In this document: positions 1 to 32,000 of the stretch, one piece after another
How the letters are laid out: each line of letters opens with the position of its first letter
Numbering within the stretch: the stretch's first letter is position 1
Source of the DNA: Candidatus Saccharimonadota bacterium
GTDB lineage: Bacteria; Patescibacteriota; Saccharimonadia; Saccharimonadales; Saccharimonadaceae
Direction of reading: 5' to 3'
Assembly (NCBI GenBank): GCA_020160975.1
Contig: JAIUPJ010000001.1
Span: forward strand, 570,001 to 602,000
DNA: 32,000 bases
Translations under genes and position numbers: made by a program
Notes under the pieces: model-generated
What the model was told of the DNA's origin: nothing
Database searches by the model: none
Seen by the model: the letters and a program-made list of their open reading frames with translations, nothing else

Positions 1-225
1 GTAACGTGGAGCTTAAAAAAGACGGAAGCAATCGATTTCACGAAACCATTTATGTGGTTCGATGACGACTGTTATACTGGGGAGAAGATTGATCTCTACG
101 AGCACGGAGTGTTCAATTCATGGATTGAGGTTAATTTAACTAAATATCCAGATCAAATGGTGCATGAACTCAAGCTTTTGAAATCCATCATTGTCGATCA
201 ACGGGGCGGTCAAGACGGTTATTGA
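1..225 (+). CDS. HAD-superfamily hydrolase-like protein, C-terminal part (5' end outside window)
   Basis: Frame 1 is open from the window edge to TGA at 223-225. The translation ...TKPFMWFDDDCYTGEKIDLYEHG... carries an acidic WFDDD cluster like HAD motif IV. A matching N-terminal HAD fragment lies at 901-1008. Confidence 0.5.
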   Translation, partial: VTWSLKKTEAIDFTKPFMWFDDDCYTGEKIDLYEHGVFNSWIEVNLTKYPDQMVHELKLLKSIIVDQRGGQDGY

Positions 226-379
226 TGTCACTTTTATTTACACTAAGACCTTGAAAGTGGGCGGCTTATTAGGTATCGTCGAGATGGAATCGTAGAGTAT
301 AAGTAAAAATAAAATACAATGTGAGCGCCAAGAGCTGTGCGCAACTGCGGTGCAACTTCATTGTTAAGGAGTTACAAAA

Positions 380-904
380 ATGGAAAATTATGTAATCTTA
401 GGTCTAATTGTTCTAGCAATAGTCTTATTTAAGCTGGTCCTATCGAGCGCCTCGACCAAGCGTAAAGTACTCAAAGATAACCTTTATTCTTACGCGGCAA
501 AAAGCTTTATGATGACTCAGACTGAGAGTGAATTCTTTTTAAAACTAGACCATGTTGTGAGTGAGCGCTACCGTGTATTTCCTCAGGTTCATCTTTCAGC
601 CCTGCTTGACCACAAAGTAAAAGGTCAGGATTGGAAGTTTGCGTTCCGACACATCAACGGCAAGTCTGTGGATTTCGTACTATGTGATAAGGAAACACTC
701 CGACCAACCTACGCAATAGAACTTGACGACCTAACTCATGAACAATCTGATAGGCGAAAACGCGACTTAGAGGTAGAGCGTATTTTCAAAGAGGCAAACC
801 TTCCATTGGTACGATTTAAAAATAAAAGTGTAAGCGAGACTGAAATCATCCAAGCCTTATCTAACGCAAGGAAGCTGTCAGAGTCGAATGGGCAAAGAGT
901 ATGA
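380..904 (+). CDS. DUF2726-like protein (restriction-endonuclease-like fold) with N-terminal membrane anchor
   Basis: 174-aa ORF with SD-like AAGGAG 8 nt upstream. It has an N-terminal hydrophobic helix. The core ...ESEFFLKL...RVFPQV...SVDFVLCD...AIELDD.TH... matches my memory of the DUF2726 family pattern. Confidence 0.7.
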   Translation: MENYVILGLIVLAIVLFKLVLSSASTKRKVLKDNLYSYAAKSFMMTQTESEFFLKLDHVVSERYRVFPQVHLSALLDHKVKGQDWKFAFRHINGKSVDFVLCDKETLRPTYAIELDDLTHEQSDRRKRDLEVERIFKEANLPLVRFKNKSVSETEIIQALSNARKLSESNGQRV

Positions 905-1008
905 AACCAATAATTTACATAGACATTGACGGGGTGCTACTGGCAAATGAAGAGAACTTGACCATCGGTGGGGCAGAGTTTACAGCATTCTGTAAATACG
1001 CGCTGTAA
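901..1008 (+). pseudogene. HAD-like N-terminal fragment (35 codons, truncated)
   Basis: The ATG overlaps the upstream TGA (ATGA). The translation is MKPIIYIDIDGVLLANEENLTIGGAEFTAFCKYAL*, where IDIDGVL is HAD motif I (DxDG). The ORF stops after 35 codons, and no intact continuation exists in any frame before 1120. Confidence 0.5.
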
Positions 1009-1119
1009 TTGCGCTCATTTTCGCTCATAACTGCACCTCCTCGTGGCTCATTATTGCTATGATCCAATTCTATACATACCGTGTCCGATTTGTAGCGTTC
1101 TACCTCTGTTAAAGAGTTC

Positions 1120-1199
1120 GTGACCTGTAAGCGGAGCCAAGACAAGATATTTGAGCAGAAGTCCCGTAAGCATTCACGCTACTGGGCTTCTGCTATACT
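1120..1199 (+). repeat. cassette-junction module copy A (box + hairpin/T-run + extended -10)
   Basis: Box GTGACCTGTAAGCGGAGCCAAG at 1120-1141. Hairpin AGAAGTCCC...GGGCTTCT at 1157-1191. TGCTATACT with the -10 at 1194-1199. The ATG of the next gene follows 6 nt later at 1206. Confidence 0.8.
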
Positions 1200-1205
1200 C
1201 GATTC

Positions 1206-2156
1206 ATGAGAACAGTGAATATTGAAGAGTACGGTGAGCCAGAAGTTTTAAAGATTAAGAATATTCCAAAACCAACAATCCGAAGTGGTGACATCTTGGT
1301 CAGGATAAAGGCGACTGCAGTGACCGCCGCCGACTCACGAATCAGGGGTGCGAGATTTCCGAAGGGTTTTGGTTTTCTTGCTAAACTGGTTTTTGGAATT
1401 ACCAAGCCGAGAATAAAAATACTAGGCAGTACTTACTCGGGTATTGTAGAGCAGGTTGGAAAAAACGTATCGCAGTTTCATGTCGGTGATGAAGTCTGCG
1501 GCATGACAGGTGTTCAAATGGGAACATACGCAGAGTATATTAGAATTTCAAAGTATAAAAGCATCGCCTTTAAGCCGAACGGTGTTGCTCACGAAGATGC
1601 TGCTGGCTTATTGTTTGGCGGAACAGCGGCATTATATTTCGTCCGCGATAAGCTGGGTGTGAAAAAAGGTGAAACGGTTGTAATCAATGGTGCCTCGGGT
1701 GCTGTTGGTACGAACGCTATACAACTTGCAAAGTATTATGGTGCTAAAGTCACAGGTGTAACAAGCAGTAAAAATTCCACATTGGTGGAGAGGTTAGGAG
1801 CAGAAGACATAATAGATTACGCTAAGCAGGATCTTGTGAGTGCGGGCAAGAAATTTGACGTTGTTTTAGATACAGTCGGCAATATTTCGCCTCAGGCAGC
1901 GAAAACGTTACTTACCAAGAAGGGTCGAGCAGGGTTGATGGTCGGTACTTTGTGGGAAGGGATGGTGGCTCGTGGTCAAGTCATGACGGGGACTGCTACT
2001 GAAAAGAAAGAAGATATTGAATTTTTACTAGAGCTGACCGAACAAGGCAAAATCAAAGTAGTCATTGATAAAATATATGAACTTGATGATATCGTGGCTG
2101 CGCACCGCTATACTGATAGCGGTAGCAAAGTTGGCAACGTGATAGTTCGAATGTAG
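1206..2156 (+). CDS. NAD(P)H:quinone oxidoreductase / medium-chain (zinc-type) dehydrogenase-reductase family
   Basis: 316 aa. It has a GroES-like N-terminal domain (EPEVLKIKNIPKPTIRSGDILVRIKATAV). The Rossmann motif is INGASGAVGTNAIQLAKYYGAKV. The C-terminus ...HRYTDSGSKVGNVIVRM is typical of Qor-like MDR proteins. Confidence 0.85.
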   Translation: MRTVNIEEYGEPEVLKIKNIPKPTIRSGDILVRIKATAVTAADSRIRGARFPKGFGFLAKLVFGITKPRIKILGSTYSGIVEQVGKNVSQFHVGDEVCGMTGVQMGTYAEYIRISKYKSIAFKPNGVAHEDAAGLLFGGTAALYFVRDKLGVKKGETVVINGASGAVGTNAIQLAKYYGAKVTGVTSSKNSTLVERLGAEDIIDYAKQDLVSAGKKFDVVLDTVGNISPQAAKTLLTKKGRAGLMVGTLWEGMVARGQVMTGTATEKKEDIEFLLELTEQGKIKVVIDKIYELDDIVAAHRYTDSGSKVGNVIVRM

Positions 2157-2173
2157 TCGTCTCGGTTCAGTTC

Positions 2174-2251
2174 AAGACCGTAGTGGTGAGCCAAGACAAG
2201 ATATTTGAGCAGAAGTCCAGTAAGTATTCACGCTGGACTTTTTGCTATACT
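2174..2251 (+). repeat. cassette-junction module copy B
   Basis: Box AAGACCGTAGTGGTGAGCCAAG at 2174-2195. The next 31 nt are identical to copy A. Hairpin AAGTCCAG...CTGGACTT at 2213-2240 plus TTT. TGCTATACT with the -10 at 2246-2251. Confidence 0.8.
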
Positions 2252-2289
2252 GAGATTATGAATCAACTAAAGATTTAGGAGAAAAAACA

Positions 2290-2667
2290 ATGGACAAAGT
2301 TACATGGTTTGAATTACCTGCAGACGATTTAAAACGTGCAGGTGAGTTTTATAGCGGAGTATTTGGATGGCAAACTCCAGATATGGGCATGGGTGATGGC
2401 AGCTTGCTTGCCCAGACAGCCCAGTCTGGAGAAGATATGCAGCCTTTAGAGAAGGGCACCATCAATGGAAGTATTGCGCCTCGCTCAGAGACTTTTAACA
2501 AACCACACATTGTTATTACAGTCAGTGACTTAGATGCTAAGATTGAGAAAGTTATTGCTGCTGGTGGTCGTATAATTCAACCGCGTCAAGAAGTGGATGG
2601 TATGATGGCCTTCGCAATAGTTTCCGATACCGAAGGTAATAACATTGGTATGATTCAGAACTACTAA
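2290..2667 (+). CDS. VOC family protein (glyoxalase/bleomycin-resistance/dioxygenase fold)
   Basis: 125 aa with SD AGGAGA upstream. The N-terminus VTWFELPADDLKRAGEFYSGVFGWQ is characteristic of small VOC proteins. Confidence 0.8.
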   Translation: MDKVTWFELPADDLKRAGEFYSGVFGWQTPDMGMGDGSLLAQTAQSGEDMQPLEKGTINGSIAPRSETFNKPHIVITVSDLDAKIEKVIAAGGRIIQPRQEVDGMMAFAIVSDTEGNNIGMIQNY

Positions 2668-2688
2668 TTTGACCATGATGTAAAGTCC

Positions 2689-2763
2689 GTGACCTGTAAG
2701 CGGAGCCAAGCAGGACAAGACTAAGTCAGAACTGTGAAAATGGTTCTGACTTTTTGTATACCC
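2689..2763 (+). repeat. cassette-junction module copy C
   Basis: Box GTGACCTGTAAGCGGAGCCAAG at 2689-2710, identical to copy A. Hairpin AGTCAGAAC...GTTCTGACT at 2724-2751 plus TTTT. A degenerate -10 (TGTATACCC) follows, with no + strand gene after it. The hairpin sits between convergent genes. Confidence 0.75.
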
Positions 2764-2788
2764 ATAGTAGAAATGAAACCGTAGAGGA

Positions 2789-3358
2789 TTAGGTATTTAG
2801 CATATTAAGCAACTTTACGGCTTTCGATGATACCGATTTTCTGTTATCCTTTTTCATTTTATTCAATCTTGGCACTAACCATGCTTTTAGCCTTGAATCA
2901 TTTGCTGCGAAATCAGTAAGTGTATCAGCGGTCGTATTCTGCACAATCCAGTCGCTCTCTGTCTCTAGATTATGTTTAAGCAGCTCAATAGCCTCATTGC
3001 GTTGTTTCTCTGTGATTTTGGTTCTTAATTCCTGGACTATCTGAGCAATAGACCATTTAGCTGAAGGCTGATCAAGATTCCAGCCAATATCATGAATAAG
3101 CCAATCAAACCTTTCAAGTAGCCATTCTGGTTTTGGCTGTGTGTTCACCGATAATGAATCACGATGGAGACCGCAAATTCGTTTAAGAGCACTGCTTACA
3201 CGTAAGCGAACAACCTCATCGTCTGAGCTATAAGTACGACAAAGCTCAATAAATAGTTGTCTTGAGCTGTCCTGCAGTACGTCTTCAGCAACAGAGACCG
3301 TTTCACCAAGCGAATTGGGATGTCCTCCAGTAAGCCTTTCTTCAATAGTTTTCTTCAT
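2789..3358 (-). CDS. alpha-helical HEAT-like repeat protein (possibly DNA alkylation repair protein family)
   Basis: The ORF track gives 2789..3421. I prefer the ATG at 3358 (MKKTIEERLTGGHPNSLGE...) because TATAAT plus 7 nt precedes it on the minus strand. The family assignment rests on overall helical-repeat resemblance only. Confidence 0.55.
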   Translation of the reverse strand: MKKTIEERLTGGHPNSLGETVSVAEDVLQDSSRQLFIELCRTYSSDDEVVRLRVSSALKRICGLHRDSLSVNTQPKPEWLLERFDWLIHDIGWNLDQPSAKWSIAQIVQELRTKITEKQRNEAIELLKHNLETESDWIVQNTTADTLTDFAANDSRLKAWLVPRLNKMKKDNRKSVSSKAVKLLNMLNT

Positions 3359-3445
3359 ACAACGTATTATACTTAATGCCAGAAGCGGAAGCATCTTTAG
3401 AACAATTATACTTTCAAACAATCCTGCTTAATCGTAGTTATGACT

Positions 3446-3513
3446 TCCTCTACCGTTGTGAGCCAAGCATAAACACTATCATGAAAGTCATGGTGTTTTT
3501 GCTTTGCTATAAT
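3446..3513 (+). repeat. cassette-junction module copy D
   Basis: Box ...CTACCGTTGTGAGCCAAG ends at 3467. Bulged hairpin AACAC..TCATGA/TCATG..GTGTT at 3472-3497 plus T-run. TGCTATAAT with the -10 at 3508-3513. ATG at 3521. Confidence 0.75.
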
Positions 3514-3520
3514 TGGAGCA

Positions 3521-3901
3521 ATGAGTTTAATTGCTCCTTTTCTGATAGTCTTCTTGTCTGGACTTGTTATATTCCAGACCCTACTAGCTTTTGGAGCACC
3601 ATTCGGCAAGGCAGCATGGGGTGGTCAGCATGATGCAGTATTGCCACAAAAGTTGAGGATTTCAAGTGCTATTTCCGCAGTATTCCTGCTATTTATTATT
3701 TCGGTCATTTTGTCGTTTACAGGTAGCATAAGTCTATATACAAGCTCTTTTGAGATGGTTTTTCTATGGTTTACGGCAATCTATTTTGGTATCGGTATCA
3801 TTATGAATGCGATTTCACGGAGTAAAATCGAGCGGATCTGGTCGCCATATTCGGCTGTTCTGTGCGTATTGTTGATTATTTTATTAACGCAGGGAGTCTA
3901 G
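3521..3901 (+). CDS. small integral membrane protein (about 4 TM helices), unknown function
   Basis: 126-aa ORF, hydrophobic throughout. The start sits 7 nt after TATAAT (leaderless-type). Confidence 0.65.
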   Translation: MSLIAPFLIVFLSGLVIFQTLLAFGAPFGKAAWGGQHDAVLPQKLRISSAISAVFLLFIISVILSFTGSISLYTSSFEMVFLWFTAIYFGIGIIMNAISRSKIERIWSPYSAVLCVLLIILLTQGV

Positions 3902-3937
3902 TCTACTGCCATTTCGTGCTTAACTATCGTTATAACT

Positions 3938-4021
3938 TGTTCTATTGTTGTGAGCCAAGAAATATGTGTGATAAGAAGTCCAGTATCCATCCATGCTACT
4001 GGACTTCTTTTAATATATAAT
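3938..4021 (+). repeat. cassette-junction module copy E
   Basis: Box ...CTATTGTTGTGAGCCAAG ends at 3959. Perfect 12-bp hairpin AGAAGTCCAGTA...TACTGGACTTCT at 3974-4008 plus TTT. TATAAT at 4016-4021. ATG at 4028. Confidence 0.8.
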
Positions 4022-4027
4022 TTGAGC

Positions 4028-4321
4028 ATGAATAGCTATCTTGAAAAGCACCGCCTGTTATACGGACATATCGGTGCAATAATTGCACTGATTAGCGCCG
4101 CAATATATTTCGTAGTAATACCTGGCGAAGTGCTTGGAGTAAGCGGTATGCAAAAACTAGTCCTATTATACGGACACTCTTTATGTTGGGTTTTGTTAAG
4201 TATAGCAAGCTATCTATGGGGCATGAAAAAGCACAGAAAGTTGACGGCATTTTTTGCATATTCAGCATTTATTACGTATGTTATTTTTATCTGCACTTTA
4301 ATGATTACTAAATCCGCATAA
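4028..4321 (+). CDS. small integral membrane protein (about 3 TM helices), unknown function
   Basis: The ORF track gives 3950..4321, but its first 26 codons run through junction module E. The ATG at 4028 (MNSYLEKHRLLYGHIGAIIAL...) lies 6 nt after TATAAT. Confidence 0.6.
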   Translation: MNSYLEKHRLLYGHIGAIIALISAAIYFVVIPGEVLGVSGMQKLVLLYGHSLCWVLLSIASYLWGMKKHRKLTAFFAYSAFITYVIFICTLMITKSA

Positions 4322-4326
4322 ATTCT

Positions 4327-4405
4327 GTGGCCCGTAAGTTGAGCTAAGAGAACATAGTTTAGAATGACCTAGTGAGTATTCACGCTACTGGGTATTTTGA
4401 TAACA
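4327..4405 (+). repeat. cassette-junction module copy F (diverged)
   Basis: Box GTGGCCCGTAAGTTGAGCTAAG at 4327-4348. Hairpin CCTAGT...ACTGGG at 4368-4392, whose loop GAGTATTCACGCT is related to copies A and B. Then a T-run and TGATAAC. Confidence 0.6.
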
Positions 4406-4421
4406 ACTAAATCATCTAAAC

Positions 4422-4458
4422 TAGCACTCTTGACATGAGAGTGCTAATTTTATAAAAT
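4422..4458 (+). promoter_or_regulatory. CIRCE (HrcA operator) inverted repeat overlapping a sigma70-type promoter of hsp20
   Basis: TAGCACTC (4422-4429), N9, GAGTGCTAA (4439-4447), against the consensus TTAGCACTC-N9-GAGTGCTAA. TTGACA at 4430-4435 lies inside the spacer. TAAAAT at 4453-4458 follows after 17 nt. Confidence 0.85.
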
Positions 4459-4519
4459 GAAAGTAGAAGCTTTTATGCTTCTCTGGAAACCATTAATAAA
4501 ATGATGAAAGGAGAACAGT

Positions 4520-4945
4520 ATGAGCAACCTTGTAAAGTGGGATCCGTTTGCAGAACTTTCTGCATTACAAAAACAATTCTTTGGTGATGACTGGATGTCA
4601 CCCTTAAAAGGCGTTAACATTCCGACGACTGACGTCTTTACTAAAGATAATAACCTTGTAGTTGAGGCGCATCTGCCTAACTTTGAGCAGAAAGATGTCA
4701 ATATCGAAGTGGAGAACGGCGCACTGGTGATTAGCGCTGAACGCCACGAAAAAGAGGAAGATAAAGGCAAGCAATACGTTGTGCGCGAGAGTTCAAGCAG
4801 CTTTTATCGCCGCATTGCGCTACCTAAGCGTGCCGATGCCGACAAGGTCGAGGCGCACTTGGATGATGGAGTACTAAAAGTTAGCATTCCGCTCACACCA
4901 CTGCCTGAACCAAAGAAAATTGCTATCTCGTCGAAGAAGAAATAG
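4520..4945 (+). CDS. Hsp20/alpha-crystallin family small heat-shock protein
   Basis: 141 aa with SD AAAGGAGAA upstream. The alpha-crystallin domain pattern is ...PTTDVFTKDNNLVVEAHLPNFEQKDVNIEVENGALVISAER...SFYRRIALPKRADADKVEAHLDDGVLKVSIP. Confidence 0.9.
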   Translation: MSNLVKWDPFAELSALQKQFFGDDWMSPLKGVNIPTTDVFTKDNNLVVEAHLPNFEQKDVNIEVENGALVISAERHEKEEDKGKQYVVRESSSSFYRRIALPKRADADKVEAHLDDGVLKVSIPLTPLPEPKKIAISSKKK

Positions 4946-4964
4946 CAGTCGCGCGTTCTAACCT

Positions 4965-4991
4965 AAAAGGAGGCCTTAAGGCCTCCTTTTA
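4965..4991 (+). terminator. intrinsic terminator downstream of hsp20
   Basis: AAAAGGAGGCC TTAA GGCCTCCTTTT is a perfect GC-rich stem with a 4-nt loop and a T tail. It is symmetric and therefore potentially bidirectional. Confidence 0.8.
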
Positions 4992-5116
4992 GTTATAAAA
5001 CCTGATTCAAGATCTGGAATTTGTTAGTTAAACTCCTTTAAAAGGAGACACGCACTAAAACATGCGTTTCGTCTCTCATTTGTCTCATCTCATTCCCCCA
5101 CACCTGTAATTGTTTC

Positions 5117-5252
5117 ATGACCTGTATGGTGAGCCAAATAAGTTTAAAATTAACACCCGGTGATTCGGTTCTGATTTTTATTGCCCCGTTATAGGTGTAG
5201 CTACTATAATCTGAATATCGTTTACGTGAGAGGCTTAATTTATTGCTATACT
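5117..5252 (+). repeat. cassette-junction module copy G (expanded/degenerate)
   Basis: Box ATGACCTGTATGGTGAGCCAAA at 5117-5138. Only a weak hairpin plus T-run around 5153-5179. An extra -10-like CTATAAT lies near 5210. TGCTATACT with the -10 at 5247-5252. ATG at 5259. Confidence 0.6.
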
Positions 5253-5258
5253 GCAGGT

Positions 5259-5786
5259 ATGAGACTCGCGGTGCTTATAAGAGGTGTTACTCCGACAGGC
5301 AAAAATAAGGTGCCAATGGCGCAGCTACGTGAGCTATTAGAACTTTCGCCGGATTTTTCGAGTGTTCAGACTTATATCCAGAGCGGAAACGTTATCTTGG
5401 AAACAGATTTATCTCTACGGGAGACAGAGTAATTAATCCATAAAATAATCTTGGATAATTTTGGAAGCGATTTAGTTATTATTGCCAAAAATCACGAACA
5501 ATTACAAAGAAGCTTCAAAAATTACTCCATCAAAAATATACCAACAGAGCGCCAATATTATACATTTTTAAAAGAAGCACCAACAAGAGACGGTATAAAA
5601 AAATTGGCCGAACGGGACTTTGGAAATGACAAGTACCAAATTATCGGAGACATGGTTTATGTCGCATTTGCTACTAAAGCATCGGACTCACGACTTACTA
5701 ATAATGTTATTGAGCAGAAGTTAGGCGTAAGCGCAACGACAAGAAATTACAATACCATGAAAAAGTTAGTCGAATTAACTATTTAG
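5259..5786 (+). pseudogene. DUF1697 family gene interrupted by one in-frame TAA (5430-5432)
   Basis: The two ORF-track pieces (5181..5432 and 5451..5786) are in the same frame. The read-through translation MRLAVLIRGVTPTGKNKVPMAQLRELL...SGNVILETDLSLRETE*LIHKIILDNFGSDLVIIAK... aligns colinearly with the intact paralog at 8602-9132. The probable start is the ATG at 5259, 6 nt after TATACT. Confidence 0.75.
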
Positions 5787-5800
5787 AGTCTTTCTTAATT

Positions 5801-6090
5801 ATGGTGTGCGGCAGTCATGAAAATCGTCAGACCTTGGGGTTGACCTTATTCCTCCAGAAGGGTTTCCGCATCACTGAGACGACGAAGGATCACTACAAGC
5901 AGGGTATCGACGAGCGTATGCTGGCGACCGAGCCGTGGCGAGAGATCGTCTCCCAGATCAACAACCAGAATGAGGCCGTGCAGCTCCTGCAAGGGATCTA
6001 ACCCATATCCAAGGAGGATCTCGGCGTCAACGTCATCGAAGTGGAGAAGCAGGAGGACAGTGTCGGGTTCGTAGACCCGAGGAAGTAATT
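5801..6090 (+). other. GC-rich coding remnant of unknown origin (two frames, no intact gene)
   Basis: Hand count gives about 54% G+C over 5801-6100, against about 35-43% in sampled neighbouring lines. A 66-codon ORF (5801-6001) is followed by a protein-like stretch in another frame (PISKEDLGVNVIEVEKQEDSVGFVDPRK*). There is no SD or promoter, and I recognise no family. Confidence 0.4.
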
Positions 6091-6182
6091 TCCTAAATCA
6101 CACGCATGACTCGGGCCAGTCTCACTGATACCTATTTAACGTATCGAACAACTGGCCTGATTTCTTTGGGAATAAATATTTC

Positions 6183-6250
6183 AAGACCGCCATGCAGAGC
6201 CAGACTGAAGCACTATGATGAAACTCATGGTGTTTTTGTTTTGCTATAAT
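6183..6250 (+). repeat. cassette-junction module copy H
   Basis: Box AAGACCGCCATGCAGAGCCAGA at 6183-6204. Hairpin CACTATGA...TCATGGTG at 6211-6232 plus T-run, closely related to copy D. TGCTATAAT with the -10 at 6245-6250. Confidence 0.7.
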
Positions 6251-6257
6251 CAAACCT

Positions 6258-6588
6258 TTGGAACTTGCCTATTGGGTTTGTGTAGCAGTCACGTTGATGA
6301 GCGCGGTGATGAGCTTTGGCTTTTCGCTAATTGCGGTGAGGTCGGCCAAGAGCGACGCCTTGGTCACCGCACTGTAGGCAGCTTCACGAAGTGGCGCTTG
6401 TTGTCGCGGCTGTTGTGCCTATTTTCTACCATTCGGTCGCGTGGCTGGCGTCAATTTCACTCAGTATGATCATTATCCAGGTCATCGATACATTCATCGG
6501 AATGAAGACAAAAGACGGAGTAAAGACGTACGGACCTGCACTGACGGCAGCGCTCAATGTGGCGGTACTTATTTGCTTGGCGAATTAA
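6258..6588 (+). pseudogene. small membrane protein gene, apparently frameshifted (DUF4267-like is a weak guess)
   Basis: TTG at 6258, 7 nt after TATAAT, opens a hydrophobic 39-codon frame (LELAYWVCVAVTLMSAVMSFGFSLIAV...) that ends at TAG 6375-6377. The hydrophobic C-terminal part (ORF 6391..6588, ...IIIQVIDTFIGMKTKDGVKTYGPALTAALNVAVLICLAN) is in the +1 frame, which is open from 6340. Confidence 0.4.
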
Positions 6589-7184
6589 TTCAGTTTCGCG
6601 GCTCGAGCGATCGTCGTGAGAGCGCTTAAGGCACTACTTTCGTCAAATGTTGTCGCATCCTTTGGCTGGCTGATGACAAATAGGTAAACCTTTGTATCTT
6701 TGACGGCCGTAATTGTATATTCCATAGTGCCGGTTAGGGTGTCGCCTGAGGTGAATTTCGCGCGGTCGCCGACTCCACTGACATCACTACCAGAAGTAGC
6801 AGTAATATCGGCTACGTTATCAAATGATTCTTGGGAATAATCGGCTAGGTCGGTGTAGAAACTATTTGATTGACTGCCGCCTTCGCTAAATGGATAGACG
6901 CAGGTCTGACCCTTGTCGCCATCGCCAAGACTTGTCACGCCAGTGTTGTTTGGCCCGCTAAGTGTGTCAGCTGCAGCCCCGAGAGCAGACTTGATCGTCG
7001 TCATGTCGACGACTTTGCAGAGACCGAGATCTTCTTCATCTTTTTGTTCGATTGTTTTGCTGTTGGTAGTAGCCGTGGTTTGTTTGTCAGATGATTTATC
7101 TTTGTTCATGCCCGTAAAAAGCAGCACTCCAGCGACTACAAATACTACGACACCTATGATAGTGATAGTTACTTTTTTATCCAT
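6585..7184 (-). CDS. N-terminally anchored secreted/surface protein, unknown function
   Basis: 199 aa. The N-terminal TM helix is ITIIGVVVFVVAGVLLFTG, followed by a low-complexity S/T/K linker and a globular domain with two Cys. SD GAGGAGG lies upstream. Confidence 0.7.
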   Translation of the reverse strand: MDKKVTITIIGVVVFVVAGVLLFTGMNKDKSSDKQTTATTNSKTIEQKDEEDLGLCKVVDMTTIKSALGAAADTLSGPNNTGVTSLGDGDKGQTCVYPFSEGGSQSNSFYTDLADYSQESFDNVADITATSGSDVSGVGDRAKFTSGDTLTGTMEYTITAVKDTKVYLFVISQPKDATTFDESSALSALTTIARAAKLN

Positions 7185-7253
7185 GACAACCTCCTCAAAT
7201 TGATGATTCGATTATAGTCTCATGCTACACTAAGTGCAATATAAGGAGGTTTT

Positions 7254-7790
7254 GTGGAAAATCATTCGAATGTCTCTAGAACTAACAAATCGATATCGAA
7301 ACAGACAGTGGCGCTAGTGATCGTAGCATTACTGGGCTTGGTCGGATCAGGTGTGTTTGGTTATCTTTGGTTCACACAGAAAAGTCAGGTCAATGAACAG
7401 CACAAACGCGTAGCGAGTGCCGACTCAGAAGTGGCGTCTCTGAAAAAACAACTTCAGGACACTCAAGCAAAGGATAGTGAAAAACCCGAGACCATTACCG
7501 ACACTGCGGCTGCCTCGGCGGTTACTTCAAGCGAGAATGACAGTGTCACCGCGATGGTTCAAGCGTATGCGCATTTGCCAAAGGGCGCTGAAACTTCCAA
7601 GCTGGATATAAAAGTGACAAAACAAGAGATTCCGTTTGCTCGTGCGACAGTCATGACGGAAGATGGTGGATATGCCTGCGTACTGAAAAAATCTGATACC
7701 CTATGGGTTGTTTTGTACTGTGGTCAGGACACGCCGCTCCAAGACCAGCTAGATATCTGGGGTGTTCCACCTTCGATGATAACGAGTTAG
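7254..7790 (+). CDS. N-terminally anchored hypothetical protein
   Basis: 178 aa with a GTG start 5 nt after AAGGAGG. It has a TM helix (VALVIVALLGLVGSGVFGYLWF), a coiled-coil-like segment and a C-terminal domain. Confidence 0.7.
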   Translation: MENHSNVSRTNKSISKQTVALVIVALLGLVGSGVFGYLWFTQKSQVNEQHKRVASADSEVASLKKQLQDTQAKDSEKPETITDTAAASAVTSSENDSVTAMVQAYAHLPKGAETSKLDIKVTKQEIPFARATVMTEDGGYACVLKKSDTLWVVLYCGQDTPLQDQLDIWGVPPSMITS

Positions 7791-7807
7791 CCGTGATAGG
7801 GAGGCAA

Positions 7808-8533
7808 ATGACACGGGGTACAAATACGACCAAATTAAAATATTTTGGTGTACTGATGTGCTGTTTGCTTTGCATGGGCGTTTGCGGGTACGTTTACCAC
7901 GATACGATTGGTATGGGTGCGATCAGTGCAAGAACGAGCATAGAAAATCGTAGCAAACCGAAATTTGTATTTGACACGACTATATTTCCAGATTGGGCAA
8001 CCGCCGGTAATGTGTATACAAACCCTGATGATAGTACCGACGACTTTCAAGGGAACAAAGATGATTTACCAATTTCTGGCATAATCGTGAGCCAATGTAA
8101 GGCGGGAAGTAACTGTAATACGTTGATAGACAAGTGCAAGCCACAAGATAATGGCGTCAGTAAAGACTGTAGGCAGCTAGCGGAGTACACGACAGACAGC
8201 CATTGTTTTGTATCACTTTTTTATAACGAGAGAAAAGTTGACCCCGAACAAGAAGTTGCGAGGTATATTGCGCATAACGAGAGTTTTGGTAGCATGACTA
8301 TTACAGAGGCTGGAGTAAGAAACTTGACGATGGATACACCAGATGGTATGAAGGAATACAGACTTCATTATTATGACTACGAAAGCAAGCTGGGCAGCAC
8401 AATAAAACGCGGCAATGCGATAGGCTACGTTACGCTTACAAACGGGCATGTAGACGTACGAAGCGTTTGCGACCAAGCAAGCCAACTAGGGGAAACAGTT
8501 CCAATACTGTCTCGTATTCAGTTAACACCGTAA
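7808..8533 (+). CDS. N-terminally anchored Cys-rich hypothetical protein
   Basis: The ORF track starts at 7703, overlapping the upstream gene. I prefer the ATG at 7808 (MTRGTNTTKLKYFGVLMCCLLCMGVCG...), which is preceded by GGGAGG. Confidence 0.65.
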   Translation: MTRGTNTTKLKYFGVLMCCLLCMGVCGYVYHDTIGMGAISARTSIENRSKPKFVFDTTIFPDWATAGNVYTNPDDSTDDFQGNKDDLPISGIIVSQCKAGSNCNTLIDKCKPQDNGVSKDCRQLAEYTTDSHCFVSLFYNERKVDPEQEVARYIAHNESFGSMTITEAGVRNLTMDTPDGMKEYRLHYYDYESKLGSTIKRGNAIGYVTLTNGHVDVRSVCDQASQLGETVPILSRIQLTP

Positions 8534-8601
8534 CGAAAAGCATGGACTTTACCTCTTTAGCTTGGCGAATAGGCTGATGGTTGACTGATACAATGGTAGG
8601 T

Positions 8602-9132
8602 ATGAGATATGTAGTATTGCTTCGCGGCATAAATGTTGGAGGAAATAATACCGTTAGTATGAGCGAGCTAAAGCGAATACTTTCGGAGGCGGGTTTCGAT
8701 GAGGTCGTAAGCTATATTAATTCTGGAAATATACTGCTGACTAGTGATCTCCCAGCTGAGGTTGTCAATGCACGGGTCGAAGAAACTATCAAAAGTAGCT
8801 TTGAACTAGACATTCCGGCTATCACGATAGCAAAGTCTGATTTCTTGCAAATTGCCGAGCAGTTACCAGCTAATTGGAAAAATGACAACGAAATGAGATG
8901 TGATTGTCTATTTCTATGGTCGGATGTCGACGCGCCAGAGGTGGTTGATACGTTGACGATAAGACCCGATATTGATCGTGTAAAATATGTTCCCGGCGCC
9001 CTATTTTGGTCAATTGACAGAAAAAATGTAACTCGAAGCGGTCTCGCAAAGATTATCGGTACGCCTACGTATAAACGAGCAACCATCCGTAATTGCAATA
9101 CAGTGCGAAAACTAGCCGCTCTGCTGGGATAG
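8602..9132 (+). CDS. DUF1697 domain-containing protein (intact paralog)
   Basis: MRYVVLLRGINVGGNNTVSMSELKRILSEAGFDEVVSYINSGNILL... is the canonical DUF1697 N-terminus. The ATG at 8602 lies 7 nt after TGATACAAT. The ORF track's TTG at 8581 is less likely. Confidence 0.85.
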   Translation: MRYVVLLRGINVGGNNTVSMSELKRILSEAGFDEVVSYINSGNILLTSDLPAEVVNARVEETIKSSFELDIPAITIAKSDFLQIAEQLPANWKNDNEMRCDCLFLWSDVDAPEVVDTLTIRPDIDRVKYVPGALFWSIDRKNVTRSGLAKIIGTPTYKRATIRNCNTVRKLAALLG

Positions 9133-9235
9133 CCTATTTCTCCCTGATCATCGTATAGCGCAAAGCTGGAACTCTCTGACAGTTTTTGTGATGAGGTATA
9201 ATAGATGAAGTACATGTGTGCAGAAGGGAGTAGTC

Positions 9236-9892
9236 ATGAATGTAAACAATGACTTACAAGATCCGAGAAAGCAACATAAAAAGGGTAAAATTCCTAGGCA
9301 GACGCAGGAGGAGCCCGGTCTTGAAACACAACTAACGCCTCGAGCAGATCATGGTGAGGGCGAGTACCGCGCGAGCAACCGTCTTGTAGGCAGAAAAGCG
9401 CTCATAACAGGAGGTGATAGTGGCATTGGTCGAGCCGTAGCAATCGCGTATGCACTCGAAGGAGCAGATGTGGTGATAGCGTATCTACCCAAAGAACAAT
9501 CGGATGCCGATGCTGTCATAAAGGAAATTAGAGCAGCTGGGAGGAAGGTCGTTGCGATTCCAGGAGATCTTACTGAAGAAAAGTATGTTAGGGATTTGGT
9601 GAAACAAGCGGCAAAAGGGCTAGGTGGTTTGGACATCGTGGTAAATAACGCTGGCAAACAGATATATAACGACGACTTGTCAACGATGCCAACGAGTCAG
9701 CTGGTGGATACCTTTACGGTTAATGTATTTGCCATGTTCTGGATTGTTCAAGAGGCGCTGCGTTATCTGAAGGCTGGCTCGACTATTATCAATACCACCT
9801 CTATACAAGCGACCCAGCCTTCGCCTGGTTTGTTGGATTACGCTGCAACCAAGGGGGCAATTACCAATTTTACGAAAGGGCTTGCTCGATGA
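9236..9892 (+). CDS. SDR family oxidoreductase (YhdF/general-stress-protein-39-like), C-terminally truncated, probable pseudogene
   Basis: It has TGGDSGIGRA (NAD-binding), NNAG and YAATK (catalytic YxxxK). The ORF ends at ...TKGLAR*, where family members continue for about 60-70 more residues (the ...GIRVN.VAPGPIWTPL... region). ATG at 9236 follows GGGAG. Confidence 0.75.
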   Translation: MNVNNDLQDPRKQHKKGKIPRQTQEEPGLETQLTPRADHGEGEYRASNRLVGRKALITGGDSGIGRAVAIAYALEGADVVIAYLPKEQSDADAVIKEIRAAGRKVVAIPGDLTEEKYVRDLVKQAAKGLGGLDIVVNNAGKQIYNDDLSTMPTSQLVDTFTVNVFAMFWIVQEALRYLKAGSTIINTTSIQATQPSPGLLDYAATKGAITNFTKGLAR

Positions 9893-10065
9893 CTGAGGTC
9901 AACACGACATCTGAACTTGCCAGGATAATGTGATTTTCTGGGTTGAGCTCAAAGCTAGTAGGAGGAGTCTCGAAAACGTGAGTTGACATCAATAACGGGA
10001 TAGCCAACACTGCAATTGCAGAGACGGACTGGGTGTTAGGCGAAGTAATGGTTGGCTTAAACATA

Positions 10066-10476
10066 TTACAGTACGAGATCTTCCGGCGCATCCTTGATTT
10101 CAAGATATTTGGTGTGGATGACTTTGTTATTAATCAGTAGATCGAATCGGTATTTTCCTAGCATGTCTATTGGCAAAAAGCTCGCCTCGACGTTAAGTGT
10201 TGCGCCCTCGAATTTTGTCTCGGGAACAGTAAAATCTTGCACAAGAGATTTTGTAACAACTTTTTTAGCTGGATTGGTAATCTTGAGCTCAAACTTGAGC
10301 TTGTCGTTTGGCTTTGCTCCGGGCAAGCCGACTTTTATTGCCACGAAGAGGGCTTTGACGACGGTCGGAAGGCTTAGTACGTACACTTCATCGTATACGT
10401 TAGCAAAAGTAAATCGGCCGCGCTCACCTACAATCACATTTTCACAGAACAAAAAATAGTCAACAACTGGGTTCAT
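10066..10476 (-). CDS. hypothetical protein, predicted all-beta (DUF6941-like is a weak guess)
   Basis: 136-aa ORF. TAGAAT plus 6 nt precedes the ATG on the minus strand. I have no confident family assignment. Confidence 0.6.
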   Translation of the reverse strand: MNPVVDYFLFCENVIVGERGRFTFANVYDEVYVLSLPTVVKALFVAIKVGLPGAKPNDKLKFELKITNPAKKVVTKSLVQDFTVPETKFEGATLNVEASFLPIDMLGKYRFDLLINNKVIHTKYLEIKDAPEDLVL

Positions 10477-10631
10477 ACTACAATTCTATTCTACTATTGG
10501 TCATTTGCATACTATAGGTATATTGTACCATCATGAGGTGGATTTGACTAGAGGGCAAACGGACTGTAATGGAAGAAACGACAGGTAATCTCGTACTGCA
10601 GTTAGCTGTGTGACAGACAGGGGGAGTAGTT

Positions 10632-11054
10632 CTATCGTTGCTCGAATTCTACCGTCCACTCAATTCCGTACTTGTCGCGGAACATGCTAAAGTGCGTGCC
10701 CCACGGACTGTCGCTCATGGGCATTTCCACTTCACCGCCTGCGCTGAGGCCAGCAAAGATACGATCGGCTTCTTCGCGGCTATCGACGCTGACGGCGATC
10801 TTCGATCGATTTTCACTCTCACTCACCGGCCCCATACTCTTGGGAACATCATTGGCGATCAACATAGTTCCGCCAATCGGTAGTGTGATGCGCAGTATAC
10901 TATCGGCCTCTTCTTCTGGCACGATGAATTCGGGACTTTCTAGATCTTTAAATCGTACGATTGTACCGAACTCACCACCAAAAACGGATTTGTAAAAGGT
11001 AAATGCTTCTTCGGCATTGCCATTGAAGTTGATGTAGGGATTGATTGTGGCCAT
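10632..11054 (-). CDS. VOC family protein, PhnB-like
   Basis: 140 aa with SD AAGGAGG upstream. The N-terminus INPYINFNGNAEEAFTFYKSVFGGEF is typical of PhnB/3-demethylubiquinone-methyltransferase-domain VOC proteins. Confidence 0.85.
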   Translation of the reverse strand: MATINPYINFNGNAEEAFTFYKSVFGGEFGTIVRFKDLESPEFIVPEEEADSILRITLPIGGTMLIANDVPKSMGPVSESENRSKIAVSVDSREEADRIFAGLSAGGEVEMPMSDSPWGTHFSMFRDKYGIEWTVEFEQR

Positions 11055-11229
11055 GATGCTGTCCTCCTTGATGGGTGCTATGTGTCCTTATCTTAGCAAA
11101 CATGCAGCACCGGGAGGAGCGGAGTACCATGCGTACAAGACTACTAGTGGTTCGGCACTACGGTCACCTAAAAGGTGTGGCCATAGTATTAACGGTTAAG
11201 CACCTATCGTGTAATAGGTAGTAGACTTA

Positions 11230-12528
11230 CTACAAATCTTGGGTGAGCGGCACAGGAATGATGTCTTTTATGGGCTTACCGGTCAAGATGCTAGTTGTTC
11301 GGTCGAGCCCAATCCCGATGCCGTACATGGGCGGAAGGCCCATCTCACATGCCTTGATAAGTCGTTCGTCGTTTGCAAAGGCGTCATCGGCTGACTCGCC
11401 AGACTGTCGCGCCAGTTTGTGTTTGAGCGCTGCTGGGTCAACCTCTTCTTGGTACGCCTTTGCGACTTCGGCTCCATTTATAATGACTTGAAATGCATCA
11501 GCGAGCCGAGGGTCGGTGCGCAATGTCGCGGCAAGGGGCATCTGGTCGACAAGGTACCCTGTTACGACGGTGGGTGATGTAATCTCTGGGCGAACGTATT
11601 TCTTCACCAATGAGTCCATGATGCCGCTCTTTCCTTTTGACGCAGCATCATCATCAAGGCCGAGCAATGTTGCGTAAGCTCGTAGCCCCTCGGTATCATC
11701 GTTTTCGAAAAAGGACAAAAGCTTAGCAAAGTCGATGTTTTGCTCAGCGAATAGCTCATCAAGTGATTTTTGTGGTAGACCATCAAATGAGACATCGGAT
11801 CCGGTCGCCTCGCTTACCTTTGAGAGCATAGATTCGGTCAGTGCGATTGCCTCATCGCCATCTTGGTAGGCGGTATATGTTTCGAGATTAGTAAACTCAG
11901 GATGATGACTTGGGCCTGTTCCTTCATTACGAAAGTTCCGACCAATTTCATAGACTCTCTCAATTCCAGATAGGGCCATAACTAATTTCAGATCAACCTC
12001 GGGGGCGATACGCAAGTGACGCTCTCGGCCGTCAAAATTTGTCATGGCTGAGAACGTTCTCGCTGCTGCTCCAGAGGGCCTTTCTTGGAGAATACTGGTG
12101 TCAACATGGAGGTAGCCTTTATTGTTGAGAAGTTCTCGAAGTGAGGACTGCATGTCGTGCCGAAGCCGCAAGATCCGGATATATTCAGATTGTGAGTGAT
12201 GTCGTTCGCTCGTGTCGGCACCAGGCCATCGGGGCCGTTGAGATTCTGCCACGATTTCCGGAACTTGATGGGCAAATAAGGAAATCTGGCCTAATCCTCG
12301 ACGACGGCTTAAGTCTGTTTCACCTAATTCACCCTGCGCACGGACAATGTCCCCAAGATGAGGAAGTGCAGTTTCGAGAGGTACGTCTGTCATAACTATC
12401 TGCGTAGGCGCCTCTCCTGGCAGACCAACATCAAGAAATGTAGCACGTTTGCTGACGCGCACCGCTTGGACTTGTCCGTGCACCTCATCTAATCTTTGCA
12501 CCTCATCTAATCTTTCATTAGGACTCAT
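11230..12528 (-). CDS. class IIb aminoacyl-tRNA synthetase, lysyl-tRNA synthetase-like (short, divergent)
   Basis: 432 aa. It has an OB-like N-terminus (VHGQVQAVRVSKRATFLDV), motif 2 (YEIGRNFRNEGTGPSHHPEFTNLETY) and motif 3 (GIGIGLDRTTSILTG). It has its own TGATATAAT plus 6 nt plus ATG in the 27-nt gap to the upstream gene. Confidence 0.85.
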   Translation of the reverse strand: MSPNERLDEVQRLDEVHGQVQAVRVSKRATFLDVGLPGEAPTQIVMTDVPLETALPHLGDIVRAQGELGETDLSRRRGLGQISLFAHQVPEIVAESQRPRWPGADTSERHHSQSEYIRILRLRHDMQSSLRELLNNKGYLHVDTSILQERPSGAAARTFSAMTNFDGRERHLRIAPEVDLKLVMALSGIERVYEIGRNFRNEGTGPSHHPEFTNLETYTAYQDGDEAIALTESMLSKVSEATGSDVSFDGLPQKSLDELFAEQNIDFAKLLSFFENDDTEGLRAYATLLGLDDDAASKGKSGIMDSLVKKYVRPEITSPTVVTGYLVDQMPLAATLRTDPRLADAFQVIINGAEVAKAYQEEVDPAALKHKLARQSGESADDAFANDERLIKACEMGLPPMYGIGIGLDRTTSILTGKPIKDIIPVPLTQDL

Positions 12529-12555
12529 AAATAGATTATATCATACTAAAAGATT

Positions 12556-13398
12556 TTAGTCAACTAAGGAGTCAATAACGGCTAACGTATCTCCGACCGG
12601 CCCGTATTCGGCATGAGGGAGGTGAGTAGTGGTAGTCTTGAAGCCATGCAATGTGCCGGCACTGTAGTCAGCGCCGGGAAGCTCTACTTTGAGCATATCG
12701 ACATGCCTGTCGAGCCCATCAAACAGAGGATCCAAAAATGTAGGCGAGTATGTGATCGGGACAATGTCCATGTCTTCTGGATCAACTGGAGCAATGAGCG
12801 TGAAGCGAGGATTAGTTGATAAATTGAAAAAGTAGCGCCAGATTTTTCTTCTACGTCCTTCGTCATCGGTCCGCATACCTTCGAAAGAGTCAAGATGGAT
12901 GCCGTTCGCAGTTGTTACGGGATGTTTCTTCGCAGAAATCTTGTCATGGTTAAAGGGAGGAGGAGCAATTCTGCGACCATCCGCGACCAAAAGTGTATTT
13001 AAACGGTTCAGGATAGTAGTAACAGGCCCCGTGGGTGCATCGGCTATATGGAAACCGCCATTGTTATAGTCATTTACATTATGCCCTGCTGACCATATTT
13101 CGTAGCAATCGGCACGCAGATGGTGCAGCGCGTACTCTGCAAGACGTACTTGCCTTTGGAACTGCTTGGCGTTATCGATAGGTAATACGAAAGCCTCCAC
13201 GAGCACCTCCTCCTGATTGGTGAGGACGGGGCCTGGACTGAAGGGTGTATCGAAAATACTAACTGTAAGAGGGCTAACACTAGTGTCTTCTTGATCTGTG
13301 ACAATCTGGGTTTCTGATAATCTATTTGGTGCAACATGGTTTCCCAATACACCTACTAATTTATCATGTCTTTGTTCCGCGAGTCGTTTAATTTTCAT
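12556..13398 (-). CDS. hypothetical protein; possible non-heme Fe(II)/2-oxoglutarate oxygenase-like (KdoO-like) fold
   Basis: 280 aa with strong SD AAAGGAGAG. The ATG overlaps the upstream stop (ATGA). GIHLDSFEG...RRRKIWRYFFNLSTNPRF resembles the HxD strand and following R-rich segment of the Kdo hydroxylase family, and there are later His candidates in LHGFKTTTTHLPH. This rests on motif-level resemblance only. Confidence 0.75.
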   Translation of the reverse strand: MKIKRLAEQRHDKLVGVLGNHVAPNRLSETQIVTDQEDTSVSPLTVSIFDTPFSPGPVLTNQEEVLVEAFVLPIDNAKQFQRQVRLAEYALHHLRADCYEIWSAGHNVNDYNNGGFHIADAPTGPVTTILNRLNTLLVADGRRIAPPPFNHDKISAKKHPVTTANGIHLDSFEGMRTDDEGRRRKIWRYFFNLSTNPRFTLIAPVDPEDMDIVPITYSPTFLDPLFDGLDRHVDMLKVELPGADYSAGTLHGFKTTTTHLPHAEYGPVGDTLAVIDSLVD

Positions 13399-14648
13399 GC
13401 TTCTCTCCTTTCAAATAAATGTTTAAAGTAGCTGAAATTGCCCATGTTTCCTACATGCTGCTGCACTGAAGCTGTCGCTAGCGCTTGGTCAAGTCTCCGA
13501 CGTACGGTTGGGTCGATGAGACTTTTTTGGGCGAGTTCTTTGGTCTGAGGGGTAAGTTCGACAATACCACTGACGAGTATGCTTGCATCAATTCCTGGCT
13601 CCTCTGTGCCTTGAAAGACCTCTGATATTCGGGGCAAGTATTCTTGCTGACTGAGCCCGCCTGCTGCAGCAATGCCTGAGCGCAAACACAAGCATGCGTA
13701 AGCGAGTGTAAGGTCGGGATATAGGCGACGATCTCGAAGTGCTTCGGAAAGCGCATGGGTACTCAGCTCTGTGACCACTGCTCCATCGCTTTTCGTGACA
13801 AGGTGATTACCATCAGCCTCCACGGGAATCAATCGGCCTTTGCGGTTCACGGCGTAGAAGAAATCAGTAGTATTCCTCAGAGTGAGATTGCGTGGATGGG
13901 ACACAGCATCGTGCTTTGCTTGCTTTAGTTCTGCAAGGCGCTCAGGGTCGGTAAGCTCATCGCCTAGTTCTGTTTTCTCAATAGCACTTGCCACTACATC
14001 GGCCGTTAGCTCCTCGTCATACAATATAAGCGGAGTGTCGTGAGGCCAAAGCTCTAGGTTCATTCTGCGGATTGCTTGAGAGCCAGATGCAAATGAGGTG
14101 CCAACAAATTCCTCAAGTCTCTTAATAGGGAGGAGACCACCTCCATTTATTGACGCAAGACTCACGTCAATATCGTGCAGTGTCGCAGGTGTCGAGTGTT
14201 TTAGTATATTTTGCGATGAGTTAAATACCTGGTACACTTCATTGTCCCATGTCGCAAAAGCAGGCCCTCGTTTTTCAGATGCGTGGGTAATGCAACTAAT
14301 AGTCGAGCACTGCTGAGAAATAACCACTCCTGACCCCTTATAAAGTTGTCCAATTCTCATGACAGTGTTATTCAGATAGACTTCTGGGTCAGTGAGTAGG
14401 TGGCTTCCATCTGCCATTTGTAGAATGGGGAGTCTGGGAAATGCCGTCGTAACGAGTGCCCTTTCGTCTCGGCTCGTCCTCTGGCGCATCGCATCGATGA
14501 CAATCTGGAAATAGACGTTGCTGTCATCGGCAGGGTTAATTGCTGAGATCTCTTGTGTCAGAAATTCTCCTAGCGGTTTATGCCAATTTGCTGCTAGCTT
14601 ACGGCCGGCGAACGTTTCATTAATCACTTTCTTTTCAAAGTCATTCAC
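13395..14648 (-). CDS. hypothetical protein (about 417 aa), no recognisable family
   Basis: The ORF track starts at 14747, a 103-nt overlap with the upstream gene. I prefer the GTG at 14648, which overlaps the upstream TGA (GTGA) and has AGGAA upstream. The protein has no TM segment and is soluble-looking. Confidence 0.75.
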   Translation of the reverse strand: MNDFEKKVINETFAGRKLAANWHKPLGEFLTQEISAINPADDSNVYFQIVIDAMRQRTSRDERALVTTAFPRLPILQMADGSHLLTDPEVYLNNTVMRIGQLYKGSGVVISQQCSTISCITHASEKRGPAFATWDNEVYQVFNSSQNILKHSTPATLHDIDVSLASINGGGLLPIKRLEEFVGTSFASGSQAIRRMNLELWPHDTPLILYDEELTADVVASAIEKTELGDELTDPERLAELKQAKHDAVSHPRNLTLRNTTDFFYAVNRKGRLIPVEADGNHLVTKSDGAVVTELSTHALSEALRDRRLYPDLTLAYACLCLRSGIAAAGGLSQQEYLPRISEVFQGTEEPGIDASILVSGIVELTPQTKELAQKSLIDPTVRRRLDQALATASVQQHVGNMGNFSYFKHLFERREA

Positions 14649-15583
14649 GGTGATAGTTCCTGTTGGTTGGCCCCGCCTGTATGAAGGATAAGAGCCGGCT
14701 CTCGCGACGAGTGTTTTTCTCGCGAGAGCTGTATTGCTGCCGCACAAACTTTGAGCATGTATACTGAATCAAAGAAGTATCCCTTGTCTCGCAGCTCTTT
14801 TTGAAGCAAGAGCTGCTCGGATGTGGCGACACCGTAGCCCCCTCCTAGGGCGCCTTCATAAAACTGGGGTAGGTCGGGTATGTATGTCCCATCTCCATCT
14901 GCCATATGACCAAAGAGTCTGGCTGTGGTGTCTCTGAAGAAGCTTGAGTTATTGGCCACGACAATGCCGGTTATGCGATTTGTGTGACCAAGAAGTGCAT
15001 CTTGGAAGGCGGCACCAGCAACTGTTCCTCCTGTGCCTGCTGCAATGTAGACATCATTGAATACAATACCAAGTGCTTCCTCCTGTTCAACTATCTCGCT
15101 TACGATATCTCTGCCTGCGCTGACAGTCTCGCTCGACGACAGGCCGGTAGGGGCATCATAGTAGAGGTCTGCGGCGATAGTAGCTGTGATTGTCTTGCGT
15201 TCTTCGGCAATGAGAGAGGGATCCCACTCTGGAAGGAGGTGGACTTCGGCTGCGCTAGCAAGGATTTTTGCGTAGTTTCCTTTCGGTTCAGTATCACCAT
15301 AAAGAATGAGATGGGGGGTGATTCCATACTGTGGCGCATAGAAGGCGACGCTCATGCAAGAATTTGACTGTGTTGTACCGTCGAGAATAATGTGTCGTAC
15401 GCCTGTCGCTTGGAGGCACGGTAGGAGTTTCTCTAACTTTCGTACTTTGTTGCCTGACCCAATATCATCTGCGGCGTCCTCTCTCTTGAGATAGATACCT
15501 CTGTTGCATAACAAGGAGAGGGGTGCGCAGTACTCGATCCGTGTTGGCCACGCTGTATTTAGATTAGGGTGTTTACTATTCAT
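14645..15583 (-). CDS. PLP-dependent enzyme, ACC deaminase/D-cysteine desulfhydrase family (tryptophan-synthase-beta fold)
   Basis: The motif IGSGNKVRKLEKLL matches the GGNK(T/x)RKLE PLP-lysine motif of this family, and a glycine-rich AAGTGGTVAG loop is present. The probable start is the ATG at 15583 (MNSKHPNLNTAWPTRIEY), which overlaps the upstream stop by 8 nt. The ORF track start is 15610. Confidence 0.8.
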   Translation of the reverse strand: MNSKHPNLNTAWPTRIEYCAPLSLLCNRGIYLKREDAADDIGSGNKVRKLEKLLPCLQATGVRHIILDGTTQSNSCMSVAFYAPQYGITPHLILYGDTEPKGNYAKILASAAEVHLLPEWDPSLIAEERKTITATIAADLYYDAPTGLSSSETVSAGRDIVSEIVEQEEALGIVFNDVYIAAGTGGTVAGAAFQDALLGHTNRITGIVVANNSSFFRDTTARLFGHMADGDGTYIPDLPQFYEGALGGGYGVATSEQLLLQKELRDKGYFFDSVYMLKVCAAAIQLSREKHSSREPALILHTGGANQQELSP

Positions 15584-16808
15584 GAAGATAAGCACGCTGT
15601 ATATCATCAATTGGGGTTACGCGCTCTACAAGATGCGGAAAGCATAGTTCCACGGACATCTTTTCTAGTCCCTCAAACACACAGTGGATGCCAGCATCAA
15701 GACTGCCTAGTGCATCTGACGCGGCGGTTATGTGTGTGAGTAGGGTGAGTGTGAATGTAAGCGCCATGAGAGTAGAAGGGTTGCCGCCGCCCGCGATGAA
15801 ATTCAAGAGAGCTCCATCACATAATGAATAGACATGACGCCCGTCATCAAGTGTGAATTCATCAGTGAACTGATTGAGCCTGCGTTGCTTAGCCGTCTTC
15901 TTTAAAAACAGCACGTCGTATTCTTTGTTGCCGTGGCCGATATTTGCGAGTATGATGCCATCTTTCGCATGGGCCTGAATCAATGCACCTGATATGGTGT
16001 TAATGCAGCCCGTTGCAGTGATGCAGATGTCCGAAGAGGCTAATGCGTCTGCGAGTGAGGTCGGTATGAATCCCTCAAGCTCGGCCTGCATTAGGTAGAT
16101 AATGTCTTGTTCGACTATCGAAACGCGAGCGCCTAATGATCGGAGGGCATTTGCGGCGCCCTTACCGACAGGTCCGTATCCGCAGACTGTAATGTTCTTT
16201 CCTGCTATGGTGATGCCGCACTGAGTGAGTGCATGTACGATTGATTGCTGAATACCGATATAATTATCAAACCATTGCTTTGTAAAGCTGTGGTTGATAT
16301 TGATTGCCGGCACTGCGAGTCGACTGCGTTTATGAAGTGTCTTGAGATGATTAATACCACAAGTCGTCTGCTCTGAAATAATGCGCACCCTTTCCATGAC
16401 TTCTGGCCTATTTTTTATGATATGCCTTGTGATGTCGCACCCATCATCAATAATTTGAATGTTGTTTTGTCCTGTAAGCGCATCAATAGCGTTATCCATA
16501 GCAGAGTGGTACTCCTCAGAGGACATATTTGATTTGGCGAAGATGGCAATTCCTTCTGATTTAAGAAAGCTTACGACATCATCATCAGATGCGTACTGGT
16601 TATCTGCGCACGCTGCAACCACTGCACCAAGATCACGAAGTGCCATGAGTAGTACACCAGTCTGAGGAGTCGGAGTGACACAGACAAGGAGGGACTTGCT
16701 CTGTAGTGGTGAGTCGGAGGCGTAATTTTCAACCAATTGACGTATACCAGCCATCTCTCTTGCCGCCGTTTCGATTTTCTCTTTTCCTAATGTAATATGT
16801 GAAATCAT
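15576..16808 (-). CDS. S-adenosyl-L-homocysteine hydrolase (adenosylhomocysteinase) family protein, divergent
   Basis: 410 aa with SD GGAG upstream. AHCY-like motifs are IIDDGCDI (DDGGD), EQTTCG (EETTTG), NHSFTKQWFDNYIG (ND..TKSKFDN.YG), GYGPVGKGAA (NAD-binding) and IGHGNKEYD (GHFD.EI). Confidence 0.8.
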   Translation of the reverse strand: MISHITLGKEKIETAAREMAGIRQLVENYASDSPLQSKSLLVCVTPTPQTGVLLMALRDLGAVVAACADNQYASDDDVVSFLKSEGIAIFAKSNMSSEEYHSAMDNAIDALTGQNNIQIIDDGCDITRHIIKNRPEVMERVRIISEQTTCGINHLKTLHKRSRLAVPAININHSFTKQWFDNYIGIQQSIVHALTQCGITIAGKNITVCGYGPVGKGAANALRSLGARVSIVEQDIIYLMQAELEGFIPTSLADALASSDICITATGCINTISGALIQAHAKDGIILANIGHGNKEYDVLFLKKTAKQRRLNQFTDEFTLDDGRHVYSLCDGALLNFIAGGGNPSTLMALTFTLTLLTHITAASDALGSLDAGIHCVFEGLEKMSVELCFPHLVERVTPIDDIQRAYLHE

Positions 16809-16963
16809 AACTGCTCCATAAATGATTTTGTAATTATATACTAATTAGATATATAAAGCAAGAGTAACGCAATATTTTTTAGATGAGCTAGGGATAATGA
16901 GATTTTGTGCTCCTGTTTTCTCATGAATAAGAGCGTAAGAGAGGTCGATCTTTCTGCTACAAT

Positions 16964-17179
16964 ATGACTATGCAGAAAATCGCTACACGTGTATTTATCT
17001 ATGCCTCAATCGCCTTTGGTATCGTCGGAATGCTGATCGTGCTGACATCTGGCGGGCCCGACACGCGCGATACGCCACTCACGGAGACTTTGATTCGAAT
17101 CCTCTTCGCGATCGTGTTTGTCATTTTGCCGTCATTTGCACTGAGCGTGGCTGGCAAATATCTCGGCGGCAAGTTCTAA
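16964..17179 (+). CDS. small membrane protein (2 TM)
   Basis: 71-aa ORF. TGCTACAAT ends at 16963, so the second ATG at 16970 (6 nt after the -10) is the more likely leaderless start. Two hydrophobic helices. Confidence 0.55.
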   Translation: MTMQKIATRVFIYASIAFGIVGMLIVLTSGGPDTRDTPLTETLIRILFAIVFVILPSFALSVAGKYLGGKF

Positions 17180-18261
17180 GCTTTGTCCCACCAGTTTTCG
17201 GTAGGGAGTGAGTCCGCTTTGAATTTCACGGTCTCGCCAATTTTTGGCGTGATGATCGTGAGCTGCGATTTTTTGCTAGCAGCGAGAACGCGCTCAATCG
17301 GATCAGTCCACGCGTGAAATGCAAGCGCAAATCCACCCCAATGCATAGGAACCATGCGCGTACTGCGCAAATCGAGGCAAGCCTGTGCTGTCTCCTCTGG
17401 TGCCATATGGACAGCTGGCCATAGCGGGCCGTACTGCCCGCATTCGAGAAGTGCTAGGTCAAATGCACCATACTTGTCACCAATTTCTTTGAAGTGTGGC
17501 CCGTAGCCGCTATCGCCGCTAAAAAATAGTTTAGTATCCTTACTTTGGATCACCCATGACGCCCAGAGGGTGGCGAAGCGGTCGGTCAGTGTACGACCAG
17601 AGAAATGCCGTGACGGCGTGCAGATGAAATCGATGCCGTCAATCGACGAGGTATCCCACCAGTCGAGCTCGACGATCTTGTCATCTGTTACACCCCATTT
17701 CTCTAGGTGGGCGGCGAGACCAATCGGTACAAAGAATTTCTTTGTTTTGTGCGCCAACTGTTTGATGGAGTCGTAGTCGAGATGATCGTAGTGGTCATGC
17801 GAAATTACCACCATATCGATAGCCGGTAGCTGATCGATCGTGGCTGGCAGGGATTTGCTAAACCGCTCTGGCCCCAAGAACTGAAACGGCGAGGCGCGTC
17901 GGCTGAGCATAGGGTCGAGCAATATCGTCTTGCCATCTAGCTGCAACAAAAATGCCGAATGGCCAAACCAGGTGATGTGTGGTTGGCGAGAGGTTGCAAG
18001 GCTTTCGATATCGAGCCGTTCGGGTACGAGCGGCTGCCGAGGACGACGATTGGGGTGTGGCGCAAACTGCTTGCTGAGCATGGCGGGAATGGCAGCAAAC
18101 GATAGGCCCATAGGCGTCGGGATTTGATTGACGAATTTGCCGTTTTTGAACTGTGACGAGCGCCTCTTGACGCTAGCCGAGGCCTTGCCGCCAAATGGTC
18201 GGTACAGGTGAAAAAACAAGGAGATAGAGATAACCGCAGCGATGACAAGAAAAATATACAT
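17176..18261 (-). CDS. MBL-fold metallo-hydrolase (NAPE-PLD-like), N-terminal membrane anchor
   Basis: 361 aa. Family motifs are ITWFGHSAFLLQLDGKTILLDP and VVISHDHYDHLD (HxHxDH metal motif). Confidence 0.85.
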   Translation of the reverse strand: MYIFLVIAAVISISLFFHLYRPFGGKASASVKRRSSQFKNGKFVNQIPTPMGLSFAAIPAMLSKQFAPHPNRRPRQPLVPERLDIESLATSRQPHITWFGHSAFLLQLDGKTILLDPMLSRRASPFQFLGPERFSKSLPATIDQLPAIDMVVISHDHYDHLDYDSIKQLAHKTKKFFVPIGLAAHLEKWGVTDDKIVELDWWDTSSIDGIDFICTPSRHFSGRTLTDRFATLWASWVIQSKDTKLFFSGDSGYGPHFKEIGDKYGAFDLALLECGQYGPLWPAVHMAPEETAQACLDLRSTRMVPMHWGGFALAFHAWTDPIERVLAASKKSQLTIITPKIGETVKFKADSLPTENWWDKA

Positions 18262-18291
18262 TTCTTACAGTGTAGCAAATCGCGAAATCAA

Positions 18292-18561
18292 TCAGAGATA
18301 TTTTGCTTGAACATGATGCCTATTGATGCCGTTGACGAGATTATTAAAGCCATAGTTGCGAAGAATGTGCATCGAACTATTCGACCGTGAGCCACTGATG
18401 CAATAGAGGATGATTTCGGTGTCTTTTGATATGTTTGCTAGTTCTTCTGGCAGCCCTGCAAGGAGCTTTGCGGGCGGAATATTCAGCGCTCCATCAATGT
18501 GGCCTGCCTTGTACTCAAAGGGCTCGCGTACATCGATAATTAGTCGTGTCGGCATCATCAC
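18292..18561 (-). CDS. rhodanese-like domain protein
   Basis: 89 aa. Pattern IIDVREPFEYKAGHIDGALNIP, with active-site loop YCISGSRS (CxxGxRS). Confidence 0.85.
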   Translation of the reverse strand: MMMPTRLIIDVREPFEYKAGHIDGALNIPPAKLLAGLPEELANISKDTEIILYCISGSRSNSSMHILRNYGFNNLVNGINRHHVQAKYL

Positions 18562-18857
18562 TCGCCACTTCTTTTTGTGAGAATAGCTTGTACGGATGGG
18601 CTAATCTGTTTGTCGGTGCGATGAGTGCAACCGATCCAGCAGCACGGACGGCGCGCTCCTTTCGATAGCTTATCAAATGCAATATCGACGCGCCTGGCTC
18701 GAGTCTCGGGTTTTTTTGCATCCGTCACCCAGCAGTTAAATTCATTTCGTGCGAGCGGTGTGATGTCGCCCCACGCAGCCCATACGGCACTATTGGCCTT
18801 GAGCTTGTCACGAAGGTCATTTGGGGTTTTGTGGACGGTGCCCTGAGGGGTGTTCAT
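18558..18857 (-). CDS. YdeI/OmpD-associated family protein (small, basic)
   Basis: The ORF track starts at 19037. I prefer the ATG at 18857 (MNTPQGTVHKTPNDLRDKLKAN..AVWAAWGDITPLARNEFNCWV), which follows TATAAT plus 7 nt. The stop overlaps the rhodanese start (ATGA). Confidence 0.7.
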   Translation of the reverse strand: MNTPQGTVHKTPNDLRDKLKANSAVWAAWGDITPLARNEFNCWVTDAKKPETRARRVDIAFDKLSKGARRPCCWIGCTHRTDKQISPSVQAILTKRSGE

Positions 18858-18930
18858 GTATTTTATTATATCAATAGATCTGTGAATTTTGTTACAGCAC
18901 CTCACCCGACCGAAGAACATAGTGGAGGCT

Positions 18931-19494
18931 ATGAATAACGAAACACGAAATATTTCTATGCCGGTTGCTATCAAGGTGCTGCTGGGAGTGCTACTCGTCG
19001 GTATCATTGGTCTACTGCTATGGCAGGCGGGTCGCACAAATCAAAACCAGCAAGTACAACCAACAATTAGTGCGACAACTAGTGAGACTAACTCGCAATC
19101 AACAGAACAGTCAGCAGAGACAATCAGTGCAAAGACGGGTATCGTGAAAGGAACTGCTATATACCCATCAGAGGGCTATCCGGCAGACTTTAAAGTCTGT
19201 GTGCTGAATGAGTCTACAAGGGCCGAGATTGTCTGCGATAGTGCGATGGCGGGCAAAACGGGCATGCAGACGTATGAAATGACGGTTACGCCCGGCAGGT
19301 ACTTGGTGGCTGCCAAGACTGGCGACATGACGGGATACTACGATGAGTATATGAAGAATGAGAGCTACAAAAGCAGTAATGCAACTGTCTGTGATGCAAA
19401 CTATTACACACCAATTGTGGTCGAAGTTGAAGCAGGCAAGACCCTCGACGGCATCACGGCGGGTGACTTTTATTACGAACATGAGAATTGTTAG
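18931..19494 (+). CDS. N-terminally anchored hypothetical protein
   Basis: ATG at 18931 follows GGAGG; the ORF track start at 18889 is less likely. It has a TM helix (VAIKVLLGVLLVGIIGLLLW), a Q/T/S-rich linker and a beta-rich C-terminal domain. Confidence 0.7.
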   Translation: MNNETRNISMPVAIKVLLGVLLVGIIGLLLWQAGRTNQNQQVQPTISATTSETNSQSTEQSAETISAKTGIVKGTAIYPSEGYPADFKVCVLNESTRAEIVCDSAMAGKTGMQTYEMTVTPGRYLVAAKTGDMTGYYDEYMKNESYKSSNATVCDANYYTPIVVEVEAGKTLDGITAGDFYYEHENC

Positions 19495-19604
19495 TGTATG
19501 GCGGGACGAGCCGCATGCAAGCCACTCGGTATCTATACCGTTGGCCACTCGACTCACCCTGACGCCATTTGCGGTCGTTAACGGCACGAAGGTTACCTAT
19601 CCCA

Positions 19605-20198
19605 ATGACGGCAACTAACTTCCCGGATTTTTTGACCGAACCAGTAGATGTGGTTGCTCGAAAACTACTGGGCTGTATGTTTGTGCGCGAAATTGACGAC
19701 CGGGTTATTCGGGTGAGAATTGTCGAAACTGAAGCCTACGATCAAGAAGACGAAGCGAGCCATGCCTTTGGCGGCCAGACAACGCGTAACGCTACGATGT
19801 TTCGGGACGCGGGACATCTGTATGTGTATTTCACCTATGGTATGCATCATTGTTGCAATGTGGTGACGGGGGGAGCGGGCCGCGGGTCGGGTGTATTAAT
19901 TCGCGCTGTTGAGCCACTGGACAATCGTGAGTTTTTGGAAGCGCGGCGTGGTGTGAGTGGTGCGAATGTGACGAACGGGCCTGGCAAGGTCACTCAGGCG
20001 CTGGGTATCGATCGTGCACTCGATGGCCATGATCTTCATCGCGCACCCTTGCTTCTAGTCCAAGGTATGCTCTACGCTGGAGAGACAGTAAGCACTTCGC
20101 CGCGCATCGGTATCTCGAAAGCAAAAGACGTGCGCCGCCGATTTTTTATCGCTGGACATCCTTATGTGTCGCGTTCGCCACACAACAATTTGCGGTAA
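19605..20198 (+). CDS. mpg: DNA-3-methyladenine glycosylase (Mpg/AAG family)
   Basis: Family motifs are VARKLLGC, RIVETEAYDQEDEASHAFGGQTTRNATMF, GHLYVYFTYGMHHCCNVV and GPGKVTQALGID. The start is taken at the ATG at 19605. Confidence 0.9.
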   Translation: MTATNFPDFLTEPVDVVARKLLGCMFVREIDDRVIRVRIVETEAYDQEDEASHAFGGQTTRNATMFRDAGHLYVYFTYGMHHCCNVVTGGAGRGSGVLIRAVEPLDNREFLEARRGVSGANVTNGPGKVTQALGIDRALDGHDLHRAPLLLVQGMLYAGETVSTSPRIGISKAKDVRRRFFIAGHPYVSRSPHNNLR

Positions 20199-20210
20199 AA
20201 TAGAATAAAC

Positions 20211-20843
20211 ATGAAGAGGATGCAGCAATCAGTGCGACGGTATATTCGACGTGTCACGCGCACCCGAAGTGGTGGTGTGATTGTGCTTGGAGTCTTGATG
20301 CTGTTTGCTGTAGGATTTTTGCTAGAAAGGAATACGATGAATGCGAATTATAGTGAATTACTAAGTATCATCGCTGAGGGCGAAAGCAAAGGAAATTACA
20401 ATGCGTATTTTGGTCACGCGGGCAACACATCGATTGACTTCACGAACATGACTGTTGGCGAAGTACTGCAATGGCAGCATGACTTTGTAGCGGGCGGTCA
20501 GCCGAGTAATGCCGTGGGTAAATATCAATTTATTCGCCCGACGCTAGAGGGTTTGGTGAATGAACTTGGTGTAGGAAGAGATGGATTGTTTGACGAGGCG
20601 CTCCAAGATCGTCTGGCGATTCACTTGCTTGAGCGCCGCGGCGTACGCGAGTATGTACGCGGACACATTACCCGTGAGCAATTTGCACACAATTTATCGA
20701 TGGAATGGGCCGCTCTGCCACGGGTAATTGGCAGGAACCCAGGCGCTAGCTACTATGATGGCGATGGGCTCAACAAAGCGCAAGTAAGTATCGATGTCGT
20801 GTTGGCGGCAATCGATAGTCTTCGCGCGACTACAAGCGTATAG
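20211..20843 (+). CDS. membrane-anchored lysozyme-like/lytic-transglycosylase-superfamily protein
   Basis: 210 aa with an N-terminal TM helix. It has a catalytic-type AEGESKGNYNAY... segment and a later GKYQF segment. I can only place it at superfamily level. Confidence 0.6.
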   Translation: MKRMQQSVRRYIRRVTRTRSGGVIVLGVLMLFAVGFLLERNTMNANYSELLSIIAEGESKGNYNAYFGHAGNTSIDFTNMTVGEVLQWQHDFVAGGQPSNAVGKYQFIRPTLEGLVNELGVGRDGLFDEALQDRLAIHLLERRGVREYVRGHITREQFAHNLSMEWAALPRVIGRNPGASYYDGDGLNKAQVSIDVVLAAIDSLRATTSV

Positions 20844-20949
20844 CGAGGTGTCAAGGAGAGCGACACAGCACGTCGAAGGTGATTCCAAGAAAGATAAATG
20901 GTCTAGTTATAGGGTCGATATCGGTTTGAGGTACTGGCCGGCCTCTGTA

Positions 20950-21204
20950 CTATTTTTGACGTTTTTTCAGCCGTTCGTATTCGTTGTCGACGGAATACAA
21001 TGATGAAGCGTGAATGAAGCTGCCGACTAGAAAGATGCCTGTGCCAAAGGTTACCCATAGCGGCCACCACGAACCGCTTTTGTCGGTGAGAAAGTAGATC
21101 GCCCAACAGATGACATTGGCGAGAATAAAACCAAGGAGTGATTCTTTGAATTGTACGCGTCGTTTCGCCTGCTCATAGAGTTTTTTGTCGTGGTCGTCTG
21201 CCAT
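20950..21204 (-). CDS. 2TM domain-containing small membrane protein
   Basis: 84 aa. The pattern YEQAKRRVQFKESLLGFILANVICWAIYFLTD...WWPLWVTFGTGIFLV matches the 2TM-domain layout. Confidence 0.7.
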   Translation of the reverse strand: MADDHDKKLYEQAKRRVQFKESLLGFILANVICWAIYFLTDKSGSWWPLWVTFGTGIFLVGSFIHASSLYSVDNEYERLKKRQK

Positions 21205-21300
21205 TGAATTCTCCTTGGGTTATTGTCATTTCAGTATACCATAGGCGCATGCACACAATCTGTGATCAGTCCGAACTCGCCTAGCCTGTATAATAGTGGT

Positions 21301-22053
21301 ATGGCAGAGAACAAGACAAGGCCCACGAGCATCAGTGTTGACACATTCCTAACGACTGTTGACGACAAGCGACAAGCTGAAGCGCGGATACTCATCAAGC
21401 TCATGCAGCAAATTTCGGGTGAGAAGCCAGTGATGTGGGGGCCAAGCATTATCGGGTTTGGTACGCATCACTACAAGAGTGAGGCAGGAAAGGAGGGCGA
21501 TACGGCACTGCTCGGATTTAGCCCCAGGAAGACCAGTTTGACGATCTATTTTTATGAAGGGTTCGATAGGTATGGCAAAGAGCTTGAAAAACTTGGGAAG
21601 CACAAGACCAGCAAAGGCTGTCTGTATATCAATAAGCTTGCCGACATTGACATGCAGGTACTGACGTCAATGGTGCAACAATCGTATCTGCTTGCGACAA
21701 CACCACAGAAAAAAATAATGTCTGTGAACGAATATATTGAGTCGATACCCAACGCTGCCCGAGCTAAATTTGACGAGCTGCGCGAGCTGGTGCGCGATGC
21801 GTTTCCTGAAGGAAATGAGGTGGTGAGCTATGGGATTATTGGCTATAAACAAGGGGACAAGCGTGCGAGAGTGTTTGTGAGCGGATGGAAGGATCATGTG
21901 GCGATGTATCCAGTTCCAAAAGACCCTGATTTGCAGCGTGAACTAGCGCCATACCTTATAGGTAAAGGTACGTTGTGGTTTTCTCTCGATGCGCCACTGC
22001 CTAAAAAATTATTACAAGATGCTGTGCAGGCACTAACTTCTACAGGAGAATAG
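21301..22053 (+). CDS. tandem DUF1801 (YdhG-like) domain protein
   Basis: ATG at 21301 lies 6 nt after TGTATAAT. The N-terminal domain is VDTFLTTVDDKRQAEARILIKLMQQISGEKPVMWGPSIIGFG. The second domain is VNEYIESIPNAARAKFDELRELVRDAFPEGNEVVSYG. Confidence 0.8.
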   Translation: MAENKTRPTSISVDTFLTTVDDKRQAEARILIKLMQQISGEKPVMWGPSIIGFGTHHYKSEAGKEGDTALLGFSPRKTSLTIYFYEGFDRYGKELEKLGKHKTSKGCLYINKLADIDMQVLTSMVQQSYLLATTPQKKIMSVNEYIESIPNAARAKFDELRELVRDAFPEGNEVVSYGIIGYKQGDKRARVFVSGWKDHVAMYPVPKDPDLQRELAPYLIGKGTLWFSLDAPLPKKLLQDAVQALTSTGE

Positions 22054-22057
22054 ATAG

Positions 22058-22459
22058 ATGGAGTTGATAATAAAACTGTTGATTGCCGGTGGTGTAATGG
22101 GTGTGCTTGATTTTGTTTGGCTTGGATTTGTAGCGAAAAGCTTGTATCACAAAGAAATGGGATCGATATTGCTCGAGAAATTTAATATGGTGCCGGCACT
22201 GGTGTTTTATGTCATTTATGTCATCGGCGTGGTGATGTTTGTTGTCAATCCTGCGCTTGAGAAGCTGTCACTCTTACATGCGCTTGGCTACGGCGCGTTA
22301 TTTGGACTAGTGGCATATGCGACGTACGATCTCACGAGTCTCGCGGTCATAAAAGGCTTTAGTACGAAAATTGTCGTCATCGACATGCTATGGGGTATGG
22401 CGATCACAGCGGCAGTATCAGGTGGCACGTATCTCGTGGTGCGACAATGGCTGAGCTAG
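22058..22459 (+). CDS. DUF2177 family membrane protein
   Basis: 133 aa. The patterns VLDFVWLGFVAKSLYHKEMG and GALFGLVAYATYDLTSLAVIKGF match the family pattern as I remember it. Confidence 0.8.
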   Translation: MELIIKLLIAGGVMGVLDFVWLGFVAKSLYHKEMGSILLEKFNMVPALVFYVIYVIGVVMFVVNPALEKLSLLHALGYGALFGLVAYATYDLTSLAVIKGFSTKIVVIDMLWGMAITAAVSGGTYLVVRQWLS

Positions 22460-23226
22460 GGCAGTCATTTGTGCTAGCGCTCGTGGCGGCGCTGGTGTGG
22501 CAGCGAATCATGTTTATGATCGGCAAGCGACTCGAACGAATCGACGTGGTTGATGTCGGCTGGGGACTGACATTTATCGTTATCGCCGTTGTGATGGCTA
22601 TCCTACATTCCCCAGTGAATATTGCAGGGGCGATCGTGATGGCTCTCGTGATAATGTGGGGTGGACGACTCTCATGGCATATCGGGCAGCGATTTCGGCG
22701 CAGCCGGGTGCAAGACCCTCGCTACACGAACCTAGTTCGTCACTATTCTCCACCACTCTTTTGGGTGCATGTGTATGTGAGGATATTTATCGTTCAGGCG
22801 CTGCTTGCCACTATCGTTAGCCTTCCAGTCATCGCGGTACTGACCGCGCAGCCCGCTATGAGCATGGTGGTGTATGCAGGGATGGCAGTCTGGATAGTAG
22901 GGTTTGTGTGTGAAGTAGTAGCTGACGCACAGCTCAAGTCATTTCTTCGGACGGCAAAAAAGAATGAGCTGATGATGACAGGCCTATGGAAGTATTCAAG
23001 GCATCCAAATTATTTTGGTGAGATGCTGATGTGGTGGGGACTAGCTATCTTCAGCTGCACAACACCGTATGGGTGGCTGGGAATCGTCGGCGCACTTGTC
23101 ATCACGGCGCTGTTGGCATTTGTATCGGGTGTACCGCCAGCCGAAGCTCGAGCTGCCAGCAAAAAAGGCTGGAAAGCATATAAAGCTTCGACGTCAGTGC
23201 TCGTGCCGTGGTGGCCGCGCGGCTAG
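22447..23226 (+). CDS. DUF1295 (steroid-5-alpha-reductase/ICMT-like) membrane protein
   Basis: The motif GLWKYSRHPNYFGEMLMWWGLA is diagnostic of this fold. The start is taken at the ATG at 22447, a 13-nt overlap with the upstream gene. The ORF track start is 22390. Confidence 0.8.
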   Translation: MAELGQSFVLALVAALVWQRIMFMIGKRLERIDVVDVGWGLTFIVIAVVMAILHSPVNIAGAIVMALVIMWGGRLSWHIGQRFRRSRVQDPRYTNLVRHYSPPLFWVHVYVRIFIVQALLATIVSLPVIAVLTAQPAMSMVVYAGMAVWIVGFVCEVVADAQLKSFLRTAKKNELMMTGLWKYSRHPNYFGEMLMWWGLAIFSCTTPYGWLGIVGALVITALLAFVSGVPPAEARAASKKGWKAYKASTSVLVPWWPRG

Positions 23227-23465
23227 TCGACGATAGGGAGCGCATCCTCGGGCAGATTCATGATGGCAGCAAAACGATCAAGTTGTTGAAATTTGCAGTA
23301 GGGAATACGCCTACCATCAACGCTGTAAACGCGGTAGTAATGGTCGAAATGCCTGGTTTCGCCCTTAAAGTTCTTGGCGGTAGTCGGCTCGTTGATACGC
23401 TTGATATACCAGTTTTCGTGTCTGTCTAAGATGCGTTTAATTTTTGCGTAGTGATTGAATGACAT
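23223..23465 (-). CDS. hypothetical small basic protein
   Basis: 80-aa ORF convergent with the DUF1295 gene (4-nt stop overlap). TATGAT lies upstream. No family recognised. Confidence 0.5.
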   Translation of the reverse strand: MSFNHYAKIKRILDRHENWYIKRINEPTTAKNFKGETRHFDHYYRVYSVDGRRIPYCKFQQLDRFAAIMNLPEDALPIVD

Positions 23466-23520
23466 TGTATTCTTATCATACCGTACCAGCTCGTTTCGTG
23501 ATTACTGATACAATAATCTG

Positions 23521-24810
23521 ATGAGGAATTTTTATCGACTGCTGATCAATACGATGATTGCGGGAATCACGACAAGTTTTTTGTGGTTTGCCGTAACTTT
23601 TTGGGTGTACTTGGAAACAAAAAATGTCATGGCAACCGCAATTTTGGGCGGTACGTATATGTTGATGATGGCGGTAACGGGAGTGTTCTTTGGAACACTC
23701 GTCGATCGCCACAAGAAAAAGCGCATCATGGAAGTAGCATCGTCAATTACGGCAGTGATGTTTGGACTCGCGGGGGTGATATATCTGCTGGTCGACAAGG
23801 CGCAGCTTTTGACAATTGGCGGGCCGTTGTTTTGGTTGTTCGCTGTCGTAATTTTGACAGGTTGTATAGTGGAGAATATTCGCAACATCGCGCTTGGAAC
23901 CTGTGTGACGATCATGGTGCCAGAAGATAAACGAGCCAATGCTAACGGCATGGTAGGTATGGTGCAGGGACTTGGATTTATGGTAACGTCAATCTTTAGT
24001 GGTCTCGCGATCGGGTATCTTGGAATGGGCTGGACGATGCTGATTGCGATTGTGTTGACAGTGCTATCATTGATCGATCTGATGTTTGTGCGCATAAATG
24101 AAGATCATGTCGAGCACGACCCAGCTCTGACTAAGCTAGTTGATTTCAAGGGTGCATGGCTGGCAATTCGTGAGATTCCTGGACTGTTGGCGCTGATTTT
24201 GTTTGCGACATTTAACAACCTTGTGGGTGGCGTGTATATGGCGCTACTCGACCCGTATGGATTGAGTTTGATGCCGGTGCAGTCATGGGGGTTTGTGTTT
24301 GCAATTTCGAGTATCGGGTTCATGATAGGCGGGGGAATTGTTGCAAAAAAAGGTCTTGGCAAACGCCCGCTTCGTACGCTGTTGCTGGCAAATATTTTGA
24401 TTGGGGTGTTTGGCGCGGTATTCACGATACGTGAGTCGATCCCGCTACTCGTTATCGGAATGATTATTTATATGAGCTTCGTACCGATTGCAGAGGCAGC
24501 CGAGCAGACGACCCTGCAAAAGATTGTGCCACTAAAAAAGCAGGGACGAGTATTTGGCTTTGGACAAAGTGTCGAAGCAGCAGCAGCCCCAATTAGTGCC
24601 TATATGATTGGGCCGATTGCGCAGTTTGGGCTGATACCGTACATGAACACTACCGCAGGGCAACAGGCATGGGGATGGTTAGTGGGTCCGGGGCATTCTC
24701 GCGGAATTGCAATGGTGTTTTTGGCAAGCGGCGTGATAATGATGGTGATTGCGGCGGGAGCTTTTTTGACACGGTCATATCGACAGCTGAATGCTGCATA
24801 TGAGAAGTAA
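23521..24810 (+). CDS. MFS transporter
   Basis: 429 aa with about 12 TM helices and a loop motif DRHKKKRIM between TM2 and TM3. The ATG lies 6 nt after TGATACAAT. Confidence 0.85.
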   Translation: MRNFYRLLINTMIAGITTSFLWFAVTFWVYLETKNVMATAILGGTYMLMMAVTGVFFGTLVDRHKKKRIMEVASSITAVMFGLAGVIYLLVDKAQLLTIGGPLFWLFAVVILTGCIVENIRNIALGTCVTIMVPEDKRANANGMVGMVQGLGFMVTSIFSGLAIGYLGMGWTMLIAIVLTVLSLIDLMFVRINEDHVEHDPALTKLVDFKGAWLAIREIPGLLALILFATFNNLVGGVYMALLDPYGLSLMPVQSWGFVFAISSIGFMIGGGIVAKKGLGKRPLRTLLLANILIGVFGAVFTIRESIPLLVIGMIIYMSFVPIAEAAEQTTLQKIVPLKKQGRVFGFGQSVEAAAAPISAYMIGPIAQFGLIPYMNTTAGQQAWGWLVGPGHSRGIAMVFLASGVIMMVIAAGAFLTRSYRQLNAAYEK

Positions 24811-24903
24811 GGAGCGGTGATAGACGTACAATCAACGAATATCAAAGCGTCGAAATAGGCAGTGGAATCACCTGGGAGGGGTGGCTCGTGCTCATCTAAG
24901 CGC

Positions 24904-25530
24904 ATGCATCGCGTACTGCCCGCGCTGCTGCAGGCAATGGGTGTCGTCGATGCGGTGACCGCCATGTCAGTGGTGCAGCCGATTCTGGCGGTAGTTGCAG
25001 CGGGTATGACGAAACTGCTGCTCGGCGGGGCGCGTGATCGCTTGCGACACAAAGTCGATACCAGTTTGATGATTGGATCGGTGCTCGCAGTGTGGTTCGT
25101 GGCGTACTTTGCATCGGGCATGTTCGTAACGTATGTACACAATGCAGTGGCCATGAGCTGGCAGGCTATCCTCATTAACATTCTGACCTATGGGGTGGCT
25201 GCGGCAGCAATCGAGTATGTGCGCTATGGCATTATGATGGTTGGTGGTCGGCGGAATATTGTTTGGCTTGGAGTTGTTGTCAGTCTTGTCGTGGGCGTAC
25301 AGCAACTGAGTCTCGTTCATTTGACCGATGTCCATGGGGGCATCGATATAATAAAACTTGCAATCTCTGACGTGTTACCAGTGGTCGTGACCAGTCTGCT
25401 GCTAACCTATCTTGCAGTTACGGCCGGGCTCGGCCCGCAGCTTACGTTTCGTCTCGGCGTTGTAGCAGCGATCTACCTCCCCCCATTATTCCAAAGTACG
25501 ACTGGTACTTGGCTGGTATGGTGTGGTTAA
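24904..25530 (+). CDS. polytopic membrane protein (about 6 TM), unknown function
   Basis: The ORF track starts at the GTG at 24862. The ATG at 24904 (MHRVLPALLQ...) is an alternative. The protein is hydrophobic throughout, and its stop TAA overlaps a possible ATG of the signal peptidase gene (TAATG). Confidence 0.65.
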   Translation: MHRVLPALLQAMGVVDAVTAMSVVQPILAVVAAGMTKLLLGGARDRLRHKVDTSLMIGSVLAVWFVAYFASGMFVTYVHNAVAMSWQAILINILTYGVAAAAIEYVRYGIMMVGGRRNIVWLGVVVSLVVGVQQLSLVHLTDVHGGIDIIKLAISDVLPVVVTSLLLTYLAVTAGLGPQLTFRLGVVAAIYLPPLFQSTTGTWLVWCG

Positions 25531-26009
25531 TGTTGGCGGTCGCCGTGTATGTGGTGCTCGATCGAAATCGCGACGGTGTCGTATCAAAGCGCCGTCCTCG
25601 CGGCAGACATCCACGTCGAGCTGCGGATATCATGTTTTTGATCATGACCGTGATGCTGGTGCTATTTATGACCGGCGCGTTCTCGTATCGACCACGTGTG
25701 ATTATGAGTAATAGCATGCATCCGGTATTTAGTCGTGGATCGATGGTGATTGTGCAAAACGCTACTGCCGTAGACGTACACGAGGGTGATATCATACAAT
25801 ATGAAGCACATGGACGATCGGTCACACACCGCGTGATCGCCATCGATACTGCTGCCGATGGATCAGGCCGAAGGATATTTATCACAAAAGGCGACAACAG
25901 CCCGAGTGTGGATATGCCAGTACAGGAACAGCAGATTACGGGAATTATTCGTGCACAAGTGCCGTATGTTGGATACCCAACAGTCTGGCTCAATGAAACA
26001 GTCAAATAA
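25518..26009 (+). CDS. signal peptidase I, SipW/archaeal-eukaryotic (S26B) type
   Basis: It has an N-terminal TM region, then the catalytic-Ser box MSNSMHPVFSRGSMVIV, HRVI and ITKGDNS boxes. Start candidates are TTG 25509, ATG 25518 and ATG 25530. Confidence 0.85.
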   Translation: MVWLMLAVAVYVVLDRNRDGVVSKRRPRGRHPRRAADIMFLIMTVMLVLFMTGAFSYRPRVIMSNSMHPVFSRGSMVIVQNATAVDVHEGDIIQYEAHGRSVTHRVIAIDTAADGSGRRIFITKGDNSPSVDMPVQEQQITGIIRAQVPYVGYPTVWLNETVK

Positions 26010-26023
26010 CCTAGGGGGGCAAT

Positions 26024-27202
26024 GTGAGAACAGCAAATGCAAAAGCATCGGGACGACCCTGGTGGTTTGTGATGCTTGGCGTTCTGCTGCTGGTAGCGAT
26101 GGGCGGATTGTTATTTGATGCGCATCAACGAAGTGCAAGTGAAACTGCCAATCTGCCCTCGACCTATGAGTACCGAATTGATCAGACGGTCGATGCTCAG
26201 ACGAATTATTTTAAGAGCAGCTTCTATGAGGACGGCCCTGGCCCGACCAATACGGCATATGTTGCCGACTTGACGGATACAGTAACCACAAAACTACGCT
26301 ATCACTTCAAAGCAACCAAGCCAACAGAACTAACAACCATGCACAGCGTGACGGCGGTCGTCAAAGAAAAGTTCAGTGCCGGAGCGGACGGTAAAGATAT
26401 TTCGAATGTTTGGTCAAAGGAGTACCCACTCTTAAAGCCAGTCATGCAAACCACGACAAGCACTGACGTTTCATTTGAGCCAGCAGTAGAGGTGCCGTTT
26501 GCAGAGTATCGCAAAATTGTTGAGCAGATCCGCACCTCGCTGGCACTCCCTGCCACATCAGAAGTAGTCGTGACATTTACCGTGCGAGTAGCTGGGACGG
26601 TCGACAATACGCCGTTTGACGACATTCGGGTCTCTACGGTCACGATGCCGCTCGACCAGCCAATCTACAAGTTTGCAACAAAGTTTGAAAAAGAGGCTAC
26701 CAAGCAAGTTGTGGCGCAATCAGCCAAAAACAGCCGGGCATCGATGGCACTGTACGAGCGTATTGCGGCGGCGGTTGCCGGGGTGCTAGCAGCCTGTGCA
26801 ATCGGTTTTGGTATGCGTAAGCAAATGTTTAAGTCACCGTACCAGCGGGAGCTCGATAAAATTTATCGATATCACAACGGGCTGATTATCAAGGCCGGCC
26901 CGCAGACTGACCTGACGCACAAGACGACGGTACCGGTAGAATCGTTTGACGACATCTTGAATCTTGAAGAGGAGCTGAAGTCGCCGATTGTGGCCAGTCC
27001 AGCGGGTGGGAGCGCCACGAGATTTATGATTATTCATGGCGATATTGTCTATGTATATATTCTTGGAAAGATTGAGAAAAGTGAGGCCACTACTGGTCGC
27101 TCGCTCGAAGAAATTGAAGCGTTTATCGAGGGGAGCAAGGCGGCTGGTACGGCCAAGAAAATCGAAGTTAAATCACCCGGTCATCGGACGCATCGGTCGT
27201 AG
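26024..27202 (+). CDS. DUF5305-like bitopic membrane protein (SipW-associated family)
   Basis: 392 aa with a GTG start after a G-rich SD. It has an N-terminal TM, a large extracytoplasmic domain, a second TM (IAAAVAGVLAACAIGFG) and a cytoplasmic tail ...YRYHNGLIIKAG...VESFDDILNLEEELKSPIV...FMIIHGDIVYVYIL. This is the layout I associate with DUF5305. Confidence 0.65.
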   Translation: MRTANAKASGRPWWFVMLGVLLLVAMGGLLFDAHQRSASETANLPSTYEYRIDQTVDAQTNYFKSSFYEDGPGPTNTAYVADLTDTVTTKLRYHFKATKPTELTTMHSVTAVVKEKFSAGADGKDISNVWSKEYPLLKPVMQTTTSTDVSFEPAVEVPFAEYRKIVEQIRTSLALPATSEVVVTFTVRVAGTVDNTPFDDIRVSTVTMPLDQPIYKFATKFEKEATKQVVAQSAKNSRASMALYERIAAAVAGVLAACAIGFGMRKQMFKSPYQRELDKIYRYHNGLIIKAGPQTDLTHKTTVPVESFDDILNLEEELKSPIVASPAGGSATRFMIIHGDIVYVYILGKIEKSEATTGRSLEEIEAFIEGSKAAGTAKKIEVKSPGHRTHRS

Positions 27203-27521
27203 GGGCGCCAGTAGCCTGAGCAGCCGGTGACGTGGCCAACGAGACTGGAACCTCCGCGGAGGAGTGACGTGCTTTGTCGCGTTCGTTCATTTCCCGTAGT
27301 ATCTTGCGCATCTCGAGGATTGCCCGTTGTGAACGCCAAGCGGTGATGGCGTTCATGAGATACAGGATAGTGATGAGAGTCGACACGGCCGTGAGTAGGT
27401 AGATGAAGGGCATGAGTGGTTGGAGAATAGCGTTGATATCAAACAAGCCGCCACTCGAATTACTGCCTGAATTGGTGTTGCCGAGGAGGTCATTGATTTG
27501 TTGCAGAGTTGCGGGATCCAT
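27168..27521 (-). CDS. small single-pass membrane protein
   Basis: 117-aa ORF with a central TM (MPFIYLLTAVSTLITILYLMNAI). Its 3' end overlaps the convergent gene by 35 nt. Confidence 0.5.
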   Translation of the reverse strand: MDPATLQQINDLLGNTNSGSNSSGGLFDINAILQPLMPFIYLLTAVSTLITILYLMNAITAWRSQRAILEMRKILREMNERDKARHSSAEVPVSLATSPAAQATGAPTTDASDDRVI

Positions 27522-27605
27522 ATCAGCTAGTATACCGCTCTGGCGTTGCGGTGGCCATACCCCTTATGCTATGATGAAACGAGATTAAGTGAGAAGGAAT
27601 AATAG

Positions 27606-28163
27606 ATGGATTCATTTTCGGGTCGATCAAATCGATCGGTACCACAGCGTGAATATATAGACAGAGAGCAGCGGCGTGCGCCGGCACCTTTGCGTGAGGT
27701 CGAAGAAGCCCCAGTAGAGCGGCCCGCTGAACGACGAGTGTCGACTGCAGCGAAGACCAAAGCGCCTCGTTTTAATAAGTGGACACTAATAGTTGCAAGT
27801 CTGCTGGTCGCATCAATTGCAGGGTGGTTAGTTTGGAGTTTTCTGAGGCCAAGTGCGGGCTTGCCAGGAGTGAAAGCTGATGCGTATCAGGCAGTCTGGC
27901 TTTCCGATAAGTCGCTATATTTTGGAAAGTTGAGTGTGGCTAGTGATGAGTATTATCGTATGACGAACGTTTACTATTCACAAGTCACTGCTGGTAATGA
28001 GAAAAACGCAGAGCAAAATGTGCAGCTCGTCAAACTTGGCAACGAGTTGCCGTACGCTGAGGATGAGATTATTATCTCGAAGAAACAAGTGCTGTTCTAT
28101 GAGAACCTCAAGTCTGATAGCAAAGTGACACAAGCAATCGACGATTATTCAAGGAAGAAATAG
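27606..28163 (+). CDS. N-terminally anchored conserved hypothetical protein
   Basis: 185 aa. TGCTATGAT and GAAGGA lie upstream. It has a basic cytoplasmic N-terminus, a TM helix and an ectodomain YQAVWLSDKSLYFGKLS...VQLVKLGNELPYAEDEIIISKKQVLFYENLK. Confidence 0.7.
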   Translation: MDSFSGRSNRSVPQREYIDREQRRAPAPLREVEEAPVERPAERRVSTAAKTKAPRFNKWTLIVASLLVASIAGWLVWSFLRPSAGLPGVKADAYQAVWLSDKSLYFGKLSVASDEYYRMTNVYYSQVTAGNEKNAEQNVQLVKLGNELPYAEDEIIISKKQVLFYENLKSDSKVTQAIDDYSRKK

Positions 28164-28164
28164 T

Positions 28165-28695
28165 ATGCTACGAGAGCTCAAAGGCGGCGCCATGCACCAT
28201 CAAGCTCGACAGCGTAAACTCCGTCGTCGATTTGTGCGAGGGCTCATCATCGTATGTGTGTTGATCGTAAGTCTCGGCATTGTCGGAGGACTGATCTATA
28301 CTTGGATGATGGGCAAGCGAAATCCAGTCACGAGCTCGACCGTTTCAGTTGCACCGAAAAAAGCTCAAACTACCGCGCCGAAGCATGACGAAAACGCACC
28401 AGTCGGTGTGGCAATTGAAGCCATGTCGCCGCCCATGAAGGCAGGGGCCAATGCATCGATATCGGTTAAAACCAAGCCGAAATCTGCGTGCAGCATCACC
28501 GTGACGTATAAGGACGGTCAGAAAAGCACGGATGCTGGGCTGGTGCCGAAAAATGCCGATGAATTCGGTGTAGTGATGTGGACATGGACTGTAGAAGTCG
28601 GACGGCCCGTTGGCTCGTGGCCAGTTGAAGTCACTTGTGCTTATAAAGATAAATCAGGATACGGCAAAGAAGCGCTCGTCATTATACCAGCCTAG
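28165..28695 (+). CDS. N-terminally anchored hypothetical protein
   Basis: 176 aa, starting 1 nt after the upstream stop. It has a basic N-terminus, a TM helix (LIIVCVLIVSLGIVGGLIY) and a beta-rich ectodomain. Confidence 0.7.
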   Translation: MLRELKGGAMHHQARQRKLRRRFVRGLIIVCVLIVSLGIVGGLIYTWMMGKRNPVTSSTVSVAPKKAQTTAPKHDENAPVGVAIEAMSPPMKAGANASISVKTKPKSACSITVTYKDGQKSTDAGLVPKNADEFGVVMWTWTVEVGRPVGSWPVEVTCAYKDKSGYGKEALVIIPA

Positions 28696-29339
28696 TTGAG
28701 GTCGGCAAGATAGCGGGTCCAGCTGTCGTCGCTGTGTTTAACGGTCGACTTGATCAGGATGAGCAATCCATTTTTGGTTGCAATAACCGATTGGGGCCCT
28801 TTGGCGGAAGTCCCGACAAAAGCCAGGCCGCCCGAAAACGGTAGGCGTTCGGTAGCGTTGTATTCTTTTGCAAGTTCGGTAAGCTGTTCGTCCGTGGCGC
28901 CAGAAAAGCTTTGAGGTAAGGGCTGCTGACTGACGATGATTGGTGTGTTATCAAGCGTGTCCTTGAAGGCGAATACTGGATCGCTTGTTTCTGGGCTGAC
29001 ACGGGTCCATCCGCCTAATGATTCGATTGACTTACTTTTTGGAAGAAGCGTTGCAAATTTTGGGGTGGTGTCGGTGTTCTTTTTTGGTGTCTTGCTCGAT
29101 TGAGACGAAGTGGGTGCGGTGACTTTTGCTGGCTGCGCGGTTGGCGCAGGCCGGTTCAGCCACCACCACCCGAGCGCCATGAGACATGCAGCAAAAATGA
29201 CGACGAGATGTCGATGGTCATTACACCAATCAATCACTCGAGTGTGTACTCGAGGTGTTTTTTGACCAGCAGGAACAAGATCATCATATGAACGAATTGT
29301 TGTTGATGAGGAGTGTCGACTGGCAAACGGTTTATTCAT
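28692..29339 (-). CDS. N-terminally anchored hypothetical protein
   Basis: 215 aa, starting 11 nt downstream of the Kelch-repeat gene's stop. It has a TM helix (LVVIFAACLMALGWWWL), a P/T/S linker and an ectodomain GWTRVSP...IIVSQQPLP... Confidence 0.7.
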   Translation of the reverse strand: MNKPFASRHSSSTTIRSYDDLVPAGQKTPRVHTRVIDWCNDHRHLVVIFAACLMALGWWWLNRPAPTAQPAKVTAPTSSQSSKTPKKNTDTTPKFATLLPKSKSIESLGGWTRVSPETSDPVFAFKDTLDNTPIIVSQQPLPQSFSGATDEQLTELAKEYNATERLPFSGGLAFVGTSAKGPQSVIATKNGLLILIKSTVKHSDDSWTRYLADLN

Positions 29340-29350
29340 GAAAGTATATC

Positions 29351-32000
29351 CTATCTCGTATAGTACGGTGTATCATCTGGCATCTGCAAGCCCCCGGTAA
29401 ACGTTCGACCGTGCATGAGTCGTTTGCCAGGATCGGCGGTGAACTGAAAGGTGAGATCGGTGATGGTCGGTCCACGGGACACATCATCGGGATAACCAAA
29501 GGCCTGCGAGCTGTCGACAGTGACATTGAAAAAGAAGTAGCGTCCGCAGCTGATATTGGCACCACTGCCGTCTTTGACGATGTATGCTCCAGGTGTGCCC
29601 AGGGTGACATTACCAAAGCTGGTCTCTTGTCCCCATGTTGTCATGGTGGCACATTTGTTTGCGGTTTGCTGGTTAGCCATACTGCGGTATTTTAGTTGCC
29701 AACGAGCGCCAATGGAATTATCGACACCATTCATCAACCATGAGTTCGGGAACACATCACTGTCCGTGTCCATCATGAGTGAATATTTTGCGATTTGTGG
29801 CTGGGAGAGAACTGTTGTTTGCTGCGTGGCTGGCGTAGCATAGGTAAGTGTTGCACCACAGCCTCCACCAGTCACATAAATTTTGCCTTCGTGATACACC
29901 GCTCCGGCACCATAGCGAGCGCCTGTGTAGCGTTGGTTAGTTTCATACCATTCGCCGACACCGGTAGGGTTGTTACCGGTTGCGATAGTGGTGTTTGCAC
30001 TGACGGGAGCAACCAGCGTGGATGGATCGCAGGTCGTTGCATTGGTGCGTCCTCCAATGAGGTAGATATACCCATTTGCCGCCACCGCTTCAGCCTGGGT
30101 GTGGCTTGCGGGCAGGCCTGAAGTGAATGTCCATGTGCCTGCCGTGCCATTGGTGGCATTGATTTGAGAATACTGTACGTCGCTCAGGTAGTTTGTACCG
30201 TCAAACCCACCAAAGAGATAGAGGTTGTTGGCATAAGCGACCGCAGCGGTACCACTGCGGGCTGCAGTAAATGGTGTACTGGCTGTCGACCAGGCAGTCG
30301 CAATATTGCCACCATTACTTAACTGAGGGCTGACATAGACGGTATTGCAGACGTTGCTCGCTGTACAGCCAGCACCTGTGCCGCTACCGCCAATCACGTA
30401 GAGACGATCGTTCCACACGGCAGCACCGAAGTTGGTTCGAGCAGCGGGTAGACCGTTTGTCGCCGTTGCCCAGGAGGTGATATTGCCAGCTGTAGGTGTG
30501 GCATAGTAGACTTCGGTGCGTCGATCTGTCGCAGTGCTGCTTTGACCGCCAATGTAGTAGAGTGACCCACCTGCAGCACGAAGCTTGCCCCACGTGCGAA
30601 CGGCGGGAAGCGGAGCGGTCGTGTTGCTCCATGCTCCTACGGCACCGTTGCTATCGATAGTGGCGTATGAAACTGTGTCGACAGCCGTGGTGCAGTCTGT
30701 CGCACTGACACATCCGCCGGCAACGTAGAGGGTGCCATTGAGGATGGTGGCACTGGCACCGATTCGGTTGGGGTTTGTGGTGTAGGTGTTGGCACTTGTT
30801 GTATAGCCAGCGGGCGCTCCACTATCGTTGTTGTATACCTGAAAGGTTTGAATGATATTGGTCGGACCCCCTGTGTTGCAGGTAGGGCTTGCGCCAATGG
30901 TACATCCGCCAATCACGTAGGCATATGAGTTTGAGACTGGTACGGTGAGACCCCAGCGTTGATTGATTTCTACGGCAGAAACATTCCAGCCATCTCCAGG
31001 CTCTCCTAGGCTGCCATCGGATACATTGATTTTGATAAACTCAATGTCAGCCAAGACGCCTGTTGCAGCCTCGTAGCCTCCCACCGCATAGAGATAGCCG
31101 TTGTAGCCAAAGGCGGCCGAACGTCGTCGTCCTACTGACATCTGATTGGGGGATTCAGTCCAAGTTGTCCCACTGACTGCAACGACATTGTTGTTGTTAT
31201 CGATTTTTGCATAGTGCACAGTTTTCTGGTCAACGAGATTTGGCGAGACACCGCCAATCAAGTACACGTAGTTGGCGTACACCGTACCACTCATGATGCC
31301 TAGGCCAGTCCCAGTGGCACCGGGAATGGTGCCGATTTGCAACTGGCCAGTGGTCGTGCAGCCAGCGATAGCTCCGCTCGCCTGGATATTGCACTTGTAG
31401 ACATTCTGGCTGTAGTTTGTGCACCCTGCAGCATCAGTCACTGAGCATCCGCCAAATACAAACAGGTTACCAGGGTTATTCGTCGCATCGGCTGGGTTTG
31501 GTCGCGCATAGGCGAACAGGTATGAGACGGAGTTCATGCCAAGGCCTGTCATGCTCTGAGTTGTCCACGGGCCGATACTACCATTTGAGTTGAGTGTGGT
31601 ACGAAGCAGAGTATTGGTGTTTCCGGCACCATCAAGTCCGCCAACGAGATAGAGCCGGCCACCAAACACGACTGGGCTTGAAGCGCCAATGCCGCCTGTA
31701 ATAGTGTTGGTGGTATCAACACACCAAATATTTCCTCGCAGCGTGTTTGGTGCTGTGCAGGTCGGCGCTGTCATGGTTCCTGTGGAAGAGATTGCTGTGT
31801 AGGCGACATTGCTTGACATGGCGGTACAAGCTTCACTGGTACACCCACCTATGATGTAGAGATAGCCATTGGTAATAATAGCGGCGTTGAGTATATTGCC
31901 GACAAAAGTAGTCCCAGGCATATTACAGCTTGTGGGCGTCCCGCCACTACAAGGTGCGGTGCCGGCTGGGACGGTTGTTCCTACAGTTGAAGCATCACCA
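29351..32000 (-). CDS. very large Kelch/beta-propeller-repeat surface protein (partial; N-terminus outside window)
   Basis: The frame stays open through 31922-32000 (…GDASTVGTTVPAGTAPCSGGTPTSCNMPGTT…), so the ATG at 31921 is internal. At least 12 repeats of about 50-60 aa carry the signature (L/I)Y(V/L/A)(I/V/F)GG, often followed by a Cys pair (GGCTSEAC, GGCSVTDAAGC, GGCTIGASPTC, GGCVSATDC). A non-repeat C-terminal domain of about 170 aa follows. Confidence 0.85.
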   Translation of the reverse strand, partial: GDASTVGTTVPAGTAPCSGGTPTSCNMPGTTFVGNILNAAIITNGYLYIIGGCTSEACTAMSSNVAYTAISSTGTMTAPTCTAPNTLRGNIWCVDTTNTITGGIGASSPVVFGGRLYLVGGLDGAGNTNTLLRTTLNSNGSIGPWTTQSMTGLGMNSVSYLFAYARPNPADATNNPGNLFVFGGCSVTDAAGCTNYSQNVYKCNIQASGAIAGCTTTGQLQIGTIPGATGTGLGIMSGTVYANYVYLIGGVSPNLVDQKTVHYAKIDNNNNVVAVSGTTWTESPNQMSVGRRRSAAFGYNGYLYAVGGYEAATGVLADIEFIKINVSDGSLGEPGDGWNVSAVEINQRWGLTVPVSNSYAYVIGGCTIGASPTCNTGGPTNIIQTFQVYNNDSGAPAGYTTSANTYTTNPNRIGASATILNGTLYVAGGCVSATDCTTAVDTVSYATIDSNGAVGAWSNTTAPLPAVRTWGKLRAAGGSLYYIGGQSSTATDRRTEVYYATPTAGNITSWATATNGLPAARTNFGAAVWNDRLYVIGGSGTGAGCTASNVCNTVYVSPQLSNGGNIATAWSTASTPFTAARSGTAAVAYANNLYLFGGFDGTNYLSDVQYSQINATNGTAGTWTFTSGLPASHTQAEAVAANGYIYLIGGRTNATTCDPSTLVAPVSANTTIATGNNPTGVGEWYETNQRYTGARYGAGAVYHEGKIYVTGGGCGATLTYATPATQQTTVLSQPQIAKYSLMMDTDSDVFPNSWLMNGVDNSIGARWQLKYRSMANQQTANKCATMTTWGQETSFGNVTLGTPGAYIVKDGSGANISCGRYFFFNVTVDSSQAFGYPDDVSRGPTITDLTFQFTADPGKRLMHGRTFTGGLQMPDDTPYYTR

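Follow-up and report, generated by a model that had tools for sequence, protein, structure and literature searches.

What kind of locus places a row of small, functionally unrelated genes behind repeated copies of one junction element? We examined a 32 kb stretch of a Saccharibacteria (TM7) genome, referred to here as the window. An earlier note, made from the sequence alone, proposed that it contains an integron-like array of promoter-carrying single-gene cassettes, with a conserved box as a candidate recombination site. Our analysis supports this interpretation. The cassettes are swapped between strains and species at an 8-base core, GAGCCAAG, copied from the end of the tRNA-Asn gene, probably by a large serine recombinase (LSR). 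We could not find a published description of such a gene-capture platform.

Junction modules in the window

First, we searched for copies of the junction element. Profile HMMs built from the copies gave eight significant hits in the window, at the cores of modules A to H, all on the + strand between 1.1 and 6.3 kb (Table 1). The next best hit anywhere in the 32 kb has E > 0.6. Exact GAGCCAAG occurs 5 times, all on the + strand within 1134-3959, against about one expected in 64 kb of both strands. The earlier note had placed the eight copies correctly to within a few bases, but the relic that it suggested at 321-332 receives no support.

Each module comprises a conserved left arm, a variable terminator hairpin and, in most copies, an extended -10 with a leaderless start. 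The left arm reads AGTYCGTGACCtGTAwGCkGAGCCAAG, and the conserved box is longer than the about 22 nt described in the note. It extends over 27 nt in type 1 (A, B, C, F, G and H), about 46 nt in type 2 (D 3422-3467, E 3914-3959), and about 55 nt or more in A. Seven of the modules fold with z between -2.0 and -4.7, whereas copy G has no convincing hairpin (z = -0.2). The pairing is kept by compensatory changes, as the note had claimed. In 23 relatives of the A/B/E/F hairpin, 91.7% of cells pair, against 33-53% when the partner is slid, and there are 27 double-change cells, a value reached by 0 of 500 shuffles. The TGnTATAmT element with a start codon 6-7 nt later was also confirmed. Across related loci, 37 of 156 modules have an extended -10, against 5 in the shuffled control, and in 26 of those 37 a start codon 5-8 nt later opens an ORF of at least 60 codons. 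The hairpin and -10 are indeed a terminator and a promoter.

The gene content reported in the note was confirmed: quinone oxidoreductase (QOR), VOC, HEAT-like, two membrane proteins, Hsp20 with CIRCE, and a broken DUF1697. The G+C content is about 0.40 in the array and about 0.50 in the rest of the window. The features are collected in Table 1, in which L numbers denote the related loci retrieved from other genomes.

Table 1 Features of the cassette array and comparison with related loci (L numbers).
Position	Strand	Feature	Components	Observations
1021..1133	+	Long left arm (box 1L) of module A	Reverse complement is the promoter/leader and first codons of a truncated small Zn-ribbon/HTH gene, followed by the last ~17 codons of an LSR gene (WLRLQVTNSLTEVERYK)	Aligns with the region between the small ORF and the first core in L034, L058 and L093, and with the LSR tail in L055 and L119
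1115..1199	+	Module A	Left arm 1115-1133; core GAGCCAAG 1134-1141; hairpin 1156-1192; TGCTATACT 1191-1199; leaderless ATG at 1206	
1142..2195	+	Cassette 1	Right arm; quinone oxidoreductase gene 1206-2156; left arm and core B (2188-2195)	Pfam ADH_N/ADH_zinc_N; found alone, after VOC, or after the HEAT-like cassette in L013, L014, L017 and L018
2196..2710	+	Cassette 2	Hairpin 2211-2242; TGCTATACT 2243-2251; 6-codon leaderless mini-ORF from 2258; VOC/glyoxalase gene 2290-2667; left arm and core C (2703-2710)	97.9-98.4% identical in species representatives L033 (2196-2708) and L086 (2196-2710); follows a real tRNA-Asn directly in L014
2711..3467	+	Cassette 3	Terminator hairpin 2723-2752; HEAT-like gene on the minus strand 2789-3358/3421; type 2 left arm 3422-3459; core D 3460-3467	Block 2701/2703-3467 lies directly behind tRNA-Asn, before QOR, in L018; L017 has the same block before QOR, with no tRNA found in that locus
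3468..3959	+	Cassette 4	Hairpin about 3468-3501; TGCTATAAT 3505-3513; leaderless membrane-protein gene 3521-3901; type 2 left arm 3914-3951; core E 3952-3959	
3960..4348	+	Cassette 5	Hairpin 3973-4009; TATATAAT ending at 4021; leaderless membrane-protein gene 4028-4321; left arm and core F (GAGCTAAG 4341-4348)	95% identical over 3962-4348 in L118
4349..5138	+	Cassette 6	Hairpin 4359-4400; CIRCE operator/promoter 4421-4458; Hsp20 gene 4520-4945; left arm and core G (GAGCCAAA 5131-5138)	L022 diverges from the window at 5137
5139..6204	+	Cassette 7	Decayed right arm; TGCTATACT 5244-5252; broken DUF1697 gene 5259-5786; 66-aa ORF 5801-6001; left arm and core H (GAGCCAGA 6197-6204)	Gene intact (171 aa) in L007
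6205..9878	+	Distal, decayed part of the variable island	Hairpin 6207-6236; TGCTATAAT 6242-6250; frameshifted membrane gene; then genes without recognisable modules	Strain L022 rejoins the window at 9878

Cassette exchange at the core

Next, we compared strains and found cassette gain, loss and reordering with breakpoints at the box. Near-identical QOR, VOC and HEAT-like units occur in other strains and species, in other orders and contexts. L004 and L006 lack the VOC cassette, and their B-left/core/C-right junction shares only the 8-nt core, whereas L014 has the order VOC then QOR. The exact VOC protein is indexed in 609 blocks of the sequence collection and lies in unrelated contexts in the loci fetched. 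Homology blocks begin and end at the cores, at 1132-1136, 2183-2188 and 2701-2703 on the left and at 2195, 2710-2712, 3467 and 3959 on the right.

Comparison of 154 unique modules locates the exchange point. In this set, 224 pairs share the left arm but not the right, and 43 pairs share the right arm but not the left. Positions at or before -1 follow the left arm and positions at or after +9 follow the right arm, while positions 1-5 never differ and 6-7 rarely do. Modules lie on a single strand in each of 116 loci, with a median core-to-core spacing of 740 nt. Cassettes are inserted, lost and reordered by breakage and joining inside the core, always in one orientation, although all data come from metagenome assemblies and no circular cassette and no activity has been observed.

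The box mimics the 3' end of tRNA-Asn

The note did not recognise that the box is a tRNA-Asn 3' end mimic. Real tRNA-Asn genes end in GGAGCCA, and arm A matches the tRNA 3' end at 17 of 24 positions. Of the 21 tRNAs found in the first 125 loci, 18 are tRNA-Asn, and in 18 of 18 of those loci the tRNA is on the array strand and upstream of all modules. Arrays start at the 3' end of the genuine tRNA-Asn gene, or at the distal end of an element integrated there.

We also scanned one genome per species with a degenerate box pattern, which hit 95 stretches among 185,579 species genomes, about 75 of them in Saccharibacteria MAGs. The module is not a genome-wide terminator-promoter: the pattern usually hit only one stretch per genome, a lower bound since it covers only part of the type 1 boxes, and the module sits behind tRNA-Asn.

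A large serine recombinase is linked to the core

We then looked for a recombinase, which the note had suggested might lie just beyond the left edge. None is present in the window or within 10 kb upstream, and arrays that abut tRNA-Asn directly (L012, L014 and L018) also lack an LSR nearby. However, related loci contain a widespread Saccharibacteria LSR gene with the same core inside its own 3' end, a link that was not seen in the note. The protein has Resolvase, Recombinase and Zn_ribbon_recom domains and matches phrog_95, integrase, at 1e-75. The family has 1169 clusters at E <= 1e-60.

The core lies about 18 codons before the LSR stop in L055 and L119. The LSR ORF overlaps a convergent tRNA-Asn by exactly 41 nt in L131-L134 and L137, and a convergent tRNA-Asn also overlaps the LSR 3' end by about 30-42 nt in L209, L210 and L213-L215. 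Whole integrated elements run from tRNA and core to a type 2 box and core or a 1L-like box and core, and measure 8.0-10.2 kb in L129, L132 and L209 and 15.2 kb in L172. The unintegrated-type junction, in which box 1L, core and LSR are followed by the small HTH ORF, occurs in L055, L126 and L128. L130 has the same junction of box, core and LSR, but no small ORF was detected there.

A model for the array

The window holds the proximal part of a variable island built from small cassettes of 0.4-1.1 kb. Each cassette begins with a right arm just after the core, which carries an intrinsic-terminator hairpin and usually its own promoter, with a -35-like TTCACG in the hairpin loop and an extended -10 directly after the stem. 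One gene follows, often translated from a leaderless mRNA, and then a left arm that mimics tRNA-Asn from the T-loop or anticodon loop to CCA, and the 8-bp core. The leading hairpin terminates the tRNA or the preceding cassette. A cassette can therefore be dropped anywhere in the array and still be expressed on its own.

We infer, with reasonable but not firm confidence, that the enzyme is the LSR, whose gene ends on the same core and whose 8-15 kb elements integrate at tRNA-Asn, with a distal arm that is exactly the box type 1L or type 2 seen in the window. The cassettes would then be recombinase-less miniatures that keep only the two attachment arms and are moved in trans, resembling integron cassettes or the ccr-less SCC elements. 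Some observations sit less easily with this view. Sequence conservation stops sharply at +8, so the right arm has no conserved sequence, whereas canonical LSR sites have two recognisable half-sites, and the left side of the logo is biased because many loci were fetched with a pattern taken from the left arm. Furthermore, canonical LSRs recombine only attP with attB, yet insertion or excision of an internal cassette such as VOC needs recombination between two sites that both look attP-like. Module A is read as the distal junction (attR) of an element lying to the left, which would carry the type I R-M, DUF2779 and DUF2726 cargo and whose small HTH gene is now truncated.

We considered whether the array could instead be the remains of many successive integrations of full-size LSR elements, or other elements, at tRNA-Asn, each later deleted down to one gene plus its attR arm, with the apparent shuffling reflecting different integration histories. 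Full-size elements with the same arms do integrate at the same site, and several window genes are decayed. Some rearrangements do not use the core, namely the loss in the window, between two CIRCE copies, of ClpB, which is present in L007, and a deletion from inside a membrane-protein gene. However, we regard this explanation as unlikely, since the same 515-bp VOC unit, 98% identical, ends exactly at two cores in different species and next to different neighbours, including directly behind tRNA-Asn and on either side of QOR. Dozens of different genes share the compact arm-terminator-promoter-gene-arm layout, which repeated independent deletions would not produce.

It is similarly doubtful that the modules act only as portable homology arms for RecA after natural transformation, without a site-specific enzyme. 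Many modules share 45-60 nt of near identity, for example A and B. The first ~20 nt after the core exist in two alleles that reassort with the hairpin (L007 and L016 against the window), which points to some exchange outside the core. Yet hybrid junctions join arms that share only 8-10 nt (B and C in L004, tRNA and VOC arm in L014, type 2 and VOC arm in L013), identity falls at -1 and at +9, and strict co-orientation and anchoring at one tRNA gene are not expected from homology alone. Least likely is a generic intergenic terminator-promoter repeat, or an RNA-level signal in which the box is a tRNA-like 3' tag for processing or stability of the upstream mRNA. The terminator and promoter are real and the box does resemble a tRNA 3' end, but the eight copies in 32 kb are confined to one island and most hit genomes show a single stretch in the species-genome scan, within the limited coverage of the pattern. 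The box also lacks the 5' strands needed for a T-arm or acceptor helix, Rfam finds nothing, and the same sequence is the end of integrated elements and lies inside the LSR gene.

Comparison with known systems

The array shares with integrons its rows of co-oriented, mostly single-gene cassettes of 0.4-1 kb, found in different species, with insertion, loss and reordering at one fixed point in a repeated junction site. Like an integrase-less CALIN array, it has no recombinase next to it. However, no IntI and no tyrosine recombinase was seen, and the junction is not an attC, having no R''/L''-L'/R' imperfect palindrome and no GTTRRRY. It is instead a conserved one-sided 27-nt tRNA-like arm plus an 8-bp core. 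Many cassettes carry their own terminator and promoter instead of depending on Pc, the array is anchored at a tRNA gene, and the candidate enzyme is a serine recombinase acting on double-stranded sites.

Staphylococcal cassette chromosome (SCC/SCCmec) composite islands, with the CcrA/B/C large serine recombinases, similarly involve an LSR-family enzyme (inferred here), integration at the 3' end of a conserved housekeeping gene with the element restoring that end, and tandem accretion of elements delimited by direct repeats of the core. Recombinase-less elements are thought to be moved in trans. Here the target is tRNA-Asn rather than rlmH, the LSR scores far below the CcrA/B/C cut-offs, and the host is a CPR bacterium. 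The units are single genes of about 0.7 kb with a standard terminator-promoter arm, not 3-60 kb islands. In two of the loci read in detail (L055 and L119) the LSR gene itself spans the crossover site.

Finally, tRNA-targeted integrative elements and cis-mobilisable elements (CIMEs) formed by tandem accretion also integrate at the 3' end of a tRNA gene, with a direct repeat of the tRNA 3' part at the far end and tandem arrays. Classical cases use tyrosine integrases that cross over in the anticodon loop or T-loop, whereas here the exchange is at the CCA end, the associated integrase is a serine recombinase and the units are single-gene cassettes.

Conserved modules and their arms

We first examined the repeat family that the earlier note described as the boundary of each cassette, and the window contains it. 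A direct-repeat search recovered the shared pieces, and profile HMMs built from the copies gave exactly eight significant hits (A–H), all on the + strand, with nothing else in the 32 kb coming close. The exact sequence GAGCCAAG occurs five times, all on the + strand within 2.8 kb. A further possible relic proposed in the note, at the left of the window, was not supported by any profile, and Rfam at gathering thresholds and a tRNA scan of the window both found nothing. The gene content and the lower G+C of the array were confirmed.

Features of the window and of related loci (L, loci retrieved for comparison)
Sequence	Position	Strand	Feature
Window	321–332		Supposed relic, not supported
Window	1021–1133		Truncated remnant of the small Zn-ribbon gene arrangement
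Window	1134	+	Core of module A
Window	2188	+	Core of module B
Window	2703	+	Core of module C
Window	3460	+	Core of module D
Window	3952	+	Core of module E
Window	4341	+	Core of module F
Window	5131	+	Core of module G
Window	6197	+	Core of module H
Window	4417–4450 and 4421–4447		CIRCE operator preceding Hsp20
Window	5259–5786		DUF1697 gene, split by a stop
Window	8581–9132		Second, intact DUF1697 paralogue
Window	29351–31921	−	856-aa Kelch-repeat protein
L011	311–380		Recurrent flank
L014	near 8742		Recurrent flank
L209	about 3490–3595		Recurrent flank
L172	after tRNA-Asn	reverse	Recurrent flank
L172	5072–11014	reverse	Three consecutive ORFs of 538, 994 and 429 aa
L207	1350–2130		Small Zn-ribbon/HTH gene, box 1L, core and terminator

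There are two kinds of left arm. Type 1 (A, B, C, F, G, H) has the 27-nt consensus AGTYCGTGACCtGTAwGCkGAGCCAAG, ending in GAGCCAAG, whereas type 2 (D, E) is about 46 nt long. To the right of the core there is no sequence conservation, but seven of the eight right arms fold into hairpins well beyond shuffled controls, the exception being G. The hairpin lies 6–22 nt downstream and reads as a terminator. In 23 relatives of the A/B/E/F hairpin the outer stem covaries, with 91.7% of cells pairing against 33–53% in slid controls, and with 27 double-change cells, a value reached by 0 of 500 shuffles. The loop is more conserved than the stem and reads TTCACG, 15 nt before TGnTATACT; the hairpin loop therefore holds a −35-like hexamer. 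Start codons follow 6–7 nt after the −10, as the note had stated. We found no convincing inverted symmetry between left and right arms.

Cassettes are mobile and exchange at the core

Next, we looked up the exact proteins of the window in public assemblies, which returned the same locus from other strains and the same genes in quite different places. In two of these loci, L004 and L006, the VOC cassette is missing and window 1–2195 is joined to 2703 onward, giving a junction of B-left, GAGCCAAG and C-right in which the two arms share nothing but the core. Elsewhere QOR+VOC, VOC alone, QOR alone and the HEAT-like unit appear as blocks of 96–99% identity, whose ends fall at 1132–1136, 2183–2188 and 2701–2703 on the left and at 2195, 2710–2712, 3467 and 3959 on the right. 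Locus L014 has VOC before QOR, while L017 and L018 have the HEAT-like unit before QOR. In two GTDB species representatives the VOC unit is 97.9–98.4% identical over 2196–2708 (L033) and 2196–2710 (L086).

Over 154 unique modules, 224 pairs share a left arm but have unrelated right arms, and 43 pairs show the converse. Positions up to −1 travel with the left arm and positions from +9 with the right arm, whereas positions 1–5 never differ and 6–7 rarely do. GAGCCAA is (near-)invariant in these modules and in tRNA-Asn, and the exchange is confined to it. Junction partners share only 8–10 nt, which is too little for assembler chimeras or for RecA-type recombination, and the same junctions recur in independent samples. 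Not every rearrangement uses the core. Relative to strain L007, this strain lost a 2.1-kb ClpB gene by recombination between two copies of the CIRCE promoter, and L004 carries an unrelated deletion.

The conserved box resembles the 3′ end of tRNA-Asn

In L014 the VOC cassette directly follows a genuine tRNA-Asn(GTT) gene that ends in GGAGCCA. Of the 21 tRNAs found in the first 125 loci, 18 are tRNA-Asn, and in 18 of 18 of those loci the tRNA is on the strand of the modules and upstream of all of them. Type 1 arms align without gaps to the tRNA from the T-loop to CCA, for example at 17 of 24 positions for A, and type 2 arms, judged by eye, resemble the stretch from the anticodon loop onward. 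A crossover at the T-loop or anticodon loop, as for tyrosine integrases, was rejected because the arm upstream of a given cassette differs right up to the core. A recurrent flank, sCAAGCAG..GACCnGGTyCCyrGrCC..CTCCTTGGT, directly follows genuine tRNA-Asn genes and the distal ends of integrated elements, and is also found in L116, L111 and L038. It is probably the native trailer of tRNA-Asn (the B′ arm), or a small structured RNA.

A degenerate pattern for the type 1 arm, scanned over one genome for each of 185,579 species, hit 95 stretches, of which about 75 are in Candidatus Saccharibacteria/Saccharimonadia MAGs and the rest are near the chance expectation. Long contigs and the one complete genome among the hits mostly show one stretch per genome, although the pattern covers only part of the type 1 boxes. 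The module is a lineage-wide, locus-specific feature, not a general intergenic signal. Modules lie on a single strand in each of 116 loci, and core-to-core spacing has a median of 740 nt with an interquartile range of 515–1054. Two contigs carrying the array are binned as Bdellovibrionales (L043, which holds QOR and the B/C-type junction) and Prolixibacteraceae (L096), probably through mis-binning of Saccharibacteria contigs.

A large serine recombinase is linked to the core

We clustered the ORFs of the related loci and observed a family next to first modules that includes full-length large serine recombinases (LSRs) with Resolvase, Recombinase and Zn_ribbon_recom domains. They match phrog_95, integrase, at 1e-75. 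In loci L055 and L119 the reverse complement of the long arm (box 1L, as in module A of the window) encodes the last ~18 codons of the LSR (..SWLRLQVTNSLTGVERYK), and the core therefore lies inside the 3′ end of the gene. Downstream on the same strand lies a small Zn-ribbon protein with a weak HTH_17 match, a candidate directionality factor. This small gene sits next to the first module, divergent from the array, in at least six species, and the window retains a truncated remnant of that arrangement. Among viral contigs there was one chance hit and one real hit, L207 (IMG/VR UViG_3300048586_000823), a contig classed as viral, and some of these elements may therefore be prophage-like.

A metagenome scan with the LSR found the integrated form. 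The LSR ORF converges on tRNA-Asn and overlaps it by exactly 41 nt in L131–L134 and L137, and a convergent tRNA-Asn also overlaps the LSR 3′ end in L209, L210 and L213–L215, by about 30–42 nt. Distant relatives of the LSR (24–36% identity; L143–L145, L199, L153–L176) overlap or closely precede convergent tRNA-Lys, tRNA-Glu, tRNA-Gln and tRNA-Ser genes, which suggests a broad clade of serine integrases that target tRNA 3′ ends. The LSR family is very large, with 1169 clusters at E <= 1e-60, some of them named as Candidatus Saccharibacteria proteins.

Complete integrated elements can be read from tRNA-Asn and the core, through the LSR and cargo, to a type 2 box and core at 8.0–10.2 kb in L129, L132 and L209. 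In L172 a 1L-like box preceded by the small ORF lies at 15.2 kb; of the three consecutive ORFs next to tRNA-Asn at the proximal end of this element, only the third matched the LSR query. A Pfam search of the neighbours of the LSR in L129 gave almost nothing. The reverse complement of the type 2 arm keeps an open frame (WLTT(V/I)EEVITTIKQ...), which fits an LSR tail in the excised form. Both box types of the window are therefore the distal attachment arms of two LSR element families that use the same core and the same tRNA. The 10 kb to the left of the window, seen in L001–L010, is a strain-variable defence island with different type I R-M systems, an HTH/SocA-Panacea pair, DUF3800, NUDIX-SRA, DUF2779 and DUF2726. 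By our model it is the cargo of an integrated LSR element whose distal end is module A, although walking upstream of the window did not reach the predicted tRNA-Asn/LSR end.

IS30-like transposases (L004, L011, L022) and a Replic_Relax protein (L011) were not consistently associated. The subterminal hairpins and the CTTG in the reverse core led us to consider HUH/IS91-type or IS200-type single-strand transposition, but no such transposase turned up in about 200 loci.

A model for cassette movement and its alternatives

The cassettes are compact units of the form right arm, gene, left arm, core, and behave as recombinase-less miniatures of the LSR elements. Each brings a terminator at its leading edge, which is needed by anything that lands directly behind a tRNA gene and also insulates neighbours. 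In at least a quarter of modules an extended −10 can be recognised, so those cassettes are expressed wherever they sit. The mobility of the units, the exchange point, the orientation, the tRNA anchor and the identity of the arms with LSR element ends are all observed in the sequences, whereas it is an inference that the LSR, possibly with the small HTH protein, moves the cassettes. There is no LSR in or near the window, the right arm has no conserved sequence, and canonical LSRs do not recombine two sites of the same type, yet that is what internal insertion or excision of VOC would need. The interpretation in the earlier note, an integron-like array of promoter-carrying cassettes with the box as a candidate recombination site, is supported and extended.

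Other origins of the array were weighed against this model. Pure accretion scars of full-size elements fit the decayed genes, such as the DUF1697 gene that is split here but intact (171 aa) in L007, but do not fit the identical 515-bp unit with exact ends in different neighbourhoods, or the uniform compact layout. Homology-driven exchange after transformation may add to the shuffling, since there are two reassorting alleles of the first ~20 nt after the core. However, it cannot make junctions that share only 8–10 nt, and it does not explain the anchor or the orientation. A generic terminator-promoter repeat or an RNA tag is excluded as the whole story by the distribution of copies, as far as the partial type 1 pattern shows it, and by the element ends. 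RNA-mediated mobility via a tRNA-like 3′ end was rejected because the mobile unit includes the terminator and promoter upstream of the transcription start.

Comparison with known mobile systems

In logic the array is closest to an integron, with co-oriented cassettes exchanged at a fixed point of the junction site, and it resembles an integrase-less CALIN. However, it does not show the two defining features. No Phage_integrase-type domain was found in the window ORFs of at least 100 aa, nearly all of which were scanned, nor in the genes called in L001–L030. The cassette boundary is an asymmetric arm and not an attC imperfect inverted repeat with R″/R′ (GTTRRRY) boxes, as judged without an attC covariance model.

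In machinery it is closest to SCC composite islands, which also use an LSR, target the 3′ end of a housekeeping gene, accrete in tandem between direct repeats of the att core and include recombinase-less members. Here the enzyme is not a Ccr, scoring 45–85 bits against cut-offs of 700–900 for CcrA/B/C and also below the cut-off for XisF, the target is tRNA-Asn and not rlmH (orfX), and the units are single genes with a standard expression arm. Classical tRNA-targeted islands use tyrosine integrases that cross over in the loops. The full-size elements in L129, L132, L172, L209 and L213 do show insertion at a tRNA gene 3′ end, a repeat of the tRNA 3′ part at the far end and an integrase at the tRNA-proximal end, while in the window only the distal arm (module A) is present. 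Dispersed intergenic repeats of the REP/BIME/MITE kind are scattered over the genome on both strands, whereas these copies are clustered and on one strand, mostly in one stretch per genome within the limits of the type 1 pattern.

What we regard as new relative to these systems is integron-like logic on sites inferred to be of LSR type, of which we found no description in the full-text literature searched, which does not cover subscription journals. There is a substantial chance, although we regard it as somewhat less likely than not, that Saccharibacteria carry a true functional analogue of the integron built on a different enzyme family. In this view an LSR captures, excises and reshuffles single-gene, self-expressed cassettes at a site modelled on the tRNA-Asn 3′ end, and the cassette pool circulates across many species of this reduced-genome, epibiotic phylum. 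This would imply an LSR that recombines sites of the same type, unlike the strict attP × attB rule. Integrons are the only well-understood platform that stockpiles and reshuffles single-gene cassettes, and they depend on a tyrosine recombinase and folded attC sites. A second platform based on serine-recombinase attachment arms would show that this architecture evolved more than once. It would also explain how ultra-small CPR genomes with almost no spare capacity keep a flexible pool of stress, detoxification and defence genes and exchange it across species. The LSR and its short, well-defined sites (tRNA-Asn end, 8-bp core) are candidates for engineering Saccharibacteria, which are hard to manipulate, and an LSR that tolerates many right-hand arms would also interest genome engineers. 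The boxes give a simple marker for the variable island in Saccharibacteria MAGs.

Outside the array, and unrelated to it, the window also encodes a Kelch-repeat protein that is unusual in size for a reduced genome.

Follow-up and report, generated by a model that had tools for sequence, protein, structure and literature searches.

In the window, a 32,000-nucleotide stretch of DNA from the tiny genome of a Candidatus Saccharimonadota bacterium, a block of five genes (G1–G5) makes up a conserved and portable cassette. Most likely it joins lysine to a nucleoside-type amine, the lysine being activated by the cassette's lysyl-tRNA synthetase (LysRS). The balance tips modestly toward reading the block as an albomycin-warhead-type biosynthetic cassette for lysine, whose product would be a lysyl-nucleoside and plausibly a LysRS inhibitor.

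The five genes are minus-strand open reading frames (Table 1), all present at the coordinates given in a preliminary description of this DNA, and their starts are the same as those picked by gene callers in public assemblies. Proteins identical to those of the block turn up in NCBI MAGs labelled Patescibacteria group or Candidatus Saccharibacteria, as suits a patescibacterial host. The junctions are also as that description had read them, with G1–G4 translationally coupled: G1 and G2 overlap by 8 nt (ATGAATAG), the G2 stop and the G3 GTG start share GTGA (4-nt overlap), the G3 stop and the G4 ATG share ATGA (4-nt overlap), and G4 and G5 are separated by 27 nt containing TGATATAAT 6 nt 5′ of the G5 ATG. 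The Shine-Dalgarno sequence and the TATAAT box in front of G1 were read by eye. A search of Rfam with positions 16700–17300 returned nothing even at E<=1, and neither the window nor any module locus contains a tRNA gene.

Table 1. Features of the gene block, in coordinates of the window.
Feature	Coordinates	Strand	Remarks
G1, divergent AHCY-fold NAD enzyme	15576..16808	-	410 aa; first in coupled operon
G2, fold-type II PLP enzyme, ACC-deaminase/D-cysteine-desulfhydrase family, AbmD-like	14645..15583	-	312 aa from ATG
G3, AbmF-like, BshC/class I aaRS-like Rossmann (HUP) fold	13395..14648	-	417 aa from GTG
G4, accessory protein, possibly Fe(II)/2-oxoglutarate-oxygenase-like	12556..13398	-	280 aa
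G5, Saccharibacteria-type short class II LysRS-like	11230..12528	-	432 aa
G5 promoter-like element TTGACT-17-TG-n-TATAAT	12535..12563	-	promoter scan
G1–G4 operon 5′ region	16809..16861	-	GGAG Shine-Dalgarno 16814-16817, TATAAT box 16833-16838; by eye

Homologs of G1–G2–G3 adjoin LysRS in all nine independent loci with visible flank (the window, L007, L008, L011, L020, L025, L010, L026 and L029), a count that takes in independent contigs of sufficient length with a relative of the 417-aa protein. Among these loci G3 identity falls to about 26% and the flanking genes are unrelated, and the arrangement is far beyond chance. The genome-neighbourhood comparison thus rules out chance adjacency and upholds the earlier proposal that the genes form a functional unit tied to the synthetase. 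The module is conserved across phyla with three independent kinds of LysRS: the Saccharibacteria-type short class II enzyme in the window and in L007, L008, L011, L020 and L025, an orthodox class II enzyme in L010, scoring 711 bits on NF001756 against the cut-off of 468, and class I enzymes in L026 and L029. In L026 the synthetase gene and G1 overlap over 20 nt; in L029 the G1 and G2 homologs are fused into a single 741-aa protein. The module is also rare and patchy over phyla, with 6 clusters at 90% identity in a word search and a single match among GTDB species representatives. Conservation across the module loci does not extend to any exporter, uptake ('Trojan horse') moiety or regulator.

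The relation to albomycin can be traced through G3. The AlphaFold2 model of this protein (pLDDT 89, pTM 0.90) has one significant Foldseek match in the PDB, BshC (4wbd; E 7.5e-6, probability 1.0); class I aaRS, NadE and cyclodipeptide synthase come next with weak matches. The structural check that the preliminary description had advised for the 417-aa protein yields a BshC-like and class I aaRS-like fold, but searches by sequence find nothing in Pfam, NCBIfam or the PDB, and the resemblance to BshC does not extend to the sequence. The G3 family holds 383 representatives in a profile search and carries the motifs PxIQxAD[GH]S, QQCST, GPxF, RxxTDFF[YW] and GGxSQxEY[LV]P; its distant members on plasmids of Rhizobiaceae lack an adjacent aaRS gene, and the family is not always aaRS-coupled. 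One member (profile E 4e-53) occupies the AbmF position of a metagenomic locus, L030, where genes for dNK and a carbamoyltransferase lie on either side of it, and is 29% identical to the window G3 over 354 aa (E 2e-32). With two radical SAM genes, a methyltransferase, a threonine-transaldolase-like SHMT, a D-Cys-desulfhydrase-family PALP protein and a SerRS, the gene content of L030 equals that of albomycin abmM/J-I-H-G-F-E-D-K, and the link between G3 and AbmF is set by the synteny of this one contig with the published abm gene set. In albomycin biosynthesis, AbmF forms a seryl amide from seryl-adenylate that the cluster SerRS supplies, AbmK provides both this seryl-adenylate and immunity, and AbmD is a PLP epimerase that acts directly before AbmF (PMC8323819, PMC9032320, PMC9092360). 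AbmF has been described as 'similar to aminoacyl-tRNA synthetases' (PMC9092360), with which the fold of the G3 model agrees. G3 is predicted to be a lysyl transferase (amide ligase).

G2 matches Pfam PALP (2.7e-20); its best NCBIfam match is TIGR01275 (99 bits, under the cut-off of 289), and its nearest solved structure is 1j0a, with the PLP-lysine motif GNKVRKLE conserved. At its AbmD position, L030 has a PALP protein that matches the same NCBIfam models, falls in one subfamily with G2 and is 26% identical to it (E 2e-18), although a role for G2 as an epimerase is only an analogy. The G2 family also holds lyases, namely D-Cys desulfhydrase, cysteate sulfo-lyase and ACC deaminase.

G1 matches Pfam AdoHcyase and AdoHcyase_NAD. 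Its TIGR00936 score of 305 bits falls short of the 497.6 cut-off, whereas NF004005, with 288.7 bits against a cut-off of 275, is narrowly passed. Relative to solved AHCY, G1 retains Asp131, Lys186, Asp190, Asn191, His301 and the GxGxxG motif, has the changes His55>Thr, Glu156>Gln, Thr159>Cys, Phe302>Gly, Arg343>Ala and His353>Asn, and stops short of the AHCY C-terminal tail. The residues and NAD site for 3′-oxidation are common to both proteins, whereas the hydrolysis residues are gone from G1. This active-site signature is invariant in 8/8 module-linked relatives with GC from 0.31 to 0.68, and the replacement of His55, Glu156 and His353 in all eight agrees with the earlier impression that the AHCY-like protein is unusual; judged by its sequence, G1 is no orthodox adenosylhomocysteinase. 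Its AHCY fold is the sole direct pointer to the nucleoside nature of the acceptor.

G5 matches Pfam tRNA-synt_2 (4e-51) and is closest to LysRS, scoring 232 and 213 bits on the LysRS models (under the cut-offs of 468 and 428) and 125 bits on the EpmA model (under 287). It keeps motif 2 (RNFRNEG..HHPEF), motif 3 (GIGLDR), Glu278, Tyr280 and Glu428, and has the subclade-specific changes Glu240>Asp ('VDTS') and SELND>QEEVD; these active-site changes (Glu240>Asp, QEEV loop) are absent from a sister subclade in housekeeping synteny. The N-terminal segment resembles an OB anticodon-binding domain by eye, and Pfam did not detect an OB domain. G5 falls in a distinct clade of some 25 clusters, with annotations from Saccharibacteria MAGs, that overall looks like the lineage's LysRS; a G5 homolog adjoins G1–G3 in every Saccharibacteria-type module. 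The motif-3 arginine is missing in two module-linked or related G5 homologs, an odd loss that is unexpected for an adenylate-forming donor. Among the G5 relatives listed there is no second Saccharibacteria-type or orthodox LysRS copy for this genome, and G5 may be its sole class II LysRS, which would fit a housekeeping gene used as donor equally with immunity. G5 is predicted to supply activated lysine and is possibly a product-insensitive LysRS.

G5 is preceded by the best promoter-like site of a 6.4-kb scan, with 11/12 matches and an upstream TG. The -35 box of this site overlaps the stop codon of G4, its -10 box ends 6 nt 5′ of the G5 ATG, and the G5 transcript looks like a leaderless mRNA from this site. 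The same architecture is repeated 5′ of G5 in four diverged relatives (L007, L008, L011 and L020). The preliminary description had cautioned that the LysRS-like gene has its own promoter and may simply sit next door; the promoter is indeed there, but accidental adjacency does not follow from it, and a conserved promoter of its own is expected of a donor or immunity gene needed constitutively.

G4 is found in about half of the modules: homologs occur in L007, L010, L014, L024 and L029. In L026 only part of G4 is matched, on the opposite strand, and L008, L011, L020 and L025 lack it. Four close clusters were found, and searches by sequence find nothing in Pfam, NCBIfam or the PDB. The AlphaFold2 model (pLDDT 75) has weak Foldseek matches only (E 0.02-0.1, probability 0.5-0.8), to GriE, FIH, ColD, HygX, EvdMO1 and proline hydroxylases, and the invariant residues are His168-x-Asp170, Arg176, His259 and His262. 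G4 is possibly an Fe(II)/2-oxoglutarate-oxygenase-like tailoring enzyme, and the earlier label 'oxygenase-like' draws weak support from these matches.

Under the lysyl-nucleoside reading, G5 would activate L-lysine to lysyl-adenylate, and possibly form Lys-tRNA too, and G3 would move the lysyl group onto a primary amine of the acceptor to form an amide, perhaps via the conserved Cys114. The acceptor would be made or tailored by G1 and G2 working on one molecule with a nucleoside end and an alpha-amino-acid end, such as an SAH-like or 5′-C-linked adenosyl amino acid: G1 with bound NAD would transiently oxidise the ribose 3′-OH, and G2 would work at the alpha-carbon, a role modelled on that of the epimerase AbmD. 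In modules having it, G4 may hydroxylate the product. Such a lysyl-nucleoside would be like lysyl-AMP and so plausibly a LysRS inhibitor, and the cassette LysRS with its own promoter would serve as lysyl donor and probably as insensitive enzyme too. The acceptor's identity, the order of the steps, the donor (lysyl-AMP versus Lys-tRNA), the antibiotic activity and the immunity are parts of this scheme that we infer.

A possible but distinctly less probable explanation is that the same ligase chemistry makes a lysine conjugate for the cell's own use and no antibiotic (a cofactor-like nucleoside, an envelope precursor or a signal), with LysRS co-located for lysine supply only; in one variant the product is a low-molecular-weight thiol like bacillithiol or mycothiol, made from homocysteine freed by G1. 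The genes kept in Saccharibacteria genomes of ~1 Mb mostly serve self-maintenance, the sole significant structural neighbour of G3 is the bacillithiol 'cysteine ligase' BshC, no exporter or uptake module is conserved, and the genome may have no class II LysRS besides G5. A passage in PMC9736012 on MshC, according to which aaRS-type enzymes make thiol cofactors, counts on the same side. However, so rare and patchy a distribution typifies accessory metabolism and not core pathways, G3 lacks sequence similarity to BshC, and repeated recruitment of LysRS, including class I enzymes in organisms that may hold another LysRS, is what target-duplication immunity predicts. Moreover, the nearest characterised relatives by context produce a toxic aaRS inhibitor (PMC8323819). 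An improbable alternative is a puromycin-like route in which G1 acts as 3′-dehydrogenase of adenosine, G2 aminates the product to 3′-amino-3′-deoxyadenosine, and G3 with G5 lysylates it; the resulting 3′-lysylamino-3′-deoxyadenosine would mimic the Lys-tRNA 3′ end and target the ribosome, not LysRS. In puromycin biosynthesis, NAD-dependent 3′-oxidation is likewise combined with amination by a PLP enzyme and with an aminoacyl-aminonucleoside synthetase, and lysylaminoadenosine is known from fungi as a nucleoside. G1 would suit such a route, keeping what 3′-OH oxidation needs without the hydrolysis residues and lacking the tail that locks NAD in AHCY, so that NAD exchange could follow. Yet G2 is of fold type II in the ACC-deaminase family, whose substrates are alpha-amino acids, whereas sugar aminotransferases have a different fold type, and a ribosome target leaves the strict linkage to three LysRS kinds without reason. 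The AbmD-position homolog, furthermore, is the epimerase partner of AbmF (PMC9092360).

The preliminary description had offered three hypotheses, of which disposal of SAH and homocysteine now looks very unlikely. In that scheme G1 is the cell's SAH hydrolase, G2 breaks down homocysteine and lysS is a housekeeping neighbour with its own promoter; it can draw on the NCBI annotation of G1 as adenosylhomocysteinase, the NF004005 cut-off that G1 passes, the desulfhydrases in the G2 family, the promoter of G5 and the overall resemblance of the Saccharibacteria-type clade to the lineage's LysRS. It is disfavoured because His55, Glu156 and His353 are gone in all G1 relatives and because the module always comes with a ligase-fold protein and LysRS as well; G1 also lies far under the TIGR00936 cut-off, and G3 and G4 are left without explanation, as are class I and orthodox class II LysRS in the same module of unrelated organisms and the rarity of the module if it were an SAH-clearing route. 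The hypothesis of a modified amino acid or nucleoside-amino acid handled by the synthetase divides in two. Ligation of a nucleoside-amino acid fits the homologies to the AbmF- and AbmD-position proteins of L030 and is among the best fits to the evidence, whereas charging of a non-canonical amino acid by G5 onto tRNA (PylS-like) or onto a protein such as EF-P (EpmA-like) is very unlikely. Speaking for it are the divergence of G5 as a LysRS, including the active-site substitutions Glu240>Asp and the QEEV loop, and an optional hydroxylase-like gene that recalls EpmC, but no tRNA gene lies in the window or the module loci, and the orthodox (L010) and class I (L026, L029) partners would not have one new specificity. 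G5 also scores much higher as LysRS than as EpmA and has an OB-like N-terminal segment by eye, and the G3 homology suggests small-molecule amide formation. The third hypothesis, a small biosynthetic cluster with an aaRS, is among the best fits, with homology of G3 and G2 to the proteins at the AbmF and AbmD positions of an albomycin-like cluster and an aaRS in the AbmK role.

The earlier statement that the gene combination belongs to no described pathway is half true: the AbmD/AbmF/aaRS logic has been described, for serine only. The window module lacks all of the albomycin genes that build the thionucleoside. In albomycin, serine is handled by AbmF, AbmD and SerRS (AbmK); in the window, G3, G2 and LysRS would stand in those roles, in a proposed lysine version of this logic.

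The five minus-strand open reading frames of the preliminary description are recovered at the same positions by ORF reading, and public gene calls on identical contigs choose the same start codons for all of them. They encode an AHCY-like NAD enzyme (G1), a fold-type II PLP enzyme (G2), a 417-aa protein (G3), a 280-aa accessory protein (G4), and a LysRS-like protein (G5). Reading of the junctions bears out the overlaps that had been claimed: the stop of G1 and the start of G2 overlap in ATGAATAG, G2 and G3 share GTGA, and G3 and G4 share ATGA, whereas G4 and G5 are separated by a 27-nt spacer with TGATATAAT. No tRNA gene and no Rfam family was found in the window, and the leader of G1 gives no Rfam match even at E<=1, so that it holds neither a T-box nor a lysine riboswitch. 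A role of the genes as a defence system was rejected, PADLOC giving no match. Between an MBL-fold hydrolase gene and G1, the assembly gene calls place a small ORF without family, and just downstream of G5 lies a VOC/glyoxalase (PhnB-like) gene. A homolog of the latter, of the same family and size, is found about 3 kb downstream of a G5-type gene in L016, a locus of a Candidatus Saccharibacteria MAG. Because this neighbor is not kept in L007 or L020, two loci related to the window by G3, it probably reflects lineage synteny rather than a part of the module.

Positions of the genes of the window and of the loci compared with it, with the identity of each G3 relative to G3 of the window
Feature	Source	Position (strand)	G3 identity	GC	Description
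G1	window	15576-16808 (-)			AHCY-like NAD enzyme, 410 aa
G2	window	14645-15583 (-)			fold-type II PLP enzyme, 312 aa
G3	window and near-identical copies	13395-14648 (-)	100%		AbmF-like protein, 417 aa
G4	window	12556-13398 (-)			accessory protein, 280 aa
G5	window	11230-12528 (-)			LysRS-like protein, 432 aa
VOC/glyoxalase gene	window	10632-11054 (-)			PhnB-like
Small ORF	window	16960-17175 (opposite strand)			69-71 aa, no family
Module	L007		39%		flanks completely different
Module	L008		67%
Upstream ORF	L008	6108-6986			292 aa
Module	L011		43%
Module	L020		39%
Module	L025		39%
Module	L010		27%	0.31
Module	L026		about 27%	0.68
Module	L029		26%	0.41
Histone-deacetylase-family gene	L029	4751-5782
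Protein without family	L029	12299-13498			399 aa
G2-G3 pair	L015, Elusimicrobiota MAG JBDRIG010000012.1	3258-6368
G5-type gene	L016, GCA_028286395.1, JAQBRS010000003.1	10001-11248 (+)			class II LysRS-like
Fusion ORF	L016	4153-7083 (-)			976 aa
Gene pair before LysRS	L018	5938-7963
Gene pair before LysRS	L022	5943-7961
Albomycin-like gene set	L030, JGI metagenome 3300013026, Ga0170681_1000865	1121-12041		0.66	uncharacterised cluster
Distant AbmF-like gene trio	L031, Rhizobium etli pRsp8C3a	7676-10779
Distant AbmF-like gene trio	L032, Agrobacterium tumefaciens pAt15955	7145-10867

A word-based search for relatives of G3 returned only six clusters, and the contigs of these and of relatives reached by other routes were inspected for the module, that is, G1-G2-G3 and a LysRS gene with or without G4. 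G1-G2-G3 adjoin a LysRS gene in nine of the nine loci with enough flank to be informative, which settles in the affirmative whether the genes co-occur in other genomes, as the preliminary description had asked. A scan of metagenomes gives five loci, and a scan of GTDB species representatives gives one partial match only, in an Elusimicrobiota MAG (L015) whose contig stops inside G3. The G2-G3 pair of that MAG has no AHCY-like gene directly upstream; that place is taken by a 464-aa protein without family, followed by a 750-bp gap with a tRNA-Ser(UGA) gene. Three independent kinds of LysRS occur as partners across loci. One is the short class II enzyme of Saccharibacteria type, the second an orthodox class II enzyme (L010, 501 aa, 711 bits for a cut-off of 468), and the third a class I enzyme (L029, and L026, where its gene shares 20 nt with G1). 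In L029, G1 and G2 are fused into one 741-aa polypeptide. The non-orthologous replacement of the synthetase, together with the G1::G2 fusion, is strong evidence that what the module requires is lysine activation itself and that G1 and G2 share one substrate molecule. No tRNA gene lies beside the module in any module locus, and no exporter, transporter or regulator is conserved with it across loci.

Some loci carry further genes next to the module. The 292-aa ORF directly upstream of the module in L008 has a sub-threshold integrase-core (rve) match and resembles a decayed transposase, a weak hint of mobility of the cassette. In L029, 4 nt at the start of the G1::G2 fusion are shared with a gene of the histone-deacetylase family (Pfam E 1e-70), and the gene after the class I LysRS encodes a 399-aa protein without family; both may be extra members of the module in that lineage, possibly with a deacetylase or pro-drug logic. 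The uncharacterised proteins flanking LysRS genes in L016, L018, and L029 were considered as relatives of G3 or G4 and rejected for want of BLAST similarity.

G3 has no match in Pfam, NCBIfam, or PADLOC, Pfam gives none for 45 members of its family, and PDB sequence and profile searches with G3 and with G4 return noise only. Its AlphaFold2 model, built from six sequences, is of high confidence (pLDDT 89, pTM 0.90) and has BshC (4wbd, E 7.5e-6) as its only significant structural neighbor in the PDB; further matches, to class I aminoacyl-tRNA synthetases (aaRS), NAD synthetases, and cyclodipeptide synthases, are weak. These neighbors point to a predicted HUP-class Rossmann ligase fold. The identification of G3 as BshC by sequence was rejected, the likeness being one of fold only, with no Pfam match for G3 or the 45 members and no PDB profile match. 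An exhaustive profile search assigns G3 to a family without a name, with 383 representatives about 450 aa in length, and cluster look-ups for 20 of its representatives gave no informative names. The motifs of the family include QQCST, in which Cys is replaced by Ser in several distant members, an exchange that would be typical of a nucleophile position.

The informative relative of G3 is P0165 (profile E 4e-53; pairwise 29% identity to G3 of the window over 354 aa, E 2e-32), which is encoded in L030, a metagenomic cluster. The genes of L030 are, in order, radical SAM/SPASM, a second radical SAM, a methyltransferase, an SHMT-like enzyme with fluorothreonine transaldolase as its best NCBIfam match, a deoxynucleoside-kinase homolog, the G3-like gene, a NodU-type carbamoyltransferase, a PALP of the D-Cys-desulfhydrase family, and SerRS; the contig shows no siderophore NRPS. 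The order I-H-G-F-E-D agrees with the alphabetical naming of the albomycin (abm) genes, which in the work of Zeng et al. 2012 reportedly follows gene order. In content, the cluster corresponds to abmM/J, I, H, G, F, E, D, and K as described (PMC9032320, PMC9092360). In albomycin biosynthesis, AbmF, a "hypothetical protein similar to aminoacyl-tRNA synthetases," forms the amide between a 6'-amino thionucleoside and serine from SerRS-made seryl-adenylate, with a seryl-tRNA donor still possible; AbmK, the SerRS of the cluster, supplies the adenylate, is insensitive to the product, and confers immunity; and AbmD is a PLP epimerase that sets the amino-acid center ahead of AbmF (PMC8323819, PMC9032320, PMC9092360). 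G2 matches PALP and the ACC-deaminase/D-cysteine-desulfhydrase family and has an intact PLP-lysine motif. It shares 26% identity (pairwise E 2e-18) with the L030 PALP at the AbmD position, and both match the NCBIfam models TIGR01275, CuyA, and XcbE. Since G3 resembles the gene at the AbmF position, G2 resembles that at the AbmD position, and an aaRS adjoins them, the window appears to hold an AbmD-AbmF-aaRS core with LysRS for SerRS. On sequence grounds, G3 would be the AbmF-family ligase of the window, an assignment made via the L030 gene rather than Streptomyces AbmF, and G2 would be the AbmD-type PLP enzyme beside it, with a predicted epimerase role.

Distant members of the G3/AbmF family, annotated "hypothetical protein" (~465 aa), are also carried by >100 plasmids of Rhizobiaceae. 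There, genes for a SAM methyltransferase, the AbmF-like protein, and a GNAT acetyltransferase form an unvarying trio immediately downstream of one for a LuxR regulator or an AHL synthase, and no aaRS gene is adjacent. The GNAT of the trio recalls acetylation-based immunity to aminoacyl-nucleotides.

G1 matches AdoHcyase and AdoHcyase_NAD, lies above the cut-off of NF004005 (288.7 bits, cut-off 275) and below that of TIGR00936 (305.3 bits, cut-off 497.6), and is named "adenosylhomocysteinase" in public MAG records. As in adenosylhomocysteinase (AhcY/SahH), it is of the two-domain AHCY fold with an NAD-binding motif, is about 35-40% similar to solved AHCYs over the full length, and keeps Asp131, Lys186, Asp190, Asn191, and His301. 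Unlike AHCY, it carries His55>Thr, Glu156>Gln, Thr159>Cys, Phe302>Gly, Arg343>Ala, and His353>Asn (human numbering), stops short of the C-terminal cofactor-locking tail, and is always operonic with a PLP enzyme, to which it is once fused. The whole signature is common to the eight module-linked G1 proteins, all of which have Thr, Gln, and Asn in place of His55, Glu156, and His353; with the tail also missing, the protein departs from an ordinary AhcY. In AHCY, Lys186 and the bound NAD carry out the 3'-oxidation, and His55 and its neighbors serve the elimination/hydration half-reaction. Retention of the oxidation residues and replacement of the hydrolysis residues thus suggest that G1, a putative new subfamily of the AHCY fold with a remodelled active site, still forms a 3'-keto nucleoside and then does something other than SAH hydrolysis. 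One candidate chemistry would join adenosine at C5' to another nucleophile, a thiol or a carbon, such as a carbanion from G2 stabilised by PLP, yielding a 5'-C-linked adenosyl amino acid with the N-C-C-C4' topology of SB-217452, the albomycin warhead, to which G4 might add a hydroxyl. Another would be 3'-epimerisation, the step of the radical SAM enzyme AbmJ in albomycin.

G5 matches tRNA-synt_2 with LysRS closest, and it scores below the cut-offs of both class II LysRS models (NF001756, 232.5 bits, cut-off 468; TIGR00499, 213.5 bits, cut-off 427.6); PGAP names it "hypothetical protein." A sister subclade in housekeeping synteny scores equally low on LysRS (224 bits). Motif 2, motif 3 (GLDR), Glu278, Tyr280, and Glu428 are kept; the substitutions are Glu240>Asp, Asn424>Lys, and SELND>QEEVD. 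G5 gives no Pfam tRNA_anti-codon match; residues about 17-95 show, by eye, the OB pattern GxVxxVR..F.D...IQ...GDI..G. In a tree, G5 belongs to a monophyletic Saccharibacteria-type LysRS clade, in which the proteins P0030, P0035, and their relatives stand in housekeeping synteny with L19, RNase HII, DnaE, and GatB and keep the canonical ETS and NEL-x-DP active-site motifs. Glu240>Asp and the QEEV loop are found in the subclade of G5 and all module-linked copies. In L018 and L022, two conserved, uncharacterised proteins (about 263 and 400 aa), unrelated to G3 and G4, are always encoded on the same strand ahead of the housekeeping-synteny LysRS.

Nested in the G5 subclade is a 415-aa group that does not stand beside the module and is without the motif-3 arginine. 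In L016, the G5-type gene has Asn for this residue (GLDN) and lies 3 kb from an ORF in which an aldehyde-dehydrogenase domain is fused to a bona fide class I LysRS (TIGR00467, 366 bits); among the genes nearby are NTP_transf_2, Amidohydro_2, a PPDK_N/PEP-utilizers protein, and one for an uncharacterised 380-aa protein, and L016 may be another lysine-activating cluster. The proximity of this class I LysRS to a protein of the 415-aa group indicates that proteins of the G5 subclade can coexist with another LysRS. Among the LysRS search hits, none on a contig of matching size is a second Saccharibacteria-type or orthodox class II copy, a weak indication that the genome of the window has no class II LysRS besides G5; a class I enzyme may also be present. 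The promoter-like element of G5 is strong, with a -10 box ending 6 nt before the ATG, and it is kept in L007, L008, L011, and L020; such a conserved element of its own suggests that G5 is expressed independently of G1-G4, as expected of an essential or immunity gene. The only hints that G5 may be insensitive to the product are the active-site substitutions specific to its subclade.

G4 is present in about half of the module loci and has no match in Pfam, NCBIfam, or PADLOC. Its AlphaFold2 model is of medium confidence (pLDDT 75) and gives weak Foldseek matches to the Fe(II)/2OG oxygenases GriE, FIH, ColD, HygX, and EvdMO1 (E 0.02-0.1, TM 0.3-0.37). His168-x-Asp170 and His259/His262 are invariant and compatible with a metal triad, the confidence of the model being lowest exactly at those segments. 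A tailoring oxygenase is a reasonable guess from this model.

On balance, we lean slightly towards reading G1-G5 as a lysyl-nucleoside cassette. G5 would provide lysyl-AMP or Lys-tRNA, and G3 would place the lysyl group onto an amine of the acceptor, a nucleoside amino acid that G1 and G2 would make or modify; G4 would then decorate the product. The compound would resemble lysyl-AMP and may inhibit LysRS, the LysRS of the cassette acting as both donor and insensitive enzyme. Points that weaken this reading are the indirect link to AbmF, the want of a conserved transporter or regulator, and the distant family members on Rhizobiaceae plasmids that have no aaRS neighbor. Only as a tentative proposal, this can be extended to a portable cassette of four to five genes, spread over ultra-small epibiotic Saccharibacteria and scattered phyla, that makes a lysyl-adenylate mimic against LysRS. 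The AHCY fold would be repurposed to work with the PLP enzyme in forming a C5' C-C or C-S bond or in 3'-epimerisation via a 3'-keto intermediate, the only LysRS of Saccharibacteria would be both donor and resistant target, and the compound would be used against the host or competitors. The same chemistry could instead yield a metabolite for the cell's own use, for example a thiol cofactor by analogy with BshC, but this is unlikely, as the rare, patchy distribution is an accessory-gene pattern. A puromycin-like 3'-lysylamino-adenosine is an improbable product, given that the family of G2 acts on alpha-amino acids.

Disposal of SAH and homocysteine next to a housekeeping lysS, which the preliminary description had offered as one explanation, is very improbable: the active-site changes of G1 and the three LysRS types in the modules speak against it, and it leaves G3 without explanation. 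There is equally little to commend a new amino acid destined for tRNA or EF-P, since no tRNA gene lies beside the modules and LysRS enzymes of orthodox type and of class I are among the partners. A Pyl-like code expansion was rejected because of the missing tRNA gene and the orthodox LysRS, and an EpmA-like identity of G5 because of its score (TIGR00462, 125 bits against a cut-off of 287) and its domain content. Hence the earlier proposal of a modified amino acid falls in its strict Pyl- or EpmA-like form; its nucleoside-amino acid part, and the proposal of a small biosynthetic cluster with an aaRS copy as self-resistance, gain from the AbmD/AbmF/aaRS core in the window.

The earlier statement that the genes fit no described pathway stands for the combination with LysRS and the AHCY fold, of which the literature searched holds no example; it does not stand for the AbmD/AbmF/aaRS logic, which is known, only for serine and only with thioheptose-building enzymes. 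What appears to be new is a LysRS-coupled version with an AHCY-fold scaffold enzyme in Saccharibacteria and scattered phyla. We know of no earlier natural lysyl-adenylate mimic, and a literature search for one found none; likewise, nothing relevant turned up in the literature on a cluster of AHCY, PLP, and LysRS genes or on one for a natural inhibitor of LysRS. A 2021 review finds AbmF homologs only beside SerRS genes and albomycin the only known member of its class (PMC8323819), and no resistance-type LysRS copy is among the aaRS duplications listed in a 2022 review (PMC9437257). If the reading as a lysyl-nucleoside cassette is true, the hijacking of the adenylate of a co-encoded synthetase would be a general, modular strategy, and the cassette would point to an undiscovered lysyl-nucleoside, possibly a new scaffold of LysRS inhibitors. 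It would also place a rare secondary-metabolite-like biosynthesis in a ~1-Mb Saccharibacteria genome, with a bearing on the dealings of an epibiont with hosts or competitors. The AHCY-fold subfamily of G1 is at present mis-annotated as adenosylhomocysteinase in MAGs, and the link of G3 to AbmF offers a functional lead for a family of ~380 clusters without Pfam or NCBIfam match, including the members on Rhizobiaceae plasmids.

Several known systems share parts of this arrangement. EpmA/EpmB/EpmC, which act on EF-P, also combine a LysRS relative with amino-acid-modifying enzymes and an optional hydroxylase; however, EpmA lacks the ~110-aa N-terminal segment of G5, the module has no aminomutase, and class I LysRS replaces G5 in other genomes. 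In LysX (LysRS-MprF) and VlmL/VlmA, too, a transferase draws on an activated amino acid for a purpose other than translation, and a copy of LysRS or SerRS is genetically linked to it (PMC2922099, PMC9437257). Their transferase is of the GNAT/Fem fold, with an aa-tRNA donor and a lipid or hydroxylamine acceptor, whereas that of the module is AbmF-like with a predicted HUP fold, and its acceptor is probably a nucleoside amino acid. BshC and MshC (the mycothiol cysteine ligase) resemble G3 in the modelled HUP/Rossmann ligase-type fold, related to class I aaRS, and, by analogy, in the predicted placing of an amino acid on a small-molecule amine. G3 differs from BshC in having no detectable sequence similarity and in its context of LysRS, AHCY-like, and PLP genes, and the module is without the glycosyltransferase or deacetylase of thiol pathways. 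The albomycin warhead SB-217452 of Streptomyces sp. ATCC 700974 shares with the module an aaRS gene inside the cluster, a ~450-aa aaRS-like "hypothetical" ligase of the AbmF-position family, and an adjoining PLP enzyme of the D-Cys-desulfhydrase family. Conversely, the transaldolase AbmH, the kinase AbmG, the radical SAM enzymes AbmJ/AbmM, the carbamoyl- and methyltransferases, and the siderophore NRPS are missing from the module, and no genes for building a thioheptose nucleoside (SHMT-like, dNK-like, radical SAM) were found in the window or any LysRS-linked locus. The module is hosted by Saccharibacteria and other uncultured lineages, it employs a LysRS of class II or I, the predicted amino acid is lysine rather than serine, and an AHCY-fold NAD enzyme stands where the thioheptose enzymes would.
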